Part shown: in pieces, positions 1 to 37,664 of the stretch | How the letters are laid out: each line of letters opens with the position of its first letter | How positions within the stretch are numbered: the stretch's first letter is position 1 | Assembly (NCBI GenBank): GCA_039590285.1 | Contig: JBDHFS010000009.1 | Coordinates: forward strand, 1-37,664 | Direction: 5' to 3' | Origin: Gemmatimonadota bacterium | GTDB taxonomy: Bacteria > Gemmatimonadota > Gemmatimonadetes > Palauibacterales > Palauibacteraceae | Length of the DNA: 37,664 bases | Made by a program: the position numbers and the translations under genes | Notes under the pieces: model-generated | Databases searched by the model: none | What the model was told of the DNA's origin: nothing | Seen by the model: only the letters and a program-made list of their open reading frames with translations

Positions 1-472
1 CACGCTTCAGGTACTCCGACACCGCGGTGACACCATCCGAGCACTCTACCGAGAACTCCGTGATGGCCCGGAAGGAGGGATCCTGCCCGACCAGGGTGAT
101 GTCGGTGCCGTGCAGGGTCGTAACCACTCGGAGATCCCGGCCCTCGCGCTCCAGCATCTGCTTCGCGACCCACGCCGCTTCTGCATGCGGGATGGCGTAA
201 TGAGCGTGCATGATATCGAGCTCGTGCTGCCGAGCCACTTCGTGCATACGCACGGCGAGGGCAAGAGAGTACGGGGGATACTCGAACAGCGGGTAGTGCG
301 GGACTTCCACCTCGTGGAAGAACAGGCGCTCATGGAACGAGGTGAGCCGAAAGGGCTGCGCGTACGTGATGAAATGCACCTCGTGCCCCTTCGCCGCGAG
401 CTCGATTCCGAGCTCGGTGGCCAGGGCGCCCGAGCCTCCGTAGGTCGGATAGCAGGCGATCCCGATCCTCAT
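1..472 (-). CDS. bshA: N-acetyl-alpha-D-glucosaminyl L-malate synthase BshA (GT4 glycosyltransferase), N-terminal part; runs off the window edge
   Basis: Not in the ORF track. Manual translation from ATG at 472 gives [37 protein letters not shown]...HAHYAIPHA...[14 protein letters not shown], matching BshA motifs (CYPTxGGSG, Hx[16 protein letters not shown]). GGAG lies just upstream. Confidence 0.92.
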
Positions 473-506
473 TGTCTCCCCGTGTCTTGAGCTCTCATGG
501 GCCCGG

Positions 507-1463
507 TTACCGCTCCCGCCAGTCGGCCGCGATTCGCTCGGCCAGGGAAGCCGGCTCCTGCATCGCGTTCACTCGCTTCGCGTCGCGCGGAACCTGGTGG
601 CGGAGCCAGGTACGCTGCCGACGCGCGTACCGCCAGGTGTCTCGAAGGATGGCCTCCACAGCCGCCTCGCGCGAGGTCCTGCCGCTGAGCAGGTCGAGCA
701 CGGCCGTGTAGCCGATCGAGCTCATGGCGGGAGAGTCGGGACCGTGGCCCGCGGCGAGCAGCCCCTCGACCTCCTCGAGCCAGCCCCCCTCCAGGAACTT
801 CTGGGTTCGTTCCCCGATCCTATCGCGTAGGGCGCTTGCTTCTATCTCCAAGACCCAGGTGCTGGCCGCAATCGGGCCTGCCTCCGCCGGTCCGTTCCGC
901 TGCCACCAGGTGAGGCTACGGCCCGTGAGAAGGCTCAGCTCCAGCGCACGCGCCGCTCGCTGGCGGTCCACGACCCCGAGTCGATCGGTGAGCTGCGGGT
1001 CCAGGCGCTCGACCCAGCGCCTGACCTTGTCGAGAGGATTCTCCGCGACCCACCGCTCGAGAGCCACTCGCTGCCCGGGCTCGAGAACGGGCTCATCGAA
1101 GACCGGATCCGTGAGCGCCCGAACGAAGAACCCCGTCCCGCCCGCCACGATGGGCACGGCGCCCCTTCCCTCGATTTCCGTGATCCAACCGCGAGCCAAC
1201 CGCGCAAAACGCCCGGCTCCATACCGCTCGCCGGGCTCCAGGAAGGCCACGCCATGGTGAGGCAGCGAAGCCCGCTCCGCCGACGTCGGCGCAGCCGTTC
1301 CGATCTCCAGTCCCCTATAAGCCTGTCGGCTGTCCGCCGAGATGATCTCGCCTCCCAACAGCCGGGCCACCTCCAGGGCCACGGCCGTCTTCCCGGAGGC
1401 GGTAGGACCGAGGATGACCAGCGCGCGAGATCTGACGCCGGGTCTGACCCTATTCTCAGGCAT
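507..1463 (-). CDS. miaA: tRNA dimethylallyltransferase MiaA
   Basis: P-loop GPTASGKT, [16 protein letters not shown], GGTGFF, IGY and YARRQRTW motifs; follows mutL as usual. Start placed at MPENR (1463); ATGs at 1496 and 1508 are alternatives. The longer ORF-track start overlaps mutL. Confidence 0.95.
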
Positions 1464-1516
1464 GGCATCGTCGCCCCGCTTGATGCCGGTCCGCATCTCC
1501 GGTGCCATCGGTGTGC

Positions 1517-3460
1517 TCACGAGCGGCCGAACCGGCGAGCCAGCTCCTCCATCGTAAGCCGCAGAATGTTCGGACGTCCGTGGACGTCGTGACCGGGAAG
1601 CTCCGTGGCGAAGAGCCGGTCCACCAGCTCGTCCATCTCGACGGCGGAAAGAGGTTGGCCCGCCTTGATCGCACTCTTGCACGCGAGGCTCCTGGCAATC
1701 CGCTCGTGCTGGTTGCGAGCTGAGTTCACGAGCTCGGAGCCATGCGTCAGCTCGGCGACCATGTCCCGGAAACACGCTTCCGCGTCGAAGTGGGGGTGGG
1801 GGTTTGGAGCCGCGTGCACGATGACCGTGCGATCCCCGAAAGCCTCGACCTCGAAGCCGACCGAGCGGATCATTCTGCCGAGCTCTTCGACGGCGGCGAA
1901 CTCGGCTGGGGACAGGCGAACCGTCAGCGGAAACAGCAGTCGCTGGGATTCAGCCCCCTCGCCACGAAATCGGCCCATGATCTCCTCGAACAGCACGCGC
2001 TCGTGCGCGGAGTGCTGGTCGATGATGAGCAGTCCTTCGCGTGTAGATACCAGTATGTACGAGTCGTGCAACTGCCACGCGTGCGCTCGCGCCGCTCGAG
2101 CGGCCGCGCCGAGCGGAGGCTCCGCTCCGGACTCGATGTCGGCTTCCGTTCCGGCTACGAGCCTATCGTCGCCTGTGGCTGCTCCGTCGAGCCTGGAGTC
2201 CGCGCTCTCCTGCCGCGACACGAAGAAGGCGAGCTGCGGTGGCACCTCACCGTGGGCGGCATCCTCTGCGCCGGCAGCACGCTCGGCGACCCGGGTGGGA
2301 ATGGGGTCACCGACACCCGCCGCGCTCCATGCCGGCCGGCCGGAGCCGAGACGGTCAGGCGCCGCCGGGATCGGTTCGGGACCCAGACCCGGCGCGCTGA
2401 TGACCGCGGCAAGTCGCTGTCGTACCGTCGCGGCCACAGCCTCCCTCACCAGAGCGGTGTCGCTGAATCGCACTTCCGCCTTCGCGGGGTGGACGTTGAC
2501 ATCCACACTGCCTACCGGTGGACGCAGGTACAGCAGAAAGGTCGGCCGCAGGCCCGGTGCGACGGTGGTACGGTACGCGTCGTCAACGACTCGAACGAGC
2601 GCGGAGTCCCTGAACGGACGACCGTCCACGAACAGGTAGCGTCTGCCGCCGGACGGCCGCGCAGCGTCCGGTCTCTGAATCAGCCCGGCGACGCGGATTC
2701 CTTCTACCTCCCGATCCACCTCCAGCAACTGGCCGGCATCTTCATCACCCCAGATCGCGGCCACGCGCTCCCAGAGCGTCGAAACGGACGGAAGGTCGAG
2801 GAGATCTCTCTCGTTCGACTTCAGGTGAAAGGCTGTACCGAGGTTCGACAGAGCCAACAACAACACGGTCTCGCTGATCGCCCGCGTCTCGGCTCCCGCG
2901 GCTCGCAGAAATTTGGCCCGCGCGGGAACGCTCTGAAAGAGTGACCGCACAGTGACGGTGGTACCCGGCTGCCGGACGATCTCCTCGGTGGAGAGCACGC
3001 GACCGCCCTGCACGCGGATCCTGGTACCGGGGCCTCCGTCGAAGGGCGCGGTCTCCAACTCGAAGCGGCTCACGGCCGCGATGGAGGGCAACGCTTCACC
3101 CCGGAAACCGAACGACGCTACGCTGCGCAGATCGTCGGCCGCACGGATCTTGCTGGTTGCGTGCCGGTCGAGTGCCAGCAGCGCGTCCGGCCGGTTCATT
3201 CCCTCGCCGTCGTCGGCCACCCGGATCAGGATCTTGCCGCCGCTCCTGACTTCGATGCGAACGGACGTCGCTCCCGCATCCAGCGCATTCTCGACCAGCT
3301 CCTTGACTACGGACGCCGGCCGCTCGACCACTTCGCCGGCGGCGATCTGGTTCGCCACGTGGTCCGGGAGGATGTGGATCCGGCGTGTGGCTCCAGCATC
3401 TGAAGCGACGGCGGGTCGGGCACCGTCATCCGGACGCGATCCGTCCCTATCCGCATTCAA
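1517..3460 (-). CDS. mutL: DNA mismatch repair endonuclease MutL
   Basis: NQIAAGEVVERPASVVKELVENALDAGA, HATSKI, FGFRGEAL, DVNVHPAK, endonuclease motif DQHSAHERVLFE, ACK and HGRP. Start uncertain; TTG at 3460 overlaps the tatD stop (TTGA). Confidence 0.96.
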   Translation of the reverse strand: MNADRDGSRPDDGARPAVASDAGATRRIHILPDHVANQIAAGEVVERPASVVKELVENALDAGATSVRIEVRSGGKILIRVADDGEGMNRPDALLALDRHATSKIRAADDLRSVASFGFRGEALPSIAAVSRFELETAPFDGGPGTRIRVQGGRVLSTEEIVRQPGTTVTVRSLFQSVPARAKFLRAAGAETRAISETVLLLALSNLGTAFHLKSNERDLLDLPSVSTLWERVAAIWGDEDAGQLLEVDREVEGIRVAGLIQRPDAARPSGGRRYLFVDGRPFRDSALVRVVDDAYRTTVAPGLRPTFLLYLRPPVGSVDVNVHPAKAEVRFSDTALVREAVAATVRQRLAAVISAPGLGPEPIPAAPDRLGSGRPAWSAAGVGDPIPTRVAERAAGAEDAAHGEVPPQLAFFVSRQESADSRLDGAATGDDRLVAGTEADIESGAEPPLGAAARAARAHAWQLHDSYILVSTREGLLIIDQHSAHERVLFEEIMGRFRGEGAESQRLLFPLTVRLSPAEFAAVEELGRMIRSVGFEVEAFGDRTVIVHAAPNPHPHFDAEACFRDMVAELTHGSELVNSARNQHERIARSLACKSAIKAGQPLSAVEMDELVDRLFATELPGHDVHGRPNILRLTMEELARRFGRS

Positions 3461-4230
3461 TCGACCACCTCGATGCCGTACAGCCGACACGCATTAGCGA
3501 ACGTGGCCTCAGCCAGTGCCTCGGGTGACTCGCCCCGTATTTCGGCTACCGCCCGGCACGTGTGCTCCAAAAAAGCGGGCTCGTTGCGCCGGCCGCGGTT
3601 CGGAGCAGGGGCAAGGTACGGGCTGTCGGTCTCGACGAGCAGGCGATCCCGAGGCACGCGGCGAACCTGCTCCGCATCTTCGAACTTTCGAAAGGTGACG
3701 ATTCCCGAGAAGGAAATGTACCACCCGGCCTCCAGCCCGCATTCCAGTAGCTCCGACCCTCCCGAAAAGCAGTGCAGAACCCCCTTCACACGACTGGCGA
3801 AGCGCCGGATGAACGCGCCCGTCTCGGGGTCGGCGGACCGGGAATGCACTACCACCGGAAGCCCCGTTTCGGCAGCCAGCTCCAGGTGCGCCTCGAAGCT
3901 CTCCTGCTGCCCAGCGCGGGGGGAGTTGTCGTAGTGAAAGTCGAGACCGGTCTCGCCGATGGCCACGACCGACGGTCGACTGGCCAGCGATCGGATTCGG
4001 CCCAGGAGATCCGGTGTATAGTCGCGTGCCTCGTGCGGATGCAGACCGGCCGTGGCCCAGATGCCTTCGCCGGCGTCGGCGAGGGCAATCGCGTCCCCGG
4101 CGTCATCGGGGTTTGAGGCTACAGTCACCATGCCTGAGACGCCCGTCGCCCGGGCCCGGGCGATCGCATCGTCCAGGTCGTCCGCGAAGGCGGCGTCAGT
4201 GAGGTGAAGATGTGAATCGAAGAGCTTCAC
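3457..4230 (-). CDS. tatD: TatD family hydrolase/DNase
   Basis: DSHLH, GLHPH, IGETGLDF, HSR, HCFSG, ETDSPYLAP and RNEP motifs; 257 aa. Confidence 0.93.
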   Translation of the reverse strand: MKLFDSHLHLTDAAFADDLDDAIARARATGVSGMVTVASNPDDAGDAIALADAGEGIWATAGLHPHEARDYTPDLLGRIRSLASRPSVVAIGETGLDFHYDNSPRAGQQESFEAHLELAAETGLPVVVHSRSADPETGAFIRRFASRVKGVLHCFSGGSELLECGLEAGWYISFSGIVTFRKFEDAEQVRRVPRDRLLVETDSPYLAPAPNRGRRNEPAFLEHTCRAVAEIRGESPEALAEATFANACRLYGIEVVD

Positions 4231-4333
4231 CAGCGCCAGACCGTCAGGTTGAGCTTGTCACCCGGTGCCCCCGGGGAAGCTCCGCACCGACGCACGCGCC
4301 GGATCACCGGAAGCCGCCGCACGCATGCCCGGG

Positions 4334-5230
4334 TCAGCGACGTCTCTTCTCCCTGCGGCGGGAGCTCTGCTCGATCTCCAGGAGCGCGGGAGACGCCACG
4401 AAGATCGAGGAGTACGTGCCTATCACTACTCCGAGGATGAGGACCAGCGCAAACGGGCGCACGACGGCGCCACCCAGGATGAACAGCGCCATGAGCGTGG
4501 CGAGCGTGGTGGCACTAGTCAGCACGGTCCGGGGCAGTGTCTCGTTGATGCTGGAGTCGAGGATGTCGATGTATTTGTCCTTGCGTCGCTTCTTGAGGTT
4601 CTCGCGGATGCGATCGAACACCACGATCGTGTCGTTCAACGAGTACCCCAGGATCGTCAGGATGGCGGCCACCGTTGCCAGCGTGATCTCGATATTCAGC
4701 ACCGAGATGAAGCCGAACGTGATCGTGATGTCGTGGAATGTGGCCACAATGGCCGCAATCCCGAACCGCCACTCGAAGCGGAAAGCCAGGTACACGAGTG
4801 TCAGCGCGAACGAGATCAGGATGGCGATGAGCGCCTTGCGCTGCAGCTCGGAGCCGACCTTCGGCCCCACCGCGTCAGTGCTCATGGTGAAGCCGTCAGC
4901 GCCATACGAATCGACCAGGACGGCGTAGACATCGTCGACCACGCCTTCGAAGGCCTGTGTGCGGATGAGGAAGTCGTTGGAGCCGCCGAACTGCTGGATC
5001 TGTGCGCCCTCCATGCCCGCTGCGCCCATGACCGAGCGAAGGTCGCCGACCGACGTCTCCCCAGTGAATTCCACCTGAAACTGCGTGCCGCCCGTGAAGT
5101 CCACTCCGTACCGTGGACCGCCGTGCAGAACCAGGGAAACCAGTCCTACCAGCAACATGGAGCCGGAGACGACGTACGCGTGCTTCCGCTGAGAGAGGAA
5201 GGCGTATTTGGCGTTTCGGAAGAATCTCAT
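4334..5230 (-). CDS. secF: Protein translocase subunit SecF
   Basis: GVDFTGG, VGPKVGSEL, RFEWRF, HD, GYSLNDTIVVFDRIRE, GTYSSIFVA; directly downstream of secD. Confidence 0.96.
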   Translation of the reverse strand: MRFFRNAKYAFLSQRKHAYVVSGSMLLVGLVSLVLHGGPRYGVDFTGGTQFQVEFTGETSVGDLRSVMGAAGMEGAQIQQFGGSNDFLIRTQAFEGVVDDVYAVLVDSYGADGFTMSTDAVGPKVGSELQRKALIAILISFALTLVYLAFRFEWRFGIAAIVATFHDITITFGFISVLNIEITLATVAAILTILGYSLNDTIVVFDRIRENLKKRRKDKYIDILDSSINETLPRTVLTSATTLATLMALFILGGAVVRPFALVLILGVVIGTYSSIFVASPALLEIEQSSRRREKRRR

Positions 5231-5242
5231 ATCAGGACCGTG

Positions 5243-6949
5243 TCAGATGCTCAGGGACTCGGTCGGCGAACGCCGCTCGAGGTACAAGAGGAAGAACGTC
5301 CGTGTCACGTACAGCGCCGTGAAGAAGGACGCCATGATACCGATGCTCAGAGTCACGGCGAATCCGCGGATCGGACCCGTGCCGAACTGGTACAGGATCG
5401 CCGCCGTGATCAGCGTGGTCAGGTTGGCGTCGACGATTGCCGACAGCGCCTGCGCGAAGCCGGAGTCAACGGCCGTGCGCGGCGTCTTCCCGCCATCCGA
5501 CTCCTCTCGTATTCGTTCAAAGATCAGGACGTTGGCGTCCACGGCCATTCCGATGGAGAGGATGAGGCCCGCGATACCGGGCAAGGTCAGTGTGGCTCCG
5601 AGACCCGCCAGGCCGCCCAAAACCAGAAGCACATAGATCCCCAGGGCAACGACCGCCATCGCCCCGGCAATCCTGTAGTACCAGCTCATCAGCATGACCA
5701 CGCCGATGATCCCTATGATGAACGCGTTGCGTCCCGTGCGGATCGAGTCCGCCCCGAGCGATGCGCTCACGGATCGTTCCTCGACGATCCTGATCGGCAT
5801 CGGAAGCGCTCCGGCTCGCAGTACAAGGGCCAGGTCCTGCGCCTCCTGGAAGCTCGAACCGGCGCCCATCTCGATCTGCGCCCGGCGGCTCAGAGTCTGC
5901 CGGATCACCGGAGCGCTCTGCACCCGCAGATCGAGCACGATCGCCATGTACCGACCCACGTTTGGGGAGGTGCCCCGCTCGAACACGCGCGCCCCGCGGC
6001 GTGTAGTCTCGAACGGCACATAGGGCTGATTGAACTGTGGGTCCCGGGCGGCGGGGCCCGCGTCGGCCAGGAGGTCACCGGTCAGAATCGGATCGGCCTC
6101 GAGAACATAGAGCTCGCGATACGCGGCTCCCGCAGCCGAGGTCGGGTCGGCACCCCAGCGCAGCTCCGTGTTCCTGGGCAGCGCATCCCGGAGGGCCTCG
6201 GTCGCCAGGTACCTCTCGACCGTCGGGACGTCCTCTTCGGCCACGAGAAGCATGCCCGGCGTCCCCGACTCCAGCAGGAGCGCGGTCAGGGGTCTGAGCT
6301 CGGACGGCCCCGTGTCCTGATCGGCCGCGGCGCTGTCGGCTGCGATCGTCGTATCGGGAGCGGTCCCTTCGGAATCCTCAACGTCGGCGTCGGCACCGGT
6401 GGTGTCCGCTGCCGTGGCCGTCGTGTCCTGCGCCGTGCCCAGAATATCCGAGAGAGCCGGGGTCTCCACATCGACCTCCTCGACACCCGCGTCCTGCAGA
6501 TTCTCGGCACCGAGCTCCAGCACCAGCCCACGGTCGATGCGCGGGAGCGCGTTGCGGAAGTTGTCGTCCTCACGGACGAGCTTGAACTCCAGGAACGCGG
6601 TCCGCTCGACGATCGCCTTGGCGCGCTCGGGATCGTCGATGCCGGCGAGCTCGACGATGATCCTCTCGTTTCCCACGCGCTGAATGGATGGCTCGCGAAC
6701 GCCGAACTCGTCGATCCGATTGCGGATCGTGGTCAGCGTACGCTCGAGCGCATCGGCCCTTCCCTCCTCGGTCAGCGTGCCGTCAGGATCATCGATCTCG
6801 ACCGCCAGATGCATTCCGCCCTGCAGGTCCAGACCGAGGTTGATGGCCGGAACCCTGTCGCCGGTGGGCCCCGTCTTCGGAATCAGGGCATACACGCATA
6901 CGACGATGAGTCCCAGTATGACGATCAGTCGATTTCGGATGTTACGCAT
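5243..6949 (-). CDS. secD: Protein translocase subunit SecD
   Basis: LGLDLQGG, RNRIDEFGVREP, LRAGALP, LTLPGIAGLILSIGMAVDANVLIFERIREE, GTGPIRGFAVTL. Confidence 0.97.
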   Translation of the reverse strand: MRNIRNRLIVILGLIVVCVYALIPKTGPTGDRVPAINLGLDLQGGMHLAVEIDDPDGTLTEEGRADALERTLTTIRNRIDEFGVREPSIQRVGNERIIVELAGIDDPERAKAIVERTAFLEFKLVREDDNFRNALPRIDRGLVLELGAENLQDAGVEEVDVETPALSDILGTAQDTTATAADTTGADADVEDSEGTAPDTTIAADSAAADQDTGPSELRPLTALLLESGTPGMLLVAEEDVPTVERYLATEALRDALPRNTELRWGADPTSAAGAAYRELYVLEADPILTGDLLADAGPAARDPQFNQPYVPFETTRRGARVFERGTSPNVGRYMAIVLDLRVQSAPVIRQTLSRRAQIEMGAGSSFQEAQDLALVLRAGALPMPIRIVEERSVSASLGADSIRTGRNAFIIGIIGVVMLMSWYYRIAGAMAVVALGIYVLLVLGGLAGLGATLTLPGIAGLILSIGMAVDANVLIFERIREESDGGKTPRTAVDSGFAQALSAIVDANLTTLITAAILYQFGTGPIRGFAVTLSIGIMASFFTALYVTRTFFLLYLERRSPTESLSI

Positions 6950-7068
6950 CGATACGGGCCAGTCCTCTGCCTTGGTACTTCAAGTGCTTCGCCGGCCTCC
7001 TGCCGGCTCCGTTCACAAGCGGCGCAAGGTACGGAGGAAAGGCTCGATTGAAAACCCCGCGGGCGGGC

Positions 7069-7281
7069 TCAAACGTCGCTTCGAACCTCGCCCCGAAGGT
7101 GGATTCCCGTGTTGCACAGGATGTCCTCCATGAGGCACCAACCGGTGATCCCCGACTGGAGGAGGTTGAGGCCGACGAAGGCGGTGAACAACAGCCACCA
7201 GGGGCTGACCCACCACCCCAACGCCAGGCTGATGAGCGCGAATGTGCCCGCGATGATACGTATCTTCCTCTCCAGGCTCAT
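7069..7281 (-). CDS. DUF2892 / YgaP-like small membrane protein (70 aa)
   Basis: MSLERKIRIIAG...WWLLFTAFVGLNLLQSGITGWCLME matches the DUF2892 pattern (ER.IR, GLNL.QS..TGWC). Strong AGGAG SD before ATG 7281; the upstream extension in the ORF track is not credible. Confidence 0.88.
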   Translation of the reverse strand: MSLERKIRIIAGTFALISLALGWWVSPWWLLFTAFVGLNLLQSGITGWCLMEDILCNTGIHLRGEVRSDV

Positions 7282-7322
7282 GTAATCTTCTCCTTTTGTG
7301 ATTCCGGGTTTCGAGAGCCGTG

Positions 7323-7655
7323 TCATTCCTGCGCCCCGGCTGTCGGCGGCCGCTGGCATCCGCACGCGGACGCATCCTCCACTCCCAACAGGAAGGCTCG
7401 GATCGGATGTTTCGGGTCCTCGATGGCCGTACATGCCTGCACGCCGTCGAGGATGCGCCGGGCGGCGTATTCCTCCGCGAAGACCAGGATCAGCCCGGAG
7501 CGATACGGCGAGGCAGCCGAGTACCAGCCACCGACACCACCCGGTCCGTGTCCTTCCACAGCCAGCCTGCTGAACGTGCCCACCTCCAGCTCCGAGAGCA
7601 GCCCCTCGACGCACTTCTCGTCGCCCTCCAGGTAGGTCAGCATCACTAGTTTCAT
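7323..7655 (-). CDS. Small transporter-associated protein, possibly PII-like/ferredoxin fold (PG0541-like), 110 aa
   Basis: MKLVMLTY...VEGHG...W...ILVFAEE...PIRAFLLGVE resembles PII-like proteins found after RND permeases. GAGG upstream of ATG 7655. Fold assignment is inference. Confidence 0.6.
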   Translation of the reverse strand: MKLVMLTYLEGDEKCVEGLLSELEVGTFSRLAVEGHGPGGVGGWYSAASPYRSGLILVFAEEYAARRILDGVQACTAIEDPKHPIRAFLLGVEDASACGCQRPPTAGAQE

Positions 7656-7752
7656 GGGTTTCGTGCCTCGTATCGATATTCCTGGCGCGGTCGTCCGGTG
7701 TAATTGAGCCCCCGGATGAAGCGCCTGTTCAAGTCTCTTCGAGTCCGACCCT

Positions 7753-10700
7753 TCATACCACCGCCGGGGCGGTCCTGGGCTCGGGATCCGACATAGGCTC
7801 CGTATCGGGTTCGGGATTCGGTTCCGGGGAAGTCTCGGCCTCCAGCATCGGATCGGGACTCGCACCCACCGACCGGTCGCGCTTCAGAAGGAAGTAGATC
7901 CCTGGCACGACGACGAGGGTCAGAAGGGTGGAAGCGAGTGACCCCGTGATCAACGCCACCGCCAGGCCCTCGAAGATCGGATCGAACAGGATGACGATTG
8001 CACCGATAATCACCGTGCCGGCGGTCAGTGCGATCGGTCGGGTCCGTACGGCACCGGCCTCGATCACCGCCCGGCTCAAGGGAACGCCCGTATCGAGGCG
8101 CGCTTCCAGGTAGTCGATCAGGAGGATCCCGTTTCGGACCATGATCCCGGCCAGAGCGATCATCCCGATCATCGACGTGGCCGTGAAGAAGGCGCCGAAC
8201 ACGAGATGGCCGGGGGCGATTCCGACCAGAGTGAGCGGGATCGCCGTCATCATCACGAGCGGGGTGATGAAGCTGCCGAACCACGCGACGAGCAGGCCGT
8301 AGATGAGCAGCAGCGCGCCCGCGAAAGCGATCCCCAGATCGCGAAACACCTCGTAGGTTACCTGCCACTCGCCATCCCATTTCATCACGGGCTGCTCGAC
8401 TGTACCCGGCTGGCGGGTGTATAGCTGCCCGAGCCCGGCGCCCGAAGGCAAGCGGATCTCCGCGACACGGTCCTGCAGGTCCAGTATCGCGTACACGGGG
8501 CTCTCCTCGGCCCCCGCCACATCGGCGGTCACGTAGACCACTCTCTGGCCGTTCTTCCGGTCGATTGGCTGAGGCACGGTGGCCCATTCGGTGGCGACCA
8601 GCTGGCCGACAGGCACCATGCCGCCCATCCGGGATGCCACGTGGAGGGCCCCGATCCTGTCGGGGCCCGAGCGGGCCTCCTCCGGAAGACGAACACGGAC
8701 GGGAACGGCCGCCCTGGCCTCGGGAGCCGACAGCTGCGTCGCAACCGTACCGCCCAGGCCGATGGCCAGCGCGTGGACGACCTGCGCCTTCGCTACTCCC
8801 GAGAGGGCAGCCCTTTCCTCGTCCACAGACAGACGCAGCTCCTCCTGTGGATGGATCAGAGACCAGTCGACGTCCACGACGCCGGGCTGCTCCGCGAACC
8901 GGAGCATGACCTGCTCGGCGACCTCCCGCTGGGCCATTGGGTCCGTCCCGTACACTTCGGCCACCAGGGTCGAGAGCACGGGCGGGCCGGGAGGCACCTC
9001 GACCACTTTGGCCCGGGCACCGGTCCCGGATACGGCCACCACGGAGTCGACGATCGGTCGGACGGCTTTCGCGATGTCATGACTCCGAGTGCTTCGTTGG
9101 GACTTATCAACAAGGTTTACCTGAATATCTGCAACATTATTTCCTTCACGAAGATAGTAGTGTCTAATCAGTCCGTTGAAGTTGAACGGAGCCGCCACCC
9201 CGGCGAACACCTGGACGTCGGCGATCTCGGGAACGGCCGAGAGGCCACGGGCGACGTCCACGGCGAGCGCCGCGCTGGTCTCCAGCGTGGTCCCTTCGGG
9301 CAGGTCCAGGATGACCTGGATCTCGTTCTTGTCGTCAAACGGGAGCATCTTCACCATGACCGTCCGCGTGAAGAACAGGCCGGTGGCACCCAGCAGCAGC
9401 AGGGTCACGACTCCCAGAGCCACGAGCAGGCGTCCGGGCCTCTCGAGCAGGGGATACATGAGCCACCGGTAAGCCCTGTAGATCTTCGTGTCCTCCAGTA
9501 CGTAAGGGGCATCCTCATTCTGACCGTGGTGAGTCTTGCCCAGGAGCCGGAAGGCGAGCCACGGAGTCCCGATGAGAGCGACGAGCAGCGAGAACATCAT
9601 GGCCAGGCTCGCCCCGATCGGCATCGGGCTCATGTAGGGCCCCATGAGGCCGGACACGAACAGCATGGGAAGGACGGCCGCGATCACGGTCAGGGTCGCC
9701 AGGATGGTCGGGTTCCCGACTTCGTCCACCGCGGCGCGCGCTGCCGCCCGGAGCGGTCGGTCCCTCATGCGGAAGTGCCGCTCCATGTTCTCCGCGACGA
9801 TGATCGAGTCGTCGATGACGATCCCGGTCACGAAGATCAGAGCGAACAGGGTTACCCGATTCAGCGTGTATCCGAAGATCTGGTACACGAACAGAGTGAG
9901 GGCAAACGTGATCGGGACGGCGAGCATCACGACCAGGGCGCTGCGCCATCCCATGAAGACGGCAACGACGATGCCGACGGCGATCACGGCGAGACCCAGA
10001 TGTTCCTTCAGCGTCGCGACCTTCTCGCGGGCTGTCTCGCCGTAGTTCCGCGTTACCAGTGCATCCACGTCGGCCGTGACGATCCTTCCCTCCAACCGCT
10101 TCAGCGTGTGCTCCAGGCGGCGTCCTACTTCGGTCGCGTCCGAGCCAGGCCGTTTCGAAACCGCGATGCTGACCATGGGGACAAGAGCTTCGCCCGGTCG
10201 GCCGTGGAACGTGTAGCTGTCCACTTCGGCGGCACCGTCGGTCACGGCGGCCACATCGCCTACCTGGACGAGCCGTCCGTCGCGGACGTCGAGAACGACT
10301 CCGGCGACATCCTCGGCGGTCCTCAGGAAGGGGCCGCCCACGACTCGCACCACTCGGTCAGCCGCCGCGTATCGGCCGGCCTCGAAGCTGATGTTGGCAG
10401 CCTTCAGGCGCTCGACTACGATGCCAGGGTCCACGCCCAGCTCGGCCAGGCGCTCCGGAGAGAGCTCGACTCTGATCTCGTGCGGCTGCCCCCCTATTAC
10501 CTGCACGTCCCGGACGTCGGTCACGGATTCGAAGGCGACTGCCACCTCTTCCGCCATCCGTCTCAGCTCGGCATGGTCACGATCGCCCGCCAGGGTGACC
10601 GAGAAGAACGGCACATCATCGATCGCCACGGTCTTCACGAGCGGGAACGCGAGGCCTGCCGGCATTCTGTCGGCGTGCTTCATCAGCGTGGCGTACAGCC

Positions 10701-11034
10701 TGATGAGGCTGTCCTCGAGATCGCGACCGACTTCGTAGCGCACGGTCACCAGGCCGAAGCCGGGACTGGCGTGGCTATATACGTACTCCACTCCATCGAT
10801 TCCCGAGAGTACGTTCTCCAGCGGAATCAGGGCGCGGTTCTCTATCTCGTCCGGCTCCGCCCCGGGCATGGGGAGGTAGATGTCGGCCAGGGGGACGATG
10901 ATCTGCGGCTCCTCTTCGCTGGGAAGCGTGGCGGTCGTGTAGACGCCCAGACCCAGCGCCGCCGCCAGGAGAAGCGGCGTCAGCTTGGAGGTGAGAAACG
11001 CGTCGGAGAGTCGCCCGGCGATCCGCGTCTTCAT
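7753..11034 (-). CDS. RND efflux transporter permease subunit (AcrB/CusA superfamily)
   Basis: 1093 aa; two TM clusters separated by large periplasmic loops; IDDSIIVAEN proton-relay motif; RNGILLID and RTRPIALT; EEEPQI near the N-terminus. Confidence 0.95.
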   Translation of the reverse strand: MKTRIAGRLSDAFLTSKLTPLLLAAALGLGVYTTATLPSEEEPQIIVPLADIYLPMPGAEPDEIENRALIPLENVLSGIDGVEYVYSHASPGFGLVTVRYEVGRDLEDSLIRLYATLMKHADRMPAGLAFPLVKTVAIDDVPFFSVTLAGDRDHAELRRMAEEVAVAFESVTDVRDVQVIGGQPHEIRVELSPERLAELGVDPGIVVERLKAANISFEAGRYAAADRVVRVVGGPFLRTAEDVAGVVLDVRDGRLVQVGDVAAVTDGAAEVDSYTFHGRPGEALVPMVSIAVSKRPGSDATEVGRRLEHTLKRLEGRIVTADVDALVTRNYGETAREKVATLKEHLGLAVIAVGIVVAVFMGWRSALVVMLAVPITFALTLFVYQIFGYTLNRVTLFALIFVTGIVIDDSIIVAENMERHFRMRDRPLRAAARAAVDEVGNPTILATLTVIAAVLPMLFVSGLMGPYMSPMPIGASLAMMFSLLVALIGTPWLAFRLLGKTHHGQNEDAPYVLEDTKIYRAYRWLMYPLLERPGRLLVALGVVTLLLLGATGLFFTRTVMVKMLPFDDKNEIQVILDLPEGTTLETSAALAVDVARGLSAVPEIADVQVFAGVAAPFNFNGLIRHYYLREGNNVADIQVNLVDKSQRSTRSHDIAKAVRPIVDSVVAVSGTGARAKVVEVPPGPPVLSTLVAEVYGTDPMAQREVAEQVMLRFAEQPGVVDVDWSLIHPQEELRLSVDEERAALSGVAKAQVVHALAIGLGGTVATQLSAPEARAAVPVRVRLPEEARSGPDRIGALHVASRMGGMVPVGQLVATEWATVPQPIDRKNGQRVVYVTADVAGAEESPVYAILDLQDRVAEIRLPSGAGLGQLYTRQPGTVEQPVMKWDGEWQVTYEVFRDLGIAFAGALLLIYGLLVAWFGSFITPLVMMTAIPLTLVGIAPGHLVFGAFFTATSMIGMIALAGIMVRNGILLIDYLEARLDTGVPLSRAVIEAGAVRTRPIALTAGTVIIGAIVILFDPIFEGLAVALITGSLASTLLTLVVVPGIYFLLKRDRSVGASPDPMLEAETSPEPNPEPDTEPMSDPEPRTAPAVV

Positions 11035-12086
11035 TGATCACCATCCAGCCCGAAGGTCCAGCCGACGGTTTCTGTCCCACCGATGCCCGTGCCGTCGACC
11101 AGGGCAGGATCCGGTTCGCGCACGACCAGCGCCCCCTCGCGCAATCCGGCCAGCACTTCCACGGCGTCGTCCGCTCGGCGACCCGTCCGGACCCAGCGAA
11201 GCCGGAGGGCGTCACCGTCAACGACGTACAGGCCGGTCAGCTGGCCACGGTGGATCAGCGCGTCAGCCGGTACCCACGCGCTGGCGTCGCCGCGACCGGG
11301 AAGCTCCATGCGCGCGAACGTGCCGGCGACAGGAGGATCCTCTGCGTCATCGAGCATGGCCTCCACACGGAACCGGTGACTGGACAGCTCGATCACGGGC
11401 ACAACGAGGCTCACCGTGGCCGTCCAGCGCGCTTTGCCCTCGGGTCGCAGGACGGCGACCCGATCTCCGACCGAGACGAAATCAGCCAGCCCGGCTGGAA
11501 GGTCCGCTTCGACCTTGACACCGCTCGCACCAGAGATGACCAGCACGGGGCGGCCGGGGACGGCGAGATCGCCGGGATTGGCGAGTCGAGCCGAGACGTA
11601 GCCATCGAAAGGTGCGCGCAGCGTTACGTACTCTCGGGCGGCCTGCGCCTCGCTCAGGGCCGCATCGGCCGTCCTCAGAGCCGCTTCCGCCTGGTCGAGC
11701 TCTTGACGGGTCGCCGCGCCGTCGCGTTCGAGGTTGGAGAGACGCTCATATGTGCGGCGCGTCACCACGGTCTGGGCTTCCGCCCTCACCACCGCGGATT
11801 CCACACCCGCTGCTTCGAGCCGCACGAGGACCTGGCCGCGGCGCACGGTCGCGCCCGCGTCGACGAGTACGGCCTCGATGGTGCCGCTGGCGCGGGTCGC
11901 CAGATTGGCCGTCTCCCGGGCCACAATCCTCGCGGGAGCCTGGAATACGGTGGGGGCCGATCCGGCAGCGCTCACGGCCACCGTGCCCACATCCGGAAGG
12001 CTGTCCACCTCCCCGGGCTCTCCGCTGTCGCACGCGGTGGCCGTGGTAAGCGCCGTGACCACGGACAGCAACATGTATCGCTTCAT
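11031..12086 (-). CDS. RND periplasmic adaptor (membrane fusion protein), probable lipoprotein
   Basis: MKRYMLLSVVTALTTATAC signal with Cys; lipoyl-hairpin motifs (G.IEAVLVDAG..V..GQVL, LRAPFDG). ATGA overlaps with both tolC and the RND gene. Confidence 0.92.
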   Translation of the reverse strand: MKRYMLLSVVTALTTATACDSGEPGEVDSLPDVGTVAVSAAGSAPTVFQAPARIVARETANLATRASGTIEAVLVDAGATVRRGQVLVRLEAAGVESAVVRAEAQTVVTRRTYERLSNLERDGAATRQELDQAEAALRTADAALSEAQAAREYVTLRAPFDGYVSARLANPGDLAVPGRPVLVISGASGVKVEADLPAGLADFVSVGDRVAVLRPEGKARWTATVSLVVPVIELSSHRFRVEAMLDDAEDPPVAGTFARMELPGRGDASAWVPADALIHRGQLTGLYVVDGDALRLRWVRTGRRADDAVEVLAGLREGALVVREPDPALVDGTGIGGTETVGWTFGLDGDQ

Positions 12087-13483
12087 CGATCGTATCCATT
12101 CATGTGCAGGGTCGTGACAAACCGCAGCCGGGCTTCCGCCATTCGAAGCGCCGCTTGCCCGTCGATCGCGTGGCTCTCCGCCTGCGCTCTCCGTGACTCG
12201 GCTTGAAGAACATCCGTGGCCGTGGCCAGTCCCTCGTCGAATCGGCGGCCCATCAACTGCGCCCCGACCTCGGCCGCGACCTCTGCCGCCGAGGTCGCTT
12301 CGACAGCCTGTCGAGCCGAGATCACTCCGCTTCGCGCCTCCGAGAGCTCCGCTCGAGCTTCGCGGAGCGCCGTCTCGTACCTCGTCTCCGCGAGCGACCG
12401 CGCGGCGTCCGCACGTTGTTTGTCCTTCGAGCGGCTGAACCCGGAGAAAATGTTCCACTTCAGGCCGACGCCCACCGCCCAGTTATCACCATCTCGCCGG
12501 AAGGCTTCGGCGGCGTGGATTCCGTAGCTGCCGAACACACCGATCTCGGGCAGGTACGCGCGACCCGCCTGCTTCGAGCCGGCTTCGGCGGCGTCTCGTT
12601 CGCTCGAAAGAGCTATCAGATCAGCTCGGGTAGAGGGATCGAAGGTCTGGATCTCTTCGGGAACCGGCTGCGCGGGGGCTTCGATCGTGAGGGAGTCCGT
12701 CAGGATCGGCAGCTCCGCTCCATCTCCACCCAGGAACACGGCGAGGTTGCGGAGGGCGTTAGCCTCGCGCCGCTCAGCATCGACCCGGCGTGCGATGGAA
12801 AACGAGAAATCAGCCTCGGCCTGGAGCAGGTCGGCCCGGGTGAGAACACCCTCCTCTACCCTCCGCGCGAACACATCCCGGTTCGCGGCTGCCGCATCCT
12901 CGGCGCGGCGCGCGGCCTGAAGCTGGGCCCCGGCGCGTTGGGCCTCTCGGTACAGGAGCTCCGTACGCATCAGCGTTGCCTCGCGAGCTCGCGTCTCCGA
13001 CCACGCCGCGGCGTCCGCCTGGAGCGAGGCGGCCCCACGGGCCGTCCAGTCCGCGGGGCTGAACACCTTCCACTGGAGCGAGAAGCGGTTCACCCAGTCG
13101 TTGATCGGATCCGGGTTGTTGAGAGCGCCTACGTCGAAGTCCGGCTGGCTGAACGTTCCCTGACGCAGTCTAGTGCCGAACACGAATACGGGGTCGTTGG
13201 AGCGGATGAATCCGCTCTCGAAATCCAGCTTCGGCCAGTACACGGCCGAGCCGCCGTCCGCCGATGCTTCCGCCATGTCCCGTCTCGCACCCGCCATCCG
13301 GAGCTCTGCGTTCCCCGACAGGGCCTCCGCGATCGCCCCCTCGAGGCTCAGCCGTCTTCCCCCGGTAGTATCCTGGGCCGCCAGACCGTGCTCCGAGGCC
13401 GGCCCGGCCAGCATGAGAGCCCCGGCCAGGAAGGCTGTTCTCCAGAACTCGCGGGACCCTGCAATCCCTTGCATCGTTCGCAT
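12083..13483 (-). CDS. TolC family outer-membrane efflux protein
   Basis: Signal peptide, LSLEGAIAEAL..N, YWPKL/YLPEI repeat, helical Ala-rich segments, RFDEG...DVLQAE; upstream of MFP and RND genes. Confidence 0.9.
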   Translation of the reverse strand: MRTMQGIAGSREFWRTAFLAGALMLAGPASEHGLAAQDTTGGRRLSLEGAIAEALSGNAELRMAGARRDMAEASADGGSAVYWPKLDFESGFIRSNDPVFVFGTRLRQGTFSQPDFDVGALNNPDPINDWVNRFSLQWKVFSPADWTARGAASLQADAAAWSETRAREATLMRTELLYREAQRAGAQLQAARRAEDAAAANRDVFARRVEEGVLTRADLLQAEADFSFSIARRVDAERREANALRNLAVFLGGDGAELPILTDSLTIEAPAQPVPEEIQTFDPSTRADLIALSSERDAAEAGSKQAGRAYLPEIGVFGSYGIHAAEAFRRDGDNWAVGVGLKWNIFSGFSRSKDKQRADAARSLAETRYETALREARAELSEARSGVISARQAVEATSAAEVAAEVGAQLMGRRFDEGLATATDVLQAESRRAQAESHAIDGQAALRMAEARLRFVTTLHMNGYDR

Positions 13484-13507
13484 ACCCGCTCCCTCTTATG
13501 TATGCCC

Positions 13508-13819
13508 TCAGCCAATGCCCGTGTCGCACGCGCGCAGGCAGTCCATGACACGCACCACCTTCTCGTCGCTGATGTCGTAGAACACGTGAACACCCTCCCG
13601 GCGCGCTCTCAGAATCCCCTTGTCCCGCATCAGGTTGAGGTGTTGAGACGCCACCGCCTGCTCCAGACCGACCGTTTCGCGGATGTCAGTCACCGTCATC
13701 TCCCCACCGTTGTCGAGGAGCTCGATGATTCGAAGGCGCAGGGGATGCCCTATGCACTTCAACACGCGCGCCGCGTCCTGGACCGTGTCCACGCTGATTC
13801 TCGCCGTATCGCTCGTCAT
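13508..13819 (-). CDS. ArsR/SmtB family transcriptional regulator (103 aa, three Cys)
   Basis: LKCIGHPLRLRIIELL, SQHLNLMR, GIL..RREG..VFY winged-helix pattern; C-terminal CLRAC. Start at MTSDT (13819) is a best guess. Confidence 0.9.
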   Translation of the reverse strand: MTSDTARISVDTVQDAARVLKCIGHPLRLRIIELLDNGGEMTVTDIRETVGLEQAVASQHLNLMRDKGILRARREGVHVFYDISDEKVVRVMDCLRACDTGIG

Positions 13820-13881
13820 CGCAGAGCCTTGCGTTACGGGTTCCCTGCCCGGCCGATAAGAGTATCGACCTACAACTATGA

Positions 13882-13913
13882 ACATATATATATCTGAATA
13901 TATGTATTGTCAA
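13882..13913 (-). promoter_or_regulatory. Sigma70-type promoter of the ArsR-RND operon overlapped by an 8-8-8 inverted repeat (probable ArsR operator)
   Basis: Minus strand TTGACA (13913-13908), 17-nt spacer, TATATA (13890-13885). ACATATAT (13882-13889) is the reverse complement of ATATATGT (13898-13905). Strongly AT-rich patch in GC-rich DNA. Confidence 0.75.
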
Positions 13914-14162
13914 GAGTGCCCTATCCCTGTCACCTTGGAAATGGCCTGAAACCGGCGTCCGGAAGACATATCGGGGGTCGCAACGCGCGCGATCGTCCTT
14001 CACCCTCTATATTGTTTGATCGGTTTCGTGTTGCCGATGACGGAAACCCCGTTGTTGCCGGCACCTGTCCTGTCGGGTCCCCGCCCCGAGTTCACCGCTT
14101 TGCGGAATACGGATCTGGTGTCGGCAAAGCTGAGCCCGACCTGATGGAGGGAGTACGGCAGG

Positions 14163-14558
14163 ATGGGACGGCACACCGACTGTCTGATGGCGTTGCGGGG
14201 CGCGAGCCTGGTCTGTCTTCTCAGCCTCGCCATCGGCTCCGCGTGCACGCCGGATGCTCCACAGGGGGGTCTTCCGACGCACCCGTCAGACCGATTCTCG
14301 GTATCGCTGGAGTGGGATGCCCCGGATGTCGATGAAATGGGCCGACCACTCACGGACCTGGCAGGCTACCGTCTCTACTTTTCCCTCACGAGCCCACCCG
14401 ACGGTCCCGACGGAAACCGCATCGAGGTGGGGACCGATACCCGTTTCACGGTTACAGGTCTCGCTGCGGGTGAGTACTACTTCGGAGTCACCGCCCTTGA
14501 CGCCGCGGGAAACGAGAGTGGACTCTCCGAGCTGCTGATGTTCGAGGTGGGGCGGTGA
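14163..14558 (+). CDS. Small lipoprotein with a single fibronectin type III-like domain (cassette 1)
   Basis: Hydrophobic signal ending LAIGSAC; SVSLEWDAP..D..GRPLTDLAGYRLY...FTVTGL..GEYYFGVTALD..GNES FN3 pattern. GGAGG upstream. Confidence 0.85.
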   Translation: MGRHTDCLMALRGASLVCLLSLAIGSACTPDAPQGGLPTHPSDRFSVSLEWDAPDVDEMGRPLTDLAGYRLYFSLTSPPDGPDGNRIEVGTDTRFTVTGLAAGEYYFGVTALDAAGNESGLSELLMFEVGR

Positions 14559-16345
14559 GGGGACCGCGGGGACGGGTGTCGGTTCTGTCGTGGGCCGCGG
14601 TCAGCGTCCTGATGCTCTTCGCGTGGCCGCGCCCGTCGCTCGGCCAGCAGGCCATGCTCGTACCCTCGCCAACCAACCTCAGCGCAGGGGCAGTAGACAA
14701 CTCGCGTATCGACCTGTCATGGAGGGCGGCCTCGTCCGGAAATATCGCGACCTACCGCGTCTACTACGACGACGACCGCTTCATAGCGAGCGTTTCCGGG
14801 TCCACGACTTCGTATTCAGACACCGGTCTGGAGCCGTGGACGGTCTATCGATATTACGTGACGGCGGTCCAACAGAACGGTAACGAGAGCGGTCCGAGCA
14901 ATGTGGCCTCGGCACGTACACTGGACGGGACCCCGCCGTCCGCTCCAAGGGATCTGCAGGGTCAGCCGATCAGCGACTCCGAGGTCTCTCTGGTGTGGAA
15001 CGGGGCCAGCGACCCCGAGTCGGGTGTCGCCGGGTACGTCATCTTCAGGGATGGACGCGAGATCGACCGAACCTCGAGCCCCGGCTTCGGGGACTCGGGA
15101 CTGGAGGCTGACCGTCAGTACTCCTACGAGGTTACAGCGGTCAACGGAGAGGGATTGGAGGGGGCAGCGGCCGGCCCGGTTCAGGTCCGAACGCTCTCGG
15201 ACGAGGCGCCGGAACCACCGACGGAAGTCCGGGCGACGGCCGTGGAGTCGAACGCCGTGGAATTGGAGTGGAACGCGCCGCCGGGAGACGAAGATATCGA
15301 CGGGTACCGGGTCTATAGGGACGGAGAATCAGTGGGAACGACATCCCAGCGTCGTCATCGGGATTCTGGTTTGCAACCGTTCACGACGTACCTGTACCAC
15401 GTGACATCGATCGGAGAGGATGGTGATGAGAGCGCGCCCAGCTCCCCGCTTGAGGTCATGACCCTGGACGGTTCGGCACCGACGAAGCCCGAAGGCCTGA
15501 TCGCGAGGGCCGTGGGCAGCGAGCGAATCGACCTGGCGTGGAACGCGGCCCAGGACCCGGAGTCCGGGATAGCGTTCTACCGGATCATGCGGAATGGTGA
15601 CGAGGTCGGCACGACGGAGGGCACGACGTATCAGGACTTCGGACTCGAATCGGGCACCACGTACGAGTACCGGGTCTCAGCGGTCAACGGGAGCGGCCTG
15701 GAGGGCGCCGCCAGCGAGCCCGCCGGGGCGACGACCCTGGACGGGAGCGGCCCGACGAAGCCGACGGACCTCACGGCCACGGCGATCGGGACGGATCGAA
15801 TCGAGCTGAGCTGGTCGCCATCGACCGACCCCGAGACGGGCGTCGCCCTGTACCGTGTCTTTCGCGACGGGGCCGAGGTGGCCGCAGCCACGAGTGCGGC
15901 CTATACGGATTCAGGCCTGGCGCCGAATACGGAATACGAGTATCGGGTCTCCGCGGTCAACGGGGAGGGACTCGAAAGCGACCTCAGCGAACCCGCCTCA
16001 GCCGTCACACTGGACGAGGGCGGTCCACCGGCGCCCGCCGATCTACTGGCACAGGCCGTTGGCCCCGATCAGGTAAACCTGACCTGGACAGCACCGGACG
16101 CGACGGACACCGAGATCGTCAGCTACAACGTGTATCGTGACGGCAGTTTCGTCGGGAATGTCGTCGCCACGGTCTTCGCCGATGCCGGCCTCTCGCCCGG
16201 GACGACGTATCGTTACGCGGTGGCCAGCGTGAACGATGAGGGCGAGGAGGGCGAACGCAGCGGCGAAGCACTGGCCACGACGTTCCCGGCCGATGACCTG
16301 ATCCCCCCGGCTCCACCGACGAGACTGAGGGTCGTGGGGCCGTAG
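14555..16345 (+). CDS. Secreted protein with six tandem FN3 domains and a conserved C-terminal PPAPPTRLRVV tail
   Basis: Signal peptide; six roughly 90-aa repeats (P..L.A......I.L.W...Y.V.R.G...Y.D.GL.P.T.Y.Y.V.AV..G.E); no catalytic domain seen; GTGA overlap with the upstream lipoprotein gene. Confidence 0.9.
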   Translation: MRGPRGRVSVLSWAAVSVLMLFAWPRPSLGQQAMLVPSPTNLSAGAVDNSRIDLSWRAASSGNIATYRVYYDDDRFIASVSGSTTSYSDTGLEPWTVYRYYVTAVQQNGNESGPSNVASARTLDGTPPSAPRDLQGQPISDSEVSLVWNGASDPESGVAGYVIFRDGREIDRTSSPGFGDSGLEADRQYSYEVTAVNGEGLEGAAAGPVQVRTLSDEAPEPPTEVRATAVESNAVELEWNAPPGDEDIDGYRVYRDGESVGTTSQRRHRDSGLQPFTTYLYHVTSIGEDGDESAPSSPLEVMTLDGSAPTKPEGLIARAVGSERIDLAWNAAQDPESGIAFYRIMRNGDEVGTTEGTTYQDFGLESGTTYEYRVSAVNGSGLEGAASEPAGATTLDGSGPTKPTDLTATAIGTDRIELSWSPSTDPETGVALYRVFRDGAEVAAATSAAYTDSGLAPNTEYEYRVSAVNGEGLESDLSEPASAVTLDEGGPPAPADLLAQAVGPDQVNLTWTAPDATDTEIVSYNVYRDGSFVGNVVATVFADAGLSPGTTYRYAVASVNDEGEEGERSGEALATTFPADDLIPPAPPTRLRVVGP

Positions 16346-16407
16346 AAGAGAGCGCCGTCAGACCTTTCCTCCCTGAAGGCCTTTCAGGTTAGCCCCCCAC
16401 TGCTGCG

Positions 16408-16423
16408 TGGCAGGAACCTTGCT
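16408..16423 (+). promoter_or_regulatory. Putative sigma54 (-24/-12) promoter for cassette 2
   Basis: TGGCAGGAACCTTGCT versus consensus TGGCACG-N4-TTGCW: one mismatch, exact GG-N10-GC spacing, intergenic, about 117 nt before ATG 16540. Confidence 0.65.
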
Positions 16424-16539
16424 TCCATTGGTACCCGTTCCTGCCGGCCCCCGGTCGCGGCCAAGGCCTCGACTGGCGGCGATTGCGGCGAAATAGGGGC
16501 GCCCGGCGTGTCGCAGCGGGCAAACGAAGTACGGCTTCC

Positions 16540-16926
16540 ATGTGGCATGACCGCAACAGCAGGCTCAGAGGGACCGCCTTCGCCGGAGCCATCGCGCTGA
16601 TTCTGGCATCGGGATGCACCCCGGACGGACCGGGCGACGGGGTGCCTACGCATCCGAGCGACAGGTACTCGATAACGCTCGAGTGGGATGCGCCCACGAC
16701 CGATGCCGTGGGCCGGCCGCTGGACGACCTGGCCGGCTATCGCCTCTACTATTCCGAGGATTCAGCGCCCGAGAGCGGCAGCGAGATGATCGACGTCGGG
16801 GACGTGACGCGCTTCACCGTGGAAGGGCTCGACGCCGGCACTTATGTGTTCGCCGTGACGGCCCTGGATGAGGACGGGAACGAAAGCGACTTCTCCGATC
16901 CGCTGCCGGTGGAGGTCGGACCGTGA
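16540..16926 (+). CDS. Small FN3 lipoprotein (cassette 2), paralog of 14163..14558
   Basis: MWHDRNSRLRG...ALILASGC lipobox; shares CTPD.P..G.PTHPSDR.S..LEWDAP..D..GRPL.DLAGYRLY...GNES with the first copy. Confidence 0.87.
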   Translation: MWHDRNSRLRGTAFAGAIALILASGCTPDGPGDGVPTHPSDRYSITLEWDAPTTDAVGRPLDDLAGYRLYYSEDSAPESGSEMIDVGDVTRFTVEGLDAGTYVFAVTALDEDGNESDFSDPLPVEVGP

Positions 16927-19259
16927 GCGGGCCACATGACGGACTCGTGAGGACCTCGCGCTTCCGGTTCGCGGTCGTGCTCCTGGCGTCGACCGCGATG
17001 GGGCTCGGGAGCCCGAATGCAGCGCATGCCCAGCAGCCTCCGACGAACGTCACGGCGACCGCCGCCAGTTCCTCGCGAATCGACCTCGCGTGGACGGCAT
17101 CCTCGAGCACCTTCGTGTCGGGATACCGCATCTACTACACGAACGGCACGCTGCTCGGAGAGGTTGGACCGTCCACGCTCTCTTTCTCGGACACCGGCCT
17201 GACAGCCATGACGCAGTACGACTACTACGTCACGATGTTCAACTTCGCCGGCGAGAGCGGCCCGAGCAACACGGCCTCCGCCGTCACGCTCGACCCCACC
17301 CCGCCTTCCACGCCGGCCAACCTCCAGGGCACAGCGGTCAGCACGACGGAAATCGATCTCTCGTGGAATGCAGCTTCGGATCCGGAGACCGGAATCCAGG
17401 ATTACGTCGTGTACAGGGATGGGCTGGAGGTAGCCCGCACGGGGACGAACCTGAGCTACCGGGATTCGGGCCTCACTCCTGATACCCAGTACCAGTACAG
17501 GGTCTCGGCCGTGAACGGTGACGCAATCGAGGGCGCTACCAGCAGTCCTGTGAACGTGAGGACCCTCCCGCCGGAGCCACCCCCGCCGCCCACGAGCCTG
17601 ACGGCCACGACGGTGAGCGATTCGGAGATCGACCTGTCGTGGACAGCCCCCAGCACAGGTGACGTGATCGGCTACCGTGTGTACAGAAACGGCAACCCGG
17701 TGGACAACACCGCGGGGACATCCTACCGGGACTCGGGCCTGCAAGGATTCACGACTTACACCTACACGGTGACGGCGCTCGACGGCGAGGGCCTGGAAAG
17801 CGAGCCAAGCCAACCGGCGCAGGCGACCACCCTGGACGGTACGCCTCCGACTCAACCCCAGAGCCTCTCTGCCACGGCCTCGGGCGCGACCACCATACAG
17901 CTGTCGTGGTCCCCGTCATCCGACCCCGAGACCGGTGTGGCCGTGTACGTCATCTACCGTGGGGGCGTTGAGATCACCCAGACCACCGGAACCTCGTACC
18001 TGGATACAGGCCTCAGTCCGGCCACGACTTATGGGTACCGTGTCTCGGCGGTCAACGGACAGGGACTGGAAGGCCAACGGAGCGCCCAGGCCTCCGCGAC
18101 GACGTTCGACGCAACGGGCCCCACGACGCCGGAGAACCTGACGGCCACGGCCGTGGGCACGGATCGCATCGATCTCGACTGGTCGCCGTCGAGCGACCCG
18201 GAGACGGGCATCGCCGGGTATCGGATCTACCGTAATGGAGTGCTGGTGGCCACCAGCAGCCAGAGTTCGTACAGCGACAGCGGACTCGCTCCGGCGACCG
18301 AGTACGTGTACCAGGTTTCGGCGGTAAATGGTCAGGGTCTCGAGAGCGATCGCAGCGATTCGGTGTCCGTCACAACGGGTGACGCCACGGCTCCCACAAC
18401 ACCACAGGACCTGGGCGCCGTGGCAGTCGGGACGGAGAGAATCGATCTCTCCTGGACGGCTTCACAGGATCCGGAGACGGGCGTCGCGGTGTATCGAGTC
18501 TTCCGGGACGGATCGGAGATCGGCACCACTACCCAGACCGTGTACCAGGACGACGGCCTCGCACCGGCGACGACGTACGAGTACAACGTGGTGGCGGTGA
18601 ACGGCGACGGGCTGGAAAGCGAAGCGAGCAACACGGCATCGGCGACGACCTTGGATGGAACAGGTCCATCGACTCCGACCGATCTCTCCGCGACGGCGGC
18701 CGGAACGGACCGCATCGACCTGACCTGGGCGGCTGCGGAGGACCCCGAAACCGGCATCGCTCTTTACAGGATCTTCCGGGACGGAGCCCTGATCGGGACG
18801 ACAGATCAGACCAACTACCAGGACACAGGCCTCAGCCCGGCGACGACGTACGAGTATCGTGTGTCGGCGGTGAACGGCGAGGGCCTGGAGAGCGGTCTCA
18901 GCGAGCCGGCCTCGGCCACCACGCTGGACGGTACGGGACCCACCGCCCCGACGGATCTGACGGCGGAGCCCGTCAGCCAGACGCAGATCAACCTCGCCTG
19001 GACAGCCTCCGAGGACCCAGAGAGCGGCGTGGTCAGCTATAATGTGTACCGCGACAACGCCTTGGTCGGAAGCGTGCCGGGAACGTCGTTCGCCGACACG
19101 GGGCTCGATGTGGGGACGTCCTACAACTACTCGGTCTCGGCCGTCAACGGTGAAGGGATCGAGGGAGACAGGAGCGACGGCGTGACGGCTTCCACATTCC
19201 CATCGGAAGATCAGATACCGCCGGCACCGCCCACGGGTCTCAGGGTGGTGCAGCCATGA
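16923..19259 (+). CDS. Secreted protein with eight tandem FN3 domains and a conserved C-terminal PPAPPTGLRVV tail
   Basis: Signal peptide ending AAHA-QQ; eight FN3 repeats, six with a DPE[T/S]G loop; GTGA overlap with the upstream lipoprotein gene. Confidence 0.9.
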   Translation: MSGPHDGLVRTSRFRFAVVLLASTAMGLGSPNAAHAQQPPTNVTATAASSSRIDLAWTASSSTFVSGYRIYYTNGTLLGEVGPSTLSFSDTGLTAMTQYDYYVTMFNFAGESGPSNTASAVTLDPTPPSTPANLQGTAVSTTEIDLSWNAASDPETGIQDYVVYRDGLEVARTGTNLSYRDSGLTPDTQYQYRVSAVNGDAIEGATSSPVNVRTLPPEPPPPPTSLTATTVSDSEIDLSWTAPSTGDVIGYRVYRNGNPVDNTAGTSYRDSGLQGFTTYTYTVTALDGEGLESEPSQPAQATTLDGTPPTQPQSLSATASGATTIQLSWSPSSDPETGVAVYVIYRGGVEITQTTGTSYLDTGLSPATTYGYRVSAVNGQGLEGQRSAQASATTFDATGPTTPENLTATAVGTDRIDLDWSPSSDPETGIAGYRIYRNGVLVATSSQSSYSDSGLAPATEYVYQVSAVNGQGLESDRSDSVSVTTGDATAPTTPQDLGAVAVGTERIDLSWTASQDPETGVAVYRVFRDGSEIGTTTQTVYQDDGLAPATTYEYNVVAVNGDGLESEASNTASATTLDGTGPSTPTDLSATAAGTDRIDLTWAAAEDPETGIALYRIFRDGALIGTTDQTNYQDTGLSPATTYEYRVSAVNGEGLESGLSEPASATTLDGTGPTAPTDLTAEPVSQTQINLAWTASEDPESGVVSYNVYRDNALVGSVPGTSFADTGLDVGTSYNYSVSAVNGEGIEGDRSDGVTASTFPSEDQIPPAPPTGLRVVQP

Positions 19260-21367
19260 GCCGGAGACAGCGCGGGCCCTGGTCGGCAGGAATAGGCCAC
19301 GCGGAGCAACTGCTGTTTTGCGCTTCGCTGGCGGCCGGGCTGGTATTCGCGGTCCCCGACCCGGCCTCGGCCCAGGACACGGGTCTCAGCAAGAGCGAGC
19401 TCGTCCGTCTCGTGGTGTCGAGCACGACCCCGGATGAGAAGGTGCAGACGGTCAGCCGGCGCTGTCTCAGCTTCGTTCCGACGGAGGGCGATTGGAGTGA
19501 TCTGGCCAACCTCGGCGCCAGCCCCGAGCTGGTGGCCGCCGCGCAGGAGTGCGCCCGCGCCGCTCAGGCCGTGCGGATCCGCCTCACCGCCACGGATATC
19601 ACGGTTCGCGCCGGAGACTCCACGGGTGTAACGGTCACACTCTCCCAAGCCGGCGATCCTCTTCAGGGTCAGACCGTCACGCTGTCGGGGTCTGGTGGCG
19701 CGGGCGCCGGTGTGCGCCTTTCGCGCACGACAGACGGAAGGGGGCGTGCAAACTTCCGCCTTCCGGCCGGCACGGTGCTGGGCGCGGCCCGCTATACGGT
19801 TGCCGCTTCCAACACATCGCTGGATGGACCGACCCGGATCACAGTCAGGACGGCGGCCGCCGCTCCGGCGCGAGCGGTTCCCGAGCCAGCGTCGCTCGAG
19901 CTGGACGCCGGCGGTGACCCGCCGGAAGTGAGCGTCTCCGTCGAGGACCGCTTCGGCAATCCGGTTTCCGGCGCGGACCTGGATCTCGCCGCGGGATCCG
20001 GGACCGCGCCCGTGATCGCCTCCGCTACGACAGACGCGACAGGTGCAGCAAGTCTGACCCTGGCAGACGGCGCAATGCCCGAGGAAGACGCGACCTGGGA
20101 GCTCCGGAGCGGCGACGCCGTCATCGCCACGTTGCCGGTGCGGATTCGAGACGCCGCCCCGGCGCCCGCTGCCGAAGTGGGCGTGGCCGGAGCCGCCGCG
20201 GCGGCGGGCGGAGATCGCCCCCCAGGCGAGTCCGCCGTCGACGCAGCGATCAGAGACGGCCGGGACAGCCTCGAGGACGAAGACTACGTCGCGGCGGAGA
20301 CCCTGTTCCGGGATGCCCTTCGCCAATCGCCACGGCGAAGCGACGCACAGAAAGGGCTCGCGGCGTCACTGCTGGCGCAGAATCGGATAGAAGAAGCCAT
20401 CACGTGGTATGAAGTGGCCACCCGGCAGGCTCCCGAGGATGCGGACGCCTGGTCGGGTCTCGGGCAGGCGTACGCTGCCGCGGGCCGGAGGGACGATGCC
20501 GCCGCGGCGCTCGCCCGCGCGCAGCAGATCGATCCGACGCGCGAGGAGCTGACCACCGAGATCGCCGATCTTGGCCGACCGCCTGGATCCGCCACAGGCG
20601 CCGCCTGGGGAGGCGGAACCTACGACAACGCCGAGTCGGGTGGAATCCGCCGGGCCGAGATCGATGTGCGTTTCTCCCCGGCACTGGCCGCGCGGGTCGG
20701 CTGGGATCGCTCGCTGGCTCCGCACAGCCCCGAGCTTGTCAGAGGACCGGACGAATGGGACTCCTGGTTCGCCGGAGCGTCCTTCTCGTACGGGACCGGC
20801 GGGCGGCTGGAGACGGCTCTCGACTTTGGCCAGCGAAGCCAGGGATTCGGAGAGCTCGCCGAGGGATCGGAGCTCAAGCAGAACGTCTATCGACTCACTC
20901 AGACGATCCGGTTCTCGGACGACCCGAGCGGCTCGATGATCAAGATCGGCGGATACCTGGGGCGTTGGTTCGACCGGGACGACTGGGTCGTGTTCAGCCG
21001 ATTCAAGGCCCCCATCGGGGGAGATCTCAGCTTCCTGGCTTCCGGCAGCTACGGCGAGACGATCGGAACGAACTGGGTGGAGACCGGCAGGCACGCCGAC
21101 AAGGACGGCCGGGTATACGCCGGCGTAGCCTGGGAGAACGAAAAAGGCCTCGCTTTGCAGCCGGTCATAGGCGTGGGGCGGATCGATAGTGAGCGATCGG
21201 ACGAGCTCACGGGGACCCTGCTCGATCTTCTGCTCGAGGGAGCGGTTCCCGTCACGCGGGGAGCTGACATCCGGCTCTTCTTCAGGCACCAGAGACCGCC
21301 CGGAAGCGAGGCGTTCACGGTCATCGCCCTCGGGTTCGGCCTGAAAGTGGGCTGGGCTGGAGGCTGA
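19256..21367 (+). CDS. Exported multidomain protein: small helical N-domain, two Ig-like domains, TPR repeats and a probable C-terminal outer-membrane beta-barrel
   Basis: Signal ending ASA-QD; Big_1-like motifs (TTDGRGRANF, VEDRFGNPVSG, TTDATGAASL); TPRs (AETLFRDAL..SP...DAQKGLA; AP.DADAWSGLGQAY); last roughly 260 aa has alternating amphipathic strands ending FGLKVGW. ATGA overlap with the FN3 gene. Confidence 0.72.
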   Translation: MSRRQRGPWSAGIGHAEQLLFCASLAAGLVFAVPDPASAQDTGLSKSELVRLVVSSTTPDEKVQTVSRRCLSFVPTEGDWSDLANLGASPELVAAAQECARAAQAVRIRLTATDITVRAGDSTGVTVTLSQAGDPLQGQTVTLSGSGGAGAGVRLSRTTDGRGRANFRLPAGTVLGAARYTVAASNTSLDGPTRITVRTAAAAPARAVPEPASLELDAGGDPPEVSVSVEDRFGNPVSGADLDLAAGSGTAPVIASATTDATGAASLTLADGAMPEEDATWELRSGDAVIATLPVRIRDAAPAPAAEVGVAGAAAAAGGDRPPGESAVDAAIRDGRDSLEDEDYVAAETLFRDALRQSPRRSDAQKGLAASLLAQNRIEEAITWYEVATRQAPEDADAWSGLGQAYAAAGRRDDAAAALARAQQIDPTREELTTEIADLGRPPGSATGAAWGGGTYDNAESGGIRRAEIDVRFSPALAARVGWDRSLAPHSPELVRGPDEWDSWFAGASFSYGTGGRLETALDFGQRSQGFGELAEGSELKQNVYRLTQTIRFSDDPSGSMIKIGGYLGRWFDRDDWVVFSRFKAPIGGDLSFLASGSYGETIGTNWVETGRHADKDGRVYAGVAWENEKGLALQPVIGVGRIDSERSDELTGTLLDLLLEGAVPVTRGADIRLFFRHQRPPGSEAFTVIALGFGLKVGWAGG

Positions 21368-21572
21368 ACCGCGGCGGCCGCCAGGCCTCCCGTGCAGTCG
21401 AAAGCGCAGTCTCACAGGTGGAACCTCTGCCCGGAACCCGGTTCGCTAAACCCCCGGGGCAAGCCGGGTGTTCTTCGGCTACATTGCCTCGGCTCGATGC
21501 GAGCCGTTCTGCCCACCGCCTGCCGCGGTGAGCGGTGTTCATCACAGCCATCCCACAACTCGGCGAGGAAAC

Positions 21573-24001
21573 ATGAGAAGTCTTCCTTCGTTGTTGGTCA
21601 TTATCCTGGCCGGCCTCCTGGCCGCCGGCTGCGCGTCGGCCCGCTCACAGGAGGCGCCTGGCTCGGGCCCGAAGCCCTCGGATGACGAGCCCAGGAGCTA
21701 TTCCGAGCTGATCACCGAAGAGGCGGTGTCGGACTCCGGCCTGTTCCTGGTCCACAACATCAAGGACACGCTGTACTACGAGATTCCTCTCCATCTGCTC
21801 GACCGGGAGATGTTGCTGGTATCCAGGCGGGCGCGGACGGCGCAGGACCTGGGGTACGGCGGGATGAAGAACAACACGCAGTCCGTGCGGTGGCAGAAGA
21901 AGCAGGACAAGGTGCTGCTCCGAATCGTGTCGTACGAGAACGTCGCGGCCGATTCGCTTCCCATCTACGAGGCCGTGAAGAACTCGAACTTCGAACCGAT
22001 CGTCGCCGCCTTCGACATCGAGGCGTGGAACCCCGACAGCTCCGCCGTGCTGATCGAGACGACGAAGCTGTTCACCGAGGACGTGCCGATCCTGGGCCTT
22101 CCGAGCTACATGCGCGAAAGCTATGAAGTTTCCAGCCTGGACAAGGACCGATCGTACATCGAGTGGACGAAGAGCTTCCCGGAGAATATCGAGGTGCGCC
22201 ACGTCCTCACGTACAACGCCAAGGAACCGCCCTCCAATTCGTCCACCGGAAGCATCTCCGTGGAGATGAACCAGTCGATGGTGCTGCTTCCGGAAGTACC
22301 GATGCAACCGCGCCTGTTCGACGAACGCGTCGGCTTCTTCAGTGTGGACCAGGTAGACTACGGACTTTCGGACCACAAGACGGTCGAGCGCACCTACATC
22401 ACGCGCTACCGCCTGGAGCCGGCCGATACGGCGGCGTTCCTGAGGGGTGAGCTCGTGGATCCCGTCGAGCCGATCGTCTACTGGATCGATCCGGCGACAC
22501 CGGAGAAGTGGCGGCCCTACCTCAAAGCGGGAGTGGAAGACTGGCAGCAGGCGTTCGAGCACGCCGGTTTCCGGAACGCGATCATCGCCATGGACCCGCC
22601 GACACCGGAGGAGGACCCGGAATTCAGTCCCGAGGACATACGCTACTCGGTCATCCGGTGGTTCCCGTCCGAGGTACAGAACGCCTTCGGACCGCATGTA
22701 CACGATCCGCGCTCGGGCGAGATCCTGGAGAGTGACATCGGCTGGTTTCACAACGTCGCGAACCTGCTGCGAAACTGGTACCTGATCCAGACGGCCGCCG
22801 CCAATCCGGAGGCGCGCGCCGTCAAGTTCGACGACGACGTGATGGGCAAGCTGATCCGGTTCGTATCGGCTCACGAGGTGGGACACACGCTGGGTCTCCC
22901 GCACAACATGAAGGCGAGCTCGGCCTATCCCGTCGACTCGCTGCGGGCTCCCGGGTTCGTGTGCCGGATGGGTGTCGCCCCCTCGATCATGGATTACGCG
23001 CGCTTCAACTACGTGGCGCAGCCCGAAGACGACGGGGCGTGCTTCGATCCGCGGGTGGGACCCTACGATGACTATTCGATCATGTGGGGTTACCGACCCA
23101 TCCTCGGAGCCGACTCGCCCGACGCCGAGAAGGAGACCCTGAACGCCTGGATTCTCGAGCGGGAGGACAATCCCACCTACTGGTTCGGCGATCCGAGCGC
23201 CGTCGATCGGAAGCCGGGGAGCTCGGAATCGCGAATCTGCAGCGAATCCTGCCGAGCCTCATGGACTGGACGTACGAAGAGGGTGAGGACTGGTCGGAGC
23301 TGGAGGAGCTGTACAGCCAGGTCACGGCCCAGTGGAATCGCTACATGGGTCACGTGGTCGCCAATATCGGTGGCGTCGTGCGCACGCGCAGGCGGCAGGG
23401 ACAGGAAGGCGTCGTTTACGAGCCGGTGCCCGTCGAGAATCAGAGACGGGCCATGCAGTTCGTTTCCGGCGAGGCGTTCACGCCGCCTACCTGGATGATC
23501 AACGAGGAGATCCTCGGCCGCATCGAGAACGTCGGCACGGTCGAACGAATGCGGCGTCTGCAGGTTGGAGTGTTGAACAACGTACTCCAGGCGGGCCGTA
23601 TGCAACGACTCATCGAGGCCGAGGCACGGTTCGGAGACGCCACCTACGGTCTGACCGAGATGACGGCCGATGTCCGGCGCGCCGTCTGGAGCGAGCTGGG
23701 CACCGGAGAGTCGATCGACACGTACCGACGGAATCTCCAGCGCGGCTATCTGGAGCGAATGGATGAGCTGATGAACGGTGACGGCCCCGCCCCTCCAACG
23801 TTCAACTTCCCGGGTCTCGACGAGTATTTCACCAACGTCAACCTGTCGCAGTCCGATATCCGGGCCGTGGTACGCGGCGAGCTGGAGACTCTGAGCCGAG
23901 AGATCCGGAATCGGCTGGCTTCGGGTCCCGACCGCATGACTCGACTGCACCTTCAGGATGCGCTGGCCCGCATCGATGACATCCTGAACCCCGAGGAGTA
24001 A
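21573..24001 (+). pseudogene. Zinc-dependent metzincin metalloprotease lipoprotein (DUF5117/DUF5118/DUF4953-type), split by a frameshift near 23208
   Basis: Lipobox LAAGC after GAGG SD; HEVGHTLGLPH zinc motif and SIMDY Met-turn in the first frame. Plausible protein sequence switches frame after FGDPSAVD and continues EAGELGIANLQRI...RRNLQRGYL to TAA at 24001. May be an assembly error rather than a true pseudogene. Confidence 0.8.
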
Positions 24002-24038
24002 GAAGAAGACGGAGGCCGCCTTCACGGCGGCCTCCGTC
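24000..24038 (-). terminator. Intrinsic terminator hairpin between convergent genes
   Basis: Perfect 13-bp stem GACGGAGGCCGCC-TTCAC-GGCGGCCTCCGTC (24008-24038), followed by TTCTTCTT on the minus strand. No U-tract on the plus strand. Confidence 0.8.
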
Positions 24039-24093
24039 CAGCCTGCTCTTGGTCCGGACGGCCCCGGCCGTTCCGGGGCGCCACCTCATTCGG

Positions 24094-24939
24094 TCATGGC
24101 TGCAGGGTCATGATGGACTCGGCTCCCACCGTCATGGGCATGCTGAAGCCCATGGTCGTGACGTCTCCACCACCCGAGGCCGAGGCTCGGACCTCCAGCA
24201 GGACGCCGCGAGCCGGGTCCCAGATGTAGACGGTCCGGGCTGCAAGCTCCGTGGCCAGCTCGATCTCTGCGGGAGCGCCTTCGGGCTGGCCTCTCCCCTC
24301 GACGTTTGCGACGCCTTCGGAGACGATCACAGCGGCCGTGATTCCATTCCACAAGGTGTCGCCCGCCATACTGGCCGTGCCCTCGTACACGGAATTCCCC
24401 TCCATTCCGCCACCGGGCGGAAGGGTAACGCGATGCGGCCAACTGCCCACGGCGGGATCGCCGCCCGGTGGCAGAGGGAATACCAGGCCAGAGAGCACTC
24501 GCTCGAGGTCTCGTGTGGTCATTCGACCCTTCGCGAATTCAGGTACACTCGTGAACGTCACGTCGCCGTCCGCACCGATCACTCCCTGGAACGGCTTTCC
24601 GGCTACGTCTCCGGTGATGTCGTCGGACATGCCACCGAAATCCCCGGCGGTCTCGAAACTGTAGGCTTCGATGGTTGCCGTGAACGTCCTGCCGACCTGG
24701 ACAGCCTGGCCAACCTGTAGCGTCAGTACGGCATCGGCGCTGTACGTTGACCCCTGGCTACCGGACGGAGTCTCCACGTCGTTGCTGCCCTCGCTCGAGA
24801 GCCGGTACGTGAGCGGAGCATCCGTGGGTCGCAGTTCGTAGATCGGTCCACCGCCCGAGCTGGCGCAGGCGCCGAAGATCAAGGCCGAGGCAATTATCGG
24901 AACCGTACCGAGTGGACGGGTATGGAAGATGGATCGCAT
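24094..24939 (-). CDS. Hypothetical beta-rich lipoprotein
   Basis: MRSIFHTR...ALIFGAC lipobox; GC-rich codon pattern; no family recognised. Alternative start at 24945. Confidence 0.7.
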   Translation of the reverse strand: MRSIFHTRPLGTVPIIASALIFGACASSGGGPIYELRPTDAPLTYRLSSEGSNDVETPSGSQGSTYSADAVLTLQVGQAVQVGRTFTATIEAYSFETAGDFGGMSDDITGDVAGKPFQGVIGADGDVTFTSVPEFAKGRMTTRDLERVLSGLVFPLPPGGDPAVGSWPHRVTLPPGGGMEGNSVYEGTASMAGDTLWNGITAAVIVSEGVANVEGRGQPEGAPAEIELATELAARTVYIWDPARGVLLEVRASASGGGDVTTMGFSMPMTVGAESIMTLQP

Positions 24940-25119
24940 GTTCATCTCTCTCTGCTGACGGATGGCGAGCGGGTTGGCCGGGCGGACCCGGGGGGTCAGG
25001 CCCAAGGCTAGCGCATCCACCTGTGGATGCAATGTCCGCGGGCTCTCCGGCCAGACCGGTAGGGCGGCGATCCGGGCGGTCTGGTTCTGTCACGGATGCT
25101 TCGAAGCGGGGGACAACAA

Positions 25120-25944
25120 ATGGACGTCGACGCCTCTGACCTGCGAGAAGGACGTGTGCGGCCTCCCGCCGTCGCCGGCATGTTCTATCCCTCCGGCGCT
25201 CCCGCCCTTCGCGGCGCGATCGCGGACTGCGCCGAGCGGGCGGCTCCGATCTCGCCCCAGGCCCGACCCAAGGCGTTGATCGCTCCGCACGCGGGCTACG
25301 TGTACTCCGGACCCGTGGCTGCCACCGCGTATTCCAGCCTTGCCCCGTGGCGTCACCAGATCACCCGCGTCGTGCTGCTGGGGCCCAGCCATCACGTCCC
25401 GTTCCGGGGGCTTGCGACGAGCTCGGCCGAGTACTTTCTGACGCCTCTCGGTCCGGTTACGGTGGATCTCGGAGCCGTGCTGGCTCTCCAGGAGCTCGGG
25501 TTCGTGCGGTCGCGTGACGACGCGCACGCGGCCGAGCACAGCCTCGAAGTGCACCTGCCCTTCCTCCAGGAAGCGCTCGACGACTTCCGCATCGTTCCCA
25601 TCGTGGTGGGTGAGGCCAGCCCCGCAGAGGTCGCGGACGCCCTAGGTCAGGTGTGGGGTGGCGAAGAGACGTTGATCGTGGTCAGCACGGACTTGAGCCA
25701 CTTCTACCCCTACGACATGGCCCGGAATCTGGATGCCGAGACGGGAGAGGCCATTTGCCGGCTCGATCCCGGCGCGATCGATGGGGAGCGGGCGTGCGGC
25801 TTCCGTGCTCTGAACGGACTCCTGACGGCAGCCGTGCAGCGGGGCCTCGAGGTGACCGCGCTGGACGAGCGCAATTCCGGAGACACGGCTGGAGACAGGC
25901 GCCGCGTCGTGGGATACGGAGCCTACGCGCTTACCGGCGGTTGA
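25120..25944 (+). CDS. amrB: AmmeMemoRadiSam system protein B (MEMO1 family)
   Basis: RPPAVAGMFYP, PHAGYVYSG, LLGPSHH, EHSLEVHLPFLQ, STDLSHF, ACG, NSGDTAG, VVGYGA. Confidence 0.92.
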   Translation: MDVDASDLREGRVRPPAVAGMFYPSGAPALRGAIADCAERAAPISPQARPKALIAPHAGYVYSGPVAATAYSSLAPWRHQITRVVLLGPSHHVPFRGLATSSAEYFLTPLGPVTVDLGAVLALQELGFVRSRDDAHAAEHSLEVHLPFLQEALDDFRIVPIVVGEASPAEVADALGQVWGGEETLIVVSTDLSHFYPYDMARNLDAETGEAICRLDPGAIDGERACGFRALNGLLTAAVQRGLEVTALDERNSGDTAGDRRRVVGYGAYALTGG

Positions 25945-26094
25945 GGTTACTCGGACGGTCGACCCAGAAGCGTGGATCGGTCCAGCCCGTCCGGAAGGCC
26001 CTGGGGGAACCGTGCGGCGTACCTCCGTTCGGGCTACGACCATACCCTGCCGGCCTGTAGTCAAATCACTGTCAAGCGGATCAGCGGCCGGGAA

Positions 26095-27192
26095 TCAGGG
26101 AGAAGGGTGCTCCGCGCGTAGAGCCACGCCGAGACCGGGTCGATCCGGGAACGGAGCCCATCTGCCTCCCTCGGGCGCGGGAATATCCTCGTACCACATC
26201 CGGTCCATCTCGAGCTGGATGTTCATGTACTCGGCGGCGGCGAATCCGGGCGTCGCGCATCCCACCTGAAGGCTCGATAGCTGTGCGGCGTGAGACATAA
26301 GCGGCAGCCCGTGCTCCGCCGCCACGGAGGCCGCCTGCAGCCATCCCGTGATGCCGCCGATCCGAAGAACGTCAGGCTGCAGAACATCGGCCGCCCCCGC
26401 CTCAGCGAGCCGGCGCAGGCCCGCCACTTCGTACTCGTGCTCACCTGCCGCGATGGGGATCGGACTGCCCTCCCGCACGGCTGTGTGGCCCGGAAGATCG
26501 TCAGGAGGCACGGGCTCCTCGAACAGACGCACATCGAGAGCCGAGAAGCGCTCGGACATGCGGAGTGCCTGCTCCACCCCGTAGGCACCGTTGGCATCCA
26601 CGTATAACTCGACGTTCGATCCCACGGCCTCTCGCACCGCGCGGACCCTGTCCACGTCCTCTTGCTCTTTCGTTCCGAATCCCTTGCCGACTTTCATCTT
26701 GAGCGCGCCGAATCCCGCTTCGGCGAAAGCGAGCATCTCCGCGACGAGATCCTGAATAGTGACGCTCGTATAGCCGCCGCTGCCGTATACGATCACGCTG
26801 GGTCGCAGCTCGCCCAATATCTCGTAGACCGGGAGACCCTCGAGCCGCCCCCTCAGGTCCCACAGCGCCAGGTCGATCGTGGATATCGCCTGGAGCGCCA
26901 CTCCACCGCGCCCGAAGTCCCGGACCGTCCACATCATCTCGGCCCACAGCTCACCCACGATGGCCGGGTCCTGCCCGACCAGCATCGGACCCAGAGATTC
27001 GTCCACAACCGTTTTCGCTCCGGGCGGCGCGTAGCCGACGGCCTTTCCCGACACCATCTCATCCGTGAGAACCTCTACGGCGAGCTGCCGTCGGCCCGCG
27101 GCCCCGGGGGGTAGAGGCGGCGTCGTTCCGTCCTCCACCAGGACGGCCGACGGGTGGTACAGGTGCCAGGCCCGTACCGACTCGATCCTCAT
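26095..27192 (-). CDS. Mandelate racemase/muconate lactonizing enzyme family protein (enolase superfamily)
   Basis: AISTIDLALWDL.G, KMK, metal ligands YVDAN / FEEP / AGE, LQPD, SH, PDRPGLG. Start at MRIESV (27192) overlaps the stop of the upstream small ORF. Confidence 0.9.
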   Translation of the reverse strand: MRIESVRAWHLYHPSAVLVEDGTTPPLPPGAAGRRQLAVEVLTDEMVSGKAVGYAPPGAKTVVDESLGPMLVGQDPAIVGELWAEMMWTVRDFGRGGVALQAISTIDLALWDLRGRLEGLPVYEILGELRPSVIVYGSGGYTSVTIQDLVAEMLAFAEAGFGALKMKVGKGFGTKEQEDVDRVRAVREAVGSNVELYVDANGAYGVEQALRMSERFSALDVRLFEEPVPPDDLPGHTAVREGSPIPIAAGEHEYEVAGLRRLAEAGAADVLQPDVLRIGGITGWLQAASVAAEHGLPLMSHAAQLSSLQVGCATPGFAAAEYMNIQLEMDRMWYEDIPAPEGGRWAPFPDRPGLGVALRAEHPSP

Positions 27193-27359
27193 TCGGGTCC
27201 ACTCGATGCCGAGAGATTCTCTTCCAAGCGACTCACCTTGCGCTCGACGTCGAGCTGGCGCTGGTGAAGGGAGTAGCCGCGAACGTTGCTGACGACGGCC
27301 AGAACCAGCGCAACCAACGAGACGAGCAGGGCACCGCCGGAAATCAGAGTGCTGGACAT
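27189..27359 (-). CDS. Small 56-aa single-pass membrane protein with a coiled-coil-like tail
   Basis: Below the ORF-track cutoff. MSSTLISGGALLVSLVALVLAVVSNVRGYSLHQRQLDVERKVSRLEENLSASSGPE*; GAGGAG just before the ATG (short spacing); TGA overlaps the next ATG (ATGA). Confidence 0.7.
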   Translation of the reverse strand: MSSTLISGGALLVSLVALVLAVVSNVRGYSLHQRQLDVERKVSRLEENLSASSGPE

Positions 27360-27467
27360 GACTCCTCGAGTCTTGGCGAGAGCGCAGGGGGCACGAGATG
27401 TTCCTGAATTTCAGGAACGAAGCGGATCCCGGCAATCCTGGCCACAGCGTGTGGGCTGTGGAGACCC

Positions 27468-29786
27468 TCAGTTCGGCAGGTTCATCCTTTCAAGCAACGC
27501 CGCGTAGCGCGGGTCACCCCGGAGAGAGGCGGATGCCTTGCCCACTCGAATAAAGGGCAGCCAGCCGTGCGGTGGCTCGAACGCGAGCAACTCGAACGCT
27601 TCGTCGAGCTCCCCGAGGGCCGCGTGCACCCTTGCACGATTCAGGGCGGTCCAGCCGTTCAGCGGCTCCGCCTCGACCTCGGCGAGCACCGCTCTCGCTT
27701 TCGCCTCCCGGCCGGCCCGGGCATACGTTAGGGCGAGCCCCCCTCGCCAGGCCGGATTCACCGCAACCACCGCCTCGTGCGCTTCGATTGCCTCGTCGTA
27801 CCGGCCGGCGTCGAGCAGCGCGTTGCCGAGGACCAGCTGACCGATCCAGATGCCGGGCCATCGCTCGAGGACCTCGTGCGCCTGGGAGAGCGCCTGATCG
27901 TGGCGTCCCGTTCGGCGGTACATGCCCGACAGCCAACCTGACATCAACGGTGTCAACGGGTCGAGCTCCGCGGCCAGCTCATGCTCCTCCACCGCCTCGT
28001 CCCAACGCCCGAACAGGTACAGGTACCATGCGTAGTGGTAGTGGTTCATGGGCATGCTCGGGTTGAGCGCGTTGGCCCGCTCGAACTCGCGCTCCGCACC
28101 CTCCCAGTCCCACTCACCGTATAGCATGATGTCGGCCGACGCCGCGTGCGCTTCCGCCAGGTTCGGGTCCAGCCCGAGGGCCCTGTCAGTCGCGGCGCGA
28201 GCGAGGCGCCAGACACCTTCCGGGGGCGCCGGGCCATGCCCGAGCGTGACGTACCCGCCCGCGAGCCCCGCCCACGCGAGAGCGTCGCCCGGGTCCGCCT
28301 CCACGGCCGCGTTCAGGTATCGCATGCCCTCCTGGAAGTCCTCGGCCGTACCCTTGTTCAGAAAGTACATCCCTCGCAGATAGGCTTCGTATGTCTCCGG
28401 GTTCACGGGTCGTGTGCCGGTGAGTCGGGCTTCCTCTTCGGGTGTCAGGTCGATGTCGAGCGCGGAGGCGATGCCCCTCGCTACCTCGCCGTGCAGAGCC
28501 ATCACCTCGCTCGCATCCCTCTCGTACGCCTGCGCCCACAGCTGCCGCTCCTCGGGCACCGCCTGAATCAGGTTCACTTGGAGGCGGATGGCGTCACCCT
28601 CACGGACCGCCGTGACATCGACGAGGTAGTCCACGCCCAGCTCGGCAGCCATCTCCGAGATCGACTTCTCCGAACCCGCGTACCGAAGGACGGACCGCCG
28701 GGAGATCGTGCGCAGGCCACCGATTCGACCGAGTTGTCCGATCAGGGCCTGGTGCGCCCCGGCCACGAAGGGCTCCTGCCCGGAATCGCCGGACACGTTC
28801 TCCACAGGAAGCACCGCGACGGGAACGAAGCTCGCCGCACCAGCCTCGGGCGTGCCGCGCGTGATAAACCAGGCTCCCGCCGCAACGACTAGAGCCGCTG
28901 CCGCGATCGCCAGAAGGCGTCTGCCCGCCCCCCGCGACTTCAGCTTCTCGGCCTCCTCAGGGGCGGCCAGGGCTCGATCCAGGTCTTCCGCCGTGGCGTA
29001 CCGGTCCGCCTGCTGCGGGGCCATCGCCTTGGCGATCACTCCCACGACGTCCGCAGACACCTGCTTGCGGTGCCTTCTGAGATCCGGAGTCACGTGTGAC
29101 GACTTCGCGGCGAGAATCGAATGCGGCGTCGGCCCGTCGAACGGCGCCTCTCCCGCCAGCATTTCCCAGAGGACGCAACCCACCGCGTACAGATCCGCCC
29201 GGCCGTCCACCTCACCGCCCGCCGCCTGCTCGGGGCTCATGTACTTCGGCGTACCCACGGCCAATCCCGTGGCCGTCGCTTCCCCTCCGCCAGCCACCCC
29301 TACGGCCCTCGCCACGCCGAAGTCCGCGATCACTGCGTGCCCTTCCTCGAAGAGAATATTCGACGGTTTGATGTCCCGGTGGATTACACCCTTCGTGTGT
29401 GCGTACGCCAGGGCATCGACTATTTCCCTGGCGATTCCCAGCGCTTCATCCACGGGCAGCCGACCCTCACGCTGTATCCTCTGTTTGAGGGTCTCCCCCT
29501 CCACGAACGGCATCACGTAGTACAGCAGTCCGTCCGCCTCGCCCGAGTCGATCAGGGTGAGAATCCTGGGGTGGGTGAGTCCGGCCACGATCTGGATCTC
29601 GCGCAGGAATCGCTCGTCACCCAGGGTCGCCGCGAGCTCCGGGTGAAGGACCTTGACCGCGACCTCTCGGTTGAGCTTCAGATCCGTCGCCAGATAGACC
29701 GTGGCCATACCGCCACGACCCAGCTCGCGCTCGATCGCGTAGCGGTCGGCGAGGGCTTCACGGACACGGTCCATCGAGTTCGACAT
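27468..29786 (-). CDS. Hanks-type Ser/Thr protein kinase with TM segment, TolB-like domain and TPR repeats
   Basis: LGRGGMATVY, VAVK, HRDIKPSN, DFG, GTPKYMSPEQ; hydrophobic segment; VAVLP.EN.SGD domain; EAYLRG followed by TPRs. AGGAG SD. Confidence 0.95.
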   Translation of the reverse strand: MSNSMDRVREALADRYAIERELGRGGMATVYLATDLKLNREVAVKVLHPELAATLGDERFLREIQIVAGLTHPRILTLIDSGEADGLLYYVMPFVEGETLKQRIQREGRLPVDEALGIAREIVDALAYAHTKGVIHRDIKPSNILFEEGHAVIADFGVARAVGVAGGGEATATGLAVGTPKYMSPEQAAGGEVDGRADLYAVGCVLWEMLAGEAPFDGPTPHSILAAKSSHVTPDLRRHRKQVSADVVGVIAKAMAPQQADRYATAEDLDRALAAPEEAEKLKSRGAGRRLLAIAAAALVVAAGAWFITRGTPEAGAASFVPVAVLPVENVSGDSGQEPFVAGAHQALIGQLGRIGGLRTISRRSVLRYAGSEKSISEMAAELGVDYLVDVTAVREGDAIRLQVNLIQAVPEERQLWAQAYERDASEVMALHGEVARGIASALDIDLTPEEEARLTGTRPVNPETYEAYLRGMYFLNKGTAEDFQEGMRYLNAAVEADPGDALAWAGLAGGYVTLGHGPAPPEGVWRLARAATDRALGLDPNLAEAHAASADIMLYGEWDWEGAEREFERANALNPSMPMNHYHYAWYLYLFGRWDEAVEEHELAAELDPLTPLMSGWLSGMYRRTGRHDQALSQAHEVLERWPGIWIGQLVLGNALLDAGRYDEAIEAHEAVVAVNPAWRGGLALTYARAGREAKARAVLAEVEAEPLNGWTALNRARVHAALGELDEAFELLAFEPPHGWLPFIRVGKASASLRGDPRYAALLERMNLPN

Positions 29787-29798
29787 GGTCCCGCTCCT

Positions 29799-32138
29799 TC
29801 AGCTCGGGAAGTTCGGGAGATTGAGCTTCCGCAGGAAATCCTGGAAGCGGGGGTCGTCGCGGGGCAGCTCGAGCACAGGATCGACGGCCCCCCAGGCGAC
29901 CCAGGCGTGCGGCGGCTCGTATTCGAGCCAGCGGAAGGAGGCGTCGTTCGCTCCGAGAGCCGCATACAGAACCGCGAGCCCGAAGGCGCTCATGGACGAC
30001 TGCTCCTCCGATTCCAGCTGCGCAGCGAGCTGCCGGGCGTCCTCCATGCGGCCCGCCTTCGCGTAGGTACGCCCGAGGAGCCAGCGCCAGACGGGATACA
30101 GCTCCGCCATCCGCTCGTGCGTCGCGATGGCCTCGTCGTACCTTCCCTCCGCCGAGAACGCCGCTCCCAGCGTGGCCAACCCGAACATGCCGTCGGGCTT
30201 GAGGGCCAGCGCTTTCCGGGCCTCCTCGATCGCCTTGTCCGTCCGTCCGGGGTAGAGATACGCCCACCCCAGGATCGCGGACATTTCCGATGTGAGGGGA
30301 TCCAGGTCCTGACCCAGCTCGTGTATCTCGAGGGCCTCGTCCCACCGCCCGACCAGGAGGAGATACCATGCATAGTGGAACTGATTCATCGCGAGGTTGG
30401 GGTTCAGCTCGTCAGCCTTGAGAAACGACTCTTCCGCGCCCGCCCAATCCCAATCGTAGTAGAGCTTGACGTCAGCCATGGCGGCATGGCCCTCGGCAAG
30501 CATGGAATCCAGGCCGACTGCTCTTTCCGCCGCTGCACGCGCCCGTATCCAGGCGTCCGGTGGCGCCGCCGGTCCGTGACCGACCAGGGCGTACCCCGTG
30601 GCCAGCCCCGCCCACGCCATCGCATCGCCCGGATCCCGCTCCGTGGCTTCGTGCAGGTGGGCGAGCCCCGCCGCGATGCCCTCGGGAGTTCCCTCATTGA
30701 TGAAGTACATCCCCCGCAGATAGGATTCGTAAGTCTCCGGGTTGACGGGCCGGGTGCCCGCGAGCTGCACTTCATCATCCGGGCTCACTTCCACGTCCAG
30801 GGCGCCGGCGATGCCCCTGGCCACCTGGCCATGGATCTCCATCACGTGCTCGACATCCCCGTCGTATCCCTCCATCCACACCTGGCGCTCCTCGGGCATC
30901 GCCTCGATGAGGTGGACCTCGACGTGAACACCCTCGCCGTCCCGGGTGGCCGACGCCTCAACCAGGTATTCCACACCGAGCTCGCCGGCGATCTCCGGAA
31001 TGGACTGGTCCGAGTCGGCGTACCTTCGGACCGAGCTGCGAGAGATCACCCTGAATCCGCTGAGCTTCCCGAGTTGGCCGATGAGCGCATCCTGCATGCC
31101 TGCCACGAAATAGTCCTGCGCCGGATCACCCGTGAGGTTCTCGATCGGCAGGACCGCCATGGACACGAATTCCGCCGCGCCCACTTCGGGAACGCTTCGC
31201 GTGATCCACCAGGCGCCGGCGAGGATGGCGACGGCAGAGGCAGCTGCGACCACCAGGATCCGGCCCCGGGCCCTCGCACGGCGCCGTGGCTTCCATTTCT
31301 CGGCTGCCTCCGGCGCAGCGAGTGCCTGCTCAAGGTCCGCCGCCGTGGCGTACCGGTCGGCCGGCTGTGCCGCCATGGCCTTTTCGATCACGCCTTCCAC
31401 ACCGGGCGGAACGTGGCTTCTTCGCACCCGGAGGCTCGGCGTGGAGTCCGACGATTTGAGAGCCAGGATCGCCTGAGGCGTCGGCCCTTCGAAGGGCGCC
31501 TCGCCCGCCAGCATCTCCCACAGCACGCAGCCCAGCGCGTACAGGTCTGCACGGCCATCCACGTCGCTGCCGGCCGCCTGCTCGGGGCTCATGTACTTCG
31601 GCGTGCCCACGGCGAGTCCGGTCGCCGTCGTGTCCTCTCCGCCGGCCACCCCCACGGCTCTGGCCACACCGAAGTCCGCGATCACGGCATGTCCCGCGCC
31701 AAAGAGGATGTTCGAGGGTTTGATGTCCCGGTGGATGACACCTTTTTCGTGCGCGTAGCTCAGGGCATCGGCCACTTCCCGCGCGATTCGCAGGGCCTCA
31801 TCGACCGGCAGCGCACCTTCGCGCCCCAGCCGGTCCTTGAGCGTCTCTCCCTCCACGTACGGCATCACGTAGTACAGGAAGCCGTCCGCGTCGCCCGAGT
31901 CGATCAGCGTGAGGATCCGCGGGTGAGTCAGTCGCGCCACGATCTCGATTTCTCTGAGGAAGCGCTCGTGGCCCAGCGTCACCGTCAGCTCGGGGTGCAG
32001 CACCTTCACCGCCACTTCCCGGTTGTGCTTGACGTCCCTCGCCAGATACACCGTGGCCATGCCGCCACGACCCAGCTCGCGCTCGATCACGTAACGGTCC
32101 GCCAGGGTGCCCGTGAGACGCTCCTTCAGATCTGTCAT
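29799..32138 (-). CDS. Hanks-type Ser/Thr protein kinase with TM segment, TolB-like domain and TPR repeats (tandem paralog)
   Basis: Same motifs and architecture as the neighbour; start MTDLKERL (32138) has a GGAG SD and aligns with the paralog start. Confidence 0.95.
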   Translation of the reverse strand: MTDLKERLTGTLADRYVIERELGRGGMATVYLARDVKHNREVAVKVLHPELTVTLGHERFLREIEIVARLTHPRILTLIDSGDADGFLYYVMPYVEGETLKDRLGREGALPVDEALRIAREVADALSYAHEKGVIHRDIKPSNILFGAGHAVIADFGVARAVGVAGGEDTTATGLAVGTPKYMSPEQAAGSDVDGRADLYALGCVLWEMLAGEAPFEGPTPQAILALKSSDSTPSLRVRRSHVPPGVEGVIEKAMAAQPADRYATAADLEQALAAPEAAEKWKPRRRARARGRILVVAAASAVAILAGAWWITRSVPEVGAAEFVSMAVLPIENLTGDPAQDYFVAGMQDALIGQLGKLSGFRVISRSSVRRYADSDQSIPEIAGELGVEYLVEASATRDGEGVHVEVHLIEAMPEERQVWMEGYDGDVEHVMEIHGQVARGIAGALDVEVSPDDEVQLAGTRPVNPETYESYLRGMYFINEGTPEGIAAGLAHLHEATERDPGDAMAWAGLATGYALVGHGPAAPPDAWIRARAAAERAVGLDSMLAEGHAAMADVKLYYDWDWAGAEESFLKADELNPNLAMNQFHYAWYLLLVGRWDEALEIHELGQDLDPLTSEMSAILGWAYLYPGRTDKAIEEARKALALKPDGMFGLATLGAAFSAEGRYDEAIATHERMAELYPVWRWLLGRTYAKAGRMEDARQLAAQLESEEQSSMSAFGLAVLYAALGANDASFRWLEYEPPHAWVAWGAVDPVLELPRDDPRFQDFLRKLNLPNFPS

Positions 32139-32182
32139 GGTATGTGCTCCGCCTCTGAGAAATGCGCTGATACAGCCCATCG

Positions 32183-32211
32183 ATTATAGAGAAGAGAGGG
32201 CAGGCGGCCAA
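32183..32211 (-). promoter_or_regulatory. Putative sigma70 promoter for the kinase pair
   Basis: Minus strand TTGGCC (32211-32206), 17 nt, TATAAT (32188-32183), about 45 nt upstream of ATG 32138. Confidence 0.6.
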
Positions 32212-32291
32212 TACGACATGGCTGGTGACGCACCGGCGCCGGCTGCGCTCCGGTCCGGCCGGGTCTCACATTCGCGGCGGGAAGACGCTGC

Positions 32292-33890
32292 TCATGTCCT
32301 GCCGGCCTTCGCGTCCTTGAGGATCCTGCGAGCGGCCAGATATCCGGACGTGCCGGTCACCCCACCGCCCGGATGCGTTCCCACGCCGCACAGGTAGAGG
32401 CCGTCAATGGGGGTCCGGTATCGAGCCCAACCTGCCACGGGCCGCGCGAAGAAGAACTGATCCATCGTCATCTCGCCCTGGAAGATGGACCCCTCCTGAA
32501 GAGCCCATCTTTCCTCCATGTCGGCCGGCGTGAGAACGTGACGAGCCTCGACGGAGCCGGGAAGATTCGGAGCATAACGACCGAGCGTCTCCACGACCGT
32601 GTCAGCGAGCGAGTCGGTGGCGGCCCGGTCCCAGATCCCTTCCCGGAGATGGTAAGGCGCGTACTGCACGAGCACCGACATGCCGTGCTTCCCGTCCGGG
32701 GCGAGGTCCGGCTCCGCCACCGTCGGGATGACCGCCTCCAGGTACGGCTCTGCGGAGACCCGGCCGTACTTGGCCGCATCGGATGCCTGCTCCACGTACT
32801 CGAGGCTGGGACTGATCGAGATGGCTCCGGTCAGATGAGAGCCACCGTCCGGGAGGCCTTCGAACCGCGGGAGCTCTCCGAGCGCCAGATGCACCTTGGC
32901 GCTCGCCCCCCTGTAGCGAATCGCCTCGAGGGACCGGGTGACCTCCGGCTCGAGCGCGGCTGAATCAGACAGACTCGATAGGGTCACTCCTGGACCGACG
33001 CCTGACGCCACCCGGCCCGCGGCGATCTCCGTGCCGTTCTCGAGAACGACGCCCGCGGCCCGGCCCTCCCGGAGCAGGACGCGACGAACCCGGCTCTCCG
33101 TACTGATCTGTGCCCCCGCCGCGCGTGCCGCCGAGGCCAGAGCCTCGCTCAGCCGCCCGACTCCACCGCGCGGGCGAAGGAGCGCCACCGCGCTTCCGGT
33201 CCCCGATTCCGCTGCCCGCCGCAGCAGATTGAGGGCGGTTCCAACGGCCATCGGTCCGTGGATACCACCCTGCACCGCCACGCCGGCCAGCGCTCCGCGA
33301 AGCGGCTCGGACTCGAACCACTCATCCAGGAGCTCGAGGCAGGACATGGGGAGCACCCGCAGGACCTCCTCCATTTCCCGCCGGCCCAGCTTCCGCAGGC
33401 CGAGACCGAGTCGCGCCAGCGTGCGCATGTCCGCCAGTCCCGGCCCGGGAACCTCGGGAGGCTCGATCGAGAACAGGGACGACAGGAAGCCGGCCGCCAT
33501 GCTCGTGAATTCCTTGAATTCGGACCACCGATCGGCATCGACGGCCGAGAACATCCTTATCGACGCGGCCGACGCGGACGGGGATTCGCCGAGCTGGAGG
33601 TTGCGCCCGTCACCCAGGGGGACCAAGACGCCACGTCCGGACGGGATCATCTGCAGTCCGTGTTTTGCGAGATCGAAGTCCGCCGCAATAGCCGGATGCA
33701 GCTGCCCTACGCGGTGCGCTCCCGTGTCGAACAGGAAACCCGGGAACACTTCCTCCGTCGACGCGCCTCCTCCTACCCTGTCCCGCTGCTCGACCGCGAG
33801 AACGCTCAACCCTGCCCTGGCGAGGTAGGCCGCCGTCACGAGCCCGTTGTGACCCGCCCCCACGACTACGGCGTCGTAAGCACCTTTCAT
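32292..33890 (-). CDS. Phytoene desaturase family / PYROXD2-like FAD-dependent oxidoreductase (copy 2)
   Basis: VVGAGHNGLVTAAYLA dinucleotide fold; LDEWFES; YRTPIDGLYLCG.GTHPGGGV; ATGA overlap with the upstream paralog. Confidence 0.9.
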   Translation of the reverse strand: MKGAYDAVVVGAGHNGLVTAAYLARAGLSVLAVEQRDRVGGGASTEEVFPGFLFDTGAHRVGQLHPAIAADFDLAKHGLQMIPSGRGVLVPLGDGRNLQLGESPSASAASIRMFSAVDADRWSEFKEFTSMAAGFLSSLFSIEPPEVPGPGLADMRTLARLGLGLRKLGRREMEEVLRVLPMSCLELLDEWFESEPLRGALAGVAVQGGIHGPMAVGTALNLLRRAAESGTGSAVALLRPRGGVGRLSEALASAARAAGAQISTESRVRRVLLREGRAAGVVLENGTEIAAGRVASGVGPGVTLSSLSDSAALEPEVTRSLEAIRYRGASAKVHLALGELPRFEGLPDGGSHLTGAISISPSLEYVEQASDAAKYGRVSAEPYLEAVIPTVAEPDLAPDGKHGMSVLVQYAPYHLREGIWDRAATDSLADTVVETLGRYAPNLPGSVEARHVLTPADMEERWALQEGSIFQGEMTMDQFFFARPVAGWARYRTPIDGLYLCGVGTHPGGGVTGTSGYLAARRILKDAKAGRT

Positions 33891-35479
33891 CGACGGTCAT
33901 CCTTCAGGATCTCCAGGGCCGCCAGGCGACCCGGACCGGCACAGATCCCGCCACCGGGATGTGTGCCCGACGCGCACTGGTAGAAGCCGCGGATCGGCGT
34001 ACGATAGTCGGCCCAGCGCGGAGCCGGCCTCAGGAAGAACAGCTGCTGCAGGGAAAGCTCCCCGTGGAAGATGTTGCCTCCGGTCAGGCCGAACACGTCC
34101 TGCATGTCCTGGGGAGTCACCACCTGTCGATGGATGATGGCGTCCGGCAAGTTTGGCGCGTACTCGCTCAGCGTGGCGACGACGGCGTCCCCGAACGCCT
34201 CCCGCTTCTCGTCGTTCCAGCCCCCGTTCAGGTTGAACGGCGCGTATTGAACGAAGCAGGACATCACGTGCTTCCCGGGTGGAGCCATCCCCGGATCGAT
34301 GAGTGAGGGAATGATGACGTCCATGTACGGCCGGCGCGAAAACTCGCCGTACTTGGCATCGTCGTACGCGCGCTCCAGGTAGTCCTGACTGGGGCTGATG
34401 GAGATCGCGCCCCGCAGGTGATCCCCGTGGCCCGGCAGACAGGTGAAGTTCGGAAGCTCGCTCAGGGCCAGGTTGACCTTCCCCGATGAACCCATGCTGC
34501 GGTAGCGGCGGATCGCGCGAACGAAGTCCGGCGGCAGATCCGTCTCGTCCACCAGGCCGAGGAACGTGCGCCGGGGGTCGAGTCCGGAGACCACCGTCCG
34601 CGCCCGGATCTCCTCCCCGTCCTCCAGCGCCACGCCCAAGGCACGACCTCCCCGAACCATCACCTGCCCCACCGTGGCGTTCTCCCGGATCGTCACGCCG
34701 AGACCTCGGGCTGCCGACGCGATGGACTCGGCCACCGCCCCGGTCCCTCCGCGCGCGAATCCCCACGCCCGGAACGCCCCGTCGATCTCGCCCATGTAAT
34801 GGTGGAGCTGCACGTAAGCCGTTCCGGGAGAGCGTGGACCGAGGAACGTGCCTATGATCCCGCTGGCGGACATGGTGGCCTTGAGTGGATCGGTCTCGAA
34901 CCACTCGTCCAGGAAGTCGGCGGAGCTCATGGTCAGGAGCTTGTACAGCATGAAGAAGTCCGACTCCCCCAGGTCGCGGAAGTGTCTTCCCAGCCGCAGC
35001 AGTCCCCGAAGATCCTTCGGGCTCACGGACGTGGGATCCGGAGGAACCATGCCCAGGATCGGCTTCACGGCCAGCGCCATCCGATACATCAGCTGGCCGA
35101 ACCGGTCATAGGCGTCAGCATCGCGAGGCGAATGCCGGTAGATCTCGCGGCGGGTCTCGTCGTGATCCGACCCCCGAAACAGGTAGTCACCGTGGAGCGG
35201 AGTGAACGTGCTCTCGAGCGGCAGGATCTCCAGCCCGTGCCGGGACAGCTGCAGTTCCCGGATGATCTCGGGACGCAGCAGGCTGACTACGTAAGAGAGT
35301 ACCGAGAACTTGAACCCGGGGAATATCTCTTCGGTTACCGTGGAACCGCCCACCAGGTGACGGCGCTCCAGTACGAGGACCTTCCTCCCGGCGCGGGCCA
35401 GATACGCGGCGGTGGTGAGCCCGTTATGACCGCCCCCGATCACGATCGTGTCGTACGCGTCTCCCCGGCCCACTCTCAC
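33887..35479 (-). CDS. Phytoene desaturase family / PYROXD2-like FAD-dependent oxidoreductase (copy 1)
   Basis: IGGGHNGLTTAAYLA, SYVVSLLRPEII, PGTAYV.LHHYMGEIDG, GGNIFHGEL, THPGGG; GTGA overlap with the GcvT-like gene. Confidence 0.92.
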   Translation of the reverse strand: MRVGRGDAYDTIVIGGGHNGLTTAAYLARAGRKVLVLERRHLVGGSTVTEEIFPGFKFSVLSYVVSLLRPEIIRELQLSRHGLEILPLESTFTPLHGDYLFRGSDHDETRREIYRHSPRDADAYDRFGQLMYRMALAVKPILGMVPPDPTSVSPKDLRGLLRLGRHFRDLGESDFFMLYKLLTMSSADFLDEWFETDPLKATMSASGIIGTFLGPRSPGTAYVQLHHYMGEIDGAFRAWGFARGGTGAVAESIASAARGLGVTIRENATVGQVMVRGGRALGVALEDGEEIRARTVVSGLDPRRTFLGLVDETDLPPDFVRAIRRYRSMGSSGKVNLALSELPNFTCLPGHGDHLRGAISISPSQDYLERAYDDAKYGEFSRRPYMDVIIPSLIDPGMAPPGKHVMSCFVQYAPFNLNGGWNDEKREAFGDAVVATLSEYAPNLPDAIIHRQVVTPQDMQDVFGLTGGNIFHGELSLQQLFFLRPAPRWADYRTPIRGFYQCASGTHPGGGICAGPGRLAALEILKDDRR

Positions 35480-36675
35480 CCCCTCTTTCGCGGTGGATCG
35501 AAGAACGGCGTCTCGACCACGGTGGCTGTGGCCCGGAGGCGCTGATGTTCCACCGTCACCTCCATCTCCAGAGTCTTGCCAGGGAGCCCGGCCGACCCGC
35601 GAAGGTGAGCCAGCGCGATGTATTTCTTGAGCAGGGGGGACCAGCAGCCACTGGTCGCGTAACCGACCTGGCTACCGCCTCCATACACGGGCACGCTCGT
35701 TCGCCACGCGGAGGACGGAACCATCGGAGGCAGGCCCACGCTGCCATAGGCTCGCTCGAGGGAATCCCAATCGATTTCGAGGCCCCTGAGCCGCCACTCG
35801 GGACCGGCACCCGCCCGCCGAGCCAGCGCGTCGCGGCCAACGAAGTGCTCCTTCCCGAGATCCACCGTCCACTCAAGGCCCAACTCGAGGGGGGTCGATT
35901 TCTGGCTCTCGAGAAGAGCCTGGTGCGTCGGCACGTAGTCCACCGTAATCAGGATCAGGCCGGCCTCGATTCGCGCCATGTCCAGGGCCAGGAGACCGGT
36001 CGGAACGATTCCGTACACCCGGCCCGCGTCCATGAGGGCATCCCAGAGGGGGACGGCTCGATCGGAATCGACCCAGATCTCGTATCCCAGGTCGCCGGTG
36101 TATCCTGTCCGGGAGACGGAGACCGGAATTTCCGCCAGCTCCACGTCCGCGATCCTGAAGAACCGGAGATCGTCGATTCCGGGCGCGGATACTGCCCGGA
36201 GGATCTTCCGGGAATTCGGACCCTGAAGCGCCAGGGCCGCCGTTGACGCGGACGCATCCTCGAACGAGACGTCCATGCCGGCAGCGTTGTCGTGGAACCA
36301 CAGGAGGCTCGGTTCGGCGGACGTGAGGCGGAAGACGTCCTCGTCGAGCCGGGCCAGCGTGCCGTCGTCGATCACCTTGCCGTCCCCGTCGCACCACGGC
36401 GTGTACATCACCTGGCCGACGGCGCACTTCTCAACGCTCCGCGTAACCAGGCGATCCAGGAACCGGACCGCATCCGGCCCCCGGATGACGTACTTGTACA
36501 GGGGCGACACATCGATGAGTCCTGCGGCGTTCCGGATAGCCCAATACTCACGCTCGTGGTACAGGTCGTATGAGCTCGCCGCGACGTAGCCGGCCCAGCG
36601 TCGCCAGTTGCGGGCCCGGCACAGGGCTGAAGTACGCTCATAGAAAGGAGTGCCGGGCAGCTTTGGAGTAGGAAT
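35476..36675 (-). CDS. GcvT-like aminomethyltransferase family protein (folate-binding)
   Basis: TPFYER...EYWAIRNAAGLIDVSPLYKY, DGKVIDDG, LALQGP, SRTGYTGDLGYEIW, ARIEAG, PFFDP. The conserved N-terminus extends about 50 codons upstream of the ORF-track GTG (36510). No in-frame ATG/GTG/TTG occurs before the TGA at 36744, so the start is tentatively ATT 36675. Confidence 0.88.
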   Translation of the reverse strand: MPTPKLPGTPFYERTSALCRARNWRRWAGYVAASSYDLYHEREYWAIRNAAGLIDVSPLYKYVIRGPDAVRFLDRLVTRSVEKCAVGQVMYTPWCDGDGKVIDDGTLARLDEDVFRLTSAEPSLLWFHDNAAGMDVSFEDASASTAALALQGPNSRKILRAVSAPGIDDLRFFRIADVELAEIPVSVSRTGYTGDLGYEIWVDSDRAVPLWDALMDAGRVYGIVPTGLLALDMARIEAGLILITVDYVPTHQALLESQKSTPLELGLEWTVDLGKEHFVGRDALARRAGAGPEWRLRGLEIDWDSLERAYGSVGLPPMVPSSAWRTSVPVYGGGSQVGYATSGCWSPLLKKYIALAHLRGSAGLPGKTLEMEVTVEHQRLRATATVVETPFFDPPRKRG

Positions 36676-36810
36676 GATCGCTTCCCCTTCCGTTCGTTCT
36701 CTGTGGGGCGGTCGGGAGATAAGGCGAGTCCAGTTTGATACTCATAATGAAGCGGGCTTCCCATATCAATAGGCTGCAGGTGCGCAGTCTACGGGATGTG
36801 GTCGGGAGGA

Positions 36811-36848
36811 AGGAAACGAGCCCGCCCGCGGCGACGCGGACGGGCTCG
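36811..36848 (-). terminator. Intrinsic terminator after the radical SAM gene
   Basis: Stem CGAGCCCG-c-CCGCG / CGCGG-a-CGGGCTCG with a 4-nt loop, followed by TTTCCTT on the minus strand, about 30 nt past the stop. Confidence 0.7.
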
Positions 36849-36879
36849 GTCGATCCCGGATCCTTGGACTCGAGGCTGG

Positions 36880-37664
36880 CTACACCCCGGCGACCTTAAG
36901 CTGAACCAGGGATTCCTCGGCAGCCATTTCCTTGCGCAGGTAGGCGTGTGGATCGTGCTCCAACGCGCCCTCCGGAAGGAACTCCCACAACGGTCCCAGG
37001 TCGCGTTGTACTCGTTGCCGGAAGAAGTCCGGAAGCCGATCTGTCTCGCCTTCGAAGTAAGCCCGAAACGATGCATCGCTCGACAGGAGCTCGCGCACTT
37101 CGGTGAAGTACCTGATCCGTCCGTATCCCTCCGAAGAGATTGCCCGGACCACGTTCATGATGCGCGGGATCGGCCCGCGGTTAGCTCCCAAGCGGCGCAT
37201 GATCGCACGCCTGGAGAACGTGTGCTTCGTCACGTCGATGACATGGTCGTAGAACTCCGGCCACCGGTAGTTCTTCGGCCGAACGTTCATGGCATGATGG
37301 TTGTTGAGAAAATGGAACGGGAACGGAAGCACGCGGTCGTCCGTCTGGTACTCCAGATTCAGCGGTGCTGCCTGACCGAACGCCGTCAGCAGGGAATAGC
37401 CGGGAAAGGCGGCCGGGGACATGTCGACGAAACGCTTGGTGAGCTCGAACGGCTCGGGGCCTTCGTCACTATCGAGGCCGAGCACCATGTTGACCTGCAG
37501 GTAGGGCACGTGGCGGACGATGAGGTTTGTCAGCTCGGCAACCTGTCGGACCTTCTCGATCCCCTGCTTTTTACCGGTACGCGACTTGTTTCCCAGGTCG
37601 TACCACGACTCGACTCCGGGCAGAAGAGCCCCGAACCCATTCTTCTGAAGGCGCTTCAGACGGG
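36880..37664 (-). CDS. Radical SAM family protein (probably B12-binding type), C-terminal part; begins outside the window
   Basis: Frame stays open to the window edge: LKRLQKNGFGALLPGVESW...YLQVNMVLGLDSD, resembling the GxES and GLDxD barrel motifs of B12/radical SAM proteins. The CxxxCxxC motif is not in the window. Confidence 0.65.
   Translation of the reverse strand, partial: RLKRLQKNGFGALLPGVESWYDLGNKSRTGKKQGIEKVRQVAELTNLIVRHVPYLQVNMVLGLDSDEGPEPFELTKRFVDMSPAAFPGYSLLTAFGQAAPLNLEYQTDDRVLPFPFHFLNNHHAMNVRPKNYRWPEFYDHVIDVTKHTFSRRAIMRRLGANRGPIPRIMNVVRAISSEGYGRIRYFTEVRELLSSDASFRAYFEGETDRLPDFFRQRVQRDLGPLWEFLPEGALEHDPHAYLRKEMAAEESLVQLKVAGV

Follow-up and report, generated by a model that had tools for sequence, protein, structure and literature searches.

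A conserved cargo tail and a lipoprotein FN3 domain without strand A suggest a plug-and-socket tether in uncultured Gemmatimonadota

The conserved unit of the locus described here is a pair of genes: the first encodes a lipoprotein whose FN3 domain is devoid of strand A, and the second, translationally coupled to it, encodes a secreted cargo protein with a conserved C-terminal tail. The lipoprotein is without exactly the element that the cargo tail resembles. This complementarity suggests an undescribed plug-and-socket tethering of proteins to the cell envelope in uncultured Gemmatimonadota, a phylum most of whose members have not been grown in culture. The locus lies in a window of 37,664 nucleotides, the whole stretch of DNA that was analysed, and we see an even chance that it represents two copies of a two-gene anchor-and-cargo module followed by the gene for a Slam-like outer-membrane protein.

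Five open reading frames (ORFs) of 131, 596, 147, 778 and 703 aa make up the locus, all on the + strand and in the order given by the initial annotation. Anchor lipoprotein A (14163..14558, 131 aa) is composed of a signal peptide with a lipobox cysteine (...AIGSAC), a Pro/Gly-rich tether of ~20 residues and an FN3 domain that starts at strand B. Cargo A (14555..16345, 596 aa), whose start overlaps the lipoprotein A stop in the sequence GTGA, contains a signal peptide, six FN3 domains and the C-terminal tail. The second pair consists of anchor lipoprotein B (16483..16926; lipobox ...ILASGC) and cargo B (16923..19259, 778 aa), which begins with the same GTGA overlap and contains a signal peptide, eight FN3 domains and the tail. 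Lipoprotein B is 147 aa long when read from the TTG at 16483, but its start is probably the ATG at 16540, giving the 128 aa of database entry P0104. The last frame (19256..21367, 703 aa) overlaps the cargo B stop in the sequence ATGA and encodes an Ig-TPR-barrel outer-membrane protein. This protein consists of a signal peptide, a conserved N-terminal two-cysteine segment, two Big_1 Ig domains, a TPR region (residues 335–437) and a 14-stranded β-barrel domain (20585..21364, residues about 444–703).

The three four-nucleotide start/stop overlaps, at 14555, 16923 and 19256, had been pointed out previously and are present, as are the repeat numbers: Pfam places six FN3 stretches in the 596-aa protein and eight in the 778-aa protein. 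The repeats have a period of 89–92 residues, and each small lipoprotein has one FN3 domain. Pfam and NCBIfam return only FN3, Ig and TPR matches for the locus proteins, in agreement with the earlier view that none has a catalytic domain. Export signals had been assigned to all five products, and inspection by eye and hydropathy agrees; the N-region of each of the three large proteins is positively charged and leads into a hydrophobic core, and the signal peptides of the cargos are ordinary ones without a lipobox. The arrangement is not a product of chance, because other genomes and genera show the identical gene order. A promoter and terminator scan of the locus gave no signal above shuffled sequences, and a terminator-like hairpin 3′ of the barrel gene (21453..21468, + strand) is a consensus match that likewise does not exceed shuffles.

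The lipoprotein and its large partner were initially suggested to be an obligatory pair that had been duplicated as a unit, and comparison with other genomes bears this out. Among 38 distinct lipoprotein genes, 36 have downstream DNA, and in all 36 the next ORF lies on the same strand; in 35 of these it starts 1 nt before the lipoprotein stop, forming a 4-nt overlap. Other genomes contain distinct orthologues of the A-type and of the B-type cassette, and the source genome contains a third copy of the pair at the end of contig C311. The lipoprotein is represented by 384 clusters. The lipoprotein, cargo and barrel gene types co-occur with conserved synteny in several genera, as had been anticipated. 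A search for related loci with one protein as the query matched 15 loci in Gemmatimonadota, one in Balneolales and one in Spirochaetota. The Balneolales and Spirochaetota matches were rejected as pair homologues; they are generic FN3 domains in unrelated proteins, with no pair. In a survey of the phylum, 7 of 301 genomes matched at E up to 1e-12 (four full-length, three partial within larger frames), with 16 candidates scored per genome, so that absences are weak. Literature searches found no description of the lipoprotein–cargo pair.

The lipobox cysteine is present in all 19 aligned lipoproteins. The AF2 model of the mature lipoprotein, which was built on 19 sequences and is of moderate confidence (mean pLDDT 76.8), begins with coil at residues 1–17 (block means 49 and 64) and continues with six strands. 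The best match to FN3 structures has a Z-score of 10.9 and an rmsd of 1.7 over 80 residues. Most such matches begin at model residue 14–17, and the first residues of single-domain FN3 references are left unmatched (e.g. 3teu_A, aligned over 14..92, and 8oq9_A, over 18..102). In profile comparisons, most lipoproteins align from position 11–20 onward to an HMM of the 14 FN3 repeats in the locus itself. Against Pfam PF00041 (cut-off 25 bits), scores are 226.9 and 286.5 bits for the cargos and 32.2 bits for lipoprotein B; lipoprotein A, at 22 bits, lies just below the cut-off and covers profile positions 9–76 only. In the nearest complete FN3 domains of this subtype, the sequence P-P-x-G-V-x-I-x-G stands directly before the strand-B motif. 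As modelled, the lipoprotein FN3 domain has strands B to G and no strand A. A search for longer or fused forms of this domain returned three proteins (one with an over-extended start, one probable chimera and one two-domain lipoprotein), with no cargo–lipoprotein fusion among them.

The proposed donor strands are the last 16 residues of each cargo: D-L-I-P-P-A-P-P-T-R-L-R-V-V-G-P in cargo A (16295..16342, + strand) and D-Q-I-P-P-A-P-P-T-G-L-R-V-V-Q-P in cargo B (19209..19256, + strand). The consensus among cargos is D-x-[IVT]-P-P-A-P-P-x-G-L-R-V-V, ending 1–3 residues before the stop. All 19 aligned complete pairs have the tail, with D, PP, P, L and R invariant (six positions, in two families), and the strict motif is found in 17 of 18 complete downstream ORFs, the 18th being off by one Ser. 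Within the source genome, the strict motif occurs at an ORF end solely at the two cargo genes (2 strict among 4 relaxed matches). The back-translated tail pattern has 13 matches in five genomes, compared with 4 for a reversed control; cargo gene ends account for ten of the 13, and the two that were checked of the remaining three are not at gene ends. Aligned to the HMM of the locus's own 14 repeats, the tails fall on positions 1–16, although singly these alignments are non-significant (E 0.25 to 4.8). At the level of sequence, the tail has the pattern of an FN3 inter-domain linker followed by strand A. The initial annotation had overlooked what we regard as the strongest feature of the locus, the conserved tail together with the strand A missing from the lipoprotein. 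We rejected a PEP-CTERM or other sortase-type signal as an explanation of the tail, there being no hydrophobic segment after the motif.

Cargos in other genomes contain 3 to 10 FN3 domains or a DUF4185-like enzyme, and they range from 237 to 953 aa among relatives. The earlier picture of the large partner as a rod therefore fits the present locus, with its six or eight FN3 domains, but not the three loci in which a DUF4185-like enzyme takes this place. The DUF4185-like cargos show 57% and 63% identity across the enzyme part and are divergent beyond it, with the tail kept at the very end. The tail is modular in this sense, because it is retained despite the differing sequence that follows the enzyme part. 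These observations bear on the simplest alternative, in which neighbouring genes for secreted FN3 proteins have no physical link and the tail is the leftover of a truncated FN3 repeat. FN3 repeats do expand and contract readily, as the cargo lengths illustrate, but a remnant would not hold six positions invariant in all 19 aligned pairs from two families. The tail also persists behind a non-FN3 domain, always ends 1–3 residues past the strand, and accompanies an overlap kept in nearly every pair; we consider a remnant very improbable.

We propose instead that the cargo is suspended from a lipid anchor through donor-strand complementation, with the barrel protein as an accessory, and regard this proposal as evenly balanced between right and wrong. 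We infer the binding, its geometry and its cellular location as follows. The mature anchor lipoprotein would consist of a flexible Pro/Gly tether and one FN3 domain with an open strand-A site. The cargo would be exported by Sec, and its tail would then supply the absent edge strand, inserting next to strand B in the FN3 domain of the lipoprotein. The cargo would thereafter be held at its C-terminus by the lipid anchor, non-covalently. The 703-aa protein, with its Ig and TPR regions presumed periplasmic and its 14-stranded barrel, may help to place or hold lipoprotein–cargo complexes at the outer membrane or cell surface.

Complex prediction of the lipoprotein with the last 110 cargo residues supports this proposal weakly. 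The score is 0.56 (0.02 for the best of three controls), in a range, at the mark and up to 0.60, that contains only 7 of 80 solved complexes plus both passing mismatches; the mark itself is reached by 58 of the 80 solved complexes and, among 110 mismatched pairs, by 2. At least 91% of contacts are shared between runs and the partner pLDDT is at least 78, with no interface reported. Two general properties count against the donor-strand reading: the P-x-x-P...L-x-V pattern is a general one among FN3 A strands, and lack of strand A need not destabilize an Ig-like domain. The tail could also act as a sorting or docking peptide that is read by another partner, such as the TPR region of the barrel protein or an export factor, with the lipoprotein acting as an assembly factor in the periplasm. 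Binding of extended C-terminal peptides is common among TPR domains, the tail is rich in proline and located at the very C-terminus, and the weak complex prediction for the lipoprotein would be compatible with such a role. However, the tail also occurs in genomes that yielded no member of the barrel family, a lipoprotein gene adjoins every tail-bearing gene examined, and the tail resembles precisely the element that the lipoprotein is missing. A sorting peptide thus appears quite unlikely.

Donor-strand anchoring would have a counterpart in the type V pili of Bacteroidota (FimA/Mfa1, with the lipoprotein anchors FimB/Mfa2), where an open Ig-like groove accepts a partner's C-terminal donor strand. 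The shared element, as proposed here, is an Ig-like subunit, anchored by lipid, whose open groove takes a partner's C-terminal strand. Type V subunits are all lipoprotein precursors, whereas only the anchor is a lipoprotein in the present pairs; the groove would be open as encoded, so that no protease step is implied. We also find no polymerizing subunit and no match to a fimbrillin (FimA/Mfa) fold or Pfam family, and the cargos are diverse. A pilus-like polymer, with each cargo tail complementing the next subunit head to tail and the lipoprotein as terminal anchor, would follow the type V precedent for donor-strand assembly on a lipoprotein. The cargo FN3 domains, the first included, nevertheless have a normal strand-A motif and so offer no open groove, and together with the lack of a fimbrillin family match this leaves such a polymer with very little probability. 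In chaperone–usher systems, a second polypeptide donates the strand that an Ig-like fold lacks. Here, in contrast, neither a PapD-like chaperone nor an usher is encoded in the locus, it is strand A and not G that is missing, and the acceptor is a lipoprotein.

The Ig-TPR-barrel protein has two Big_1 stretches and several TPR families at residues 335–437 in Pfam, and the last ~260 residues are without a family. Even at E up to 10, Pfam places no family on the barrel domain or on the N-terminal 115 residues, and a PDB sequence search with the barrel-protein alignment returned TPR proteins only. The C-terminal domain had nonetheless been described as an outer-membrane barrel, and the model, with 14 strands, a pLDDT of 93.6 and a pTM of 0.86, agrees. 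Its best structural matches are 14-stranded barrels (FadL homologue, Z 19.1; CymA, 18.1; OmpG, 17.6). As a group, the best matches (FadL/TodX, CymA, OmpG, PorV and Bacteroidota BamG) have Z-scores of 19.1 to 16.8 and rmsd values of 3.0–3.9 over 220–246 residues, but identity is 5–10% and there is no family match. From its length of ~260 residues, the barrel is expected to have short loops and to be too small to accommodate a FadL-type hatch domain. Classical autotransporter barrels (type Va, 12-stranded) score below the 14-stranded ones (Z 11.4–14.2), and there is no autotransporter Pfam match. The exopolysaccharide TPR-porins PgaA, BcsC and PelB share the order of TPR followed by a C-terminal barrel (Z 14.5, 12.6 and 11.8); these values are below those of the 14-stranded barrels (17–19), however, and the locus has no polysaccharide synthase gene. 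NCBIfam models for PgaA (23 and 22 bits; cut-offs 367 and 1043) and BcsC (21 bits; cut-off 858) match the TPR part only.

Slam, reported in Proteobacteria, has an N-terminal TPR region before a C-terminal 14-stranded outer-membrane barrel (excerpt of PMC5449769). The likeness to Slam suggested earlier for the 703-aa protein stands for this layout and fails for sequence, where no DUF560 match was obtained. A search of the source genome for DUF560/SlipAM (PF04575) produced a single match below threshold, located on a different contig, and nothing at the barrel gene, and no solved Slam structure appears in the structural-match lists for the barrel. Among Atlas clusters, a SlipAM-containing one is found only at rank 13 (score 0.93), which we treat as a lead only. 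As with Slam, the barrel gene adjoins genes for lipobox-bearing lipoproteins (PMC5449769, excerpt). Unlike Slam, the protein adds two Big_1 Ig domains and the N-terminal two-cysteine segment, the host phylum is Gemmatimonadota, and the barrel is not constant beside the pairs. The adjoining lipoproteins, each a single FN3 domain, differ as well from the TbpB-like Slam substrates, with their 8-stranded barrel.

The initial annotation had cast the locus as a self-contained surface-display module, with the Ig-TPR-barrel protein as a dedicated and required translocon (Slam/type XI-like) for FN3 rods and the lipoprotein as anchor or chaperone. The Slam-like layout (PMC5449769, excerpt) is in keeping with this, as is the overlap of the barrel gene start with the cargo stop. 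The barrel gene directly follows pairs in 8 of the 16 loci examined, in at least five genera, and rods of 6–10 FN3 domains may be long for the periplasm. However, the barrel is missing beside the other 8 of the 16 pairs. In the sister family, it was found in 0 of 24 genomes, although two of these (97% and 93% complete) carry pairs, and in five genomes the barrel family is present but the lipoprotein is not. A second barrel lineage, a paralogue, is conserved beside a JAB-TM protein and an imuA-imuB-dnaE2 mutagenesis cassette, and the DUF560 match is lacking. A tree of 18 barrel domains is compatible with one split between FN3-linked and JAB-linked members, at weak support (48/89, 52% of bootstrap trees). 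Because the barrel is present at half of the loci, was not found in the sister family and has a paralogue beside unrelated genes, the protein is an accessory and not an obligatory translocon; we regard a dedicated, required translocon as unlikely.

The protein attachment mechanisms of diderm surfaces beyond Proteobacteria and Bacteroidota are, to our knowledge, largely unknown. Should the proposed binding of tail and lipoprotein hold, the pair would constitute a compact, two-gene, non-covalent anchoring device that takes unrelated cargos. Tentatively, and with some doubt, this may be generalized to a split domain acting as plug and socket, in which any cargo contributes strand A from its C-terminus and the lipoprotein contributes strands B–G. 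Such a device would be a general, modular lipid anchor for rods and enzymes in a Gemmatimonadota lineage, coupled in many genomes to a Slam-like protein (outside Proteobacteria and with no detectable Slam sequence relationship) that would carry the complexes to the surface. The barrel protein is a second instance of the TPR and 14-strand layout beside lipoprotein genes, without a Slam sequence match, and bears on the question of whether this layout for surface lipoproteins has arisen more than once. Donor-strand complementation would, if the proposal is true, extend from pilus assembly to general protein tethering, through a small peptide and domain pair amenable to direct in vitro testing.

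The locus is composed of two cassettes, each encoding a putative anchor lipoprotein and a coupled secreted cargo, followed by the gene for a barrel protein. Its five open reading frames (ORFs), all on the + strand, lie where the initial annotation had placed them: lipoprotein A at 14163-14558, cargo A at 14555-16345, lipoprotein B at 16483-16926 (probably starting at the ATG at 16540), cargo B at 16923-19259 and the barrel protein at 19256-21367. The 4-nt stop/start overlaps described there can be read in the sequence as GTGA, GTGA and ATGA. The proposed export signals are also present, as a lipobox Cys in both small proteins and, judged by eye and hydropathy only, signal-peptide-like N-termini in the three large ones. 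Pfam identifies six FN3 stretches in the 596-aa cargo A, eight in the 778-aa cargo B and one in each lipoprotein, together with two Big_1 stretches and a TPR region (residues 335-437) in the 703-aa barrel protein. The last ~260 residues of the barrel protein have no Pfam match, and an NCBIfam search returned only FN3 and TPR matches for the locus proteins.

The chromosomal flanks are ordinary, with an RND efflux operon and an ArsR-type regulator upstream and a Met-zincin gene (DUF5118/DUF5117/DUF4953; 21468-24001, +) downstream. The latter is spread over two frames that overlap, 21468-23498 and 23084-24001. Its match to the DUF4953 profile runs to position 131 in the first frame and resumes at position 150 in the second, which indicates a frameshift near 23200 that is either an assembly error or the mark of a real pseudogene. 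Elsewhere in the window, a 928-aa and a 195-aa ORF lie side by side, the stop of one overlapping the start of the other (4265-7635, +), and match no Pfam family at E up to 1e-5, and two tandem Ser/Thr protein kinases of 772 and 793 aa (27468-32180, −) each contain a C-terminal TPR region.

The conserved unit is a two-gene pair. Lipoprotein matches at E up to 1e-5 are present in 30 of 61 related genomes; those in 24 of the 30 are strong (E up to 1.6e-18) and lie in small frames. In the remaining six the matches are all weak (E 4e-7 to 6e-11) and lie in frames of 482-681 aa; those inspected (G030 and G034, with like frames of G009 and G035) are C-terminal FN3 domains of other proteins. From an initial 15 loci and more added later, we obtained 38 distinct lipoprotein genes, 36 of them with downstream DNA. 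Each of these 36 has an ORF next to it on the same strand, which in 35 cases starts 1 nt before the lipoprotein stop codon. The genome of the window (86% complete, 418 contigs, the window being contig C9) also contains a third lipoprotein copy, on contig C311 (2883-3269, +; 128 aa, 62% identical to lipoprotein B). This copy lies 32 nt from the contig end, so the assembly does not include its cargo gene; relatives with this type of cassette have a 310-aa cargo with three FN3 domains and no adjoining barrel gene.

The cargos vary in size among relatives, from about 3 to 10 FN3 domains and 237 to 953 aa. Three loci in two sister-family genomes (L032 and L033 of one complete genome, and L035) encode cargos sharing a ~355-aa domain close to DUF4185 (E 9e-10, 38.7 bits, just missing the cut-off of 39.5), a family that includes glycoside hydrolases. 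These variants carry no extra domain, one FN3, or two FN3 and a further domain. A family-2 glycosyltransferase gene adjoins the L033 cargo gene.

Every complete partner ends in a tail of the form D-x-I-P-P-A-P-P-x-G-L-R-V-V. Across the last 110 residues of 19 aligned partners, the D, PP, P, L and R never vary, and the stop follows 1 to 3 residues past L-R-V-V. The strict motif fits 17 of 18 complete downstream ORFs, the 18th differing by one Ser. When the DUF4185-like cargos are compared pairwise, the tail aligns as a local match of its own at the very C-terminus, regardless of the sequence that precedes it. The motif is specific: among ORF ends of the genome of the window, those of the two cargo genes are the only ones to carry it (two strict matches among four relaxed), and a back-translated DNA pattern matches 13 places in five genomes, against four for a reversed control. 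Ten of the 13 are cargo gene ends, and two of the other three, which were inspected, are not at lipoprotein-adjoining gene ends (the third is G007:C17).

The tail follows the sequence pattern of the linker between domains plus strand A with which each internal FN3 repeat begins. The tails align to positions 1-16 of an HMM built from the 14 FN3 repeats of the locus, not significantly when taken alone (E 0.25-4.8), and most lipoproteins align to the same HMM from position 11-20 onward. Each of the 19 mature lipoproteins has its lipobox Cys followed by ~20 Pro/Gly-rich residues, which lead directly into a strand-B motif ending in a conserved Trp. An AF2 model of the mature lipoprotein, built from a 19-row alignment, consists of a low-confidence coil (residues 1-17) and six strands (mean pLDDT 76.8, pTM 0.63). 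A structural search with this model returns FN3 domains (for the best, Z 10.9 and rmsd 1.7 across 80 residues). In most rows the match begins at model residue 14-17, leaving the first 13-17 residues of single-domain FN3 references unmatched (e.g. 3teu_A 14..92, 8oq9_A 18..102). The nearest complete FN3 domains of the lipoprotein subtype, located C-terminally in proteins of roughly 430-540 aa, carry P-P-x-G-V-x-I-x-G immediately before the strand-B motif. The element absent from the lipoprotein is therefore exactly the one that the cargo tail resembles.

A single complex prediction, pairing the lipoprotein alignment with that of the last 110 cargo residues, scored 0.56, against 0.02 for the best of three controls. 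In the benchmark, 58 of 80 solved complexes passed the mark, as did 2 of 110 mismatched pairs; only 7 of the 80 complexes, plus both of these mismatches, passed it with a score of 0.60 or under. At least 91% of contacts agree between the complex runs, with a partner pLDDT of at least 78. The prediction weakly supports binding of the cargo by the lipoprotein; we infer the strand geometry of the tail in the lipoprotein FN3, the prediction having given no interface.

The C-terminal part of the 703-aa protein (residues 420-703, modelled with 54 sequences) forms a 14-stranded barrel in the model (pLDDT 93.6, pTM 0.86), in agreement with the membrane barrel proposed in the initial annotation. The Foldseek top match is OmpG (E 3e-7, TM about 0.6), and a wide structural search matches outer-membrane barrels: a FadL homologue (Z 19.1), FadL (18.2), CymA (18.1), the Bacteroidota BAM 14-strand subunit (17.9), OmpG (17.6), PorV (17.1), PgaA (14.5), BcsC (12.6) and PelB (11.8). 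The family is small: a search of 1.84 billion proteins gives 53 representatives at E up to 1e-3 (a word-based search gives 52), and these are named only as TPR or hypothetical proteins. A two-Cys N-terminal segment before the Ig domains (19370-19570, residues about 40-105) is conserved in the whole family and has no Pfam match.

The barrel domain is found in 26 of the 61 genomes, which are related and in many cases incomplete, so that these counts describe the sample and are no statistical test. A strong lipoprotein match accompanies it in 21; three genomes have the lipoprotein alone (G022, G037, G040), five the barrel alone (G003, G021, G025, G034, G036) and 32 neither. The barrel gene lies directly 3′ of a pair in eight loci from four genera (the window, L029, L031, L034, L037, L041, L043 and L073), and in a fifth genus (L070) it follows an FN3 gene cut by a contig end. 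No barrel gene follows the pair in eight other loci (L030, L032, L033, L035, L036, L038, L040 and L042), and none of 24 sister-family genomes has the barrel, two of these having pairs. A second barrel lineage, 33-37% identical, occurs elsewhere, including contig C105 of the genome of the window. The barrel protein therefore recurs as a partner of the pairs but can be dispensed with, and it is probably not the required translocon first envisaged.

The second lineage is represented by an 805-aa Ig-TPR-barrel paralogue (C105 9569-14301, −; also L064-L072) whose neighbourhood is kept across genera. An SH3 protein is encoded upstream, and the gene directly upstream, overlapping the barrel gene start, encodes a JAB-like-domain protein with a single membrane helix and, at its C-terminus, a 2-Cys domain; imuA-imuB-dnaE2 lie downstream. 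The lineage and its neighbours may form a second envelope system on the same barrel family. The tree is compatible with a single split between the two lineages, which it does not resolve. On C105, the JAB-like-domain gene is broken into two ORFs (12185-13180 and 11968-12315, within 11968-13180, −), whereas relatives have one ORF of about 420 aa.

In type V pili, a donor strand complements a lipid-anchored Ig-like acceptor. The principle is already known there; the locus lacks that family's defining features. The barrel protein resembles Slam (surface lipoprotein assembly modulator) in combining TPR with a 14-stranded barrel and adjoining lipobox genes, a layout described in PMC5449769, where 185 of 353 Slam genes lie beside lipoprotein genes. 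It differs in having no DUF560 match, and the adjoining lipoproteins are not TbpB-like. We found no description of the lipoprotein–cargo pair in the literature covered.

Database names of lipoprotein relatives are limited to ‘fibronectin type III domain-containing protein’ or ‘hypothetical protein’, and one relative (75% identical) is in a record titled Candidatus Benthicola marisminoris. In a 5.8-billion-protein collection, the family comprises 384 clusters (E up to 1e-10). An even sample of the phylum has the lipoprotein in 7 of 301 genomes, four with full-length matches (16 candidates scored per genome), and, judging from the genomes searched, the system seems restricted to a single order of Gemmatimonadota. 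We interpret the pair, whose gene pairing and conserved tail are established here, as an anchor-and-cargo device with the Slam-like protein as an accessory. The cargo C-terminal strand would complete the lipoprotein FN3, and rods or enzymes would thereby be tethered via lipid to a membrane, the presumed location of the pair, with the barrel protein probably assisting in outer-membrane or surface placement.

Follow-up and report, generated by a model that had tools for sequence, protein, structure and literature searches.

This locus raises the question of why two predicted secreted rods built of FN3 repeats both end in what looks like the first strand (strand A) of a further repeat. On the basis of genome comparisons and two structure predictors, we hold with moderate confidence that each tail acts in trans as a donor strand, which would complete the split FN3 domain of a small lipoprotein and tether the rod by its C-terminus. 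The features concerned, in the window (the whole stretch of DNA that was analysed, 37,664 nucleotides), are the following.

13880..13915, no strand assigned: AT-rich block, candidate promoter/operator of the operon, some 270 nt before the first gene
Near 14008-14018, no strand assigned: second TATATT box, upstream of the first gene
14163..14558, + strand: lipoFN3-1, predicted lipoprotein of 131 aa with a hydrophobic leader, Cys28 and a single FN3 starting at strand B
14555..16345, + strand: polyFN3-1, predicted secreted rod of 596 aa, 6 FN3 repeats and tail
16292..16342, + strand: tail 1, DDLIPPAPPTRLRVVGP, 17 residues followed by TGA, proposed donor strand
16540..16926, + strand: lipoFN3-2, predicted lipoprotein of 128 aa with an invariant Cys26 and an FN3 without strand A
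16923..19259, + strand: polyFN3-2, predicted secreted rod of 778 aa, 8 FN3 repeats and tail
19206..19256, + strand: tail 2, EDQIPPAPPTGLRVVQP, 17 residues followed by TGA, proposed donor strand
19256..21367, + strand: outer-membrane protein of 703 aa with a signal peptide, a small N-terminal domain, 2 Big_1 Ig-like domains, TPR and a C-terminal barrel
20573..21364, + strand: beta-barrel domain of the 703-aa protein, 14 strands (AlphaFold pLDDT 89.6)

The stop of lipoFN3-1 overlaps the start of polyFN3-1 (GTGA), and the start of polyFN3-2 overlaps the stop of lipoFN3-2, for which the database start is the ATG at 16540 and the ORF opens with a TTG at 16483. The AT-rich block is kept in 5 distinct orthologous loci, within a genome of 66% GC, and a sigma-70 scan gave nothing beyond shuffles on the + strand. 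Both rods have signal-peptide-like N-termini and exceed the gathering score of Pfam fn3 (PF00041), with 226.9 bits over 6 stretches in polyFN3-1 and 286.5 bits over 8 in polyFN3-2.

Translation of positions 16232-16345 and 19146-19259 gave ...TTFPADDLIPPAPPTRLRVVGP and ...STFPSEDQIPPAPPTGLRVVQP as the ends of polyFN3-1 and polyFN3-2, respectively, both with the pattern D-x-I-PPAPPT-x-LRVV-x-P. The tails are identical at 13 of 17 positions, as originally predicted, and a P-x-x-[LV] segment, read in repeat 1 of both rods, bears out the further claim that this repeat already owns a strand A, as does every other repeat of the two proteins. The search of the proteome for the C-terminal motif, which had been suggested as a check, returned 2 of the 23,069 stop-to-stop ORFs (at least 80 aa) of the 3.54-Mb genome, namely polyFN3-1 and polyFN3-2. 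In the 145 genomes of the order, the degenerate DNA pattern for PPA[PA]P[TS]xLR## gave 35 matches, distributed over 21 genomes, against one match for the reversed-pattern control; 34 of the 35 belong to FN3-repeat ORFs, at 1-3 residues from the C-terminus, the sole exception being a non-FN3 ORF (L042). Moreover, in 41 FN3-rich ORFs the strict motif was found 38 times at the terminus and never internally, among 265 PxxPxx[LVIF] linkers. The motif is specific to the terminus.

The tail is also constant in its genomic neighbour. Starting from the tail, a lipoFN3 gene (~128 aa, one FN3) was found directly upstream of all 26 evaluable tail-bearing ORFs, i.e., those with upstream DNA in the locus, 9 others being cut by contig ends or a frameshift. 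Starting from the lipoprotein, a profile search gave 32 Gemmatimonadota loci (22 with a complete downstream ORF, 9 cut and one, L080, ambiguous), and every one of the 22 complete ORFs ends in the tail; 15 of these contigs overlap the tail-found set and 7 are new. This pairing, which like the sequence features and the conservation is read directly from the genomes, persists through changes of architecture. The genus carries three paralogous lipoprotein-tail pairs; in another genus the lipoprotein is paired with a 4-repeat rod (L049), and in another family a 724-aa non-rod cargo ending IPPAPPRGLRVGN stands behind a small lipoFN3 (L051). One genome has a single frame that runs from the lipoprotein domain through 7 repeats to the tail (L050), and here the tether would be redundant. 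Genome G002, of the same genus and 96% complete, contains neither a match to the tail pattern nor one to lipoFN3. Class-specific features were seen in the lipoprotein and tail pairs, and duplication of whole pairs would account for them equally well. Outside the phylum, two Bdellovibrionales MAGs encode a polysaccharide lyase ending ...PKAPTNLQVQ and a Big_7/Ig/Laminin_G_3 protein ending ...PLPPTGLRLSGGAS, each directly downstream of a membrane-anchored protein with an FN3 from strand B.

The lipoFN3 family comprises 166 proteins at E <= 1e-5, and lipoFN3-1 matches its HMM with E = 1.6e-52. With Pfam fn3 (cutoff 25 bits), lipoFN3-2 scored 32.2 bits and lipoFN3-1 22 bits, under the cutoff, over profile positions 9-76 of 84; the lipoproteins match from profile position 9-11 onwards, the rod repeats from position 2. 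In 56 lipoFN3 homologues the Cys is invariant and follows a hydrophobic stretch ending [AS][GAS]C. In the AlphaFold model of mature lipoFN3-2 (56-row alignment, pLDDT 76.9), residues 1-17 are unstructured and 6 strands are predicted, with no strand A, so that the seven strands of an FN3 (A, B, C, C', E, F, G) are not all contained in one chain. Solved FN3 domains cover only residues 16-103 of the model, fibcon (3teu_A) aligning from its residue 14, and the best match gave Z 11.1 and rmsd 1.7 over 81 residues. The lipoprotein N-terminus has the invariant form CxPDxPxxGxPTHPxD, which the donor-strand model leaves unexplained. Other proteins of the same FN3 subtype, marked by a long B-C loop and W-D-A-P-T...D-L-A-G-Y (e.g., P0161), have almost no space for a strand A between tandem repeats; its absence may therefore be a stable trait of the subtype rather than a gap awaiting filling.

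When mature lipoFN3-2 was co-folded with the last polyFN3-2 repeat and its tail, ipSAE values of 0.65, 0.64 and 0.65 were obtained, against 0.00 for the best of 3 controls with unrelated proteins; of 80 solved complexes 58 attain the ipSAE mark, compared with 2 of 110 mismatched pairs, and these counts are approximate here because the alignments were our own. The runs share at least 94% of contacts, with a partner pLDDT of at least 80. On the side of the rod fragment, the confident interface is confined to residues 100-113, that is, the tail, which is modelled against strand B of the lipoprotein in the position of strand A; the best contact pairs are L110-W24, R111-E23/L22, V112-L22/T21, P107-A83/V81 and P106-S91. 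Both the missing strand and this docking geometry belong to predicted models, and a pass in the co-fold speaks for likeness, not for binding: solved structures include many intact FN3 domains, and the predictor may reassemble a split one because it has learned the complete fold. Taken together, the two-way pairing, the strand-A-less model and the co-fold support the original prediction that the tail may complete the FN3 of the partner lipoprotein and tether the rod.

According to the donor-strand reading, each unit of the operon would encode a lipoprotein with FN3 strands B-G and then a rod, exported by Sec and made of 6 or 8 complete FN3; the final 12-14 residues of the rod (IPPAPPTxLRVV) would stand alone as a strand A. 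Once exported, the tail would slot along strand B of the lipoprotein FN3, with its L and first V facing the core beside the conserved Trp, its R opposite the conserved Glu of strand B, and PPAPP packing onto strands F/G and the long B-C loop, and a seven-stranded FN3 would be completed in trans. The product would be an (n+1)-domain rod, in which the membrane-proximal domain, split over two polypeptides, would bear the lipid anchor; the rod would thus be anchored via its C-terminus, which is impossible by an N-terminal lipid anchor alone. We infer from these data that binding would occur in the cell and at a membrane, and that the Big_1/TPR/barrel protein may serve in assembly, in export or as the other attachment point of the rod. 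At ~3.5 nm per FN3, the completed 7- and 9-domain rods would be ~25-30 nm long; more speculatively, they could bridge the lipid anchor and the barrel protein, as an envelope spacer or a surface layer.

The barrel protein could itself be the reader of the tail, which would then be a C-terminal export or sorting signal, similar to those that type IX and type XI secretion pass to barrels of the FadL-like or DUF560 type, with the lipoprotein otherwise employed. The barrel gene overlaps the stop of polyFN3-2 (ATGA), an orthologue of it comes after the tail-bearing gene in 13 of the loci found via the lipoprotein as well as in L024, L033, L038-L040, L049 and L050, and G002 lacks it (best E = 4.5e-8) together with the tail pattern and lipoFN3. 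The best structural matches of the barrel model are 14-strand barrels: a FadL homologue (Z 19.2, rmsd 3.1 over 232 residues), OmpG (Z 17.9; TMq 0.65-0.67 in Foldseek) and the T9SS translocon chain 6h3i_F (Z 17.2, rmsd 3.1 over 219 residues), the Z values being from VIA-align. By contrast, the third paralogous pair, L034-L036 and L051 have tail and lipoprotein with no barrel gene in the examined flank. The DUF560 profile matched 0 of 26 barrel homologues (E up to 10), and an export signal would explain neither the invariant lipoprotein neighbour nor its lack of strand A. A sorting domain of the T9SS CTD (~80 aa) or PEP-CTERM type was also considered; these and related families gave no Pfam or NCBIfam match, and there is no room for a transmembrane helix, because the proteins end 1-3 residues past the motif. 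We regard export as an unlikely function of the tail, one that is compatible with the donor-strand reading, as the barrel protein could read the tail first and the lipoprotein dock it afterwards.

The doubt attached to the co-fold, and the possible stability of the FN3 subtype without strand A, would also fit a tail that augments the edge strand of some other partner, such as a Big_1 domain, a periplasmic chaperone or the cell wall, the docking to the lipoprotein being an artefact of FN3-likeness. This would leave unexplained the strict two-way pairing with the lipoprotein across genera, families and cargo types, and we consider it quite improbable.

The original prediction had also allowed that the tail swaps into another subunit to polymerise. 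In such self-assembly it would insert into an FN3 that belongs to another rod, or to another unit of lipoprotein and rod, and build dimers, filaments or a lattice in a pilin-like manner. For the two-gene form this part did not hold up well, since each repeat retains its own strand A; the sole acceptor without one is a separate lipoprotein that has no tail, and assembly would therefore stop at a 1:1 complex. For the rare fused form it may still apply: in L050 (Gemmatimonadota) and in L115 and L116 (Bdellovibrionales MAG), a strand-A-less FN3 is N-terminal and the C-terminus is strand-A-like, so that head-to-tail insertion would polymerise them. However, a search for longer, fused homologues gave one protein, an apparent chimera, and self-assembly seems to us very unlikely as the function of the tail.

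Absence of the tail from orthologues had been named among the results that would speak against the original prediction; instead, the tail is retained in all the evaluable ones, with synonymous codon turnover, and its invariant L and R are each written with 4 codons in the orthologous loci. In the 22 loci found via the lipoprotein alone, the mean pairwise identity along the tail columns IPPAPPTGLRVV was 0.7, 0.9, 0.9, 0.8, 0.4, 0.9, 0.9, 0.6, 0.9, 0.9, 0.4 and 0.5, and along the last repeat's own strand-A stretch GPTAPTNLAAEAV 0.6, 0.9, 0.3, 0.2, 0.9, 0.2, 0.4, 0.6, 0.2, 0.7, 0.2, 0.2 and 0.1. Thus, the tail is better conserved than the genuine strand A of the last repeat and, as judged from the sequences, it is under selection at the protein level. 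That it resembles the linker and strand A of the repeats might suggest a neutral remnant of an out-of-register repeat duplication, but this is contradicted by the conservation data and made highly improbable by the codon turnover, by the LR## signature in 0 of 265 internal linkers and by the tail behind non-FN3 domains (L051).

To our knowledge, diderm bacteria have no general route for fixing secreted proteins to a membrane by the C-terminus; lipid anchors are N-terminal and sortases occur mainly in monoderms. If the donor-strand reading is correct, a split FN3, with the lipoprotein as acceptor and a 12-residue tail as donor, would give C-terminal anchoring by two genes with no chaperone or usher, and a family of small FN3 lipoproteins that are so far 'hypothetical' would gain a role. 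Donor-strand complementation would no longer be confined to pilus polymerisation but would include 1:1 anchoring and the FN3 fold. More tentatively, and with less confidence than we place in the locus itself, this might be a natural chaperone-free tag/catcher of diderms, in which a membrane-anchored strand-A-less FN3 captures any cargo ending PxxPxxL-x-hydrophobic, beyond rods and Gemmatimonadota.

In PMC6615685, donor-strand complementation is described as the completion of an Ig-like domain that misses an edge strand by a strand of another polypeptide, with a stable non-covalent link. Chaperone-usher pili (FimA/PapA type) share with our model the strand-deficient Ig-like domain completed by another polypeptide; however, their missing strand is the C-terminal G and their donor an N-terminal extension, whereas here strand A, at the N-terminus, would be missing and the donor is a C-terminal tail. 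Their subunits polymerise and need a PapD-like chaperone and an usher, whereas a 1:1 anchor-cargo pair is expected here and Pfam gave neither family in a scan of 19 ORFs around the operon, so that we do not assign the locus to this class. The type V pili of Bacteroidota (FimA/Mfa1) have a lipoprotein acceptor whose N-terminal strand is absent when mature, and the donor is the C-terminal strand of the incoming protein. This is the likeness with our pair, but there a protease removes the strand, the subunits polymerise and the fold has two domains, whereas here the strand is genetically absent, donor and acceptor differ and the fold is FN3; the operon proteins gave no match to FimA/Mfa families in Pfam or NCBIfam, and we do not place them among type V pili. 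Slam/type XI outer-membrane proteins combine TPR with a 14-strand DUF560 barrel, and the 703-aa protein has the same TPR-then-barrel layout, according to TPR families and the AlphaFold model, beside lipoprotein genes; it differs in its extra Big_1 domains, in the DUF560 result and in the type of cargo. Among the structural matches listed for its barrel there is no solved Slam chain, which speaks neither for nor against a kinship of fold. In myomesin:obscurin-like-1 (PDB 5fm5) and titin Z1Z2-telethonin, a strand of one rod-like Ig/FN3 protein joins the sheet of another protein and cross-links the rods; domains are likewise completed in trans between structural rods, although these systems are eukaryotic, cytoplasmic and without a lipid anchor or a dedicated gene pair. 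Finally, in engineered split-domain tags (SpyTag/SpyCatcher; split FN3 or GFP strands) a short peptide restores a strand-deleted domain, SpyTag through a covalent isopeptide in the CnaB2 domain. The tail and its lipoprotein, with no sign of a covalent bond, would instead be a natural, small and non-covalent tag/acceptor pair for protein engineering.

The tail, i.e., the C-terminal motif D-x-I-PPAPPT-x-LRVV-x-P, closes both rods encoded in the following row of genes:

14163-14558, + strand: lipoFN3-1, a small predicted lipoprotein with a single FN3 domain
14555-16345, + strand: polyFN3-1, a secreted rod with 6 Pfam fn3 stretches
16540-16926, + strand: lipoFN3-2, the second such lipoprotein
16923-19259, + strand: polyFN3-2, the second rod, with 8 fn3 stretches
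19256-21367, + strand: a 703-aa protein, here called the barrel protein

Translation placed the tails at the very end of the rods, as originally predicted (DDLIPPAPPTRLRVVGP at 16292-16345 and EDQIPPAPPTGLRVVQP at 19206-19259, each span including the stop codon). Both rods show a signal-peptide-like N-terminus and, in every repeat, the first included, a strand-A segment of their own, so that the tail is indeed a surplus strand. The check for the C-terminal motif across the proteome retrieved 2 of the 23,069 ORFs of the genome, and both were these rods. Written as a degenerate DNA pattern, the motif gave 35 matches in 21 of the 145 genomes of the order, all from one family, with 1 match for the reversed pattern used as control; 34 of the 35 lay 1-3 residues ahead of the stop in an ORF with FN3 repeats. 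Across 41 ORFs rich in FN3, with 265 linkers between repeats, the strict motif was terminal 38 times and internal 0 times; thus, the tail is distinguished by the signature PPA[PA]P[TS]xLR plus two hydrophobic residues, which is absent from ordinary strand-A segments. Moreover, in a collection assembled independently of the tail, its columns were better conserved than the real strand A of the last repeat, and its invariant Pro, Leu and Arg were each encoded by several synonymous codons, indicating selection on the peptide rather than on the DNA. We conclude that the tail is neither a chance occurrence nor a duplication scar. In one assembly (L018) the rod gene is frameshifted, and the frame breaks directly after ...IPPAPPTGLR.

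A lipoFN3 gene was found directly upstream of all the tail-bearing ORFs for which the upstream region was available (26/26; 9 further ORFs, truncated at contig ends or by a frameshift, are outside this count). The reverse search, performed with the lipoprotein profile on one genome per species, yielded 32 Gemmatimonadota loci, 15 of those with a complete downstream ORF being on contigs already reached via the tail or the barrel gene and 7 being new. The original prediction named absence of the tail from orthologues among the results that would count against it, and all of these complete ORFs carry the tail (22/22); the other loci were cut (9) or, in one case (L080), had 30 more residues after the motif TPPAPPNALRVVQ, in a region with evident frameshifts. 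The genus holds three paralogous lipoFN3-tail pairs, whose lipoproteins and tails vary by class; the third pair is found at a separate genomic site, where its neighbours are unrelated genes and there is no barrel gene. In the window's genome, the third lipoFN3 gene (G000:C311:2883-3266, locus L052) sits right at the edge of a 3.3-kb contig, so the expected tail-bearing partner was not assembled. The covariation between tail and lipoprotein variants was rejected as independent evidence, since the differences track the three paralogous lineages.

More distant pairs were also observed. Locus L049 encodes a 4-repeat rod with the C-terminus PPAPPVRLRIVPSP. In a sister family (L051:2590-5123, + strand), a small lipoFN3 precedes a 724-aa non-rod protein ending in IPPAPPRGLRVGN; this protein comprises an N-terminal domain of unknown type, which also occurs in the next gene, two FN3 and another domain. 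A glycosyltransferase gene is nearby. In one Gemmatimonadota MAG (L050:2731-5376, + strand), a single open frame spans the FN3 of the lipoprotein, 7 repeats and the tail (IPPSPPTRLRLAP), and a signal-peptide-like hydrophobic stretch is still present at the junction; this is either a gene fusion or the result of a lost stop codon. A search for fused, hence longer, lipoprotein homologues gave 1 match, an apparent chimera of 306 aa.

The lipoprotein Cys is invariant in 56 homologues and is followed by the invariant segment CxPDxPxxGxPTHPxD, with strand B (...YSVTLEWDAP) directly after it. The Pfam fn3 profile starts at position 9-11 in the lipoproteins, compared to position 2 in the rod repeats. 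The AlphaFold model of lipoFN3 (56-row alignment, pLDDT 76.9) has six strands and leaves residues 1-17 without structure; solved FN3 domains superpose on residues 16-103 only (best Z 11.1, rmsd 1.7 over 81 residues), and the alignment of fibcon to the model begins at fibcon residue 14. As modelled, the lipoprotein FN3 appears to lack strand A. The 17-residue linker from the Cys to strand B (16615-16665 in lipoFN3-2 and 14244-14294 in lipoFN3-1), with the pattern CxP[DE]xPxxGxPTHPxD, is invariant or nearly so in the 56 homologues, yet it is unstructured in the model and outside the modelled interface; the start of the signal peptide, MW[HR][DE]R, is also conserved. Searching 1.84 billion representatives with the profile of the lipoprotein alignment produced 20,992 matches at E <= 0.001 and 115 at E <= 1e-30, the top 150 being mostly giant multi-FN3 proteins, which score via summed repeats. 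The 10 sequences read among these 150 offered no clear case of a tail in cis, and raised the caveat that strand A may be dispensable for the stability of this FN3 subtype. The ESM Atlas returned generic small FN3 clusters only, and a sequence search of the PDB using the profile of the lipoprotein gave nothing beyond generic FN3, such as titin.

The original prediction had called for tail and lipoprotein to be folded together. Mature lipoFN3-2, modelled with the last repeat of polyFN3-2 including the tail, gave ipSAE values of 0.65, 0.64 and 0.65, against 0.00 for the best of 3 unrelated control proteins. Of 80 solved complexes, 58 reach the mark adopted, as do 2 of 110 mismatched pairs; these counts are only rough here because we used our own alignments. 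At least 94% of the contacts were common to the runs, with a partner pLDDT of at least 80, and the confident interface on the rod fragment covered residues 100-113, exactly D-Q-I-P-P-A-P-P-T-G-L-R-V-V. The closest pairs were L110-W24, R111-E23/L22, V112-L22/T21, P107-A83/V81 and P106-S91. The modelled tail adopts the geometry of a canonical strand A, antiparallel to strand B: its Leu and Val face the core, next to the conserved Trp, and its proline segment covers strands F/G together with the long B-C loop. In the distant pairs L049, L050 and L051, read by eye, the R111/E23 pairing is not kept, the E being lost while the R stays. Because so many of the structures solved to date contain a complete FN3 domain, the predictor may have reconstructed a familiar fold; the co-fold supports binding of the tail to lipoFN3 but falls short of proof.

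On this basis, we suggest that the tail acts as a donor strand A. Sec would export both proteins, the lipoprotein would be lipidated, and the rod tail would insert as strand A, completing the lipoprotein FN3 and giving a rod of (n+1) domains held at the membrane by its C-terminal end. In the canonical FN3 topology, strand A runs from one pole of the domain to the pole where strand B begins. The donor strand would thus run from the pole at which the rod arrives to that at which strand B starts and from which the 17-residue linker leads to the lipid, so that the split domain could continue the axis of the rod towards the membrane. Against this model we count that the FN3 subtype may not need strand A for stability, that the model offers no explanation for the invariant PTHP segment, and that the fused form in L050 would make a pure tether redundant.

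The barrel protein contains two Big_1 domains and TPR repeats, and its last 264 residues are predicted to form 14 antiparallel strands (pLDDT 89.6), which superpose best on 14-strand outer-membrane barrels.

Matches to the predicted barrel
OmpG: TMq 0.65-0.67; Z 17.9
FadL homologue: Z 19.2
Bacteroidota BAM-complex chain: Z 18.1
T9SS translocon chain: Z 17.2

None of the 26 barrel homologues matched DUF560 (Slam). In most main loci the barrel gene follows the tail-bearing gene, and one near-complete genome of the genus lacks all three of barrel orthologue, tail and lipoprotein; the barrel protein probably belongs to the system, in which it may be an assembly factor, an exporter or the other attachment point of the rod. 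A second Big_1/TPR/barrel paralogue of about 830 aa (G000:C105:9584-11950, locus L026; about 33% identity) has counterparts in most genomes of the genus, with no FN3 genes nearby and neighbours with SH3 and JAB-like domains.

The tail could also be read by the barrel protein as an export signal, which fits the gene order and does not exclude docking to the lipoprotein. Another rival reading is that the tail binds a different partner. Self-assembly through the tail is plausible only for the fused forms. A neutral remnant is contradicted by the conservation data.

As for the surroundings of the gene row, the genome is 86% complete with 66% GC, and the homologues in the databases carry the names Gemmatimonadota, Gemmatimonadales or 'Candidatus Benthicola'. 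Four-base overlaps at three gene junctions (GTGA, GTGA and ATGA) suggest translational coupling. An RND efflux operon lies upstream, on the opposite strand. Also upstream of lipoFN3-1, an AT-rich block (13880-13915, ...ATATCTGAATATATGTATTGTCAAGAGT) and a TATATT box (about 14008-14018), kept in 5 distinct orthologous loci in a 66% GC genome, are a candidate promoter or operator; signals from a promoter/terminator scan of the window were no higher than in shuffles, and an Rfam scan of the window, this block included, gave 0 matches. Downstream, a DUF5118/DUF5117/DUF4953 met-zincin gene (21468-24001, + strand) occupies two frames, 21468-23498 and 23084-24001; in four genomes of the genus the orthologue is one uninterrupted ORF (606-845 aa), and the split reflects either a frameshift or an error in the assembly. 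The gene is followed by a strong palindrome at 24005-24039. The zincin gene was rejected as a member of the system, since among the genus loci long enough to show it only 4 have it downstream, and no locus of another genus does.

Returning to the tail as a proposed donor strand, similar arrangements were found outside Gemmatimonadota. In two Bdellovibrionales MAGs (L090:1994-4273 and L103:6806-11602), membrane-anchored proteins have an FN3 that opens with strand B, immediately preceded by a lipobox, a membrane anchor or a Cys-rich module. The cargo genes that follow encode a polysaccharide lyase (PF14099) and a Big_7/Ig/Laminin_G_3 protein, with the strand-A-like ends ...PKAPTNLQVQ and ...PLPPTGLRLSGGAS, respectively, just before the stop. 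A loose form of the tail pattern occurs in 5 of 9,714 ORFs of the window's genome and in 2 of 650 ORFs of 29 non-Gemmatimonadota loci, where both are the gene directly downstream. In one of these MAGs, two further proteins (L115:2912-4654 and L116:3-1883) carry in one chain an FN3 without strand A near the N-terminus and a tail-like end (...VPAPPSAVALRLEP and ...TPAAPTALAAQ, again at the stop), possibly allowing completion in cis or head-to-tail. These cases, a small sample picked by eye, suggest that tag and acceptor form a module that is general beyond Gemmatimonadota.

A literature search outside subscription journals retrieved papers on pili, but no description of an FN3 donor strand that docks on a lipoprotein or of this Gemmatimonadota system. 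Donor-strand complementation in chaperone-usher and in type V pili works alike, with no family membership here; family scans of the operon-region proteins found no chaperone, usher or pilin families. An Ig domain is reportedly completed in trans in the myomesin:obscurin-like-1 complex, which again works alike, the window's system not being a member. The window's system is set apart by the FN3 fold, by strand A as the apparently missing strand, by the C-terminal position of the proposed donor and by the proposed 1:1 pairing of anchor and cargo.
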